A stretch of DNA of 61,542 bases, counting the filler, from Jimgerdemannia flammicorona (lineage: Eukaryota): NCBI GenBank assembly GCA_003990765.1. It is 3 parts of 3 records of this genome, joined end to end, with 100 filler letters (N's around TTAATTAATTAA, not from the genome) between each part and the next. Parts side by side here need not be neighbours in the genome. Positions count along the whole stretch, not along the records: positions 20,553 to 41,000 come from RBNJ01001682.1; 2 more parts are not named here. One strand, 5' to 3'. This document shows, one piece after another, positions 1 through 61,542 of this stretch. The notes beneath the pieces were generated by a model. It did no database searches and was not told the DNA's origin. It was given only the letters and a program-made list of their open reading frames with translations. Numbering within the stretch: the first letter of the stretch is position 1; the number at the start of each line of letters is the position of its first letter. The position numbers and the translations under genes were made by a program.

Positions 1-1179
1 TTTTTGTTTAATGGACTCTATGTCCCATGGAATTTTATTGGAAGGGAACCTAGACTGTATAGGCCAAAACCCTCCCCCACCACCCACCAAGCACTGCCCC
101 CCTATTAACCTAGGCTAGCTATTGTCCAGCAGCTCGACCATACCAGGCGCAGCAGGGCAAAAAAGCCCACACCTCATTCTGCGCACCATGCTCTCCCTAC
201 TACCAGGGGAAACCCAGCCATACGCCAATGACCGAAAGCGCATGCCTGAGAACCCAATGTATGTACAAGGCCACGCCCGAGCCGAATAGAATAGCCCCTG
301 CCACCCCAAAGAGAATGACAGGCAAAGAAAAAACCCTCATCAAAGCACAACACAGTGGGTAGGGCCTAGTTCTCCCAGTCGAGGTGAGTAAAGGACTTAC
401 ACATGGGGTGGGAGGAAACCCCCAATACCCCACTACTCAAGCCTGCGGGCCTTGATCACATTGCCGTGTCAGCTCCCAGTTCCAGTTGAGTGCAGCCAAG
501 ATGCCTGAAATGGGTAGCCTCAGGCCCCCTGACCCCCCCTGACAACTGGGGCCTCACCCCGCTACCCGCCAAAAGAAGCCGAGAGTGACACCTACCACCT
601 AACTATGCCGCACCAATTAAAAGGCCCACCGAAGCAGCACCTGCCCCAGCCCCGACGACTGCCCCCAGCCTGGCACCCTACTGGTCCACTGTTATCGCCC
701 TTCCTCCTATCTGTGATAGCCATCTCCCCTCCCAACCCGACAACACCCGAAAAGCAGTCACCTACACCAGAACTGCACTTGCCAGGAAGCTCGCCAAAGC
801 CAGAGGGCCCCACTACAGGCACCGAAGACCTGCAGGTAACCTATACTGGGCATTTGACGCCCAAGGTCAGCTGACTCCCTACATAGCCCAAGACATACTG
901 AGACAACACCTTGTTGGCGATGGCAAAAGGAAGAAGATGCTGCACCAAAACGGGTACACCCCAGATGCAGCTGAAGGTACCAGAATCTACAAAAAAGTGG
1001 AGGAAGCACTGATCTGACACCAATAAAGGGGTAACTCAACACCATTGCCCTCCTCCCACCATGCCTCTACAGGCACAGCAAACCAACTCGAGGTAGAGGG
1101 GGTAGTATTAGGGGAAAGGGGACTTAGAAGGTCGCCTACCAAACCTTGTGACCGGTAAGGTAGCGGAGAAAGGAGCTGT
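1..1179 (-). mobile_element. ~1.18-kb non-coding SINE-like retroposon 'X', copy 1
   Basis: Reverse complement of 53239-54414 and 19389-20452. Same 5' start (ACAGCTCCTTTCTCCGCTACC); 3' end AATAAA...GAGTCCATTAAACAAAAA lies at the window edge. Confidence 0.8.
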
Positions 1180-3550
1180 GACCAGCCAGGCCTCTACAAT
1201 ACCCCACCAGAACCCCTTAAACCACAGTCTACCTACATTCCCAACCTGCAGCAAACCCCGCATATCCTTCCAAACCTCACCATGAGGGTAGAACCTGACC
1301 TCCCAATTGTCCATAGCCAGCCTGCCCCAACCTTCCTCACCTAGTTCCTTCAGTCGGCACCTCCACCAGCCCCAAAGTACCCTCAGTCGCCGCTTGAAAT
1401 ACACCAGCCCCAGGCCTCCATCAGAAACCCTCATCACCAAAGTCTCCCATCCGATCTGCAGGCACCTCCCCTGCCATAACCACCCTTCTACAATCTTCTT
1501 CAGCTGCTGCATCACCCACTCTGGAAAATCTAGATGATAACCCAGATACTACAGCTTGGGCAGCCAATACACATTCAAGACCACAATCCTACCAATCAAT
1601 GAGAAGCTCCTTCCTGACCATCCTGTCAACACACCTTCCAGCTTCTGAACCAATCCACACCACCACTCCCTTGGCAGATACCGAAAACCAGATATCCAAA
1701 TAATGAACAGCACTCCCTGTAGCTACCAATTGTCCAAATTGTCCATATCCCCCCAGGCCAGTACCAAGTTCCATAGTCTCACACTTGCCCCAGTTCAACT
1801 TTGCTCCTGCCAGCCTCTCATACTGTCCGACCCCTTCTTGTAGGATTTCGGTATCCTCCCGGCTACCCAACACTACCACCATGTCATCTGCAAAGGCACC
1901 CAGCCACCAGACTACATCTCCCATCTGCAGACCAGAGTGCCGCCCCTTCAGCCACACCAGCAGAGGCTCCAGAGAAAGTACATAAAGAAGAGGAGAGAAG
2001 GGATCCCCTTGTGGTACCCCTCGCCTCAAGGCAAACTCTGGTCCACACCATCCATTCATCATTACCACTGCTCGGCATCCCCTTACCAGTCCCATCAGTC
2101 GCCCTGCCTCTACTGCACTAAACCCTACCCACCTCAGAACCGCCTCCAAATAACTCCACCGCACTCTGTCATAGGCCTTCTCTTGATCCAGAAAGACCAT
2201 CTGGCCATCTACCTGCTGGCTCCTACAGCCTTCTAAGACATTCTGCACCCAAGCAGTACTATCTCTAATCTGCCTCCCCTTGACAAAGCCTTGCTGCTCT
2301 TCTCCAACTAGCATGCCAATATACTGCTGCATCCTCTCTACCAGAATCTTCGAAACTAGCTTTCTATCTACATTCAGCAGCATGATAGATCACCAGTTAC
2401 GCCACACCCATCGATCACCCTTTTCCTTGTATAGAAGAGAGACTAGCCCCAAGGAACTGTTTCCAATCCAGCTGCCCTCCTTCAGAACTATATTGGTCAT
2501 CTCCACCAACCAGTCATCAAACTCTGACTTAAACTCCTTCCAGAATTCCCAGGGCAGCCTATCCTCCCCTGGAGATGAACCAGTCTGTGTCTTCCTCAGC
2601 GCTTCCAATACTTCATCTAGAGATATATCTCTCATAACTGCCTCTCCTATCCCAGGTATCGCAGTCACTGACCAATTGGTCACCATATTGTCATCATCTT
2701 CTCCAAACTCTGTATCCTCAGCGTGCTCCCTGCCATCCTGCCAAAGAGCTTGCCATTGACCAGACACCTCTCCTAATATGTCCGCAATCTCTGAGACCTC
2801 CACTCCATCTTCTCACAAGACTGAGGCCCAACTGTGTCACACCCTCCTAGCCTTCAAAACTCCAGACAGATATCTTGTTGGCCTCTCTCCTTCCTCTAGC
2901 TGCCTGGACCACAGCCTGGCCAGCAGGCCATCTACCACCCTGGTCTCAGACACCCTTAAATCCGCCTGTAGCTCTGCCACCTCTAATGCCAATTGGTGGC
3001 ACACCTCTCCAGACAGGTCCCCCATTTCCAAAAGCTTCAACCACCATCGCAGCCCCTTCTCTACTATTCTCTCCTTGTCCTTCTGTTCCTTCCCAGCCAC
3101 TTCTCTGACATCCTGCCAGTAAGCCCCAGCCAGATGTTTGAATTTACCCCACCATTCTGCTATCAACTGTCCTTCATTGCACCATTGCACAACTTCTTGT
3201 CTCACCACTGCCACAAAATTATCCCTCTCTGTCTTCCTCTTGAGTAGAGCCATATTGAGGCGCCAGCGCCCTCCACTACTGCCCGCTGCTTGAAATCTAC
3301 CGCAAACCTCCACACCTCAATGATCAGACCATAGACACCAGCGCACCTCGGCAGTATCCAGTACATTGCCCCAGCACTCCGCCACTAGCACCCAATTAAT
3401 TCATGTCCCAACCAATGCTATTCCAACTGGGTGCCACCGAGTGAAAGATCCTAGCTTGTCCCCCTGATATTGATGAACACCATCTACCAAGCCCATGTCA
3501 TGCTCCACCTGAAGCCATTGCAAAAGTCCAGAGGAAACCGCGACTCCTGT

Positions 3551-3585
<35 letters not shown>

Positions 3586-4456
3586 GTCGCTTGGACTCCT
3601 TTATTCCACTAGTCTAGAAAGAGAGCACTATCCATGTATCTCTACAACTACCTTTAAACCAGCAATGAACCCAACCCACAACTATTTATAATAATACAAA
3701 GAAGGGCCATTCAGCCCACCCCTTCTTTCTACCTCACCCCCTTCTCACCAAGTACAAGGTGTTCCTGACTTCGCTGAACAATGTCTAACACCTTCTTCAT
3801 GGCCCCCAACTGGTGCCTCTTCCCCTGATACCACCACCCTTGCACCACTTCTAAGAGCAACCCCTTCCACCACTCCACCAATTCTCCAATTCCCATCCAG
3901 AGATCCCTCTCGAATACCCATTGCCAGTGCACCGCCATCAGCACCCAGATGCCGATAATCCAACCCAGGCCTCCCCAGATGTCGCGACTCCTGCCCCACT
4001 ATCAGACCTATCTAGTGTTCGATCATGCACCATATTGAAGTCCCCCCCCAAAATGTCCAAAGCAACCTCCTCCCACCCATCCCATGCCTGCCATCTTTCA
4101 ACCCATTGCTTTTGCTCTCTGCCAACTGCAGGGAGGTAAACCGAGCCAACCGTCAACCTGTCACCTGCCCCTCCTGTAATCCTTCCCCAAATCAGTCTGT
4201 CTCCATAGATCTCAACCTCCACCAGCTTGCCTTTGCCCACACCAACCAAAATGCCGACCTGCTTATTCCAGTCAGCTCCACCATACCATTCTTTACTCCA
4301 TATCTCATAATCTGCCTCGCCATAAGCCCAAATATCCTAAAGAAACACCACATTATATCTTCTGACTTTAAGCCATCTGAACAGCTGCCGTCATTTAACA
4401 CTGTCCCGCAATCCATTGACATTGATCAACAAAATATGTAGATTGTTCTTCATCAT
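1180..4456 (-). pseudogene. LINE ORF2 (AP endonuclease + reverse transcriptase), disrupted
   Basis: ORF pieces 3938-4249 (GDFN), 2837-3313, 2390-2803, 1589-2383 (QGDP, FADD) and 1108-1515. Confidence 0.9.
3554..3982 (-). mobile_element. 5'-truncated LINE (B-type 3' end, 429 bp) inserted into LINE A1
   Basis: Poly-T at 3554-3582; closely similar to 8347-8760. 15-bp TSD: CGCGACTCCTGTCCC (3539-3553) / CGCGACTCCTGCCCC (3983-3997). The empty site is present in A2 at ~17160-17175. Confidence 0.92.
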
Positions 4457-4468
4457 AAAGGAATTTGT

Positions 4469-6337
4469 TTAAAGCTCAGCTGGAACCGCCACTACCTTCT
4501 CAGCTTTTCCACGGACAATCTCTCACTGGTCCTCACAAATTGCCCTCCAGATTCAGTCACCATTTGCACTGCCACAGAAAAGGTCCACTCTTTCAGTCAC
4601 CACCTTCCTGATGTCAGCCATTCTGCCCTCATCCACATCATGTCCTTCATCATCCAGAAGGGCAGCCACCATCACCATCACCAGCTTAGGCCCTTGCATG
4701 GCTACATTGAGAAATTCTTCCCATGCCTCCTGAGATCTATGAAATACGTCCACTTCCTTGATGTCTTCCTCTGCCAGCTCTTCAAGCACTGCCTGGTACC
4801 AGCTCTCCACCATCATCACCAGGGGCCCAGGGGTCGAGGGCCTGGGGGTCCTGCTCAGCTCTTGCAGTTGCTCCCTATCAGCCGACACATCAGAAGCCAC
4901 ATCCACCAGCTCATCCTCCTCTACAACTTTCTCCAAATGAATTACTTCACCTACTTCTGAGCACTCCCAATGGACATTTGCCACCCCGGCCATATGGATG
5001 TCCTCTACCTGAGTCTCCAGCACTACTTCATCATCCACCTCAAAGCCTCCCTCACCAACCTCCTCCTTATCTGCCCACTTGCCTCTCACCGGTGCATGTG
5101 CTGAGTCCTCCACACCACCCAGCTGGGAGAGGGAAACCTCTGCCGCCTCCATTCCTTCTATCTGATTCTTGGCAGTCTCTGCTCTCACCTCCTCTTCCAC
5201 TGCTGCCCCTTGGAGGGCTGCCTGCAGATGCTCCCAATTCCCTTTCCTCCACCTCTTCTGCTTACCATCTGCTTGAATCCAGACCCAATCCTTGGCATAC
5301 TCTTCCCACTTCCTCTTCCACAGTTCCTTGGTAGCCTCCTGCTCCTCCAGAGCAATTGCCAACTCTTCCTCCTCCTGTTCCGCTCCCTTCCTCCTCCAGA
5401 CCTTGCACTCTTGCCCTTAAATCCGGATCCCTTCAGGCCAATCACGGCCCAGTCCCGTCACCTCCTTGCCTTCCAGCTGCAGCATCATCTCGCAGTTACC
5501 ATTCCTCAACTTGGTACCCTCCCAGAATATGAACCCGAAGTCCACCATCTTGTCATATCCACCCAATGCCTCAACCACCATCTCCTTGGTCTCTTGTCTG
5601 CCCAGGGCTAGCAATCCTTCCACCACCAGCCGAACCGCATGCAGATCCCACCTCAGACATCTCGCCATCCCAATCTTAACACCCTTGATGGTCATCTCTT
5701 TCTCCAACACCTTCACCATCACATCCTCCTCCACAAAGCCAATCTTCACTACCTCTGCCAAAGGGATGAACTTCAGAGACTCTGCCCCAGCCACTTCCTC
5801 CCCCACCATCCTCAGAACCTCCCTTGCTGACATCGCCAATCCCAGGAAGTTTGCCAAGATTGCCCACGTCGATACCGATTTATGGAAGAAAGGCCTCACT
5901 ATCAGCTCGCCAGTCCCAGCCACCAGAGTCACCTTTCCCTTAGCCCCTGACACACCTGTGGTCATCCCTCCAGGTATAGCTGTGCCACCAGCTGTCCTCT
6001 CCCCAGCCACCTGCCCAGCCACAGAAGAACCAGTCCCCCGCATCACACCACCAGACTCCTGTCCCCTACCAGCCACCTGACCTGTCACCTGACTTTTCAC
6101 CTGACCCCTCCCCCTGTCAACACTGCACCCCCCCTGTCTCACCCCTATGGGCCTAGTGGCAGCCCTCCTATTCCCTACCACTGTTCGCCAGGTCTCGATC
6201 CCACCAGTCCTCCCCTGTCCCCCAGCCCCTTCTGCATCCACTCCAGCCCCTGCAACAGCCGCAAAACTCTTGGGAATGCCCCAACCAGGCCTCCTCCTCT
6301 CTAGACGCTCAGAGCTAGAAGAATCTTGACTAGCCAT
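4469..6337 (-). pseudogene. LINE ORF1 (Gly-rich N-terminus, RRM-like core, acidic C-terminus), premature stops
   Basis: ORF pieces 5417-6403 and 4553-5362; homologous to ORF1 of the other copies. Confidence 0.8.
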
Positions 6338-6515
6338 GTCACCAAAATTTGACAGTTTTCCTTGAAACTTATTGTGCCTTGTAGGTAGACTCCTGCTGCA
6401 CAATATGCACTAGTATGTTTGAAATAAAAACTTGAAAATGTGTTGTCTTTCGCTGAAAGATGTCTGTGTGACTTAGCTCTCTCCGAATGGTTTGAGCAAA
6501 AGAAGTCACTTTTTG

Positions 6516-8346
6516 TACCAGCCCCAGACCTCCATCTGCCTTTGGCATCACCATTATCTCCCAGCTAATCTGTGATCTTCTTCCCTACCATAGCCATCCT
6601 TCAACCACCTTCTTTAGTTTCTGTACCACCCACCCTGGAAAATCCAGGTGGTACTCCAGATACCACAGCTTCGGCAACCAATATACATTCAAAACTACAA
6701 TCCTCCCAACCAAAGAAAATCCCCTCTCCGACCAGTCCACCAAAGAATTCTCCCACTTCTGTATCAATCCATACCACCACTCTTTTGGCAGCACCATCCC
6801 ATATACCGAGAACCAGATGCCCAAATATCACACTATCTCCCCAGAACCAACCAAATGTCCAAAATGTCCATGCTCCCCCAAGCCAGCTCCAAGCTCCATA
6901 GTCTCACACTTGCCCCAGTTCAGCTTCACCCCTGCCAGCATCTCATACTGCCCTACCCCTTCCTGCAAGCTCGCCACATCCTCCACACTGTCTAACCCTA
7001 CCACTATGTCATCTGCAAAGGCCCCTAGCTTCCAGACCACCTCTCCTATCTTCAACCTGGTAAGCCTCCCCTTCAGCTATACCAATAAGGGCTCCAAAGA
7101 AAAAATATAAAGCAGGGGTGAAAGAGGATCTCCCTGCGGCACACCTCGTCCTAAGACAAACTCCAGGCCACTCCACCCATTCATCAATACTGCAGCCTGG
7201 CAACCTCGCACCAGACCCATCAGTTTTTGAGCCTCCCCCATGCCAAACCCAGCCTTCCATAGAACCACCTCCAAGTAGTTCCACCTCACCCTGTCATAAG
7301 CCTTTTCCTGATCCAAGAACACCATTCTCCCATTGACTTGCCAGCTTCTACACCCTTCCAAAACATTTTGCACCCAGGCTGTACTATCTCGAATCTGTCT
7401 CCTCTTCACAAACCCTCGCTGTTCCTCACCAACCAATCTGCCAATCCATTGCTGCATTCTCCCTGCCAGAATCTTAGAGACCAACTTCCTATCCACATTC
7501 AGTAACATGATGGGCCTCCAGTTCCACCACACATGTCTGTCTCCTTTCTCCTTGTAGAGCAGAGAGACTAGTCCCAAGGAGCCATTGCCAATCCAGCAGC
7601 CTTCCCCCAGCATAAAGTTTGCCATTTCCACCAACCATTCCCCAAACTCAGTCTGAAACTCCTTCCAGAACTCCCAGGGCAGACCGTCCTCCCCTGGCGA
7701 TGAGCCCACCTGCATGTTCCTGAGAACCTCCAACACTTCATCAAGAGCCACCCTACCCATTACTGCCCCACCAATTATAGGCGCCAACCAAATTGTTGTT
7801 ATTCTCTAGTACTGCCTCTCCTTCCACCAGCCCTCTATCATCCTGCCATAGGGAGCACCATCGACCAGAGATCTCCCCAAGCACATCCATGATATCTGTC
7901 ACCTCTGTTCTATCCTCTCACAACACCGAGGCCCAACTGTGCTGCACTTTCCTGGCCTTCAAGATTTCTGATAAGTATTTGGTGGGTCACTCTCCTTCCT
8001 CCAATCTCCTTGCTTGCAATCTCGCCAGCAACTCATCCACTACCCTGTCTTCTGCTGCCCTCAAATCTGACCACAACTCAGCTACCTCCTTGATCAATAG
8101 GGAGCACTGTTCCCCTGAGGAGTTCTCTCCTTCCAGAAGTTTAAGCCGCCAGCGAGGCCCCTGCTCCACTCTCCTTTCTCTATCCTTCTGCTCCCTTCCA
8201 GCTACTTCTCCTATATCACACCAATATGCACCTGCTAAATGTTTAAATTTCCCCCACCACTGTGCTATTGGCTGGCCACCATACTTCCACTGTGCTACTT
8301 TCTGTCTTGTGATTTTAACAAACTTATCTCGCTTCATCTGTCTCTT
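6516..8346 (-). mobile_element. LINE subfamily B copy 1, RT region (continues at 14156-14647)
   Basis: ORF 7077-7787 has NWRPIMLLNVDRK and GVPQGDPLSP; ORF 6828-7055 has AFADD. Confidence 0.88.
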
Positions 8347-8499
8347 TTTTTTTTTTTTTATATAGTCACTTGGACTCCTTTATTCCACTAGTCTAAAAAA
8401 GAACACTATCCATGTATCTCTATGATTACCTTAGAAAAACAATGAACCCAACCCACAACTATTCATAATAATATAAAGAAGGGCCATTCAGCCCACCCC

Positions 8500-11400
8500 T
8501 TCTTTCCACCTCACCCCCTTCTCACCAAGTACAAGGTGCTCCTGACTTCTCTGAACAATGTCTAACACCTTCTTCATGGCCCCCAACTGGTGCCTCTTCC
8601 CCTGATACCACTACCCTTGTACCACTTCCAAGAGTAACTCCTTCCACTGCTCCACCAATTCTCCAATTCCCATCCAGGGATCCCTCTCGAACACCCATCG
8701 CCAGTGCACCACCATCAGTACCCAGATGCCGATAATCCGACCCAGACCTCCCCAGACATTCCCAATTTCTCCCACCAGGCGACACTTGATCACCCAACAA
8801 GTGGGGCCCCCTGCCCATTCACTCTCCTCCCCCCAATAGCCTTCCAATATCTGCCAAAATCCTTCAACCCCTGGACAGGCTGCCAGAACATGCTCCAGAG
8901 TCTGCACTACTCCCCCATCTAGCTTGCAACACCACTCACATTCCCTTACACCTTCTTCTACAATCCACCCCATCCTGTACCCCAGTATGACATTCCTCTA
9001 CAGAAATCACCACTATACCACCCAGAACTTGGGCAGAGCAATCTTGAGCAGTGAGGTCCCCCAACCCCAAACCTGACCCCACTCCCATTCTTCTCCAAAC
9101 TCAGCCTTCTGCCAACCAACCGGCCACCTCTCAAGTGGACCCATCCGGATCCACTCCATCGCCCCAGACAAAGAGTATTCCACCAATGGGTGGCTGCCAA
9201 TACGAATCACACCAAATTGCCACCATTGCCATTCTGGGTCCTCCTCTTCTTTGCCAGATTCTGGGCCCATGTGTCCCATTGCCAGCCAAGCTTCTACAAT
9301 ACCCCACCAAAATCCCCTATAACATAACCTGCCAACCCTTCCAACCTGGAGCAAACCTCGCATGTCCTTCCAAACCTTGCTCCAGGGGCAAAACCAAACT
9401 TCCCAGTTGTCCATAGCCAGTTTGCTCCAACCCTCTCCTCCTAATTCTGCCATTCAACAACCTCACCAGCCTCGAAGTACCTTCAGCCACCTTCTGAAGT
9501 CCACCAACCCCAGACCTCCATCTGCCTTCGGCATCACCATAATTTCCCAGCTAATCTGCGATCTCCTTCCCTGCCACAGCCATCCTTCGACCACCTTCTT
9601 CAGTTTCTGTACCACCCATCCTGGAAAGTCCAGGTGGTACCCCAAGTACCACAGCTTCGGTAACCAATATATATTCAAAACTACAATCCTCCCAACCAAG
9701 GAGAAGCCCCTCCCAGACCAGCCCACCAAGGCATTCTCCCACTTCTATACCATTCCACACCATCACTCTTTTGGCAGCACTGTCCCATAAACTGAGAACC
9801 AGATACCCAGATATTGAACTGCTTCCCCAGGCCTAACCAATTGTCCAAAATATCCATGCTCCCCCAATCCAGCTCCAAGCTCCATAGTCTCACACTTGCC
9901 CCAGTTCAGCTTCGCTCCTGCCAGCATCTCATACTGTCCTACCCCTTCCTGCAAGTTCGCCACATCTTCTACACTGCCTAACCCTACTACCATATCATCC
10001 GCAAAGGCCCCCATCTTCCAGACCACATCCCCCATCTTCAATCCGGTAAGTCTCCCCTTCAACCATGCTAATAAGGGCTCCAAAGATAAAATGTACAGCA
10101 GGGGTGAGAGAGGATCCCCTTGTGGCACACCTCACCCTAAGAGGAACTCCAGGCCACTCCACCCATTCATCAACACTGCAGCCCGGCAATCTCACACCAG
10201 ACCCATCAGCTTTCGAGCCTCCCCCATGCCAAACTCGGCCTTCCATAGAACTGCCTCTAAGTAGTTCCACCGCACTCTGTCGTAAGCCTTTTCCTGGTCC
10301 AAAAACACCATCCTTCCATCTACTCACTGGCTTTGACAACCTTCCAAAACATTTTGCACCCATGCTGTGCTGTCTCTAATCTGTCTCCCCTTCACAAACC
10401 CTCGCTGTTCATCACTCACCAATTGGCCAATCCATTGTTGCATTCTCCCTGCCAGAATCTTGGAGACCAACTTCCTATCCACATTCAATAACATGATGGG
10501 TCTCCAGTTCCACCACACACATCTGTCCCCTTTCTCCTTATAGAGCAGAGAGACCAGCCCTAAGGAGCCATTGCCAATCCAGCAGCCTTCCCCCAGTGTA
10601 AAGTTCGCCATTTCTACAAGCCATTCCCCAAGCTCAGTTTGAAACTCCTTCCAGAACTCCCAAGGCAGTCCATCCTCCCCTGGTGATGAACCAGTCTGCG
10701 CTTTCCTCAGAACCTCTAACACTTCTTCAAGGGACACCCTACCCATTACTGCCCCACCAATTGCTGGCTCTGCCACCACTGGCCAGCTGCCAACCAAATT
10801 GTTATTGTCCTCCAGTGCTGCCTCTCCCTCCACCAGCCCTCCATCATCCTGCCATAGGGTGCACCATCGACCAGAAATCTCCCCAAGCATGTCTGTGATA
10901 TCGGTCACCTCAGTGCCATCCTCCCGCAACACGGAAGCCCAGCTGTGCTGCACCCTTCTGGCATTCAAGATGCTGGACAAGTATTTGGTGGGTCACTCTC
11001 CTTCTTCCAACTGCTTGGCTCGCAATCTTGCCAGTAACCCATCTACCACCCTATCTTCTGCAGCCTTCAAATCTGACTGCAACTCTGCCACCTCCTTGAT
11101 CAACAGGGAGTGCCATTCCCCTGAGGAGTTCTCTCCCTCTAAATGCCTCAGCCGCCAGTGCAGCCCCTGCTCTACTCTCCTCTCTCTATCCTTCTGCTCC
11201 CTTCCCGCTACCTCTCCTACATCATGCCAGTATGCACCTGCCAGATGTTTAAATTTCCCCCACTACTGTGCTATCAACTGGTCACTATCCTTCCATTGTG
11301 CTGCTTCCTGTCTTGCGATTTTAACAAACTGGTCCTGCTCCACCTGTCTCTTGAGTAGTGCTACATTAAGTCACCATCTGCCTCCACCACCACTGGCTGC

Positions 11401-12123
11401 CTGGAATCTCCCACACACCTCTAGACCCCAGTGATCTGACCAGAGACACTACTGTACCTCAGTTGAATCCAAAACATTACCCCATCATTCTGCCACCAGA
11501 ATCCAGTCAATCCTCGTGCCAACCAAATTCTCACCAACCGAATGCCACCTAGTAAATGGCCCTGACTTCTCACCTTGACGTTGTCGTACTCCATCAACTG
11601 ATCCCATTTCCTTCTCAACTTGAAGCCATCGTGAGAGCTCTGTAGAAACCGCCATGCCGACTCCACCATCAGACCTATCTAATGTCCTGTCACGAACCAT
11701 GTTGAAGTCCCCTCCCAAAATGTCCAGCCCAATCTCCTCTTGGCCATCCCAATCCAGCCAACCTTCCACCCATTGGTTTCGCTCTCTGCCAACCGCTGGT
11801 AGATACGCTGAGCCAACTACAAGCCCATCGCCTGCTCCTTCTTTCAGTCTCCCCCAGACCAATTGATCACCATATACCTCGACCTCCTTCAGCTCTCCTC
11901 TCCCCAAGCCAACCAGAATGCCCACCTACTCATTCCACCCTATACTACTGTACCATTCCTTGCTCCACTCCTTATAATCTTGCTCCCTATAGGCCTGAAC
12001 ATTCTGCAGAAATATCAAGTCATACCTCCTGTTCTTCAGCCACTGAAACAAACACCTTTGCTTCACTCCATCATGCAAACCATTGACATTTAGTGATAAT
12101 ATATGTAGACTGTTCATCATCAT
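8500..12123 (-). pseudogene. LINE B2 ORF2 (APE-RT-Zn finger)
   Basis: Motifs SLNVNGL, GDFN, TRIDW, SDH, NWRPI, QGDP, FADD and a C-terminal CxxC..H..C. Fragmented by stops; 3' boundary approximate. Confidence 0.9.
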
Positions 12124-12134
12124 GAAGTAAATGT

Positions 12135-13979
12135 TTAAATTTCCACTGGATTTGCCACCACCTTCTCAGCCCTACTGCAAATAATAGTCTTCTGTTCCTC
12201 GCAGATACCCCTCCAGATATACGCTCCATTCACCCCATTGCAAAAGACCACCACTCGCTCTGATGCCACCTTCCTGATTTCAGCCATACGGTCCTCATCA
12301 ACCTCATATCCTTCATCATCCAGAAGTGCCACCACTATTGCTGTCACCAACTTTGGCCCCTGCAATGCCACATTGAGAAACTCTTCCCAGGCCTCCTGCA
12401 ATCCATTAAACACATCCACTTCCTTGATATCCTCCTCCGCAAGTTCCTCGAGCACTGCCTGATACCAGTCATCTGCCATCATCACCATGGGCCCCAGGGT
12501 GGCAGGCCTTGGAGTCCTACTCAGCTCCTGCAGCATCTCTCTATCTGCTGACACATTGGAAGCCACATCCACCAGATTGTCCTCCTCAGTGCCCTTCTCC
12601 AGCCAAACCACTTTGCCTGCCTCTGGGCATTCCCAATGCACATTAGCCACTCCCGCCATGCACACATCCTCCAACTGAGTCTCTGGTACCACCTCAACAA
12701 CCTCCTTAAAGCCCCCAGTGGTTGCCTCCTCCTTATCAGCCCACTTCCCTGTCACTGGTGCATGAGTAGAATCCTCCACACCCCCTAGTTGTGAAAAGGA
12801 CACCTCAGCCATCTCCACCTCTTCCATCTGACTTTTGGCCATCTCTGCTTTTTCCTCCTCCTCCCTTTTCGAGCTCTGGAGGACTGTCTGCAGACGCTCC
12901 CAGTTTGCCCTTTGCCACCTCTTCCTCTTCCCATCAGTTGGAATCCAGATCCAATCCTTGGCAAACTCCTCCCATTTCCTCTTCCACAATTCCTTCGCAG
13001 CCTCTCTCTCCTCTAGAGCAACTAGCAATTCCTCCTCCTCCTGTTCAGAGCCCTTCCTTCTCCACACTTTGCACTTCTGCCCTCTGATGTGAACTACTTC
13101 AGGCCAGTCTCTCCCTTACCCTGTGGCCTCCTTGCCTTCCAGCCTCACCATCACCTCACAGTTGCCATTCCTTAACTTGGTCCCCTCCCAGAACATGAAC
13201 CCGAAGTCAACCATCTCGCCAAATGCCCCCAGTGCCTCTGCCACCATTCCTTTGGTCTCCTGTCTCCCCAATGTCGGCAGCCCTTCAATTACCAGTTGCA
13301 CTGCCCGTGGGTCCCACCTCAGGCACCTCGCCATGCCGACCTTGATGCTCTTGATGACCAGCTCTTTCTCCAAGGCCTTCACCATCTCCTCCTCCTCGAC
13401 GAATCCTATCTCAACTGCTTCAGCTGATGGGATGAACTTCAGCGACTCTGCCCCTGAAATCTCCTCTCCCACTAGCCGCAAGACCTCCCTCGCAGACATC
13501 CCCAGCCCCAAAAAATTTGGTGATATGACCCACATTGACACCGATTTGTGGAAGAAGGGACGCACCACCAGTTCACCAGAACCAGCTGCCATTGTCGCCT
13601 TCTTCTTGTTCTCTGACACTCCAGCAGTCACCCCAGCCACCAGCCCAGCCCCAGGAATACTAGTCCCAGCCACACCACTTCCAGACCCCTGGCCCCTAGC
13701 AGGCACCTGACCAGTCACCTGACCTGTCACCTGGCCGGTCATCTGTCTCCTACCCCTGTCAACACTACGCCCTCCCTGCCCTACCCCCATGGGCCTAGTA
13801 GCCACCCTCCTGCCCCCCATCACTGTGTGCCAACTTGCAATGCCAGCCTGTCTCCCCTGTCCACCTACTCCTCCTGTCCCTACACCTGCTCCAACTGTCA
13901 CCACGAAACTCTTAGGGAGACCCAGACCAGACCTCCTTCTCTCCAAATGCTCAGAGCTTGATGAACCCTGGGTCGCCAT
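12135..13979 (-). pseudogene. LINE B2 ORF1
   Basis: ORFs 13116-13979 and 12135-13067 are in the same frame, separated by a premature stop. Confidence 0.85.
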
Positions 13980-14155
13980 CTAATGAAAACTCCACCAAAA
14001 CAGATGAGACTTGTTGTATGCTGTAGCTAGACTCCTGCCGCACCTTGTACACCAGAATAGATGATGGGAAAACTTGAAAATGTGTTGCTTGTCACGAAAA
14101 GATGTCCATGTGGCTTAGCTTGCTCTGAATGGTTCGAGCAAAAGGACTCCCCTTA

Positions 14156-14647
14156 CTCCACCTGTCTCTTGAGTAGTGCCACATTAAGTCTCTATCTACC
14201 TCCACCACCACTGGTTGCCTGGAATCTCCCACACACCTCCACACTCCAGTGATCTGACTAGGGACACCATCGTACCTCTGATGAGTACAAAATATTACCC
14301 CAGCATTCTGCTACCAGGATCCAGTCAATCCTCGTCCCAACCAAATTCTCACCAATCAGATGCCACCTAGTAAATGGCCCTGACTTCTCACCTCGACGTT
14401 GCCATACTCTATCAACCAATCCCATTTCCTTCTCAGCTTGAAGCCATTGTGAGAGCTCAGTGGAGACCGCCACACTGACTCCACCATCCGACCTATCTAA
14501 TGTCCTATCACATACCATATTAAAGTCCCCTCCCAGAATGTCCAGCCCAATCTCATCTCGGCCTCCCCAATCCAGCCAACCTTCCACCCATTGATTTTGC
14601 TCCCTGCCAACTGCTGGCAGATATACCGAGCCAACCACCAATCCATC
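14156..14647 (-). mobile_element. LINE B1, endonuclease portion (other side of the B2 insertion)
   Basis: ORF 14258-14641 has GDFN and TRIDW; sequence continues from 8346 across the TSD. Confidence 0.85.
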
Positions 14648-17600
14648 GGGACTTCTTTTGCTTGAACCATTCAGAGAGAGCTAAGCCACACAGACATCCT
14701 TCAGTGAAAGACAACATGTTTTCAAGTTTTTATTTCGAACATACTGGTGTACATTGTGTGGCGAGAGTCTACCTATAAGGCACAACAAGTTTCAAGGAAA
14801 ACCATCAAGTTTTGGCGACATGGCTAGTCAAGATTCTTCTAGCTCTGAGCATTTGGAGAGGAGGAGGCCTGGTCTGGGCATTTCCAAGAGTTTTGCAGCT
14901 GCTATAGGGGCTGGAGTGGATGCAGGAGGGGCTGGGGGACAGGGGAAGACTGGTGGGATTGAGACCTGGTAAACAGTGGTAGGGAATAGGAGGGCTGCCA
15001 CTAGGCCCATGGGGGTGAGACAGGGAGGGTATAGTGTTGACAGGGGGAGGGGTTAGGTGATGAGTCAGGTGATAGGTCAGGTGGCTGGCAGGGGACAGGG
15101 GTCTGGTGGTATGACATGGGGGACTGGTTCTTCTTTGGCTGGACAGATGGCTAGGGAGAGGACTGCTGGTGGCACAGCTATACCTGGAGGGACGACCATG
15201 AGTATGTCAGGGGCTAAGGGAAAGGTGACTCTGGTGGCTGGGACTGGCGAGCTGATAGTGAGGCCTTTCTTCCATAAATCAGTATCGACATGGGTAATCT
15301 CGGCGAACTTCCTGGGATTGGCGATATCAGCGAGGGAGGTTCTGAGGATGGTGGGGGAAGAAGTGGCTGGGGCGGAGTCTCTGAAGTTCATCCCTTCGGT
15401 AGAGGTGGTGGAGATTGGCTTTGTGGAGGAGGATGTGATGGTGAAGGTGTTGGAGAAAGGGATGACTGTCAAGGGTGTAAAGATTGAGATGGCGAGGTGT
15501 CTGAGGTGGGATCTGCATGCGGTTTGGCTAGTGGTGGAAGAATTGCCAACCCTGGGCAGACAGGAGACCAAGGAGATGGTGGTTGAGATACTGGGTGGAT
15601 ATGGCGAGATGATGGACTTCGGGTTCATGTTCTGGGAGGGTACCAAGTTGAGGAATGGCAACTGCGAGGTGATGCTGCGGCTGGAAGGCAAAGAGGTGAT
15701 GGGGCTGGGCCGCGATTGGCCTGAAGGGATCTGGATTGGAGGGCAAGAGTGCAAGGTCTGGAGGAGGAAGGGAGCAGAACAGGAGGAGGAAGAGTTGGCA
15801 ATTTCTCTGGAGGAGCGGGAGGCTGCCAAGGAACTGTGGAAGAGGAAGTGGGAGGAGTATGCCAAGGATTGGGTCTGGATTCAAGCGGATGGCAAGCAGA
15901 AGAGGTAGAGGAAAGGGAATTGGGAGCGTCTGCAGGCAGCCCTCCAAGGGGTGGCAGTGGAAGAGGAGGCGAGAGCAGAGGCCACCAAGAATCAGATGGA
16001 AGGAGTGGAGGCAGCAGAGGTTTCCCTCACCCAGCTGGGTGGTGTGGAGGACTCAGCACATGTGCCGGTGAGAGGAAAGTGGGCAGATAAGGAGGAGGTT
16101 GGTGAGGGAGGCTTTGAGGTGGATGATGAAGTGGTACCGGAGACTCAGGTGGAGGACACCCATATGGCCGGGGCGGCGAATGTCCATTGGGAGTGTCCAG
16201 AAGCAGGTGAAGTAATTCATTTGGAGAAGGTTGTAGAGGAGGATAAGCTGGTAGATGTTGCTTCTGATATGTTGGCTGATAGGGAGCAACTGCAAGAACT
16301 GAGCAGGACCCCCAGGCCCTCGACCCCTGGGCCCCTAGTGATGATGGCGGAGAGCTGGTACCAGATGGTGCTTGAGGAGCTGGTGGAGGAAGACATCAAG
16401 GAAGTGGACGTGTTTCATGGATCTCAGGAGGTGTGGGAAGGATTTCTCAATGTAGCAATGCAAGGGCCTAAGCTGGTGATGGCGATGGTGGCCGCCCTTT
16501 TGGATGATGAAGGATATGATGTGGATGAGAGCAGAATGGCTGACATCAGAAAGGTGGCGACTGAAAGAGTGGACCTTTTTTGCAGCAGTGCAAATGGTGA
16601 CTGAATCTGGAGGGCAATTTGTGAGGACTAGTGAGAGATTGTCCGTGGAAGAGCTGAGAAGGTGGTGGCGGTTCCAGCTGAGCTTTAAACAAATTCCTTT
16701 ATGATGAAGAACAATTTATGTATTTTGTCGATCAATGTCAATGGATTGCAGGACAGTGTTAAATGATGGCAGCTGTTCAGATGGCTTAAAGTCAGGAGGT
16801 ATGATGTGGTGTTTCTTCAGGATATTTGGGCTTATGGCGAGTCAGATTATGAGATATAGAGTAAAGAATGGTATGGTGGAGCTGGCTGGAATAAGCAGGT
16901 GGGCATCTTGATTGGTGTGAGTAAAGGCGAGTTGATGGAGGTTGAGATCTATGGCGACAGACTGATTTGGGGAAGAATTACAGGAGGGGCAGGTGACAGG
17001 TTGACAGTTGGCTTGGTATACCTCCCTGTAGTTGGCAGAGAGCGAAAGCAATGGGTTGAAAGATGGCAGATATGGGATGGGCGGGAGGAGGTTGCTTTGG
17101 ACATTTTGGGGGGGGACTTCAATATGGTGCGTGATCAAACACTAGATAGGTCTGATGGTGGGGCAGGAGTCGCAGTTTTCTCTGGACTTTTGCAATGGCT
17201 TCAGGTGGAGCACGACATGGGCTTGGTAGATGGTGTTCATCAACATCAGGGGGACAAGCCAGGACCTTTCACTCGGTGGCACCCAGTTGGAACAGCATTG
17301 GTTGGGACATGAATTGATTGGGTGCTAGTGGCAGAGTGCTGGGCAATGTACTGGATACTGCCGAGGTGCACTGGTGTCTGTGGTCTGATCATTGGGGTGT
17401 TGAGGTTTGCAGTAGATTTCAAGCAGCGGGCAGTGGTGGAGGGCGCTGGCGCCTCAATGTGGCCCTACTCAAGAGGAAGACAGAGAGGGATAATTTTGTG
17501 GCAGTGGTGAGACAGGAAGTTGGGTGATGGCGCAATGAAGGATAGTTGATAGCAGAATGGTGGGGTAAATTCAAACATCTGGCTGGGTCTTACTGGTGGG

Positions 17601-19388
17601 ATGTCGGAGACATGGCTGAGAAGAAACAGAAGGACAGGGAGAGAAGAGTAGAGAAGGGGCTGCGATGGTGGTTGAAGCTTTTGGAAATGGGGGACCTGTC
17701 TGGAGAGGTGCACCACCGATTGGCATTAGAGGTGGCAGAGCTACAGGTGGATTTAAGGGTGTCTGAGACCAGGGTGGTAGATGGCCTGCTGGCCAGGCTG
17801 TGGTCCAGGTGGCTAGAGGAAGGAGAGAGGCCAACAAGATATCAGTCTGGAGTTTTGAAGGCTAGGAGGGTGCGACACAGTTGGGCCTCCATTTTGTGAG
17901 AAGATGGAGTGGAGGTCTCAGGGACTGCGGACATGTTAGGGGAGGTGTCTGGTCAATGGCAAGCTCTTTGGCAGGATGGCAGGGAGCACACTGAGGATAC
18001 AGGGTTTGGAGAGGATGACAACAATATGGTGACCAATTGGCCAGTGACTGCGATACCTGGGATAGGAGAGGCAGTCATGGGAGAGATATCTCTAGATGAA
18101 GTATTGGAAGCGCTGAGGAAGACACAGACTGGTTCATCTCTGGGGGAGGATGGGCTGCCCTGGGAATTCTGGAAGGAGTTTAAGTCAGAGTTTGGTGACT
18201 GGTTGGTGGAAATGGCCAATGCAGTTCTGAAGGAGAGCAGCTGGATTGGAAATGATTCCTTGGGGCTAGTCTCTCTTCTATATAAGGAAAAGGGTGATCG
18301 ACAGGTGTGGTGTAACTGGCGACCTATCATGCTACTGAATGTCGATAGAAAGCTAGTTTCGAAGATTCTGGCAGAGAGGATACAGCAGTATATTGGCATG
18401 CTAGTTGGAGAAGAGCAGTGAGGCTTTGTCAAGGGGAGGCAGATTAGAGATAGTACTGCTTGGGTGCAGAATGTCTTAGAGGGCTGTAGGAGCCGGCAGG
18501 TAGATGGCCAGATGGTCTTTCTGGATCAAGAGAAGGCCTATGACAGAGTACAGTAGAGTTATTTGGAGGTAGTGCTGAGGAGGGTAGGGTTTAATGTAGT
18601 AGAGGCAGGGCGACTGATGGGTCTGGTAAGGGGTTGCCGAGCAGCGGTAATGATGAATAGATGGTTTGGACCGGAGTTTGCCTTGGGGCGAGGGGTACCA
18701 CAAGGGGATCCCTTCTCTCCTCTTCTTTATTTACTTTCTCTAGAGCCTCTGCTGGTGTGGCTGAAGGGGCGGCTCTCTGGTCTGCGGATGGGAGATGTGG
18801 TCTGGCGGTTGGGTGCCTTTGCAGATGATATGGTGGTAGGGTTAGGTAGCCGGGAGGATGCCGAAGTCCTACAAGAGGGGGTCAGATAGTATGAGAGGCT
18901 GGCAGGAGCAAAGTTGAACTGTGGCAAGTGTGAGACTATGGAACTTGGTGCTGGCCTGGGGGGATATGGACAATTTGGACAATTGGTAGCTACAGGGAGT
19001 GCTGTTCATTATTTGGGTATCTGGTTTTCGGTATATGGGATGGTCCTACCAAGGGAGTGGTGGTGTGGATTGGTTCAGAAGCTAGAAGGTGTGCTGACAG
19101 GATGGTCAGGAAGGAGCTTCTTATTGGTTGGCAGGATTGTGGTCTTGAATGTGTATTGGCTACCCAAGCTGTGGTATCTGGGTTATCATCTAGATTTTCC
19201 AGGATGGGAGGTGCAGCGGCTGAAGAAGATTGTAGAAGAGTGGTTATGGTAGGGGAGGCACCCGCAGATTGGGTGGGAGACTTTGGTGATGAGGGTTACT
19301 GATGGAGGCCTGGGGCTAGTGGATTTCAAGTAGTGACTGAAGGTACTTCGGGGCTGGTGGGGGTGCCGACTGAAGGAACTAGGTGAGG
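14648..19388 (+). mobile_element. LINE subfamily A copy 2 (5' end intact, 3' end cut by X), decayed
   Basis: Inverted near-copy of ~1335-6507 without the 429-bp insert. ORF1 at 14820-16688; ORF2 from 16701 with GDFN, QGDP and FADD. Confidence 0.92.
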
Positions 19389-20452
19389 ACAGCTCCTTTC
19401 TCCGCTACCTTACCAGTTACAAGATTTGGTAGGTGACCTTCCGAGTCCCCTTTCTCCAATATTACCCCCTCTACCTTGGGTTGGTTTGCTGTGCCTGTAG
19501 GGGTATGGTGGGAGGAGGGCAATAGTGATGAGTTGCCCCTTTATTGGTGTCAGATCGGTGCTTCCTCCACTTTTTCATGGATTCTGGTACCTTCAGCTGC
19601 ATCTGGGGTGTACCCATTTTGGTGCGGCACCTTCTTCCTTTTGCCGTCGCCAACAAGGTGTTGTCTTGGTATGTCTCAGGCTACGTAGAGAGTCAGCCGA
19701 CCTTGGGCATCAAGTGCCCAGTGTAGGTTACCTGCAGGTCTTCAGTACCTGTGGTGGGGCCCTCTGGCTTTGGCAAGCTTCCCAGCGAGCACAGTTCTGG
19801 CATAGGTGACTGCTTTTCGGGTAATGTTGGGTTGGGAGGGGAGATGGCCATCACAGATAGGAGGAAGGGTGATAATGGTGGACCAGTAGGGTGCCAGGCT
19901 GGGGGCAGTCATCGGGGCTGGGGCAAGTGCTGCTTTGGTGGGGCCTTTTGATTGGTGCAGCGCAGTTAGGTAGTAGGTATCACTCTCGGCTTCTTTTGGC
20001 GGGTAGTGGGGTGAGGCCCCAGTCATCAGGGGGGGTTGGGGGGCCCAAGGCTACCCATTTCAGGCATCTTGGCTGCACTCAACTGGAACCAGGAGCTGAC
20101 ACGGCAATGTGATCGAGGCCCACAGGCTTGAATAGTGGGGTATTGGGGGTTTCCTCCCACCTCATGTGTAAGTCCTTTACTCACCTCAACTGGGAGAACC
20201 AGGCCCTACCCACCGTGTTGTACTTTGATGAGGGTTTTTTCTTTGCCTGTCATTCTCTTTGGGGTGGCAGGGGCTATTCTATTCGGCTCGGGCATGGCCT
20301 TGTACATACGTTGGGTTCTCGAGCATGCGCTTTCGGTCGTTGGCGTATGGCTGGGTTTCCTCTGGTGGTAGGGAGAGCATGGTGTGCAGAACGAGGTGCG
20401 GGCCACTATAGGCCCTGCTGCACCTGGCATGGTCGAGCTGCTGGACAATAGC
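19389..20452 (+). mobile_element. SINE-like retroposon X, copy 2 (3' end lost in gap)
   Basis: Starts ACAGCTCCTTTCTCCGCTACC exactly like copy 1 and at the same base as copy 3. Confidence 0.8.
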
Positions 20453-20552
20453 NNNNNNNNNNNNNNNNNNNNNNNNNNNNNNNNNNNNNNNNNNNNTTAA
20501 TTAATTAANNNNNNNNNNNNNNNNNNNNNNNNNNNNNNNNNNNNNNNNNNNN
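20453..20552. other. Artificial contig spacer (N44-TTAATTAATTAA-N44)
   Basis: Exactly 100 bp with a six-frame-stop linker; identical to 41001-41100. Confidence 0.97.
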
Positions 20553-22036
20553 AAGAGATAACAAGACAGTTAAAAATAAGAAGTTTGAGGACTATAAGAC
20601 CTTGGGAAGGCACTCCAATAAGAACTTGCTTATAACAAACTTGAGTTAGTCTAAGAGATACACCTTGAAGAGAATCTGGTATATTTGAAGGACTCAGCGA
20701 CCACTACATGACAATAGTTAGAGAATGGTTTATCCAATTGATCATGGGGTTCTCTTGTTTTAACCATAGAGTCCCAAGGATGATTTTATTGTCAGGAAGT
20801 GGTACAATCTGGAGGGTAACATATACTTGATAGTCACCAATTCAAAAGAGTAGATTGTGGACTTTCTTGCTAATAATATGTGAGGTTCTATTAGCTGTGG
20901 CAACTGCTTGAGTTTGTTATATCAGAGATATCAGAACCTTGAGTCTGTTGGCTATTTCTTTATTGATGAAGTTGCCTGAGGCACCACTGTCTATCATAAT
21001 CTTGGCAGGTGCTTGGTTGATAAAAGCTTGAAGTATAAGTAGTTTGTCTGATCCAATAGTGGTAATTTTGGTTATAGAAGCTTTCCTTCTATTGGTTCTT
21101 CTTTGAGCCAGTTCATTGATACAAAAGAAGTAATTATCAATTATTTGGGAAGAGTACATTCCAATGCCATAGAGGTATCAGCCACTTAGTATATATCTAT
21201 CTTTAATTTTCTTATAGAATTATTCTTCTTTACTTATAGTAGATTGGACTGGGGTCTTGTTTGATGAGCCAAATCCTTTGGATTCTCAGATGATAGATAG
21301 TAGTTTAGGGACTTTCTTAACTATCAGAGTTGACTTGATTTTTTCAAATAGGATCTGGGCAATGTAGAAACCAATAGGGATCTTGAAGAGTATCCAACTA
21401 TGGTTTTGGATGAGGATATTGATTTTGTCTGTATAGTCTTCATCAATGACTCCTCCTTCTACTGAGAGTTCTTTCAATGCTAGGCTACTGTGATAGCATA
21501 TTCTTCCAATATGTCCTTTAGAGATTTGAATACTGATTCTTACTTAACTTCTTAGTTAGAAACTATAGCTTCTTCAGCTATATATAGGTCATAACTAGCT
21601 GCTTTTTGACTTTCTTTGGTTGGGGTCTTGATAGTTGGCCTTAACTTCAAAGTCCAATATCTTGGTGGTCAGATTGTTGAGATGGTATAGAGTAGTAATA
21701 GTTGCTCATATTGCTGTTTGGGGTTTTCGTTTCAGGTAGGTACTGGCTATATATCCTGTCTTTTGGCAATAGAAGTATGCTCTGCTTCTTTGAAGTTCAT
21801 TTCTTTCCCCTTTAGTGAGTTTCTTAAAGATACTTGGCTAGATAGGTTCAGGATTTCTGAGTGTCTATGAGATGGATGTGAAGGGAGCTTGAGATGTTTT
21901 ATGCTTGGGTTCTTCTTTCTTAGTCCAAGTTTTTTCTTATTGTTGAATTGTCTTTGGAGCAGAATTGGTCTGGCTATTAGTATTTGCTTGACCATAGTCT
22001 TGATTCTTGCCAGATACCATTGTTGGTAGTTACAAT
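20553..22036 (-). mobile_element. Ty3/Gypsy LTR retrotransposon remnant: gag zinc knuckle - dUTPase - aspartic protease
   Basis: Decayed CCHC (YFYCQKTGYIASTY, ~21735-21785). dUTPase motifs ASYDL, GGVIDEDY, IAQILF, KGFGSS (~21260-21660). Protease IMIDSGASGNFI (ORF 20917-21159). Confidence 0.82.
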
Positions 22037-22059
22037 TAGTACTCTGAACAAGTCAATTT

Positions 22060-22330
22060 GAATCAAATTTAGATTCAATTCATCACATGATAGTTTGATC
22101 CAAATCTCAAATCTGAAGCTATCTGAATCAACTTAGATTAATCCAAATCACCTCATCTGAATCACCCTATCTGAATCACCCATCTGAATCACTCCAATCT
22201 GAATCACTTAATCTGAATTACTCAATCTGAATCACTCAATCTGAATCACTCAATCTGAATCCTCCAATTTGAATCCTTCAATTCGAATCCTCCAATTTGA
22301 ATCCTTCAATCTGAATTCTTATCTGAATCT
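22060..22330 (+). repeat. hAT left subterminal repeat array (ATCTGAATC units)
   Basis: More than 10 tandem/near-tandem ATCTGAATC(ACT/C) units, plus a decayed ATCACGTGAT palindrome also seen at the right end (~31056). Confidence 0.8.
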
Positions 22331-22482
22331 TTCAACCAAATCCTCTAATCCAAATTCTCCACATGACTCATATGCCAGATGCATCTACAACACAATATAT
22401 ATACATGCATATATAATACATATATATGCATATACAATATATATATATGTATACATATATACATACAAACATACAAACACAC

Positions 22483-25400
22483 ATGTCAACAGATCAGTCT
22501 TCAATAGTTCACAGTACTGATGATGCTTCAAGTCAAATATCTCTGATAGTTCCACACCTTCCATGTAATCCTTACTCCGAAATCTGACAATATTGTGCTA
22601 AGATAGGAGATAATATTGTTTGTAATTATTGCAGGTAAAAAATTAAGATGCACCTATTGATACTTTTTGTTTTGATATACACATGATATTGTTTCATCCA
22701 CCCCCATAAATTGCACCAGCCAGAAGTTCAAAATGCTTGGTGGTATGACTTCAAACATAAATTAACACATAAAAGACAAGTACTCTGACAAAATCAAAAA
22801 GAACATGGAGATAAATAAAATTGACATACAAGCTGTAGTGGGTATATTTATCTGATTGCCCAACTATTTCTGTACCAATAATGCCATTTAATCAAAAATA
22901 TTTAGCTATATTCTTCAGCAGAATTTCGAAATTGGCTCATTCACTGAATTGTGTACACAGACCAGCCATTCACAACTATTGAGAGTGATCAATTATATAG
23001 CATCTTTGACCTCCTCAAGTATGATTTATATTTGCCAAGTGCTGATACTATTCACAAAGATATCCTGGAGGTCTATAGGAAGGAGCATGACAATCTCTAC
23101 CAGATACTTCAGGTAAAATAAGGGCAGCACCATGACCTTTGCAAGCTGAATTATATAAAAGAGCTCACCAATTTAACCTTACATTTAATAAGCAGAATTT
23201 GGCAGGTAAAATTTCATTTACAATTGACACATGGACATCCCCCAATACAATTTTGTTTCTGGGCATTATCAGTCATTAGATTGACCTTGATTGGTAGCTT
23301 AAATCTCTCACCCTTGACTTTGTCAAACTTGCTGGCCCTCATTCTGGAGACAATATTGCAGATACTTTTATTAGTTATATCCAGGAGCTTGGGAGGTAAA
23401 AAAGGGGGGCTTGCCATCAGGTCAGCATTTTGAGGGAGGTCCTAAAATAAACCAGATTTTATTGATTATTTATTTTCACATAAATTCACTAATCAAATAT
23501 TTTAAGTACAGATTTTGGCCATTATGATGGACAATACTACAAACAACTCAATATTTTTCAAAGTTTTAGTAGCTAGCCTCAAACAGGAAAATGTGGCCTT
23601 TGGTGCAGAAAGCTGCTATATGCGATGCTAGGTCTATGTACTGAATCTTGCTGTTCAGGACTATCTTATGCATGTAGACAAAACATCTGAGAGAGGAGGG
23701 GCCCTGAGTATAATTTCCAAGCTATGCAAACTGGTTGTATCAGTCTGATCATTCTTACAACAATGAGACAAATTCACTACATAGTGTAGAGCAATCAGTT
23801 TAGCCCTGAAAGAGCTTATATTAGACATCTGTATACATTGGAACTCAACATTTGCAATGATCCAGCATGTGCTGGAGTTTGCTGTAGTATGTATTCTTTT
23901 TTTCTTCAGTTGGCTAAAGCAACTTGTTTTAAAAAAAAAAACAAAAAACAAAAAAAGCCAATAGATTCAACAGTGGCTGCTGACAAGGAAATATGGACCA
24001 AGGCTCTAGGTGAAAGTGAGTTGGACATACTTAGGAATGTTGTCAGAGTTTTGGAAGTAAGTGGTGATTGCTCTGGCTCCACACTCATTTTGTCAGCCTC
24101 CACACTTGTTTTGTCTACCTCCACACAATGCAATATCTCACCACATATAACTGTTAGTGTTTTAATGATTGTATGAAGAATATAGTCAAACAAACGACCC
24201 CAACAATAAGCTCAGCAATACCAGTATACAACCTTCTGATTGACCGGCTAGAGGACAAGCTCAAGGATAGGCTGGAGAGTTGCAGTAATTTATAGTTGAG
24301 CCCAGATCAGAGAAATGCCATGGAGGTTGCTCTTAGTAAGCTCAGAAAATACTACTCCCAAACAGATACCACTATATACTCAATTAGTATAAGGTGGAGA
24401 ATTGGTGACAGGAAGGGGCCGCAATTGGGGTTCGGTGGATGAGGATGAAAGAGATGGCCAGGATGTACTGGAGTGAGGCTGGCAGAGTGGCAGGGAAGCA
24501 GTGAAGGCAGAGAGTGCATTGGGCTTCTATTAGATTGGCTAGGCTCCTGGAGGAGTGGGTGAGACTGGCAGTAGTGGAGGAAGAAGAGGATTGGAGAATA
24601 ACGAGGGTGAAGATGGAGGTTGGGGAACTACAATAGATACTGCGGGAAGAGAAAGAGGCAAGAATGCAAGATCTGGTGGCACGGCTTCATTGGCAGGGGC
24701 TGGAGGAAGGGGAGAGGCCTTCCAAGTTTCTCACGAGGACACTTTGAGCGAAAAGGGTACAGCAGTGGTGGGAAGGGATACTTGACTCAGATGGTATACT
24801 AGTGCATGGTGTACAGGATATCCTTGGAATACTGAAGGCGCAATGGAGTGGATTGTGGAGTGAGGAGAAGGGTGGGGCAGATGCTACAGCCATTGACTGA
24901 ACATTAGAAGATTGGCACCCATCACAAGCTGAGAGATTAGGAGACCTGGTGATTCCTGTAAAGGAGGACAAGATCCACCAGGTTCTTGTTGCGACAACCT
25001 CGGGCACAGTGCCTGGGGAGGATGGTCTCCCCTGGGACTTCGGGAAGTGAATGGTTGGGGTCCCGGGCATGTTGGGGGAGTTGACGGTACTGTGTAACTT
25101 TATATTGCAGTCAGGAAGATGGGTGGGGGAGCAGGATCTTGGGCTGGTGATACTGCTTTATAAGAACAAAGGAAGGCGAGAGAATTGGAAGAACTGGTGG
25201 CTGATAATGTTGCTAGATATGGACAGAAAGTTGGTGACTAAGGTGGTGGTCGCAAGGCTATAGAAGGTAGCCCAGCAAATTGTGGGTGTTGAGCAGAGGG
25301 GCTTCATTGGGGGTCAGCTTATTAGAGATGACATGGCCTGGGTATATGGAGTTATTGAAGGTACTCGAGCCTGTGGACTGGATGGGCATCTTGTCTTCTT

Positions 25401-27985
25401 GGACCAGGAGAAGGCTTACAACTGGGTACAGCGAGTCTGGTTGGTGAAAGTATTAGATAGAATTGGGGTTCCGGTCCCATTTCAGTTAGCGATGGTCAGC
25501 CTACTAGAAAGGAGTAGGGCTGCACTTGTGTATAATGGGCATAGAGGGGTAGCATTCCCTCTGGGTAGGGGAGTGCCCCAGGGGGACCCACTGTCCCCCA
25601 TTTTGTATGCTCTTTCTTTAGAACCCCTAATGGACAGGATTTGGTGGAGGATAGTAGGGCTCTCCATCTATAGCATTGGCTGGAAAGTTGGAGCTTTTGC
25701 AGATGACATGGTGGTTGGTTTGGGAATAACTGCTGATGTTGAGGAGCTCAAGAAGACAGTGGAGTGGTATGAGGAGAACTCTGGGGCAAAGCTGAATTGG
25801 CACAAGTATGAAACAATAGTGCTGGGCAATGGCCTGGTGGGTGGAGAGGTTATTGGAACAATTGTCCCCACCAGAGAGACAGTGCAGTACTTGGGCATCT
25901 ATTTGTCGGTCTATGGGTCTGTTCTGCCTAGGCTGTGGTGGGAGCAGAGGATTGGAATTTGGGAGGAGGACCTGCAGAGTTGGGGGGGAAGACACTTCTC
26001 TCTGGCAGGAAGGATCTCGATTTTGAATGTATACTGGCTGCTGAAACTGTGGTATTTGGCTTATCATCTGGACTTCCCAGCTTGGGTGGTGAAGAGATTG
26101 GTGAAGGTGGCCAAGGAATAGATTTGGGCTGGCAGATGGAGTCAGATTGGTTGGGAGACTTTGTCCCTACCAGTGGCGAGAGGTGGTCTGGGGCTGGTAG
26201 ACTTCTCCAAACAACTACACTGCTTGAGGGCATGGTGGCTTAAGAGGGTGGTGGCGTTGTGTGGAGGGGGCTGGGTTCCCCTGCTGCAGAAGGTCTGGGA
26301 GAGGTGGTCATCACCAAGAGGCTCGACTGGTGATCTTCTTTCATTAGTTGGGCTTTGGAACACTGCACAACTGAGATATAAAGGCTTCTGGTGGGGGATA
26401 GCCGAGGAGGCACACCACATTGGTATTTTCTGGCAAGGGGATGAGGGGGAGAGGGCTTGGGGCCCAGCGATGTGGAGATGGGATGGCATTCTTCTGGGAG
26501 GCATGCCTTTACTTGAGTTCAACATTGGTGATGGAATCAAATACCAAAGAGGACCAGGCCAGGATCTGTAGTCTAGTGGTTGGCAAGGAGTTGGAATTGG
26601 TGAGGAGTGGGACTGGTATGGGGTTTGGACCTGGAGTGCTACAGTGAAAAATTGGATGCTGCTGAAGTACTGAGTGGTCTGGTGGCACATGCTGAGGAGG
26701 AATGTGATGCTTAACTTCCACTCAGAACACCTTGTCGTAGGGGGCTGCTTTGACTGCAAGGAGTGCCATAATGTAGGGCAGGAAGGGGGATTTATACAGA
26801 TGCCAGAACATTGGCTAGGGGAGTGTGAGGTATTGAGAGACTTTTGGCAGGCCATTGGAGACTGATTGGGGGTAAGGCATAGGGGTGATGATGTACGGGG
26901 GAGGTGGGAGGACCTGAGGGATCGATTGGTAGGAGGGGTAGGAGAGGAGTGGATTACTTTAGACTGGGCATTGACTATTTGGATTGGGCTAGCCAGTCAC
27001 TGGCTATTTGTATTTGAGGAGGGGAGACAACAGAACTTGGGGAGCCAGTTATCATGGTGGCAGTGCCTTATGGAGGATATCTTGACAGGCTGGTGGCTTG
27101 GCTGGGGGCTGCAGGGGGGTCAGAGGCGCCACTTGGTAGTGAAAATCTGTGGTCAGAGTGGTGGGAGAGTTGGAGTTGTTGGTGAGAGAGTGGTCTTTAT
27201 ATGTGAAGAGGTGGGGAGGGGCCCCCCGATGGGGATTGGATAGTGGGTGGTGATATTGTATACTTATTTATAGACTGGTAATAAAGACAGAGTCCAAGGG
27301 ACTATAAAAAAAAAAAAAAAAATATACTCAATTAGTACAGGTATGTCAATGTTGGCATGTGGCCATTGCCTCTTCCAAAATAGAGAAACCCCTATAAAAA
27401 CTCACTCTTTCTTTTCTTTGAACAGTGCTGGACCCATGCTTAAAGCTACAATACCATAAAGATCAGGGCTGGGAGCAGTACTTCATTAAGAGAACCAAGC
27501 AGGCCATAATCAAAGTGTACTGGAAAAACTATGTACTGCCACAAGATTCCAGCCGAAGTCTGGACAAATATGTTGAGGGATTCCTCTTGTCCCACATTTA
27601 CTTCAGCAGAAAGGTAGCCATCAGTGGAAGAGCTGCTATCAATAGATAAACTTATCATTTACCTTACCAGCAATCACATGATCCTGCTGGAGGGCATAGA
27701 GGTGCTCAACTGATGGAAGGTAGGTTGTCAGGTGGGTGTTGGACCAATTTAACCCACCAATCTAACCACTGCTCTATCCACTGGGATGTGTAGCTATATC
27801 AAACAGACTTCCCCAGCCTATATGGTATGGCTCAGGACTACCTGGCAATTCCTGTCTCCAGTGCTCCCATTGAGCAGGTGTTCTCAGGTAGGATGGACCT
27901 CATTGCTCCAAAGAGGTGTGTACTGAACACTGAGATAATCCAAGTGTGTATGTGTCTGAAGTCTTGGTGGGGCTTGGGCTGCTAA
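22483..27985 (+). pseudogene. hAT (Ac-like) transposase, intron-containing, interrupted by a LINE
   Basis: BED finger SEI(W)QY...VCNYC (~22575-22635). DTWTSPN..FLGIISH and GPHSGDNIA (~23225-23360). MDNTTNN; HWNST (~23835); LDPCLK (27425). Dimerization domain FPSLYGMAQDYLAIPVSSAPIEQVFS...CLKSW (~27810-27985). Confidence 0.92.
24390..27321 (+). mobile_element. 5'-truncated LINE, subfamily C copy 1, inserted in the hAT transposase
   Basis: RT ORF 25282-26121 (QGDP, FADD); poly-A at 27306-27321. Perfect 16-bp TSD ATATACTCAATTAGTA (24374-24389 / 27322-27337). Confidence 0.95.
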
Positions 27986-28099
27986 AATTCAGTAGGTCCT
28001 GGGGGTTCACAGATAAGTTGGTTGGTCTTGTAGAATATTTAATATCTTTCAAAAATAATAAAAAGGTAAAAAAACCTGAGAACTCAGCCTGGAGTTTGC

Positions 28100-28500
28100 A
28101 GCCCAAGTGGGCAGCAGTCAGCAGGGTTAGCAGTGGTAGCAGAGGGAGTGCACAATGTTTGTTGCCCTCTTCCAGCAGCAAGGGGCAGCCCCAATCTATC
28201 AGTATCCAGGTCAGTGGACAGGTCAGTGAGTGGGCATGGGGTTGGAGAGAGTATACAAAATTTGTAGCCCTCTGCTGGTAGTAAGGAGCAGCTCCAAGCC
28301 ACAAGTATCTGGGATAAGCAGGGTAGGTGGAGGAAGTGTGTAAAATTTGTGGCCCTCTACTAGCAGCATAGGGGCAGCCCCAAGCCACCAAGGAGTTTGG
28401 GGCAGAGAGTACTTCTGGTGGTCAGAGGGTACTTCTAGTGGTCAGAGGGTGCTTCTGGCAGTCAGAGGGCATTTCTAGCAGTTGGAGGGTGCTTCTGGTA
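28100..28500 (+). repeat. Internal hAT repeats: three ~115-bp dispersed units and a ~20-bp tandem (TACTTCTGGTGGTCAGAGGG)
   Basis: Directly visible; inverted counterpart at ~40540-40910. Confidence 0.7.
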
Positions 28501-28705
28501 GTTGAAGTCCACCACAGATTCAGGCCCCATTACCAGTTCGGGTCCCATGGGCCAAGGGACTGATAGGGCCCTGCATAATAGCTAAGCTAGTGCTACAGAA
28601 GAGATGTCTAGCCAAACCCCCCACATAAGACTGCCCAATCTGTATAAAATGACTACCTAACCCTTATGAAAGACTGCCTATCTCTCATGAAAGATTGCCT
28701 AACCC

Positions 28706-30760
28706 TTATAAAAACTGCTCTACCTACTGGTCCCAGGCCTTGATGAGTCTATCATCTATTGTGAGTACAATAACTGTTGTATCTGAGCTCTCCTCAAAGG
28801 TGATGGTGCCATAGTGGTCATGTGGTTAGAAGAGGATGGCCATGTTGGCTACAAATGGAACCCCAAAACTATAGGTGAGGTCATACCAGACTCCTCCACT
28901 ATTCTTCCAGATTGGGCCCTTCCTTTTCGGGATATAAAACATTACTGGGGTGACATTGTTGTCTGTATGTATGGGCAGAGAAATGTTGTGCCTGATGTAT
29001 CCTGATGTGACACAAGTGTATGGTTGGTGAACCCTTGGCCCAAGACCTCATACTGCCAGGCTGTACTGGTGGATGCCTGCTCTTGGTCCAGCTCCAGAAG
29101 CCCCAGCTTGGAAACCTGTCAAAATGGATGGTAACCAGTCAGTCCTTTTTGTATGTGGGCTGGCAGAAACCCCCTGGGCTGCAGAAACCCCTGGACTGCA
29201 GAAACCCCCTGGGCTGCAGCACCCCAAAAAAGTGGAGCTCCTTACCTCATATAGTATACTAAATTGTACCAAGAATGTATATACAGCTGCACCAAGATCA
29301 CCACCAAGCTGGTCTACCATATGCTCTACCAATCTGCTCAAAGAACCCCAGATCATAGCCACCATCGCTACATAGGCTGTATTGTGCTTGCACATAGTTT
29401 GCTCTTCAATGGCACTTTTAAAGTTCTAGTAGGGGTACAGAATCTTATGCATCTCTGGAATTGTATCAAAAAGAGTATGTTGGTGAAGAGTGTGATTTAT
29501 CTGGGGAGGAGAAAAAAAAAAGGGAGATGAGTGTGGGGGATTTCAGAACTCTGGAACCCACTCTTTGCCAGTGTTGCAGTATACCCAATTCCTGTCCAAA
29601 CCCCCCTCCTTGTTTTTTTTGCTCCCTCTTTCCTGCTACCCAGTATTTAATATAATCCTTATAAATCTCATTGATGTGGCAGTAAAGCTCATCACTGTAG
29701 AGGTTTCTTACCACTATTGCAACCATCTCTTTACATTCGTTAATAATGATATAGTTCTCTTCATCATTGGTTACTCCTGCTGACCAATGGACCCCTTGGT
29801 CAAGAATAATTAGCTTTGATTCAAATGTAGACCCCCAAATCTTGATGATGATGCTGGTACTACTCATACTGAACATCTTATCCTCGAATTTCTCTATTTG
29901 ATCAGATGCCAGATGTAGTAACTTTGAACTCTCCTTTCCAATAGAACTGAGCCCTAATCTGAGGGACCAAGATAAGTGTGTGGACAGGTTACATGTAGAT
30001 GAGTTGCATGTGGATAGGTTGCATGTAGGTGGGTTGTATACAGGTAGGTTGTATGTGGGTGTGGGTGTTTTTTAAGAGGAGACCACATAAAAAATGAAAT
30101 TAAATAAAACACAGAGATGGGTATTTTAGAAAAAGAGCATGAGTGAGTGAGTAAGTAAGCTGCATGCCAATGAGTTGTATGAATTGCATAAGATTGCTCA
30201 TAAAGGCTTGCTTCTGTTCCTTTTGAGACCTCCACTATGTGATGTATTGACTCAATAGCTCAGCCACCAAAGACATGCCCCACAACATCCTCCAACCTTT
30301 CTTCATCTTGACCAGATGTTGCGAATAAAGTCAGCAAATCTCACCATAGAGCTGTAGACCCTAAGAAGAGCACAAGGTGAATCAGATCATGCTGGGGGAA
30401 TTTAAATAAGTAAAAAGTAGTAGCAGAAAAGAGCAACCTACATCTACTACCAGCTGCTCCAAAAAGGCTGCCATATACATAGCTGTGAGGTTTGTGAATT
30501 TCAAGGTCTAAAGAGCTGCTATGAGTTGTTGTCAGAATTCACCCTCATCCCCACCATCACCATTACTATCATTATTGCCATCACCATCACTACCACCATT
30601 GCCCCTTTAGCTCTCAATGAGCAGCTTGTGTGCTATCCATATGAGAAAGAATTTAACATTGTCAGCAGAGAGTGCATTTTCACCTCGAATACTCTCTCTT
30701 TTGATGATCATTGCAGAGTGAAAAATGAGTAGACTGGACCAATATATGAATTAAGGGCTG
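28706..30760 (-). pseudogene. hAT cargo gene copy 1: multi-exon, putative TET/JBP-like 2OG-Fe(II) dioxygenase fold, decayed
   Basis: GT-AG introns at 29561-29501 and 29245-29116; the 255-nt exon 29500-29246 is in frame. Last exon encodes ..NISLPIHTD..SGGVWYDLTYSFGVPFVANMAILF*PHDHYGT. Stops are transitions of sense codons in copy 2. Start position uncertain. Confidence 0.55.
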
Positions 30761-30894
30761 CTGTTTTGTTTGCTCATGATACAGCAGGAAAGAACAAAGA
30801 AAAGAGAGAGAATAAAAGGAAAGGGTGATATCACCAAAGTGTGGCAGAAAAAAAAAAACAAGAGCAAAATGAATAAAAAAAAGAGTGATGTCAC

Positions 30895-31103
30895 CAAAGA
30901 TTTCAATCTGGATGGATCAATCCAGATTAATCTAGAGATCATCCAGATGGATCAATCTAGATGGATCAATCTAGATCAATCTGGATAGATTAATCCAGAT
31001 CAATCCGGATCAATCTAGATCAGATCATGAGACCAATCTGAGTTGATTCAAATCCATCACATGATAAACCTGAATCAAATCTCATCCAGATCAACTCTAT
31101 CCA
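30895..31103 (+). repeat. hAT right subterminal repeat array (GATCAATCCA/TAGAT units)
   Basis: Tandem near-palindromic units; inverted counterpart at 38026-38225. Confidence 0.8.
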
Positions 31104-31115
31104 TTCAGAGCACTA

Positions 31116-34100
31116 CTCACTGGGCAGCCAGAGTAGGGGGGCTGGCAGTATAGTGACTGAGGGGTAACTGCTAATGGAAGTGTGATAGGTAATCTGAAAA
31201 AAAATCTAGATGGGACTACTGATAATGGACCAAGTTGTAGGAAGAGCATGAGACCTAGTGACTTGGCTGATGGTATAATGAGACTGACAGTAGCCCTGTT
31301 ACTTAAGAAGTTGAATTTGGAGTTTACAGTTACTTTGTGCTTCTGGGGCTTGGCAGTGATAGCAAAAATAGTTCTAGGACTGATTATGAAGCAGATGGGT
31401 GATATGGTGTCTGTTAAGTTCCTGAGAGGCCTAGAAGGGGTAGAGGTGGGTTTTGAGAAGGCTAGACCATTAGAAGATATATTGAAGGCTGAGTTGATAG
31501 TTGGGAAGGTGTGTGTACTAATGGCATACTGTCGGAAGTGGGATCCCAGAGTAATATAGTTCCTGGTAAAAGGAGTTTCTATAGTGACCACAGTAAAGAT
31601 AAGAAGGAGAGTAGAGGAAGTCATGGCTGAGGATGGGGAGGTAGTTAATATAGAGTTCAGGGTGTAGAAAGGAATCTCCTTCTAGACAGAGAATGTTGAT
31701 ATCCAGATTTGGTTGACAGAAAGAGAGGCTACTGAGAAGGCTCAGAACTGGCCTTCAGTAATGGTGTAGAGAGTCTTCATATACAAGATGATGAGAGTGA
31801 AGGAGAGTGAGGAGAAAGAAGACTTATCAGAGATACTGGAGAAGTTGAGTAATGTAGTAGAGTAAAGGGTGAAGGCTTGAAAGATATTTGTAGAGTTGAT
31901 ACACCTGGAGATTGTTGATGGAAAGTGGGTCTGCATCAATAAGGGGCTGTGGGAGAGGTCCCAAGGATGTAGGAGGTAGAGAGATTTGCTGGCAAAAATT
32001 GAGAAAGAGATGAAGAGGAATGCTGGTAGTAGTGAAGATACTGAAGGTACTAAGGTGAATATCTGAGCCAGTAGAAGTGGAGGGAATAAGGAGGTGGGTC
32101 TGGAGGAGACCAGGAAGGTACTGAGCAAGGACCTGTATGAAGATGATATGTTTGAAGTCTGGAAGAATACTCCTCCTCCTCTTATTAGGTAGGGACCAGC
32201 TGTAAGAGATCAGGTGGCAGAGGATATACCAATACATAGTATCCAGTAAGTATATTTCAGAGTTTCTGATGTAGTGAAGGGGGGATGGGTGGTGGCAGCT
32301 AGCAAAAAGGAATTGGTAGACATCCTAGAGAAGGAGTGGGATGAGTCTGTGAGCATAGGAGCTGATACTACAATGCTGAATAGAGGAAGGCCAGCGACTC
32401 TAGGGAGAAAAGAGGTGGAGAACCTACTATGGGTATATCAGATAATGAATAACTTGGTAGCTGAAGAGTTGGGGAAAGTGGACCTTAGAGTAATGAGTAA
32501 TGAGCATTGGGCATAGATCCTGCAGAGCAATAGAGTAGTGGCAGTATTGAAGGTAGAAATACTTGCAGTATATGTACTTAGAGAAGAAAGAGTATGAGAG
32601 AGAGGCTGAGCTGGCAGTTGTTACTGGTGAGTGGGCCACCTCCTGTTGGGCTAAGTGTTATGGATTGTAGCTCTGGCAAGAGGCCTGCCTGGAGTATCAT
32701 GAAGATTTTGAGGAAAAGGAGGATGGGGAGATAACTGAGCTACTGGTTGGATTGGAGGCTTAGAGGGCTGAAGAGGAGAAAGTATCTACTGAATACAATC
32801 TAGATGTGGTACAGGAGGTAATGAACATAGAGCAGTAGAGGATATATTTAATATTACACAATTTTTCTTATGAACAGTATAACTAATATTTTTTCTTTAA
32901 ATATAAATGGGTTATAAGGTTCTTTTCAGTATTAGAATATTTTTACTTTGCTGAAGGGATTGGAGGCCAATCTCTTTCTTTTGCAGGATGTCAGATGTGA
33001 GGATGATTTGGATAGGCTGGAATGGACAAAGAAATAGAAAGGTGAGGCAGTTTGGAAGGGTAAGGTTGGGATTCTGGTTTGGAGAGGCAGAGGGGAGATA
33101 CATGATGTGAGGAGCTAAGGAGATAGGCTGGTTTGGGGAGAGTGGATATGAATAGGTTGGGAGCCAGTTATAGTGGGTTTCTGCTACTGCCCTGCTGTAT
33201 AGAGTAAGCATGTAGATTGGGTGAAGGGTCTCCAGAAGAGTGGGGTCCTTACAGAGGCTGGAGTAGATATGCTTGGTAGAGACTTCAATATTGTCAGAGA
33301 TGTACTAGTGGATAGAACTGATAGAGGGTGGGGGACTGAGAATAGGAGTAGAGGGCTGGAGGCATGGGAGGAAGTAGAAAGGCTAAGTGCTCTGATGGAT
33401 ACTAGCAGGGGGTTCTGGGGTGATAGAAGGATATATACACATTGGACAGGTGGCCTGGAGATGAGGATTGACTGAATTCTAATAGTGAGCTGCTGGGGTT
33501 TGGATGTTTGGAAGTTGCTGGAGGCAGAGTGGTGTCTGTAGTTAGATTATTGAGGGCTGCTAGGGCAGAGTCATTTTGGAGAGAGTAGAGATCGGCCTGG
33601 ACATTGGTGTCTCAATTCCTCTTTGTTAGATGATAAGGTGCTGTGGGATGAGTAGGCTGAGGACATTTAGCAGAAGGTGAAGGGCTGGATGCAGGAAGGT
33701 GCCCCAGTTGGTATCTGGTAGATGAGGATGAAAGAGGCTGCTAGGGCCTACTGAAGTGAGGCTGGCAAGGTGGCCAGAAGACAGAGGAGGAAAAGAGTGA
33801 GATGGGCTTCTGCTAGACTGATTAGAAGATTGAGCAGGTCTGGTAGCACTGGAGGGGAGGGAGGACTGGAGATTAATACAAGTGAAAATAGAGGTTGGAG
33901 AATTACAACAGATGTTATAGGAAGAGGAGAAGGCACAGGTGCAGAGTTTGGCAGCATGGTTATATTGGTAGAAGCTAGAGGAAGGGAAAAGGTCTTCTAA
34001 GTATCTCATGAGGGCCCTTCAGATGAGGAGAGTAAAGCAGAGGTGGGAGGGGGTACTAGATTCCAATAGTCTGCTGGTGTATGATATACAAGACATTTTT

Positions 34101-36540
34101 GGATTGTTAAAGAAGAGATAGAGTAGTTTATAGAGTGAGGAGGAGGGTGGGGCTGATACTGCTACCATTGACTGTATTTTGGAGGATTGACACCTATTAT
34201 GAGCAGAAAAGCTAAGTGGCTTAGTGATACTAGTATGAGGAGGAGATCCACCAGAGGAGGATGGTCTGCTCTGGGACTTCTGAAAGAAGATGGTAGGAGT
34301 CTCTGGAGTACTGGGAGAGCTAATAGTGATGTATGACTTGATACTACAGTCAGGGAGATGGGTGGGGGAGCAGGATCTGGGGCTGATAGTACTGTTTTAT
34401 AAGAACAAGAGAAGAAGGGAGGACTGAAAGAACTGGCAGCTGATCATACTACTGGATATGGATAGAAAGTTGGTTACTAAGATAGTGGTTACAAGGCTAC
34501 AGAAGGTGGCCCAGCAAGTCTTGGGTATAGAGTAGTAGGGCTTTATAGGAGGTCAGCTCATTAGAGATAGTATGGCTTAGATATATAGAGTTATTGAAGG
34601 GGCATGAGTCTGTGGACTAGATGGGCAACTAGTCTTCCTGAATCAGGAGAAGGCATATGACCAGGTTTGACAGGTCTAGTTGGCAAAGATATTGGATAGA
34701 ATTGGTATACCTCACCAGTTCTGATCAGTAATAGTCAGCCTACTGAAAGAGAGTAGGGCTGTACTCATATACAATAGATATAGAGAGGTGGTATTCTCTC
34801 TGGGTAGGGGTGTGTCCCAGAAGGCCCACTGTCCCCTATTCTGTATACTCTTTCTCTAGAGTCTTTGATAGATAGGATTAGGTAGAAAATAGTAAGACTC
34901 TTAGTTTTTGGAATTGGGTGGAAAGTTGAAGCCTTTGCAGATGATATGGTAGTTAGCCTGGGATCAATTGCTGATGTCAAGGAGCTCAGAGAGACAGTGG
35001 AGTGGTATGAGGTATACTCTGGGGCTAAACTCAATTGGTATAAGTGTGAAACAATAGTGTTAGACAATGGTCTGATGGAAGGGGATATCATTGGAACAAT
35101 TGTCCCTACTGGGGAGGCAGTGCAGTACTTGGGTATCTATCTGTCAGTATATGGGTCAGTCCTACTGAGACCTTGGTGGGAGCAGAGAGTTATAATCTGG
35201 AGAGAGGCCCTGTAGAGTTGGGGAGGATACTACTTATCTCTGGTGGGGTGTGTTTTGATTTTGAACATCTACTGGCTGCTAAAGCTGTGGTATTTAGCTT
35301 ATCACCTGAACTTCCTAGCCTAGATGATGAAGAGACTGATGAAACTGACCAAGGGATAGATCTGGGTTGAGAGAAGGAGTCAGATCAGTTGGGAGGTCTT
35401 GTCTTTACTAGTGACTAGAGGGGGCCTTGAGTTGGTTGATTTTCTGAAGAAGCTATACTGCTTGAGAGCATGATGGTTGAAGAGAGTGGTGGAATTGAGA
35501 GGGGGTAGCTGGATTCCTCTAATGCAGAAGGTCTGAGAGATGAGGTCCTCACTAAGAGGCTCTACAGGAGATCTACTATCCTTGGTTGGGCTTCAGAGCA
35601 ATGAGTACATGTGGTATAAAGGCTTCTGGTGGGGGATAGTAGATGAGGAGTACCATATTGGAATTCACTGGCAGAGAAATAAAGGAGAGGTGCCTTGGGA
35701 CTCAGTGATGTGAATATGAGACTGAGTATTATTGTGAGGTGTCTTTCTAGTTGATTTCAATATTAGTGATGGGATTGAGTGCCAGAGGGGACCAGGACAG
35801 GATCTATGGCCCAGCAGATAGCAGTTGGCAGATATTAGAGAGGAGTGGGACTGGAATGGAGTTTGGGCCTAGAGTACTAAGATAAGATAGTGGCTGCTAC
35901 TGAAGTACTGAGTGGTCTGATGGTACATATTGCAGAGAAATGTCATGCTCAACTTTTGATCAGGACACCTTATTAAGGGGGGGAAGCTTTGACTGTAAGG
36001 AGTACCACAATATAAGACAGGAAGGGAGATTTATATAGATACTAAAACATTGGCTAGAAGAGTGTAAGGTACTTAGTGACTTTTGGCTAGCAGTTAAGGA
36101 TCGATTGGATATTGTATATAGGGGAGATGGTGAGTGGGGTCAGTGGGAGAATCTGAAGGATAGATTGGTGGGTGGGGTGGGAAAGGAGTGGCTTACTTTA
36201 GGTTGGATATTGGTAGTTTGGATAGAGCTAGCAGGTCACTAGTTGTTTATTTTCAAGGAAGAAAGGAGCCTGGGATTGGAGGTGCAGTTGTTGAGATGGC
36301 AAGGGCTAATGGAGGACAGTATGATGAGCTGGTGGCTTGGTTGGAGTTTGCAAGGTGGTCAGAGGTATTGCTTGGTGGAGAAAATCTGTAAGCAGAGTAG
36401 AGAGAGAGTTAGGGTAGTGGGTAGTAAAGTGGTCTTCAAATATGAAGGTATAGGAGGAGACTCCCCTATAGGGATTGGGTAGTGGGAGGAGATACTGTAA
36501 CTATCAATAGACTAATAATAAATGGTGAAGTCCAAGTAAC

Positions 36541-36602
<62 letters not shown>
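31116..36602 (+). mobile_element. Heavily decayed LINE, subfamily C copy 2 (ORF1 remnant + ORF2 + ~59-nt poly-A)
   Basis: ORF1 remnant 31182-31559 is homologous to LINE D ORF1. ORF2 from ~32870 (MNSITNIFSLNING, LQDV, RDFN, AFADD). Poly-A at 36544-36602. Confidence 0.88.
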
Positions 36603-36604
<2 letters not shown>

Positions 36605-38374
36605 CAAACTCTGAATGACCAAAGACCCTAATCATTCTAACTTATAGATGAGAGACTATGAATGAGTTTACCTAGACAATATCACTATTAAGAAAATATT
36701 AGAAGAGTTTTATAAGATTCAAAGAGATTAGAAAAAAATAACATTTTGAAAACATTTTAGAAAACCATAAATTGACTGGTGAAAAACAAAAACTGTGAAA
36801 GAAATTAAAGCATTTTAATGAACAAGATAAATATTTAGAGAAAAAAGTTGTAGAATTTTTATCAACTTAATATAAAGAAGAAGAGAAAGAAAGACTATTA
36901 AAATAAAGAATAATTAAAGGAATTAATAAGTAAAGTTAAGATAGATGCTAAATCTTATTCTGATGTAGTAAATATAGCTAAATAGTAGAAAGACTTAAAA
37001 GTAACAGATTTGAATAAGAAAATCAGAGATAAGTTAAAAATTATTCAGAAATCTTATATAATAATTGAAAATTAAGAAAGAGAAATCTAAAAATTATAAG
37101 AGAAAATATATATGAGATAATTCAAAATTATTGAGAAAAGTGAGGAAAACAATTTAAACTTAAGAAATATTACTTAATTTATCTAAGAAATCAAACAAAT
37201 TTCAATAACTGAAAATAAAATAAAAAGTAAGATTTCCCAATTATCAGAAAAGGTTAAATCTTAAACTTAAAAATAATTACTTAGATAGAAATTAAGTAAT
37301 ATGAAAGAACTACTTTATATAGTTAGATACAACCTGTGATTTGCCCCAACTTCAACAAGAGAAATAAAGTAGTTTGCCAAATCAGAACTTGCAATAAAGT
37401 AAGTTATAAATAGTTAATAATACTTATGCCTGTAAAAGATACAAGGAAATTTTTGAAAATGATGAATTACCTAAATGTGAGAAGTGTTGACAGCTAAAAA
37501 TAAATGAGTTTCATTATAATTATTCTGAAAATATAAAAAAAAAAAAAAAATTATTAGTATTATCTTATTAAGAAAGAGCTTTATGGTCAGGTATGGATTT
37601 TCTTTCTACAATTTGGTATTGAAATGCATGAATCTCATCTATAAGGAGGTGCTGAATGAGATATAGAAATCCAATAAAGAATGGGTATGTTGATACTTTA
37701 GAGATTGACTTTATGTAAAATTCAAGCTCTGTTCTTATAGCATAATTGAAATATTCCTCATACTAATTGATGAGAAAATATCTTGGCTGCCAGAAATTTG
37801 CCCATTGCTTGAGAACTTGATGGCCTTTTGAGATGATATTGATATACTGTTCCTTATTACTGACAAAGAAATAGTCTCCAGATATCCATGAACCAAATGT
37901 ATTATATATGATTGAAGTATAGAGTTTCTAACCATACTTGTTTATCTTGTGCATTTAGTCTATAATAACTAAAACACCACTTTGGTGAAGTATTTGTAAG
38001 TTGATGTCCTTTATAGTACTCCAAATAGATGGAGTTGATCTGGATGAGATTTGATTCAGATTCATCATATAATAGATTAAAATCAACTTAGATTGGTCTT
38101 GTGATCTGATCTAGATTGATCCAGATTGATCCAGATTGATCCATCTAGATTGATTCATCCAGATAATCCATCTGGATTGATCTAAATTGATCGATCTAGA
38201 TTGATCTATTCAGATTGAAATCTTTAGTGATATCACTCTTTCTTTTATTCATTTTGCTCTTGTTTTTTTTTTCCAGCTGCACTTTGGTAACATCACTCTT
38301 TTCTTTTGTTCTCTCTCTTTTCTTTGTTCTTTTTCTTTATTCTTTCCTGCCACATTACAAGCAAACAAAACAGT

Positions 38375-40281
38375 AGATTCTTCTCATATAGGCAGTACAC
38401 AAGCTGCTCATCGAGAGCCAAAGGAGCAATAGTAGTAGTAATAGTGATGGCAATAGTGATGACAATGGCAGAGATGAGGGTGAATTCCAGCAACAACTCA
38501 TGGCAGTCCTTTGGACCTCAGAATTCACAGACCTCACAGCTATATATATGGTAGTCTTTTTGGAGTAGCCAGTAGTAGATGTAGGTTGCTCTTTTCTGCT
38601 ACTACTTTTTACTTGTTTAAATTCCCCCAGCACAATCTGATTCACCTCATGCTCTTCTTAGGGTCCACAGCTCTATGGTGAGATCTGCTGACTTTATTCG
38701 CAACATCTGGTCAAGATGAAGCAAGGTTGGAGGACATTGCAGGGCATGCCTTTGGTGGCTGAGCTGTTGAGTCAATATATCATATGGCAGAGGTCTCAAA
38801 AGGAATAGAAGTAAGTCTTTGTGAGCAATCTTGTGCAACTCATGCAACTTATCAGCATGCAACTTGTCAGCATACAGCTCACTCACTCACTCATGCTCTT
38901 TTTCTGAAATACCCATCTCTGTGTTTTATTTAATTTCATTTTTTACATGGTCTCTCTCTAAAAAACACCCACACCTATATGCAATCTGTCTGCATACTTA
39001 TCTCGGTCCCTCAGATCAGGGCTCAGTTCCATTGGAAAGAAGAGTTCAAAGTTATCTAAGTTCAACCATATCTGGCATCTGATCAAATAGAGTAATTCAA
39101 GGGCAAGATATTTAGCATGAGCAGTACCAGCATCATTATCAAGGCTTGGGAGTCTACATTCAAATTAGAGCCAATTGTTCTCAACCAAGGAGTCCATTGG
39201 CCAGCAGGAGTAACCAATGATGAAGATAACTATATCATTATTAATGAATGTGGAGAGGTGGTTTCAATGGTGATAAGGAATCTCTACAGTAATGAGCTTT
39301 GCTGCCACATTAATGAGATTTGTGAGGATTGCATCAAATACCAGATGGCAGGAAAGAGGAGGTGAAAAAAGCAAGGAGGGGGAGTTTGGACAGGAATTGG
39401 GTATACTGCAACACTGGTGAAGGGTGGGTTCTAGAGTTCCAAAATCCCCCACACTCATCTCTCTTTTTTTTTTCTCCTCTCCAGATAAATCACACTCTTC
39501 ACTGACATACTCTTTTTGATACAATTCCAGGGATGCACAAGATTCTGTACCCCTACTGAAACTTTAGAAGTGCTGTTGAAGAGCAAACTGCATATGAGTA
39601 TGACATGGTCTGTGTGGTGATAGCAGCTATGATCTGGGGTTCTTTGAGCAGATTGGTAGAGCATATGGCAGGCCAGCTTGATGGTGATCTTGGTATGGCT
39701 GTATGTACATTCTTAGTGCAATTTAGCATACTATATGAGGTAAGGAGCTCTGCTTTTTTGAGGTGCTGCAGCCTGGGGGGTTTCTGCAGCCTGGGGGGTT
39801 TCTGCAGTCCAGGGGATTTCTATCTCTCCACATGCAAAAAGGACTGACCAGTTACCATCCATTTTGGTAGATTTCTAAGCCAGGGCTCCTGGGGCTGGAC
39901 TAAGAGCAGGCATTTACCAGCACAGCCTGGTAGTATGAGATCTTGGGCCAAGGGTTCACCCAACCATACACTCATGTCACATCAGGATATGTCAGGTGCA
40001 ATGTTTCTCTGCCCACACACACAGACAACAATGTCACTCTGGTAATGTTTTATATCCTGGAAAGGAAGGGCCCAACCTAGGAGGATAGCAGAAGAGTCTG
40101 ATATGACCTCACCTATGGTTTCAGGGTCCCATTTGTGGTCAACATGGCCATCCTCTTCCAACCACATAACCACTATAGTACCATCACCTTCAAGGAGAGC
40201 TTGGATACAACAGTCATTACACTCACAACAGATGATAGGCTCATCAAGGCCTGGAACTGGTGGGTGGAGTAGTTTTTATAA
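38375..40281 (+). pseudogene. hAT cargo gene copy 2 (putative TET/JBP-like dioxygenase fold), decayed
   Basis: Probable exons ~38375-38580, ~38662-38810, 39015-39423, 39485-39739 and 39871-40281, with GT..AG ends and a CTGAC branch site (39844). HTD encoded at 40018-40026. Confidence 0.55.
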
Positions 40282-40920
40282 GGGTTAGACAATCTTTCAT
40301 GAGGGATAGGCAGTCTTTCATGAGAGTTAGGTAGTTATTTTGTGTGGGTTGGGCAGTCTTATGTGGGGGGTTGGACTGGATACCTCTTCTGTAGCACTAG
40401 CTTAGCTATTATGCAGGGCTCTACCAGCCCCTTGGCTCTGCTCTGCAGTGCCACCAGTACAGTGCTGTGGTGTAGGGCCAGGGTGCCCATGGGACCTGAA
40501 CTGGTGATGGGGCTCGAATCTGTAGTAGACTTCAACCATCGGAAGTACCCTCTGACTGCCAGAAATACCCTCTGACCACCAGAAGCACTATCCAACTACC
40601 AGAAGTACCCTCTGACTGCCAGAAGCAGCCTCTGCCCTGGACTCCTTAGTGGCTTGGGGCTGCCCCTATACTGCTGGTAGAGGGCCATAAATTTTGTATG
40701 CTCCCTCCACCTGCTCTGCCCATCCCAGACACTTGTGGCTTGGGACTGCCCCTTGCTGCTGGCAGAAGACTGCAAATTTTGTGCACTCCCTCTGCTGACC
40801 CCATGCCCACCAATCCTACCAACTGACCCTGCCTGCTGATCTGGGTGCTGATAGCTTGGGGCTGCCTCTCACTACTAGTAGAGGGCCACAAATTTTGCAC
40901 ACTCCCTCCACCTACCCCCC

Positions 40921-41000
40921 CCTCCACCAACCTTCCCTCTGCCAATCCCCCCTCTGCCAACCCTCCCTCTGCCAACCCCCTCTCTGCCAACTCTCCCTCT
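40921..41000 (+). repeat. 15-bp tandem repeat (CCTCTGCCAAYCCCC) running into the gap
   Basis: About five direct units. Confidence 0.85.
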
Positions 41001-41100
41001 NNNNNNNNNNNNNNNNNNNNNNNNNNNNNNNNNNNNNNNNNNNNTTAATTAATTAANNNNNNNNNNNNNNNNNNNNNNNNNNNNNNNNNNNNNNNNNNNN
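41001..41100. other. Artificial contig spacer (N44-TTAATTAATTAA-N44)
   Basis: Identical to 20453-20552. Confidence 0.97.
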
Positions 41101-44100
41101 AAACCCTTGTGGTACCCCCCACCCAAACCCCAACTCCACCACCAGCTATTTAAAATGTCCAACAGCAACCATTCCCACCGTATCACCTTTTCACCAACCC
41201 CAATCCGACGCCCGTCCTCAAATACATGCACCCAATGCCCCGCCAACCCAACCCACATGGCCAAGGCCCAACCAAGGGTCAGCCATTCATCCCCGACCCC
41301 ACCCACCAATTGCAGGCGAAGCTCTCCCCATCTCCCCTCTCCCTCCCCTCCCCCAGCCCCCAACCCTAACCTGTCTATTATACATCTCCAGAACTCCCCC
41401 AAAACCTCACACTTGCCAAGCCAATGTTCAGGCATTTGTACCACTCCTCCCTCCTGACCAACATTGAAGCAATCCTCGCACTCGAATACTCCACCATCCA
41501 CCAAGTGACCAGATCGATAGTTCAGCATCACATTCCACCGCAGGATCTGCCACCACACCAACCAGAACTTGGGGGGCAGCCACTGCCTCACCCTTTTGCT
41601 CCAAAGCCAGAGCCCATTCCAATCCCACTCTTCCCCGATTCCAACCCTCTGCCAGGCTTCAGGCCACAGGTCTCCACCTAGGCCTCACAGACACTCCAGA
41701 CCCTCGCCAAGCTGAAAGTCCTCCACTGGAACACCACCCAAAAGAAGCCTATCTCATCTCCACATCTGCAGTCCCCAAACCTCCTTGGCCTCATCACCTT
41801 GCCACCGAAGGCCGATTTTCCTAGCTCCATCCACTGCTCCCCACTAAAAGCCTGTAAACTGCATCCTCTGGCTCCCATCCATGGCCACCATTGCAAGCAG
41901 GTCGCTGGAGCCACCACGTGGGGAGTATCGAACCTCCCACAATCTCTGCATGAGTGGCACCCACTCCCGACCTCTAAGCTCACTTGCCCTCCTTAGCCAC
42001 CAGGCCCTCAGACACAAAAGCTGCTTAGTAAAGTCCACTAAGCCCAGTCCACCTCTTTCCAAGAGCAGTGTGAGCACCTCCCAACCAACCTGGCTCTGCC
42101 ACCCTCCCCAAATCCATGACCTCGCCATCTTCAACAACCCCTTAACCACCTATGGTGGGAAATCCAAATAATATCCAACATACCACAGCTTTGGCATCTA
42201 GTACACATTCAACACCATCACCCTTCCGGCAAGGGACATATGCCGACCTCCCCACCGTATCAAGACATCACCCCACTCCAGCAGTTTATGGTCCCACCAT
42301 GCCTGGGGAAGAAGAGATCCGAATACCGAGAAGTAGATTCCCAAGTAACGCACTGATTCACCAGCTGGAACCACCATCCCAATAACATCACCTCCTACAA
42401 TTCCAGCACCCAGTACCAGCATCTTGCATTTGTGCCAGTTCAGTTTAGCACCAGAACCCTGCTCATACCATTCTACTGTCCTCTGCAACTCCCCAACATC
42501 CCCCAAGGAACCCAGTCTGACCACCATGTTATCGGCAAAGGCCCCCACCTTCCAGTTTACCCCCAAAATGTCCAAACCTCCAATCTTATGCTGAATCCTG
42601 TCCAGTAGTGGCTCTAGGGAAAGGGCATACAATATGGGTGACAAGGGGTCCCCTTGTAGCACCCCACGGCCCAGGGAGAAGGTCACCCCCTGGTGGCCAT
42701 TGATGACCAATGCCACCTGACTGTCCTCCAAGAGTCTGATCAATGAACCTCGGAACCCCGGGGGGATACCAATCCACTTCAGCACTCCTTCCAGCCATAT
42801 TCTCCACACTCTATCATAAGCCTTCTCCTGGTCCAGAAACACCAATCTGCCATCCACCTCTGTAGCCCAGGCCCCCTCAATCACTCCATGAACCCAGGCC
42901 ATCCCATCGCGAATCAACTGACTACTGACAAACCCACGTTGCTCCAAACCAAGCACTTGCTGTGCAATCCCTTGCAACCGCAACACCAAGATTTTCGTCA
43001 CCAGTTTGCGGTCCATGTCCAGAAGCATGATCGGCCGCCAGTTCTTCCAATCCTCCTTCCTGCCCTTGTTCTTATATAGCAAGGAGACCAGCCCCAAACA
43101 CTGACCCCCAATCCAGGCACCAGACCAAAGAACTTCATCGCACATAGCCATCATTTCCTCTAGTACCTCATGCACCCCTGTCATCTTCTGCCAAAAATCC
43201 CAGGGGAGTCCATCTTCTCCCGGGGCTGTCTCTTTACTCATAGAGGCCACCACCTTGCAAATCTCCTCGCCGCTCACTGGGTCCCCCAATGCCCCAAGTC
43301 CCATGGCAGGGTCTGGGTGCCAATCCCCCAGCTGCCTGTCAATGTCCTGAGCATCCAGTCCCCCTTCATCCTCACTCCAGAGGTTCCCCCACTGGGAACA
43401 CAATAGGCCCAAAATCGCCGGAGTCCCCACCACCAGCTTGCCATTCTCATCCAAAACTCCCTCCCACCACTGTCTCATTTGTCATGCTTGTAACAACCAC
43501 GACAAGAACCTGGTAGATCTCTCCCCTTCCTCTAGCCCCTGCCAGCGCAAGCGGGCCACCATCCCCTGCAACTGCTCCTCTTCCTCCCTCCATAGTACCC
43601 CTTTGAGCTCCTCCACCTCCTGCCAGATCCTCACAATATGCCAATCAGTCTCGGCCCTATCCTCCAGCCCACCCACCCATCTCTCCATGAGCACCGCCAA
43701 ATGCCGCGAGGCCCACATTACCCACCGCCTTCGCTGAGCACACTTCTCTTTCCCTGCTTCCCTCCAATACCCCTGAGCCTTCCCCTTCAATCTTCTCCAG
43801 CGGTCCCCAATCACCAGTCCTTGATCCCGCTACCTGCCAATAATGCCAACCACCTCTGCTTTCCAACCCTCTCACAATGCCCTATCCTCCAACAAGGAAG
43901 AATTTAGCCGCCAATGTCCAGGCCCATCCTCATTTCCCCCAAACCTCCCCCCTCCAAGCAACCCCCAGTGATCAGACCATGGACACCATATGACTCCCAG
44001 CACCATCCAGACATCTGCTCCCCAACACTCTGCTGTTAGAACCCAGTCAATCCTAGAGCCCAGTTCTGCTGCCCAATGGGTATACACCTGCCAATCAGCC

Positions 44101-46650
44101 CAAAAATGTCTCCCTGAGTCCACTAAAGAACACAACCTTTCCTTCTCCAACCAGTCCGCCAACCCACCACTTTCACCTCGCATGCCTCTCCCTCCATCAG
44201 TCCTGTCCAACTCCTTATCCTGTACCATGTTGAAGTCCTCTCCCATACAGTCTAACCCAACTTCTCCCAATAAACCAGCCTCTTTCAACCTGCGAATCCA
44301 ATCCACTCTCTCCCCTCTCTCAGCTGGGCAGTAACAAGACCCAACCATCAGCAAGCCCCATCCAGGCCGCTTCCATACTCCCCACACCACCCATGACCCC
44401 CAATGTCCAATGTCCCTAATGTCCCCCATCCCTTTCCAAACAAGAATACCTACTTTCTCCCTCCAAACTGCTGCACCCCCCCATTCCTTAGTCCAATCCT
44501 GTAAATCCACATCTGCATCATACTGAACATCCTGTAACAAGAAGAGGTCTGCATCCAGACCCCGAAGCCAACCAAAGATGTACTTCCTCCTAGCCGCCCC
44601 CCGTAACCCATTAACATTCAATGAGAATATTCTTGTTGTACTGTTCATATTGAATAGATATTGTAAAAGAGACCTCAACCTATAATTCCATGCTCATCTC
44701 ATCCCTCGCCAAGTCCAAGAGCCGCTCAGCTTCCAATTTACCCTCCGCAATATCCCGAGCATCCAGTGCCCCCAAGATTTCCTGACACTCCACTCTGTCC
44801 ACCTCCTCCATATCCACCCTGTAATCCAAGCAGACTGCTCACCACTTCTCTAGTCCCTTCCTCGAGTTCCACAAGACAAGTGCCCGGTCACTCGCAATCC
44901 TTCTAAGCTCCTCCTCTCGCTGATCATCAACCTGATACTCGACCAACTCCAGGAGGACAGCCAGGATCTCATTCCTCATCTTCCTCGGCACCTCTTCCCC
45001 ACATAGAATCTCCTCCCAATGCCTCTCCTCTATCACCCTGAAGTCCTCACCCCCCAGCTCCTCAGCCGCTACCCCTTCCAGGGTCTTCCACATCCACTTC
45101 TCCTCATCTACTGCCTCTGCTGCCCCCTGAGCAATCTGTCCCCCATCCACCTCGGGGTCCACCAGTGTGCTCCTCCTCACTGACTCATTCCACTCCTCAT
45201 CTGGCACATCCATCAGCTCCTCCTCACCTCCTGCCCCATTTGGAACACTATACTGAGGGCACCTACCTTCTCCCATTTCAGCATCTACCTCCAAGTTATC
45301 CTCCCGCCCCTCCCTGACTCCAATCTGAGCCCCACTCTGGGCCATCTCTCCCCCTTCAGCCCAGGCGCTCTCCTGCAACCCTGCAGCCCCTGCCCCGGAG
45401 CTTCCACCAGCCCCACCCCTGCCCAACTTCGCCAACAACTCCTTCTGAATCTTCCTCCCCTGCAACTTCTCTCAGGCCCCCTTCTCCATCTGAACCCTCT
45501 TCCCATCCACCTCCCCCACCACTGTCCTGGTCTCAAACTCCTTCCAGGCTAATCTTCTCCTTGCAACTGCCCCTTCCAGATCCTCCAGAGCCTTCAACAG
45601 ATCCTCCTCCTCCTCCTGAGTCCCCTTCACCCTAGTGACCTTACACTCCACCAGTCCCCACCTCAGCTGCTGGCCAGTCCCTCGACTTCCCTGTATTCTC
45701 CTTTCCAGCCAGTCGCACTCTGACATTGATATCTCCAGTCCTAAGCTCCATGCCCTCCCAGACCTTGAACCCAACATCTACAATCTCGCCATACTCTTTG
45801 ATCGCCTCCACAACCAACTCCCTGGTCCTTTCCTTCGACACCATAGGGAGGTCCAACACTGTCAACTGTACCACCTGGGGGTCCCAGCACATACACCAGG
45901 TCATAGGGACCACAACCCCGCCAACCATCACCCCCTTCTCCATGGCCGCCAACAAGGTGTCCTCCTCCTCAAACCCCACCTCAACCTCTTCCTTTCCCCT
46001 CAAGAACTTCACCGACACCGCTCCCTTAGCCTCCTGCGCCACCAGCTCCAAAATCATTCTTGCCGTCACTGCCAAGCCCCGGAAGCACATCATGACCACG
46101 AATTCCGACCTCGACTTCTTGAGTAACGGGGCCGACACCATACTCGTCACCCCATCCACCAGATCCCTGGGCCTCGTGCCCCCTCCAAGTCTCAAATTGC
46201 TAACTGCCGTCACATCTGGATTTTTTGCCAGATCCCCAGTCACAGCCCCATCAGTAGTCACATCTCCAGTCCCTACTCCGGCCCCTTCCCTACCACCAGA
46301 AGTACCCTGGGGTGTATCTCCCTGACCCCCGGCAGTAGCCATCAATGCCTTCCCTAGTCCCAGCCAACTATCCAGCTCAGAAGCCATCTTCCCCATTCTG
46401 ACCTTGTCAGTAAAGGTCGACCTCTCCCCTCCTCTCTGCCTCAGACCTCCCCTCCCTCCGCTGCTGGGGCCCCAGCTAGCCATCGAGGCCCCTGGCATCC
46501 CCAAACCATCTCCCCTCCTCCCCACCTGCTGCCAGCCAAAGGTGCCGTCACCCCCCTGGCCAGTGTACTCACCAGATCGATCATTGCCATCCATGTTGTT
46601 AGTCGTTGGACACCAAAAACGTTGTAAAAAGTGTTGTCTAAGTCTTGTGT
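41101..46650 (-). mobile_element. Near full-length LINE, subfamily D (3' end in gap), best preserved copy
   Basis: ORF1 at ~46594-44680. ORF2 from 44648 (IFSLNVNGL, LLQDV, GEDFN, RIDW, SDH; NWRPIMLLD, QGDP, AFADN; C-terminal CEDC..EHWLGKC). 5' boundary approximate. Confidence 0.92.
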
Positions 46651-47615
46651 CACCCAAATGTTACTGGTGAAAGTGGATGCTTATAGTATATAGTAATAAT
46701 TCTACTTATAAACACACAACTTCCAAGCCACTGAAATCACATGTTACCTATTGAATAAGCCACCAAAATCACATACAACCTCTAAACAAATCTGGAAATC
46801 ACCTATATAATCATGAAGCTGAGTCAAACTGAAGTCACAGCACACAAAGCTGAGTCAATATGAAGTTACAGAGTACAAGATTTACATAAATAGAATCTTA
46901 CTAATTAGGACTAAATATATATACTGAGCACCAAGATGTGTTAAAACAGAGAACTAAAACAAACAACAACCACAACTTCTGAATATATACAAATATGACC
47001 ACTAAGATCTATAACTACATCCATACTGATATTTGGAATGTCATTGTCAACTGAGCCACACTCCCTCTGCCCCTTATGAATATCCATAGTCTAGTACCTC
47101 TCTACTTCATAAAAGCCCAATGAAATGCTCTAAATATGCTTAATGAAACTTACTAGATCAGACAAATCTCAAGCTACTACCAGATTAACCACCTCCTAGA
47201 AGATATAGTCGAACACCACTATAACACAGACATTACCCAGATGTCTCAACACTAGAAGCTCATTGCCTGCAAACATTGAGAACTCTTCTATAAGTACAGT
47301 ACCTTTATTCTCTATCTCTAAGTTACTACTAGTAAAATGGTCACTACTCTGTCCTATGACCAAATTGATGATATGATCCAAGAACTCAACCATAAGTATC
47401 TCAAATATATTTAGACCACAGACTGAACCTTTCCACACCCCAATAATCATATTCTGCAAATGCCTCAAGTTGGATATATTATGAAAGATATCTACAATAT
47501 AATCCACTTTGATGAAGATGAAGCAGAAGACAATGATTCCTCTGATGCTGACATGACCTCAAGCCAAAGATCTCTATCAACCCTAATCACACCACCAACC
47601 TTACTGATGAACTTA

Positions 47616-49198
47616 CAGTGAGGGCCAAATATGGGCCAATGTAATAAAATTTTTACTTTATAAATTTATTATGATATTTTAACTAATAATAAAGTAATCA
47701 TATATCTTTTAGAAAATATTTAATTTATCTATATTTAGTTAATTAATTATATGGTTATTACTATTTAAAGTTAAATTAATCATTGGCCCATTTTAGGCCC
47801 TCACCATTGTCTTGACGTACTTTATACCATAATTCATTTAATAATAATGCTAAATAAATAAAATTTTTTCCACATATTTATTTGGATATTCTCTCACTGT
47901 TCGCACCATTTTTTTTCAAAAAATTAAAAAACTCTCCACCGATATCTGCAACCGTATTGTCAGGGAATTGAAGTCTGGCAAAACCACCCAAACCGTCGCT
48001 CAACAAATAGGCATTGGCACGAGAACTGTAAAACATATACGAAAGGATGTCAACAACGTCAAGCTTACAAAACGAGGCTGCCCACGTAAGCTTTCTGCTC
48101 GAGATGAGGCATGGGTTGTGCGTCAAATAACGACGGGCAAGGCAGACAATGCTACCCAAGTCGTGAAAGCGCTTCAAGAACATGACGACGACGACGACAT
48201 AACGGGCGTTGACGTTAGCCCTAAGACGATACGCTGAACGCTGCGAAAAGCGGGCCTTCGCGCAATGGTGAAGAAGAAAAAGCCACATTTGCTCCCATGC
48301 CATATTAAAGTGCAGTACGAATTCGCCGTTCGATATAAGGATTGGATGGTTGATGACTGGAAATGGGTTATCTACTCGGACGAGACAAAGATCAACCGTT
48401 TGGGGTCGGACAGACATTCCTGGGCCTGGAAAAAACCGGGAAAAACACTCGAGCCACATCACGTGAGCGGTACCGTCAAATTCGGAGGCGGTTCGGTGAT
48501 GGTTTGGGGATGTATGACGTACCGTGGCGTTGGATATGTATGCCGAATCGTCGATCGGATGAATGCGGAGCTTTACACCAGTATTCTTGATGACGAATTG
48601 CAAGAAACCATTAAGTATTATGGCATAAATCCAAAAAAATTGATATTTCAGCAAGATGGCGATTCCAAGCATACATCTAAGTTGGCGAAGAAATGGTTTT
48701 CTGACCACAAAATTCGTTTGTTACAGTGGCCTGCGCAATCACCAGATCTTAACCCCATTGAACATCTTTGGTGGCATTTGAAGAGAAAGCTGAATTCTTA
48801 TGAGGAAGCACCCAAAGGAATTGAAGAACTTTGAGAGAGAGTGGAAAAAGAATGGGATGATATTTCAGAGGATGTTTGTATTAATTTAATAGATAGTATG
48901 CCAAGGAGAGTTTTAGCTGTCTATAAGGCAAAAGGTGGTTATGTAAAATATTAAATAGCATTAACAAATTGATTTAATAAATGGTGAGGGCCTAAAATGG
49001 ACCAATGATTAATTTAACTTTAAATAGTAATAACCATATAATTAATTAACCAAATATAGATAAATTAAATATTTTCTAAAAGGTATATGATTACTTTATT
49101 ATTAGTTAAAATATCAATTTAATAATATTTATATTTAAATTATAATAAATTTATAAAGTAAAAATTTTATTACATTGGCCCATATTTGGCCCTCACTG
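47616..49198 (+). mobile_element. Tc1/mariner (DD34E) DNA transposon with ~200-bp TIRs
   Basis: TA target duplication (47614-47615, 49199-49200). TIRs 47616-47808 and 48980-49198, beginning CAGTGAGGGCCAAATATGGGCCAATG. Confidence 0.97.
47923..48954 (+). pseudogene. Tc1-like DD34E transposase (343 codons; ATT at the expected start, two premature TGA)
   Basis: RGCPRKLS, YSDET, GGGSVMVWG, FQQDGDSKH, WPAQSPDLNPIEHLW; 34 residues between D and E. Stops at 48235 and 48832 in a single frame. Confidence 0.95.
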
Positions 49199-49253
49199 TA
49201 CAATAGTTCATAACCACATATGAGACTTATTGAGACAATGATCACTAGCATAA

Positions 49254-51315
49254 TATAAGAGGGTTGCTTTTTAGGGTAACCGTTATATAGTTCTGAAAGG
49301 GTTTTCTGAAGGTTCTGGATATTCTGGAAGACCATTTTCTTATTGTCAAGATCAATTTCATATGGAATATGTCCTCTACACTTATTGATTTCAAGATCAG
49401 TTGATGTCTCAACCAAAGTCCTTTTTCGGACTAGTTCTAGATGTTCAGGATTTTCTGTATTTCAGGAAGTTCAAGAAACTAAGACCAGCTTAGTTGAATT
49501 GGTGTATCGCTGCAGACAATACCCAATTAGGAAATTTCATGACAGGGTTAGGAGTGGGACCTAATGGGGAGCAGGAGCGGATTTACTTAAGAGTGGTTTG
49601 TGGGTTATGGAATAGGTTTATTTGCTATTCATGATATTGCTATACTAGGAGTATTTGTATAAAGAGATATTGTAGGGAAGTATTCAGGAATATTCTTGTG
49701 TGTTCGAGTCTGAGATTCTGAGGTCTGGGGGAGGGAGTATTTATACTAGTGAGGGGCTATCTGGACTATGCTAGATATGGATATAGCACTAAGTGCTTTG
49801 CTGAGTCGGAATGCAGTCACGTAGTACAAGTGTGATCTGATATGTCAAGAGATCATCTGACTGCTGAGTCAGTTCATAGTCACGTTGTACAAGGCTAATC
49901 TAACTATACTATGACTGCTAGGCTATTTATGGGTTTAGGCACTGTCTGGGTAGTCCTCGATGACATCACTATCGATTGCATCATTTCTGATAAAGTAGTC
50001 GTCTAGGAAGAGTGGTTCGCAGATTACTTCTCCTTGTTTACTGAGGTAATAATACATTGGGACTTCGTCACCGTCCCACAAGATAGCATCATCTGTCTCG
50101 TAGGCTGGATAAGGTATTGGTGGACGAAGGATGGGTGTATTGTCTTTACTTTCATTGGATTTGCTGTCTGCATATCTTCTAAAGATTACAGCACTATGAG
50201 TTGCAGGATTGTAGTAAGCTGGCGGCTGTGGTTCATATCGCTCATACTCAGATGGTGGAGTGGTTGGTTCAATCTCGAGGGTTGTCTGGAGGTACAGGTT
50301 GTGTTCTCCAGTCTCTTCATTGTAGTTGAAGTAATCAGGGGTGAATGCAGGTTGGTATTCATGCCAGTGGTCATTGTCCCAATAAGTCTCGTATGTAGTT
50401 ATGAACTGTTGTAAGTTCATTGGCAAGGTTGGTGGAGTGATCAGGGTTGGCAAAGATCCTTAGCTAGAGGTCATGTCAGCGTCAGAGGGATCATTGTCTT
50501 CTGCTTTGTCTTTATCGAAGTAGATTATATTGTAGATGTCCTTTATGGCATATCCAACTTGGGGCATTTGTAGGATATGATCATTGGGGTGTGGGAAGGT
50601 TCTATCTGTGGTTTTGACATACTCGAGATACTTCTGGTTGAGTTCTTGTATCATGTCATCGATTTGGCCATAGGATAGGGTAGCAACCATTTTACTGGTA
50701 GTAACTCGGAGGTGGGAAATAATGGTACTGTACTCATAGAAGAGTTCTCGATGTTTGCAGGCGATGAGCTTCTAGTGTTGAGACATCTGGGTAATATCTG
50801 TATCATAGTGGTATTCGACCATGTCTTCCAGGAGGCGGCCGATCTGGTAGTAGCTTGAGATTTGTCCGATTCAGTGGGCCTCGCTAAGCATGTTCAGGGC
50901 ATTCTATTGGGCTTCCACAAAGTAGAGGGGTGCTAGACTATGGATATTCATGAGGGGCAGAGGGAGTGTAGCTCGGTTGACAATGGCATTCCAAATGTCA
51001 GCACGGATATGGTTATAGATCTCGGTGGTCATGTTTGTGTGTTTTGGTTGTAGTTGTTTGTTTTGGTTCTCCAATTTGACGTATCTCGGTGCTTGGTATA
51101 TATGCATTTGGTCCTAATTGATAAGATTCCATTTGTGTAAATCTTGTATTCTGTGACTTCATATTGACTCAGCTTTGTGTGCTATGACTTCGGTTTGACT
51201 CAGCTTCATGATCAAGCAGGTGATTTCCAGATTTGTTCAGAGGTCACATGTGTTTTCTGTAGCTTGTTCAGAGGGTGACATGTAATTCCAGCAGCTTGGA
51301 GGTTGTGCACTTACA
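49254..51315 (-). mobile_element. 2062-bp solo-LTR-like element with an internal ORF
   Basis: Ends TATAAG..CTTACA; perfect 5-bp TSD CATAA (49249-49253 / 51316-51320); TATA box at 49738-49745 on the minus strand. Confidence 0.85.
49935..51032 (-). pseudogene. 365-aa ORF of unknown function inside the LTR (four in-frame stops)
   Basis: ORFs 50904-51107, 50460-50690 and 49935-50453 share one frame. Three of the four stops resolve to TGG/CAA by comparison with the copy at ~46995-47615. Confidence 0.75.
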
Positions 51316-51333
51316 CATAAATACTAATCTATG

Positions 51334-52845
51334 TGTAAGAGGGTTGCTTTTTAGAGTAACTATTACATAGTTCTGGAAGGGTTTTCTAGAAGTTCTGGAT
51401 ATTCTGGAAGACTGTTTTCTTATGGTCAAGATCAAATTCATATAGAGTATATCTTCTATACTTATTGATTTTAAGATCAGATTAATGTCTCAACCAAAGT
51501 CCTTTTTCGGACTAGTTCTGGATGTTTAGGATTTTCTGTATTTCAGGAAGTTTAAGAAACTAAGACCAGCTTAGTTGAATTGGCATATTGCTGCAGACAA
51601 TACCCAATTAGGAAATTTCGTGATGGGGTTAGGAGTGAGACCTAATATGGAGCAGATTTACTTAAGAGTAGTTTGTGGGTTATTAAATAGATTTATTTGC
51701 TATTTATGATATTGCTATACTAAGAGTAGTTGTATAAAGGGATATTGTAGGGAAGTATTCAGGAGTATTCTTGGGTGTCTGGATCTGTTTAAGTCTGTTT
51801 AAGTCTGAGATTCTGAGGTCTGGGAGAGGGGGTATTTATACTAGTGAGAGACTATCTGGACTATGCTAAATATGGATATAGCACTTAATGTCTTGCTGAG
51901 CCAGAATGCAGTCATATAGTACAAGTGTGATCTGACATGTTAAGAGATTATCTGACTGCTGAGTCAGTTCACAGTTATATCATACAAGGCTAATCTAACT
52001 ATACTATGACTGCTAAGCTATTTTTAGGTTTAGACACTATCTGATTAGTCTTTGATGACATCACTATTGATGACATCATCACTGGCAAAGTCTGAGCAGT
52101 TTTCTGACTTCTGATGTTATCAGTTTCAAAGGTGTCATCACTTCTGTCTCTTGCAAAATTATGACTATTCTTGGTAGTGGTAGTTATACAAGAATAACAG
52201 GTCTTGGTTTTCTTTTTTTTTGACTTGCTGGTGTATTTGCGAGGACTGGCCATCCTTGTCTAGGATGAGGGCTCTTAATGTCATGGCTGGGGGTTCGAAC
52301 CTCTCAGAAATGATATTTTCTGTAATCCAAGGCAATTTCTAGTAGTAATATCTGTCATGTGGATGGCTTGAGATTGGTTTTGACAATGTTGGCTTTCTTG
52401 AGTTTAGATGAAGCATCTATCACTCTCCAATAGAGGTGACATAGATAGAGCGAACAGAGTTGTTCAAATGTGTTTTGCTTCTGCTAAGTAATAAGGTCTT
52501 ATATAGTCATGGTGTATCTTAGTCTTGAGTTTGATAAGTACAGTTTATAAACTCTTGATGGATGAGATAGGGTCCTTCTTGTCTCAGTTTGAGTTTGGTA
52601 CTTCTGGTTTCCTTTTGTAATAGTATAGTATACCAAACTAGTTATAGTAGTTCAGAGTCAGTCTTATGGTTGTAGTACTTCTTCTAGTATTCTTGTATCT
52701 TGGTGGTGAGTTCTCATACTTGCTGGCATATTTTGTGTAACCAGATGATCTCTTCAGTAACTTGTTTTGTAGTCTCACATGTGGTTTCCAAATTGGTTCT
52801 GAGAATGACATGTGATTTTGGTGGCTTAGAGATTATGCGCTTATA
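51334..52845 (-). mobile_element. 1512-bp variant solo-LTR-like element with different internal content (integrase C-terminal-like)
   Basis: Ends TGTAAG..CTTATA; TSD CTATG/CTATA. 51334-~52070 matches 49254-~49975; the remainder differs except the extreme end. Confidence 0.8.
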
Positions 52846-53238
52846 CTATATTCATCTCTGATTACTTCAACTATAATGAAGAGACTGGAGAATACAATCT
52901 ATATCTTCAGACAACCCTCAAGATTGAACTAACCACTCTACCACTTAAGTACAAGCAATATGAACCACAGCCACTAGCTTACTACAACCCTGTGACTCAT
53001 AGTACTATAACCTATAGAAGGTATGCAGACAGCAAATCTGATAAAAGTAAAGATAATGAACCCCTCCTTCATCCACTAACTTTATATCTAGCATATGAGA
53101 CAGATGATGCTATTCTATGGGATGGAGACAAAGTCCCAATATATTACTATCTCAGCGAATAAGAAGAATTAATCCATAAACAACTTTTCCTAGATAACTA
53201 CTTCATCAGAGATGATATCATTAATAGTGATGTCATCA

Positions 53239-54414
53239 ACAGCTCCTTTCTCCACTACCTTACCAGTCACAAGGTTTGGTAAGTGACCTTCCAAGTCCCC
53301 TTTCTCCTAATATTACCCCCTCTACCTCAGGTTGGTTTGCTGTACCTGCAGGGGCATGGTGGGAGGAGGGCAATGGTGATGAGTTGCCCCTTTATCAGTG
53401 TTAGATCGGTGCTTCCTCCACTTTTTCGCGGATTCTGGTACCTTCAGCTATGTCTGGAGTGTACCTGTTTTGGTGTGGTGCCTTCTTTCTTTTGCCGTCG
53501 CCAACAAGGAGTTGTCTCAGTGTGTCTTGGGCTACGTAGGGAGTTGGCCGACCTTGGGCATCAAGTGCTCAGTGTAGGTTACCTGCAGGTCCTCAGTGCC
53601 TGTAGTGGGGCCCTCTGGCTTTGGCGAGCTTCCCGGCGAGCATGGTTCTGGCATAGGTGACTGCTTTTTGGGTGTTGTCGGGATAGAAGGGGAGATGGCT
53701 GTCACAGATAGGCGGAAGGACGATTATGGTGAACCAGTAGGGTGCCAGGCTAGAGGCAGTCGTTGGGGCTGGGGCAGATGCTGCTTCAGTGGGGCCTTTT
53801 GATTGGTGCAGCACGGTTAGGTGGTAGGTGTCACTATCGGCTTCTTTTGGTGGTCAGCGGGGTTGGGCCCCAGTTATCAGGGGGGGTCAGGAGGCCCGTG
53901 GCTACCCATTTCAGGCATCTTGGCTGCACTCAACTAGAACCAGGAGCTGACACGGTAATGTGATTGAGGTCTGCAGGCTTGAGTAGTAGGGTATTGGGGG
54001 TTTCCTCCTGCCTCATGTATAAGTCCTTTACTCACCTCGACTGAGAGAACCAGGCCCTACCCACCATGTTGTGCTTTGAGGAGGGTTTTTATTTGCCTGT
54101 CATTCTCTTTGGGGTGGCAGGGGCTATTCTATTCGGCTCGGGCATGGCCTTGTATATACGTTGGGTTCTCAGGTGTGTGCTTTCGGTCATTGGTGTATGG
54201 TTGGATTTCCCCTGGTGGTAGGGAGAGCATAGTGTACAGAATGAGGTGCAGGCTTATTAGCCCTGCTGCGCCTGGCATGGTCGAGCTGCTGAACAATAGC
54301 TAGCCTAGGTTAATGGGGGGACAGTGCTTGGTGGGTAGTGGGGGAGAGTTTTGGCCTATATAGTCTAGGTTCCCTTCTAATAAAAATCTGCAGGACATGA
54401 GTCCATTAAACAAA
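53239..54414 (+). mobile_element. SINE-like retroposon X, copy 3 (complete, 1176 bp)
   Basis: 13-bp TSD AGTGATGTCATCA (53226-53238 / 54415-54427). The empty site is visible in the sister LTR (~49960-49972, minus strand). AATAAA plus a short A-rich tail. Confidence 0.9.
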
Positions 54415-55817
54415 AGTGATGTCATCAAAGACTACCCAGACAGTATCTAAATCTATAGATAGTCTAGCAGTCATAGTATAGTTAAATTAGTCTTATACTA
54501 TGTGACTGCATTCTAACTCAGCAAGGTACTTAGTACTATATCCATATTCAGTATAGTTCAGATAGTCCCTTACTAGTATAAATACCCCCTCCCCCAGATC
54601 TCAGAATCTCAGACTTGAACATTCAAAAACACAAGAACATTTCTGAATACTTCCCCACAATATTCCTTTATACAACTACTTCTAGTATAGTAATATCATG
54701 AATAGTGAATAAATCTATTTAATAACCCACCAACCACTTTTAAATAAATCTGCTCTCTGTTAGATCCCACTCCTAATCCTGTTATGAAATTTCCTAATTG
54801 AGTATTGTCTGCAGTGATATGCCAATTCAACTAAGCTGGTCTTAGTTTCTTGAACTTTCTGAAATATGGAAAATCCTGAACATCCAGAACTAGTCCAAAA
54901 AAGGACTTTGGTTGAGATATCAACTCAATCTTGAAATCAATAAGCATAGAGGACATACTCCATATGAAATTGATCTTGACCTTAAGAAAACAGTCTTCCA
55001 GAATATCCAGAACTTCCAGAAAATCCTTCCAGAACTACATAATGGTTACTCTAAAAAGCAACCCTCTTATACCGCTATATATTATTTTTTGAAATATTTT
55101 GTCAATAAATATTATAATTAATATTTATAGATAAATTTTAAGTAATTTAAGTTAAATATTCACAATAATATTACACATTAGTTATTATGAACCTCGAAAA
55201 AATTTAATACTGAGACCTTGGCAACATGTCCAAGATATACAAATTTAGACATGTCACAGTCATATAGGTTGGTAATAAAGGTCGCTCATGTTTTATCTTA
55301 CACACGTTTAGCGGGCTCTACACACCACCAACACCGTCAAATTTTCCTCAAATGCCTCGCACTCACACCGCGATCCCTCATTCTCACACACCTGACCCCA
55401 TTTCGCACGTATCACATTGTCACCCTTCAAATATATTTACATTTCATCTCGCAAATGAGGGTGAGGATTGAAGGCTGGAGAGTAGGAAGCACATGCAAAA
55501 AAATATGTGCGTGCATACGAATATGACATCTAGAGAGGGGTTTTGCATATTTGCATGGTAACGGAGGAAAAGGGGGGACATGTACAGAATTTGCATCGTC
55601 ATGGCGGAGAAGGCAACAAATAGGTCGGAGCGTCCAGCGGCCGTGACCAATTCATCTTGCGAGGAATATTGTCTATTAAGCGTGTGCTCGGAGGAGAAAG
55701 TCCGCGCGGCGATTGATCATCAACAAGCAAAAAAATAATAGGGTGTAAAAACAAACTTCCAACCGAACTAACTATAGCTATTACACCACCACCAGCACCC
55801 CTCTTCCTGTATCCGCC

Positions 55818-57118
55818 TCACGCCCACGACTCCCTCTTCCTGTCCTTTTCCTCGACCTTTACGAAACCGACCTCCCTCGCCACTGAACTCTCCACGATCT
55901 TCTCCACAACCTCAACGTTGGGCCCGACGACCCCCTCGTCCTTGGGTTTCGGGCCGACCCCGAAGCTTGACCTCCTCCTGCGCGTGATGCACCAAATCAC
56001 GCGCGGGACGTGCTTCCTCAGAGACCTCACGATCTCCTCGCCGTCGTCCATTTCCCACCCGCCCTCGATGTGCACAGCCGGGTCGAGGTGACGAACCATG
56101 TGTGTCTTACCCTCCTCCGTGGAGCAGAAGAGGATCTTGCGCGTGTCGAGGAGATCGAGTGAGTCGGAGTTCGTAGTGCGGAGTTTCGGGGAGGTTGGTG
56201 AGGTTGGTGAGCGGCGCGATTTTTGGAAGATCTTGGCAGAATTGAGGAGAGTCAGGATCTGCGACTTGTCAGCGTCGGAGGTCGCGTGAATGATGAGGAA
56301 GATGTGATAGTGTTGCGAGAGGCGCGTAAGCAGCGTGACGCTGTGCTCGTGGAATGCGTGGTTGGGCGAGTTAAAATCCGAGGACGGGTTCCAAAGGATT
56401 GTCTAGGAGTGGTGCGGAGGGGGCGCAGTGAGCGATAAATTCCGAGACAATGCACCACCCGCCCGAAATATGAACCCCATGCAAATGGGTAAAAAAAAAA
56501 AAAATGGGGCTTACATTTTTCATAGAGATGGTCATAATTTTCTTTTTTCTCCTTACAGTATTCGTAGCCGACATAACGCCACCCAATAGGCGCGATCCAA
56601 GGTTCGATAATACCCCGCCCTGCTGCTGCTGCTGCTGCTGTTGCTGTTGCAGCGGCGTGGGCGTGGACGACCTCGACGGACGTCCGTTCGGAATTGCCCC
56701 GGATGTCGCCTGCGCATTCTATACATGGGAAACGAAACCGGGGTGGATCGCAAAAAATTGTCAAAACCGGAACCGTCACGAGTTTTGATCATCCTGCGGC
56801 CCCGAATTGCCGAAAAAAAATATGGGGTGATAAACAATTCGGAACCTTCCGCCAAGAAACGCTCACCTGCAGGCTGGCGATGTCTCTCATGCTGCTGCTG
56901 ACCCTCCTTATGGCGCGGTTAGGCTCAGCGGTGCGTGGGGCGTCGGCGATACGTCGCTGGACGGAGGAGTCGCCGCCGTCCCCCCGGCGACCGCGTAGTC
57001 GCCTCGCGTCCTTGGTGTATTTGCGATACCAGTAAAGGAATGCGGAGACGAAGGCGGCGGCGAGAGAGGTGTAGCCGACGAGACGTAGCAGCCAGTTTTT
57101 GGAGGACCTTTTTTGCAT
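55818..57118 (-). CDS. PEX22: Peroxisome biogenesis protein 22-like (plant-type PEX22), 3 exons, 346 aa
   Basis: Exons 57118-56867, 56718-56515 and 56402-55818; phase-0 GT-AG introns; open frame. N-terminal TM segment (LLRLVGYTSLAAAFVSAFLYWY) and poly-Q. RKILFCSTEEGKTHMVRHLDPAVHIE resembles the plant PEX22 motif VLFCSTEIGRTSFVRQLEPDWHID (from memory). Confidence 0.75.
56621..56650 (-). repeat. (CAG/CAA)10 poly-glutamine microsatellite in PEX22-like exon 2
   Basis: TGC/TGT triplet run on the plus strand. Confidence 0.9.
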
Positions 57119-57226
57119 TTGGTGTGGTAATGGAGAGTGGGGGGGGAAAGGGGGTGTGTGTGGAGGAAGGCGAGAGATCTCAGAGATGTCCTGCAAAAAG
57201 GTTTCGATTTTCACATGTTGATCAGC

Positions 57227-57237
57227 CACGTGACTCA
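57227..57237. promoter_or_regulatory. Overlapping E-box (CACGTG) and AP-1/Gcn4-type site (TGACTCA) in a putative divergent promoter
   Basis: CACGTGACTCA lies ~110 bp upstream of the PEX22-like ATG; motif match only. Confidence 0.3.
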
Positions 57238-57433
57238 TTGGAGATGTTTCATGTGCTTCACGTTGCACACTGACAGCCATGTGTCGCGTTTTGCGTCAAC
57301 CCACTGGGAAACGCCGCTCTTTTTTTGGGACCCGTCAGACCATCCGTTTGGGCCGCAATTGTTGCCCGTCACCCGGAGACACCATGTATATATACCTACA
57401 TTTCATAAATCAAACTCCGCATTGCGCTCTTCT

Positions 57434-60130
57434 ATGGACTCGGGATACGAAAACCTTGACTCGATGCAATTAAATGATAAGGTTATACTGAATAGTATGT
57501 GCACAGCAAGAATTGGTTCCAAGTAAGTAATTAATTACATGCTCTGCGGGGTTTAGGTTCGTAATATAATGTTTTCCCGGTCCGGCATTTCGGCCCGCCC
57601 GCTTTCTTTCGCCATTTGAGGGTGTTTGTTCGGGAATTCGGCATGTGCCCGTATTGACGTCAATAGAATTAGCCGGGCTGGTAAAGATTCGAAAAACAGA
57701 CTAGTCCGGAAAAGCGTCATCTAAAGCATTGTCTCGTAAGTTGCTTAGGAAAGTTGTCGAATGACTCCATTGTTGTTGTCTTAACTGTTAGCATTCCGGC
57801 AAAGCCATACCAAGCTGCTATTTTTCATATTTTTGGCGAATGTCCCTTGGGCTGTGGACGTGTGAGAGCCAGAAGATGGTCGTACACGATGACGTTAACG
57901 TATTAGTTGGCGAAAGGGCGTCGACTCTTATATTTTCCGATTGTAACTCGTCATCAATACTTCCTGAAAATATATTTAATTTTGGAATGACGAAATAGTT
58001 GCAAATACATTTTGGCCTATCTGCTTTAGGTACAAAAATGGAGACTGGAGGTTTGGCCTAGTTGTTTCGGCCTCTCGTATAAGGGGAAATAAATTGAAAA
58101 CAGATAGACGAGCAGTTTGCGATGTCTATTTCGCGACTTAGCGACTTGGCGACGTTTGTGTAACAACCGACCATTCACGCCTCGATATTGGACCATGCTG
58201 ATTGGATACCTACGTGACATCTCACAAAACAACGGTCTTGTTCCTTGGACGCTGCTTTCCCAGACACAGCCACAGACACCGAAACCAAAAACAATTGCTG
58301 ACACGACAGCGGCACGTAGGTCATGGTGGACGAGATCCGCAGGCTCACGCAAATACTCCGGGAATCCTGAATAGCGTATGGATTTCCTCGTCCGCACGCA
58401 TAAAATGGGGAAAACGAATGTCTAAGCCCAGCATGCGATTATTTATCTTTCCTTTTCGATGTAAATACATTCTCCTTTGCGTTAGAGAGTTGTTTGTCTG
58501 CATGAGCCGTCCCCAGCAACAATAGCAAAGCGGTGGTTTGTGAAATAGTACAAGAAATAAAATAAAAAATTATGACAGCCGTATTTGATGATACATGTTC
58601 CATCCGAGTCGAAGCTTTCTGGTATGTTTCGGTTCGATTAAACAGCAGCGATGCTGAATCTGCTGCCTCTTAAGGAATTTGGATGAATTCGACACGCAGT
58701 TTCAGATGGTTGAGTTGGTAATCGTGCCGTTGACAGGAAGAAGCAGACTGAGGTTCTGTAAATGTCACGGCGCTTTTATTTTAGTGAGCTAGCTCTGCTG
58801 AGAGAAAATCTGGATGTCATTCGCATCCCTTGGTTTCTGTTGGTATCGAAAGGATTACGATCTTTTATTGTATGCGTATAAAATAAAAGTACCACGAAAA
58901 TATACGTTTGCAGGCGCCGGTGGTCGTGGGCTAAGCAGGGACCCCAGTTGATTCTGCATTGTACTCAGCCTGTTATTGAAGTACATGTGCCAACATGGTG
59001 GAAATAACTATAGTAGTTGATAGGACGGTATTTTTAACATAATGACCTATTGGAAGACCGATTTCTAAGGGCTTAGATTCAGGGGCAGTTGCATGTTGCT
59101 AACTAGCCTAGTCGTCGACCATGCTTTAACTAGACATGCTACATAAAATTAAGCTTTATGTATCCTAGTCTCCAGCGGTGTTAGCGAACAACGGCAATAT
59201 ATCAATCTGTAGGGTCTTTGTACTTGTCCAGGAACTCCGATCAACTCTGATGTCACCGTCTTATGCTTTTTAACTATCAAAAAGGAGTCGCAACGTACGC
59301 AAAGAGCAGTACGACAGATATAAAAACCATTATAAAGCATTGTGGTTTGAACCTTCTAAACCGTAATTCCTTCATACTCATGCCTTCCTTTTCAATGGTT
59401 TTCAGGCCTCCATATATCTGCACACCAGCTGTGCCATTGTCGGCAAGCAACTTCAACCAATCTCAAAGGCATCCCCAAATCTTGTATCAAATCATCCAAA
59501 GCGTCTATCCGGAAGCGCAGGATATCATCGAATTATACGTTCCCAAGCTTGTCGCTCTCCTGCGCGCCGCCGTCCACCAATTTGAAACCGAAGAACTGGG
59601 TCGTGGACGACCATACATCCTTCTCCGCCTGAATGTCGGCCGAATTTGGCCAGACTGCATGCCATCCGAAGAGCTCGAGCTCATCTCTGCCATCGCCTTC
59701 GCCACCAACGCCATCGCAAGAGGTCGCCGGTTCTTCCCTGTCGCCGACCCCGCCTTCGAACTCATTCCGTATATCCCACAATACGCGGGACTTGACGGGT
59801 TAGACTGGTCGCCGCTTTTCGAATTCCTTGCCCGCGTCGGATCGGAGACGCCCGATGCATTCTGGGGATTCTGGCATTTTGTCATAGAGAGTGCTGATAT
59901 TCCGGGGACATACCTGGAGGACGCATGCTTGAATCGTCATGGAGTCAGTGCTGTGCCGGTGCTTTGGGTCTGTTTGCTTATACCGGCTAGGCATGCTGGG
60001 ACGTGAAGAAATCCTCTGCTTCCATGATTTTCGGATTGACAGTGCCATCAAGCTTGAGCAATGTTTGGACTGTGTTCTAGGAAGGCCGATGCACGGGATT
60101 GTTAGATTCACAAAGACATACATAGAATAA
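57434..60130 (+). CDS. Hypothetical multi-exon protein-coding gene (structure incomplete)
   Basis: CpG-rich, non-repetitive DNA. Possible first exon ATG at 57434 ending at GTATGT (~57495); exon-like frame at ~58108-58316; large exon ~59406-59967 within ORF 59263-60006. No family recognised. Confidence 0.45.
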
Positions 60131-61481
60131 AGGTGGAGGTATTTTCTAAGAATAAAACTAATGTCTTCTCCCCTTTTTTTAGAGGATGGGTAGATTTTTG
60201 AAATAATTATTCCGTTCGCTTATTTACAGACTCCAGAGGCACAATGAATTTTTTTTTAAAAAAAAAAAAACCCCCCTTACAAAACGTAATGAACGCAACC
60301 ATATCGCAACGCAACATGCAACAGCAGTGACGACCACAGGCCTCGCCACCGCGTCGACGACGAGAGGTCTCATGGTGCTGCTCGCATCCGTCGCTTTTGC
60401 GTCTGGTGAGGTATCGTTGAGCGCGGGCTGATGGATTGACGAGCTATAGTCGTAAGTGTGCCAGATTGTCAAGGGAACCGATTCCGCGTGCTTATGGTTG
60501 TGCCGTGGCGTGCTTAATGGGGAGCGCATCCATGTATTCATTCTATTTCCCGGTATTCAGATGTCAGCTCACGATTGTGGGACACGTACTTGCTTGCAGC
60601 TAGAGATTTCAACTAGTTCACGATCGAAAGAATCTTTTTCGCCGAACAGAAGATCGGTTGCGAATCTAACCTGCAATTGTGGATCTCGTAGTTTGGGCAA
60701 TTATGTGTCCTTGTCGGAACTGCGTTCTCAGAGCTTGAATAACATGTCCGAACCGCATCATAAATCAGCCATTGACTCCAGCCTTTACTTCCCAATTGTC
60801 CCTTCTCAACAATCTCCAGAAATTCACGAGAATATTTTAAGGACCTCGACGTTGACGATTGGATGTTTGCAAGGAACAAGAAAGATCTGCAATTTCCAGG
60901 ATCCTAATAGACGGAGGTACCTGATAAGTTTAATAGTGGTTTGTCATCGGTGGTTCGCAACTCACGACTTTTCTGAATAATCGTCTTATGTCGCATCGAT
61001 ATCGGGCCGCCACCACACTTCCCTTTACCAAGAATTAGGACGAATTCAGATTCGTAGTGTAATTATATATTAAATAATGTGTAAATATTCTTTTCAATCT
61101 ACACATATATTCAGAGCTCGCACATAATTATGTGTATAGGGTTGTCTACTGAATTCTGCACAGCTATGTAGATCCCGTGCCAGATTCGACTATGTTTCTA
61201 TTTGCGATACCGGGTAACCTTGTAGTATGTCCACTTCGCACGCGCTTCCTTCAGTGAAAGTGGAATGAAATGTCCATCCTCTGTTAGAATTCTAATTTGA
61301 TTCCGCTACTATCTTTTGTCGTGGCTACCCATCGCATTATCATCCATCTTCCCTATCGCCGACACCATCTCCAAAATCTTTTATTTTAGATACCAACAAA
61401 CCTTAGCATGTTGTGAATATACGTTTGTCATAACAAGAAAGGGCGACAGAGTAGGAGTCATTGAAAGCAATCATTACCCGT

Positions 61482-61542
61482 CCCCCCTCCCCCCCCTCTT
61501 CCCCCTTCCCCCCCTTCCCCCCTCCCCTTCCCCCTTCCCCCT
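61482..61542 (+). repeat. C-rich polypyrimidine repeat (CCCCCTT)n; G4-capable on the minus strand
   Basis: Directly visible at the window end. Confidence 0.85.

Follow-up and report, generated by a model that had tools for sequence, protein, structure and literature searches.

TET/JBP genes have been reported inside 11 lineages of DNA transposons, hAT included, and the 2OG oxygenases described on fungal transposons in the portions of that report on which we draw are of the TET/JBP kind (Kojima 2025; PMC12730594). The same portions list 20 TET+ hAT families from six Puccinia species, which overtakes an earlier note on the DNA studied here, to whose author no association of such genes with hAT elements was known. 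They also describe the PE-type TET, a transposon-borne protein very far from canonical TET, for which HHpred gives an e-value of 1.4 against CMD1. According to the excerpted account of CMD1 (PMC7854593), this TET homologue is active although it lacks the Arg that, in TET2 and NgTET1, binds the C5 carboxylate of 2OG. Here we describe two dead copies of a hAT transposon from Jimgerdemannia flammicorona, the cargo gene of which probably encoded a highly divergent TET/JBP-like Fe(II) dioxygenase, with an anti-silencing role suggested for the ancestral element.

The window, that is, the whole stretch of DNA analysed (61,542 nucleotides), is made up of three contigs with linkers of the form N...TTAATTAATTAA...N near 20453-20553 and 41000-41100, and it holds two copies of the element, a complete copy A and a truncated copy B (Table 1). 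Copy A measures 9079 bp, or about 6131 bp once the LINE inserted into it and the duplicated target are subtracted. The sequence of copy B continues as far as the joint between contigs near 41000; because an N linker joins the contigs there, the copy is cut by the end of a contig and not by biology. The two copies show 80-83% identity by BLASTN and 85% identity over 2791 aligned columns, and their collinearity begins at the TIR, spans the gene and extends to 157 bp short of the transposase stop. The cargo gene lies inside the TIR pair in copy A and adjoins the same TIR in copy B; two copies, one of them truncated, underlie its linkage to a hAT element. The window also contains a Pex22-like ORF. 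A single sequencing run, labelled soil metagenome (share 0.08), is listed for the stretch, and none is RNA.

Table 1. Features of the two element copies, with positions counted along the window
Feature	Position	Strand	Basis or remark
Copy A, hAT element	22037-31115	+	TIRs at both ends; transposase frame resumes past the LINE
Left TIR, TAGTACTCTGAA	22037-22048	+	Read directly
hAT transposase, N-terminal and central exons, decayed	22948-24389	+	ORF pieces; hAT-like motifs by eye (e.g. ...FTIDTWTS...)
5'-truncated LINE inside transposase gene	24390-27322	+	RVT_1 7e-18; junctions read
hAT transposase, C-terminal exons	27422-27985	+	Stop at 27985
Cargo last exon, copy A	28707-29115	-	1-bp deletion near 29027; two in-frame stops
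Cargo exon 3, copy A	29246-29454	-	One in-frame TAG
Cargo exon 2, copy A	29562-29946	-	1-bp deletion near 29600
Cargo exon 1, copy A	30212-30306	-	ATG and one in-frame TAG
Right TIR, TAGTGCTCTGAA (inward)	31104-31115	-	0 mismatches to pattern
Copy B	38014-40908	+	TIR, cargo pseudogene, downstream repeats; inverted relative to copy A
Cargo pseudogene, copy B	38716-40280	+	9 in-frame stops
Cargo exons, copy B	38716-38810, 39027-39423, 39531-39739, 39871-40280	+	11-bp insertion in 39027-39423

The element is a hAT superfamily transposon, as the earlier note had proposed. Dimer_Tnp_hAT (PF05699) matches 27794-27985 at 47.4 bits, above its cut-off of 21.4 (E-value 1.7e-12), and Pfam gave no match on the transposase ORF pieces within 22948-24389. 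A LINE whose poly(A) occupies 27306-27322 interrupts the transposase gene, with a perfect 15-bp target duplication (TATACTCAATTAGTA; 24375-24389 and 27323-27337), and the reading frame of the transposase is continuous across the insertion. The 12-bp TIRs of copy A agree at 11 of 12 positions, the sole difference being a transition, and the TIR of copy B (38014-38025) reads TAGTACTCCAAA. Subterminal repeats of the TCTGAATCA type run from the left TIR to about 22340, and a subterminal motif, TCATCAYRTGATRG, is common to the left and right ends together with the TIR. The flanks of copy A (GTTACAAT and CTCACTGG) contain no 7- or 8-bp target-site duplication, and copy B offers one end only. Three of eight flanking positions are identical and three differ by transversions; a decayed duplication hidden there was rejected because transversions account for only 22 of the 421 substitutions between the copies (399 being transitions), yet for three of eight positions in the flanks. 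Copy A is flanked by two unlike repeats: to its left a retroelement-like ORF, recognized by eye, and to its right LINE-like sequence.

Between the transposase stop at 27985 and the right TIR ending at 31115, the earlier note had placed a spliced, decayed gene convergent with the transposase, and its exons, the second copy and its relatives confirm this. The cargo pseudogene of copy A occupies 28707-30306 on the minus strand and comprises four exons encoding a spliced product of about 366 amino acids. The 3' limit given in that note, 28706, stands, whereas its 5' limit, 30760, lies too far upstream, missing the likely ATG by about 450 bp; our translations of copies A and B bear out its two-copy consensus for the last exon. 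The exon 1 motif ..ELLSQYIT(W)WRSQ.. aligns with the N terminus of the related protein P0006 (MAFFT), and the last exon holds the catalytic core (HTD, GG and HYGT). A phase-1 intron before G-M-H and a phase-0 intron after ..LY(E) are both the same as in the related metagenome locus L001. We rejected the 'INHTLHQ...' scraps as coding sequence in favour of a longer exon 2 with a later acceptor, because this choice restores the G-Y-T...K-G-M-H block and the common intron phase. In all, the copy A gene carries four in-frame stops and two 1-bp deletions (near 29600 and 29027). CpG observed/expected is 0.04-0.06 in both copies versus 0.30 across the window, and both copies are dead.

A profile search with the last exon retrieved five proteins among 1.84 billion representatives, with E-values from 7e-65 to 8e-7, and further relatives were found in P0008 and two metagenome loci, L001 and L002; we define the family as the window gene, P0003-P0008, L001 and L002. 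For the greater part of its length, spliced copy A aligns with P0006, a protein of 374 amino acids from a different source than the window, at an E-value of 1.5e-31 over 254 columns, with the spliced L001 gene at 7.6e-30 and with P0008 at 1.6e-23. The closest intact relative, P0003, is 70-73% identical to the window copies, and spliced L001 is an intact frame of 343 amino acids in DNA of 34% GC with a CpG observed/expected of 1.2. In ten aligned rows, the His of HxD, the Tyr of the GG strand, an Asn and a Phe are nearly invariant, and the motif H-x-D ... GG ... H-G-[TS] is common to this small family. Judged by these alignments, the cargo is a real gene of a protein family rather than a set of chance ORFs. 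Word-based protein searches returned no match for the last exon at 'longer' lengths, P0008 as the sole match for P0006, and nothing beyond the already known proteins for alignment A2; a metagenome scan with the close alignment A3 yielded 226 pattern matches, none of them confirmed. No transposase was found in L001 (3.7 kb) or L002 (2.9 kb). A likeness of the terminal GATTTGA repeats of L001 to hAT ends was considered and is unsupported (best short match, E 0.015).

The earlier note had called the product TET/JBP-like and proposed a profile search against Tet_JBP and 2OG models as a check. That search came back empty: the Pfam models for Tet_JBP, PF20515 and other 2OG families matched none of the ten family members scanned, even at E<=10, and the family profile matched no chain among PDB sequences at E<=10. 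AlphaFold2 models of P0006 (8 rows; pLDDT 38.1) and P0003 (10 rows; pLDDT 36.1) are too poor for the geometry of the triad to be read. The ESM Atlas model of P0003 has a pLDDT of 0.69, and eight of the ten rows of structural neighbours are 2OG-Fe(II) oxygenases by name or Pfam (TM 0.54-0.63), with all ten rows flagged 'under the bar: name no family'. One of these neighbour clusters carries Tet_JBP on 28% of its members. In Atlas feature searches, a 'Tet-like 2OG-Fe(II) oxygenase' (PF20515) cluster matched P0003 (score 0.91, 72% of members) and a PF20515 cluster matched P0006 (score 0.96, 15% of members). Basidiomycota are the commonest group among the Atlas neighbours of P0003 and P0006.

Profile-profile comparison by hhalign covered three 2OG families, all represented by phage alignments. 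Against seven phage Tet_JBP proteins, the cargo family scored 35.1 (P 5.7e-4, probability 29.6%, 68 columns), pairing PtHvD with PyHrD, GG with GG and HG[TS] with HGVT. The reversed alignment scored 17.6, and neither 100 column shuffles (maximum 22.4) nor 100 block shuffles (maximum 23.1) attained 35.1 (0/200; shuffle mean 14.5-16.2). PF13640 (17.5) and PF13759 (15.6) stayed at background level, and the A5 alignment gave the same ranking (Tet_JBP 35.7, PF13640 19.3, PF13759 16.5). However, phage Tet_JBP scores 38.2 and 32.8 against the other 2OG families; the value of 35.1 resembles these cross-family scores and therefore indicates kinship at the level of the superfamily, not membership of Tet_JBP. 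On profile scores, the cargo family is nearest to Tet_JBP of the three 2OG families tested, and its product resembles a TET/JBP-type Fe(II) dioxygenase more than any other of the families compared. The same core (HxD, GG and HG) aligns with phage Tet_JBP proteins (PF12851) such as Mycobacterium phage Cooper gp2, which itself falls under the Pfam cut-off (26.6 versus 34.9 bits), whereas host, gene structure and context all differ.

Among the described transposon-borne proteins, the PE-type TET is comparable in several respects. Like the cargo family, it is carried by transposons and stands very far from canonical TET, and its weak HHpred match to CMD1 has a parallel in the cargo family, which likewise lacks a Pfam or PDB match. 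By eye only, and for the PE-type rows given in the consulted part of PMC12730594, the blocks E[LM]V..V[VI]RN, ..G[LY].SAG.. and ..[LM]DG.G.. occur in the same order in both, and the final block GG.[FW]Y...YG[IFV].V....N[TM].I.[FW]......HG[TS] also agrees. By contrast, the PE-type hallmark is HxE, where the cargo family has HTD or HVD (HVN in P0005 and P0007), and PE-type rows have an Arg before the last strand (..QRGLAFV..), where the cargo family has none.

As far as the excerpts of the same report extend, Puccinia TET+ hAT7 elements resemble the present element in combining a hAT superfamily transposase with a TET/JBP-type gene, but differ from it in detail. Their termini start with CAACGGTGGG.. 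or CAGCGATGGG.. (five hAT7_PGr rows compared), whereas the element here starts with TAGTRCTCYRAA; their cargo is a PU-type TET (GGKMWGIGWRK ... PHKD ... RLGLSLQ), unlike the cargo protein here; and their target-site duplications are 7 bp long, whereas none was found in copy A. In three hAT7 families the TET gene lies upstream and runs in the direction of the transposase, whereas here it lies downstream and convergent. No match to our TIR words was found among the family starts in the supplement of Kojima 2025, within the first 400 characters per cell. The novelty of the element lies in pairing hAT termini unlike those of hAT7 with a PE-like protein in which HxD is present and the 2OG-binding Arg is missing.

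The cargo could instead be a 2OG-Fe(II)-type oxygenase of another kind, for example a captured hydroxylase of proteins or small molecules, with no role in methylation. The named structural neighbours of P0003 lean this way, being mostly prolyl-hydroxylase-like (PF13640, PF13759) and outnumbering the TET-like ones, as do the absence of Pfam matches to Tet_JBP or PF20515 and a Tet_JBP score that reaches only the superfamily. We nevertheless regard this alternative as unlikely: those two prolyl-hydroxylase-like families do not rise above background in hhalign, the Atlas feature searches name only PF20515 Tet-like and Tet_JBP clusters, the order of motifs resembles the PE-type TET by eye, and TET/JBP is the kind of 2OG oxygenase described on fungal transposons in the parts of PMC12730594 considered here.

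We prefer the reading as a TET/JBP-like enzyme. The HxD...H triad is kept in P0003, P0004, P0006, P0008 and L001. The window copies keep HTD, and in both the distal His reads Tyr (HYGT in copy A, HYST in copy B); the earlier note had listed this motif among its caveats, rightly, together with the missing Arg, and none precedes the last strand. In the stretch 8-16 residues past the distal His, no aligned row has a conserved Arg or Lys, and no family member has a counterpart of the C5-carboxylate-binding Arg of TET2 and NgTET1. A conserved Arg seven residues before HxD (G-R-C-A..) may correspond to the other 2OG-binding Arg.

A non-catalytic derivative that had lost 2OG turnover and served the transposon as a DNA- or 5mC-binding accessory would account for the missing basic ligand at the C5-carboxylate position throughout the family, for HVN in place of HVD in P0005 and P0007 and for the distal Tyr of both window copies. 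We hold this to be very unlikely, since H-x-D and H-G-[TS] are kept across sources of very different base composition, which fits selection on metal binding; since CMD1, an HxD...H TET homologue of Chlamydomonas that likewise has no working basic ligand for the C5 carboxylate, is active in the excerpted account (PMC7854593), although it is a host gene and the cargo here a transposon gene; and since the Tyr is a C->T change within otherwise dead copies. Most improbable of all is that the gene is no genuine cargo, copy A being chimeric or the gene belonging to another element nested beside the hAT end: copy A does lack a target-site duplication and lie between two different repeats, and the distant relatives L001 and L002 come without a transposase, but the unbroken arrangement from TIR to gene is common to both copies, the gene is not bordered by TIRs or repeats inside the element, and both ends bear the TIR with TCATCAYRTGATRG.

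On the preferred reading of a divergent TET/JBP-like dioxygenase carried by a hAT element, the active ancestor would have bound Fe(II) through its HxD...H triad and acted on methylated cytosine in DNA, with oxidation of 5mC as the likeliest modification. The element may thereby have resisted silencing by methylation, as has been proposed for other fungal TET-carrying transposons. Here it lost the conflict: CpG is nearly gone and transitions broke the gene, the change of the distal iron ligand from His to Tyr in copies A and B being among this damage. With HxD...H but nothing to grip the C5 carboxylate of 2OG, the family could also form a fourth type of TET on transposons, so far unclassified, that like CMD1 takes a co-substrate other than 2OG, such as ascorbate; we think this decidedly unlikely. 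Were it so, the enzyme would go beyond simple oxidation of 5mC and leave a hypermodified cytosine, and this fourth type would ride a hAT lineage distinct from hAT7 and would also be present in intact form in a soil eukaryote that is AT-rich and not depleted in CpG.

Transposons with a DNA-demethylating enzyme of their own represent a direct counter-measure against methylation silencing. Because the cited portions of PMC12730594 already set out this principle and list hAT elements among the carriers, the locus opens no new question. The case adds another lineage of carriers, a family of proteins that no Pfam model covers and that has only a few known relatives, and an odd active site in which HxD and H are kept and the 2OG-binding Arg is absent. 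Moreover, with nearly all CpG lost and transitions throughout both copies, the window shows the end state of the conflict.

Both copies of the hAT element, copy A and the inverted copy B, lie on the middle of the window's three contigs (see table). Short A/T-rich repeats and, in subterminal position, a TCATCAYRTGATRG motif are common to the two ends of copy A, and a decayed hAT transposase runs on the plus strand between its terminal inverted repeats (TIRs). The last transposase exon matches Dimer_Tnp_hAT in Pfam (1.7e-12); the remaining pieces had no Pfam match and show hAT motifs by eye only. A LINE interrupts this gene, and the perfect 15-bp target duplication around it (TATACTCAATTAGTA, within 24375-27337) indicates that the transposase halves were formerly contiguous and that the LINE is much younger than the hAT decay. 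Without the LINE, copy A measures about 6.1 kb. No target-site duplication was found for copy A: its flanks read GTTACAAT and CTCACTGG, with three transversions among their differences over 8 bp, although transversions make up only 22 of the 421 substitutions that separate copy A from copy B. The left flank resembles an LTR element by eye and the right flank weakly resembles a LINE, so copy A is flanked by two different repeats.

The copies are collinear, without a break, from the TIR through the cargo gene. The window has no more than these two copies of the cargo gene and one of the transposase. As the contig stops within copy B, the evidence for hAT–cargo linkage consists of one complete copy and a partial one. 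The status of the gene as hAT cargo is supported. The assembly break in copy B directly follows the minisatellite-like repeats.

Coordinates of features in the copies and their surroundings
Feature	Copy A or window	Strand (copy A or window)	Copy B	Details
Element	22037-31115		38014-40908
Left TIR	starts 22037			TAGTACTCTGAA; sequence inspection
Right TIR	ends 31115			TAGTGCTCTGAA inward; sequence inspection
LINE	24390-27322			inside transposase gene; 5′-truncated, poly(A) tail; RVT_1, 7e-18
Cargo exon 1	30212-30306	minus	38716-38810
Cargo exon 2	29562-29946	minus	39027-39423
Cargo exon 3	29246-29454	minus	39531-39739
Cargo exon 4	28707-29115	minus	39871-40280
Repeat in last cargo intron	29150-29240		39760-39830	GGGGGTTTCTGCAGCC x3
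Minisatellite-like repeats 3′ of cargo gene	28140-28560		40430-40910	GGTCAGAGGGTRCTTCT units and ~110-bp unit
Left flank, coding stretch	20917-21177	minus		..IDSGASGNFI.., retroviral-type aspartic protease motif, LTR element (by eye)
Right flank	31151-31461			weak resemblance to LINE elsewhere in window
Exo_endo_phos ORF	43875-44693	minus		Pfam scan
Tc1/mariner-type DDE_3 ORF	48238-48831			Pfam scan
Likely host gene piece, Pex22 HAD-like domain	55821-56402	minus		Pfam, 3.1e-11; points to a fungus

The exons, introns and indels of the cargo gene, which is spliced on the minus strand 3′ of the transposase stop at 27985, were resolved by comparing the two copies. With the exon model, a conserved ..GIGYTATL.KGMH.. 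block is recovered and the frame stays unbroken at all junctions (95+386+209 nt). One intron, in phase 1, precedes G-M-H and another, in phase 0, follows ..LY; the gene of a distant relative, on the metagenome contig L001, is interrupted at exactly these two positions. Copy A has four in-frame stops and two 1-bp deletions, and copy B nine stops and an 11-bp insertion. The decayed spliced gene that the earlier note had described between the transposase stop and the right TIR is confirmed.

A profile of the last exon matched five proteins among 1.84 billion representatives: P0003, the closest intact relative (7e-65), P0004 (8e-29), P0005 (1e-8), P0006 (2e-7) and P0007 (8e-7). The 374-residue P0006, used as query, found P0008, and an alignment of P0008, P0006 and P0005 found L001 and a second metagenome contig, L002 (99% identity between the two; AT-rich, with 34% GC; CpG observed/expected (o/e) 1.2). 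The spliced L001 product is an intact 343-aa frame. Spliced copy A (366 aa, with X at the breaks) aligned with P0006 at E 1.5e-31 (residues 88-334 against 93-337), and with P0003, P0004, L001 and P0008 at 8.7e-70, 3.2e-39, 7.6e-30 and 1.6e-23, respectively. These matches indicate that the cargo gene is a member of a real protein family. No transposase was found on L001 or L002. The relative is intact on L001 (1-3666; at least three exons), its last exon is broken by a stop on L002 (1-2870), and P0005 and P0007 represent fragments of the last exon from the same lineage. The relative is followed by a second spliced ORF (~2340-3250), without a Pfam match, and the contig terminates in GATTTGA-type repeats.

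The cargo exons and relatives gave no relevant Pfam match, Tet and 2OG Pfam models matched none of the 10 rows of the family alignment even at E<=10, and no PDB chain matched the family profile at that threshold. Two AlphaFold2 models of family members were too poor to use, with pLDDT values of 38.1 and 36.1. P0003 is present letter for letter in the ESM Atlas (model pLDDT 0.69), where 8 of its 10 structural neighbour rows are 2OG-Fe(II) oxygenases (TM 0.54-0.63), one of these being a cluster with Tet_JBP on 28% of members; all 10 rows fall below the bar for naming. Its named feature neighbours are a 'Tet-like 2OG-Fe(II) oxygenase' cluster (score 0.91, with 178 features in common; PF20515 on 72% of members) and a Tet_JBP cluster (0.88). 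P0006 has its top feature match (0.96) in a cluster from Basidiomycota, 15% of whose members carry PF20515.

For profile comparison, Tet_JBP was represented by Mycobacterium phage Cooper gp2 (4e-6 against PF12851, below the cut-off) and six phage homologues. Aligned with this set by hhalign, the family scored 35.1 (P 5.7e-4, probability 29.6%, 68 columns), pairing PtHvD with PyHrD, GG with GG and HG[TS] with HGVT; the reversed family scored 17.6, and 100 column and 100 block shuffles reached at most 22.4 and 23.1. The family scored 17.5 against PF13640 (14 cyanophage proteins) and 15.6 against PF13759 (13 proteins). When the phage Tet_JBP proteins are themselves compared with these two families, the scores are 38.2 and 32.8, so the value of 35.1 is a superfamily-level signal rather than proof of membership, in which Tet_JBP is the nearest of the three. 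The cargo product is probably TET/JBP-like.

In the alignment, P0003, P0004, P0006, P0008 and L001 retain both H-x-D and the distal H-G-[TS], and P0005 and P0007 have HVN at the H-x-D position. Where relatives have x-H-G-T/S, the sequence in copies A and B is H-Y-G/S-T, which amounts to a His-to-Tyr change through one C-to-T common to the two. All aligned members lack an Arg or Lys at the position of TET2 Arg1896 and NgTET1 Arg289, which hold the C5 carboxylate of 2OG (PMC7854593). Both caveats raised earlier, the missing 2OG-binding Arg and the distal HYGT, are therefore borne out. According to the same source, CMD1 cannot use 2OG because no functional basic residue occupies this position; that explanation motivates a bolder reading, in which the family might use a co-substrate other than 2OG.

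The window is balanced between AT and GC (46.6% GC) and strongly depleted in CpG (o/e 0.30). Its contigs are joined by N...TTAATTAATTAA...N linkers (~20453-20553 and ~41000-41100) and are separate, so distances and neighbourhoods across joints are meaningless. The outer contigs (1-20452 and 41101-61542) are nearly all repeats and hold seven of the eight ORFs matching RVT_1 in a Pfam scan of 122 ORFs. Between the copies (28142-31115 against 38014-40908) transitions number 399 and transversions 22. The copies have a CpG o/e of 0.04-0.06, and 59 CA/TG doublets reveal sites where the CpG decayed on one strand in one copy and on the other strand in the other. C/T differences affect 23-37% of CpA sites and 7-33% in some CpC contexts but 1-3% at CpT, so plain CpG deamination is an insufficient explanation; classical RIP is not obvious either, because TpA is not enriched in the window (o/e 0.80).

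TET/JBP genes have been described within 11 DNA-transposon lineages from three fungal groups (Kojima 2025, Biology 14:1741, PMC12730594), including 20 TET+ 'hAT7' families with 7-bp target-site duplications and PU-type cargo in six Puccinia species. The hAT association, taken as new in the earlier note, was thus already in print. The claim made there of a hAT transposon with TET/JBP-like cargo is borne out in part: carriage by a hAT is supported, and a TET/JBP-like product is probable. As far as the consulted text of that source goes, hAT7 termini begin CAACGGTGGG or CAGCGATGGG, whereas the J. flammicorona element begins TAGTRCTC; its TIR words open none of the families in the text of the supplement, covered up to 400 characters per cell. 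Unlike the PU-type TET of hAT7, the cargo protein is not PU-like. By eye only, the PE-type of Table S1 has the same block order as the family, the strongest common block being GG.[FW]Y...YG..V....N[TM].I.[FW]......HG[TS], although its stated hallmark is HxE and the family has HxD; a PE-type resemblance is therefore a lead. The function proposed there for transposon TET/JBP genes is escape from methylation silencing, and within this kind of element, published in 2025, the combination of carrier and protein type seen here would be a modest novelty.
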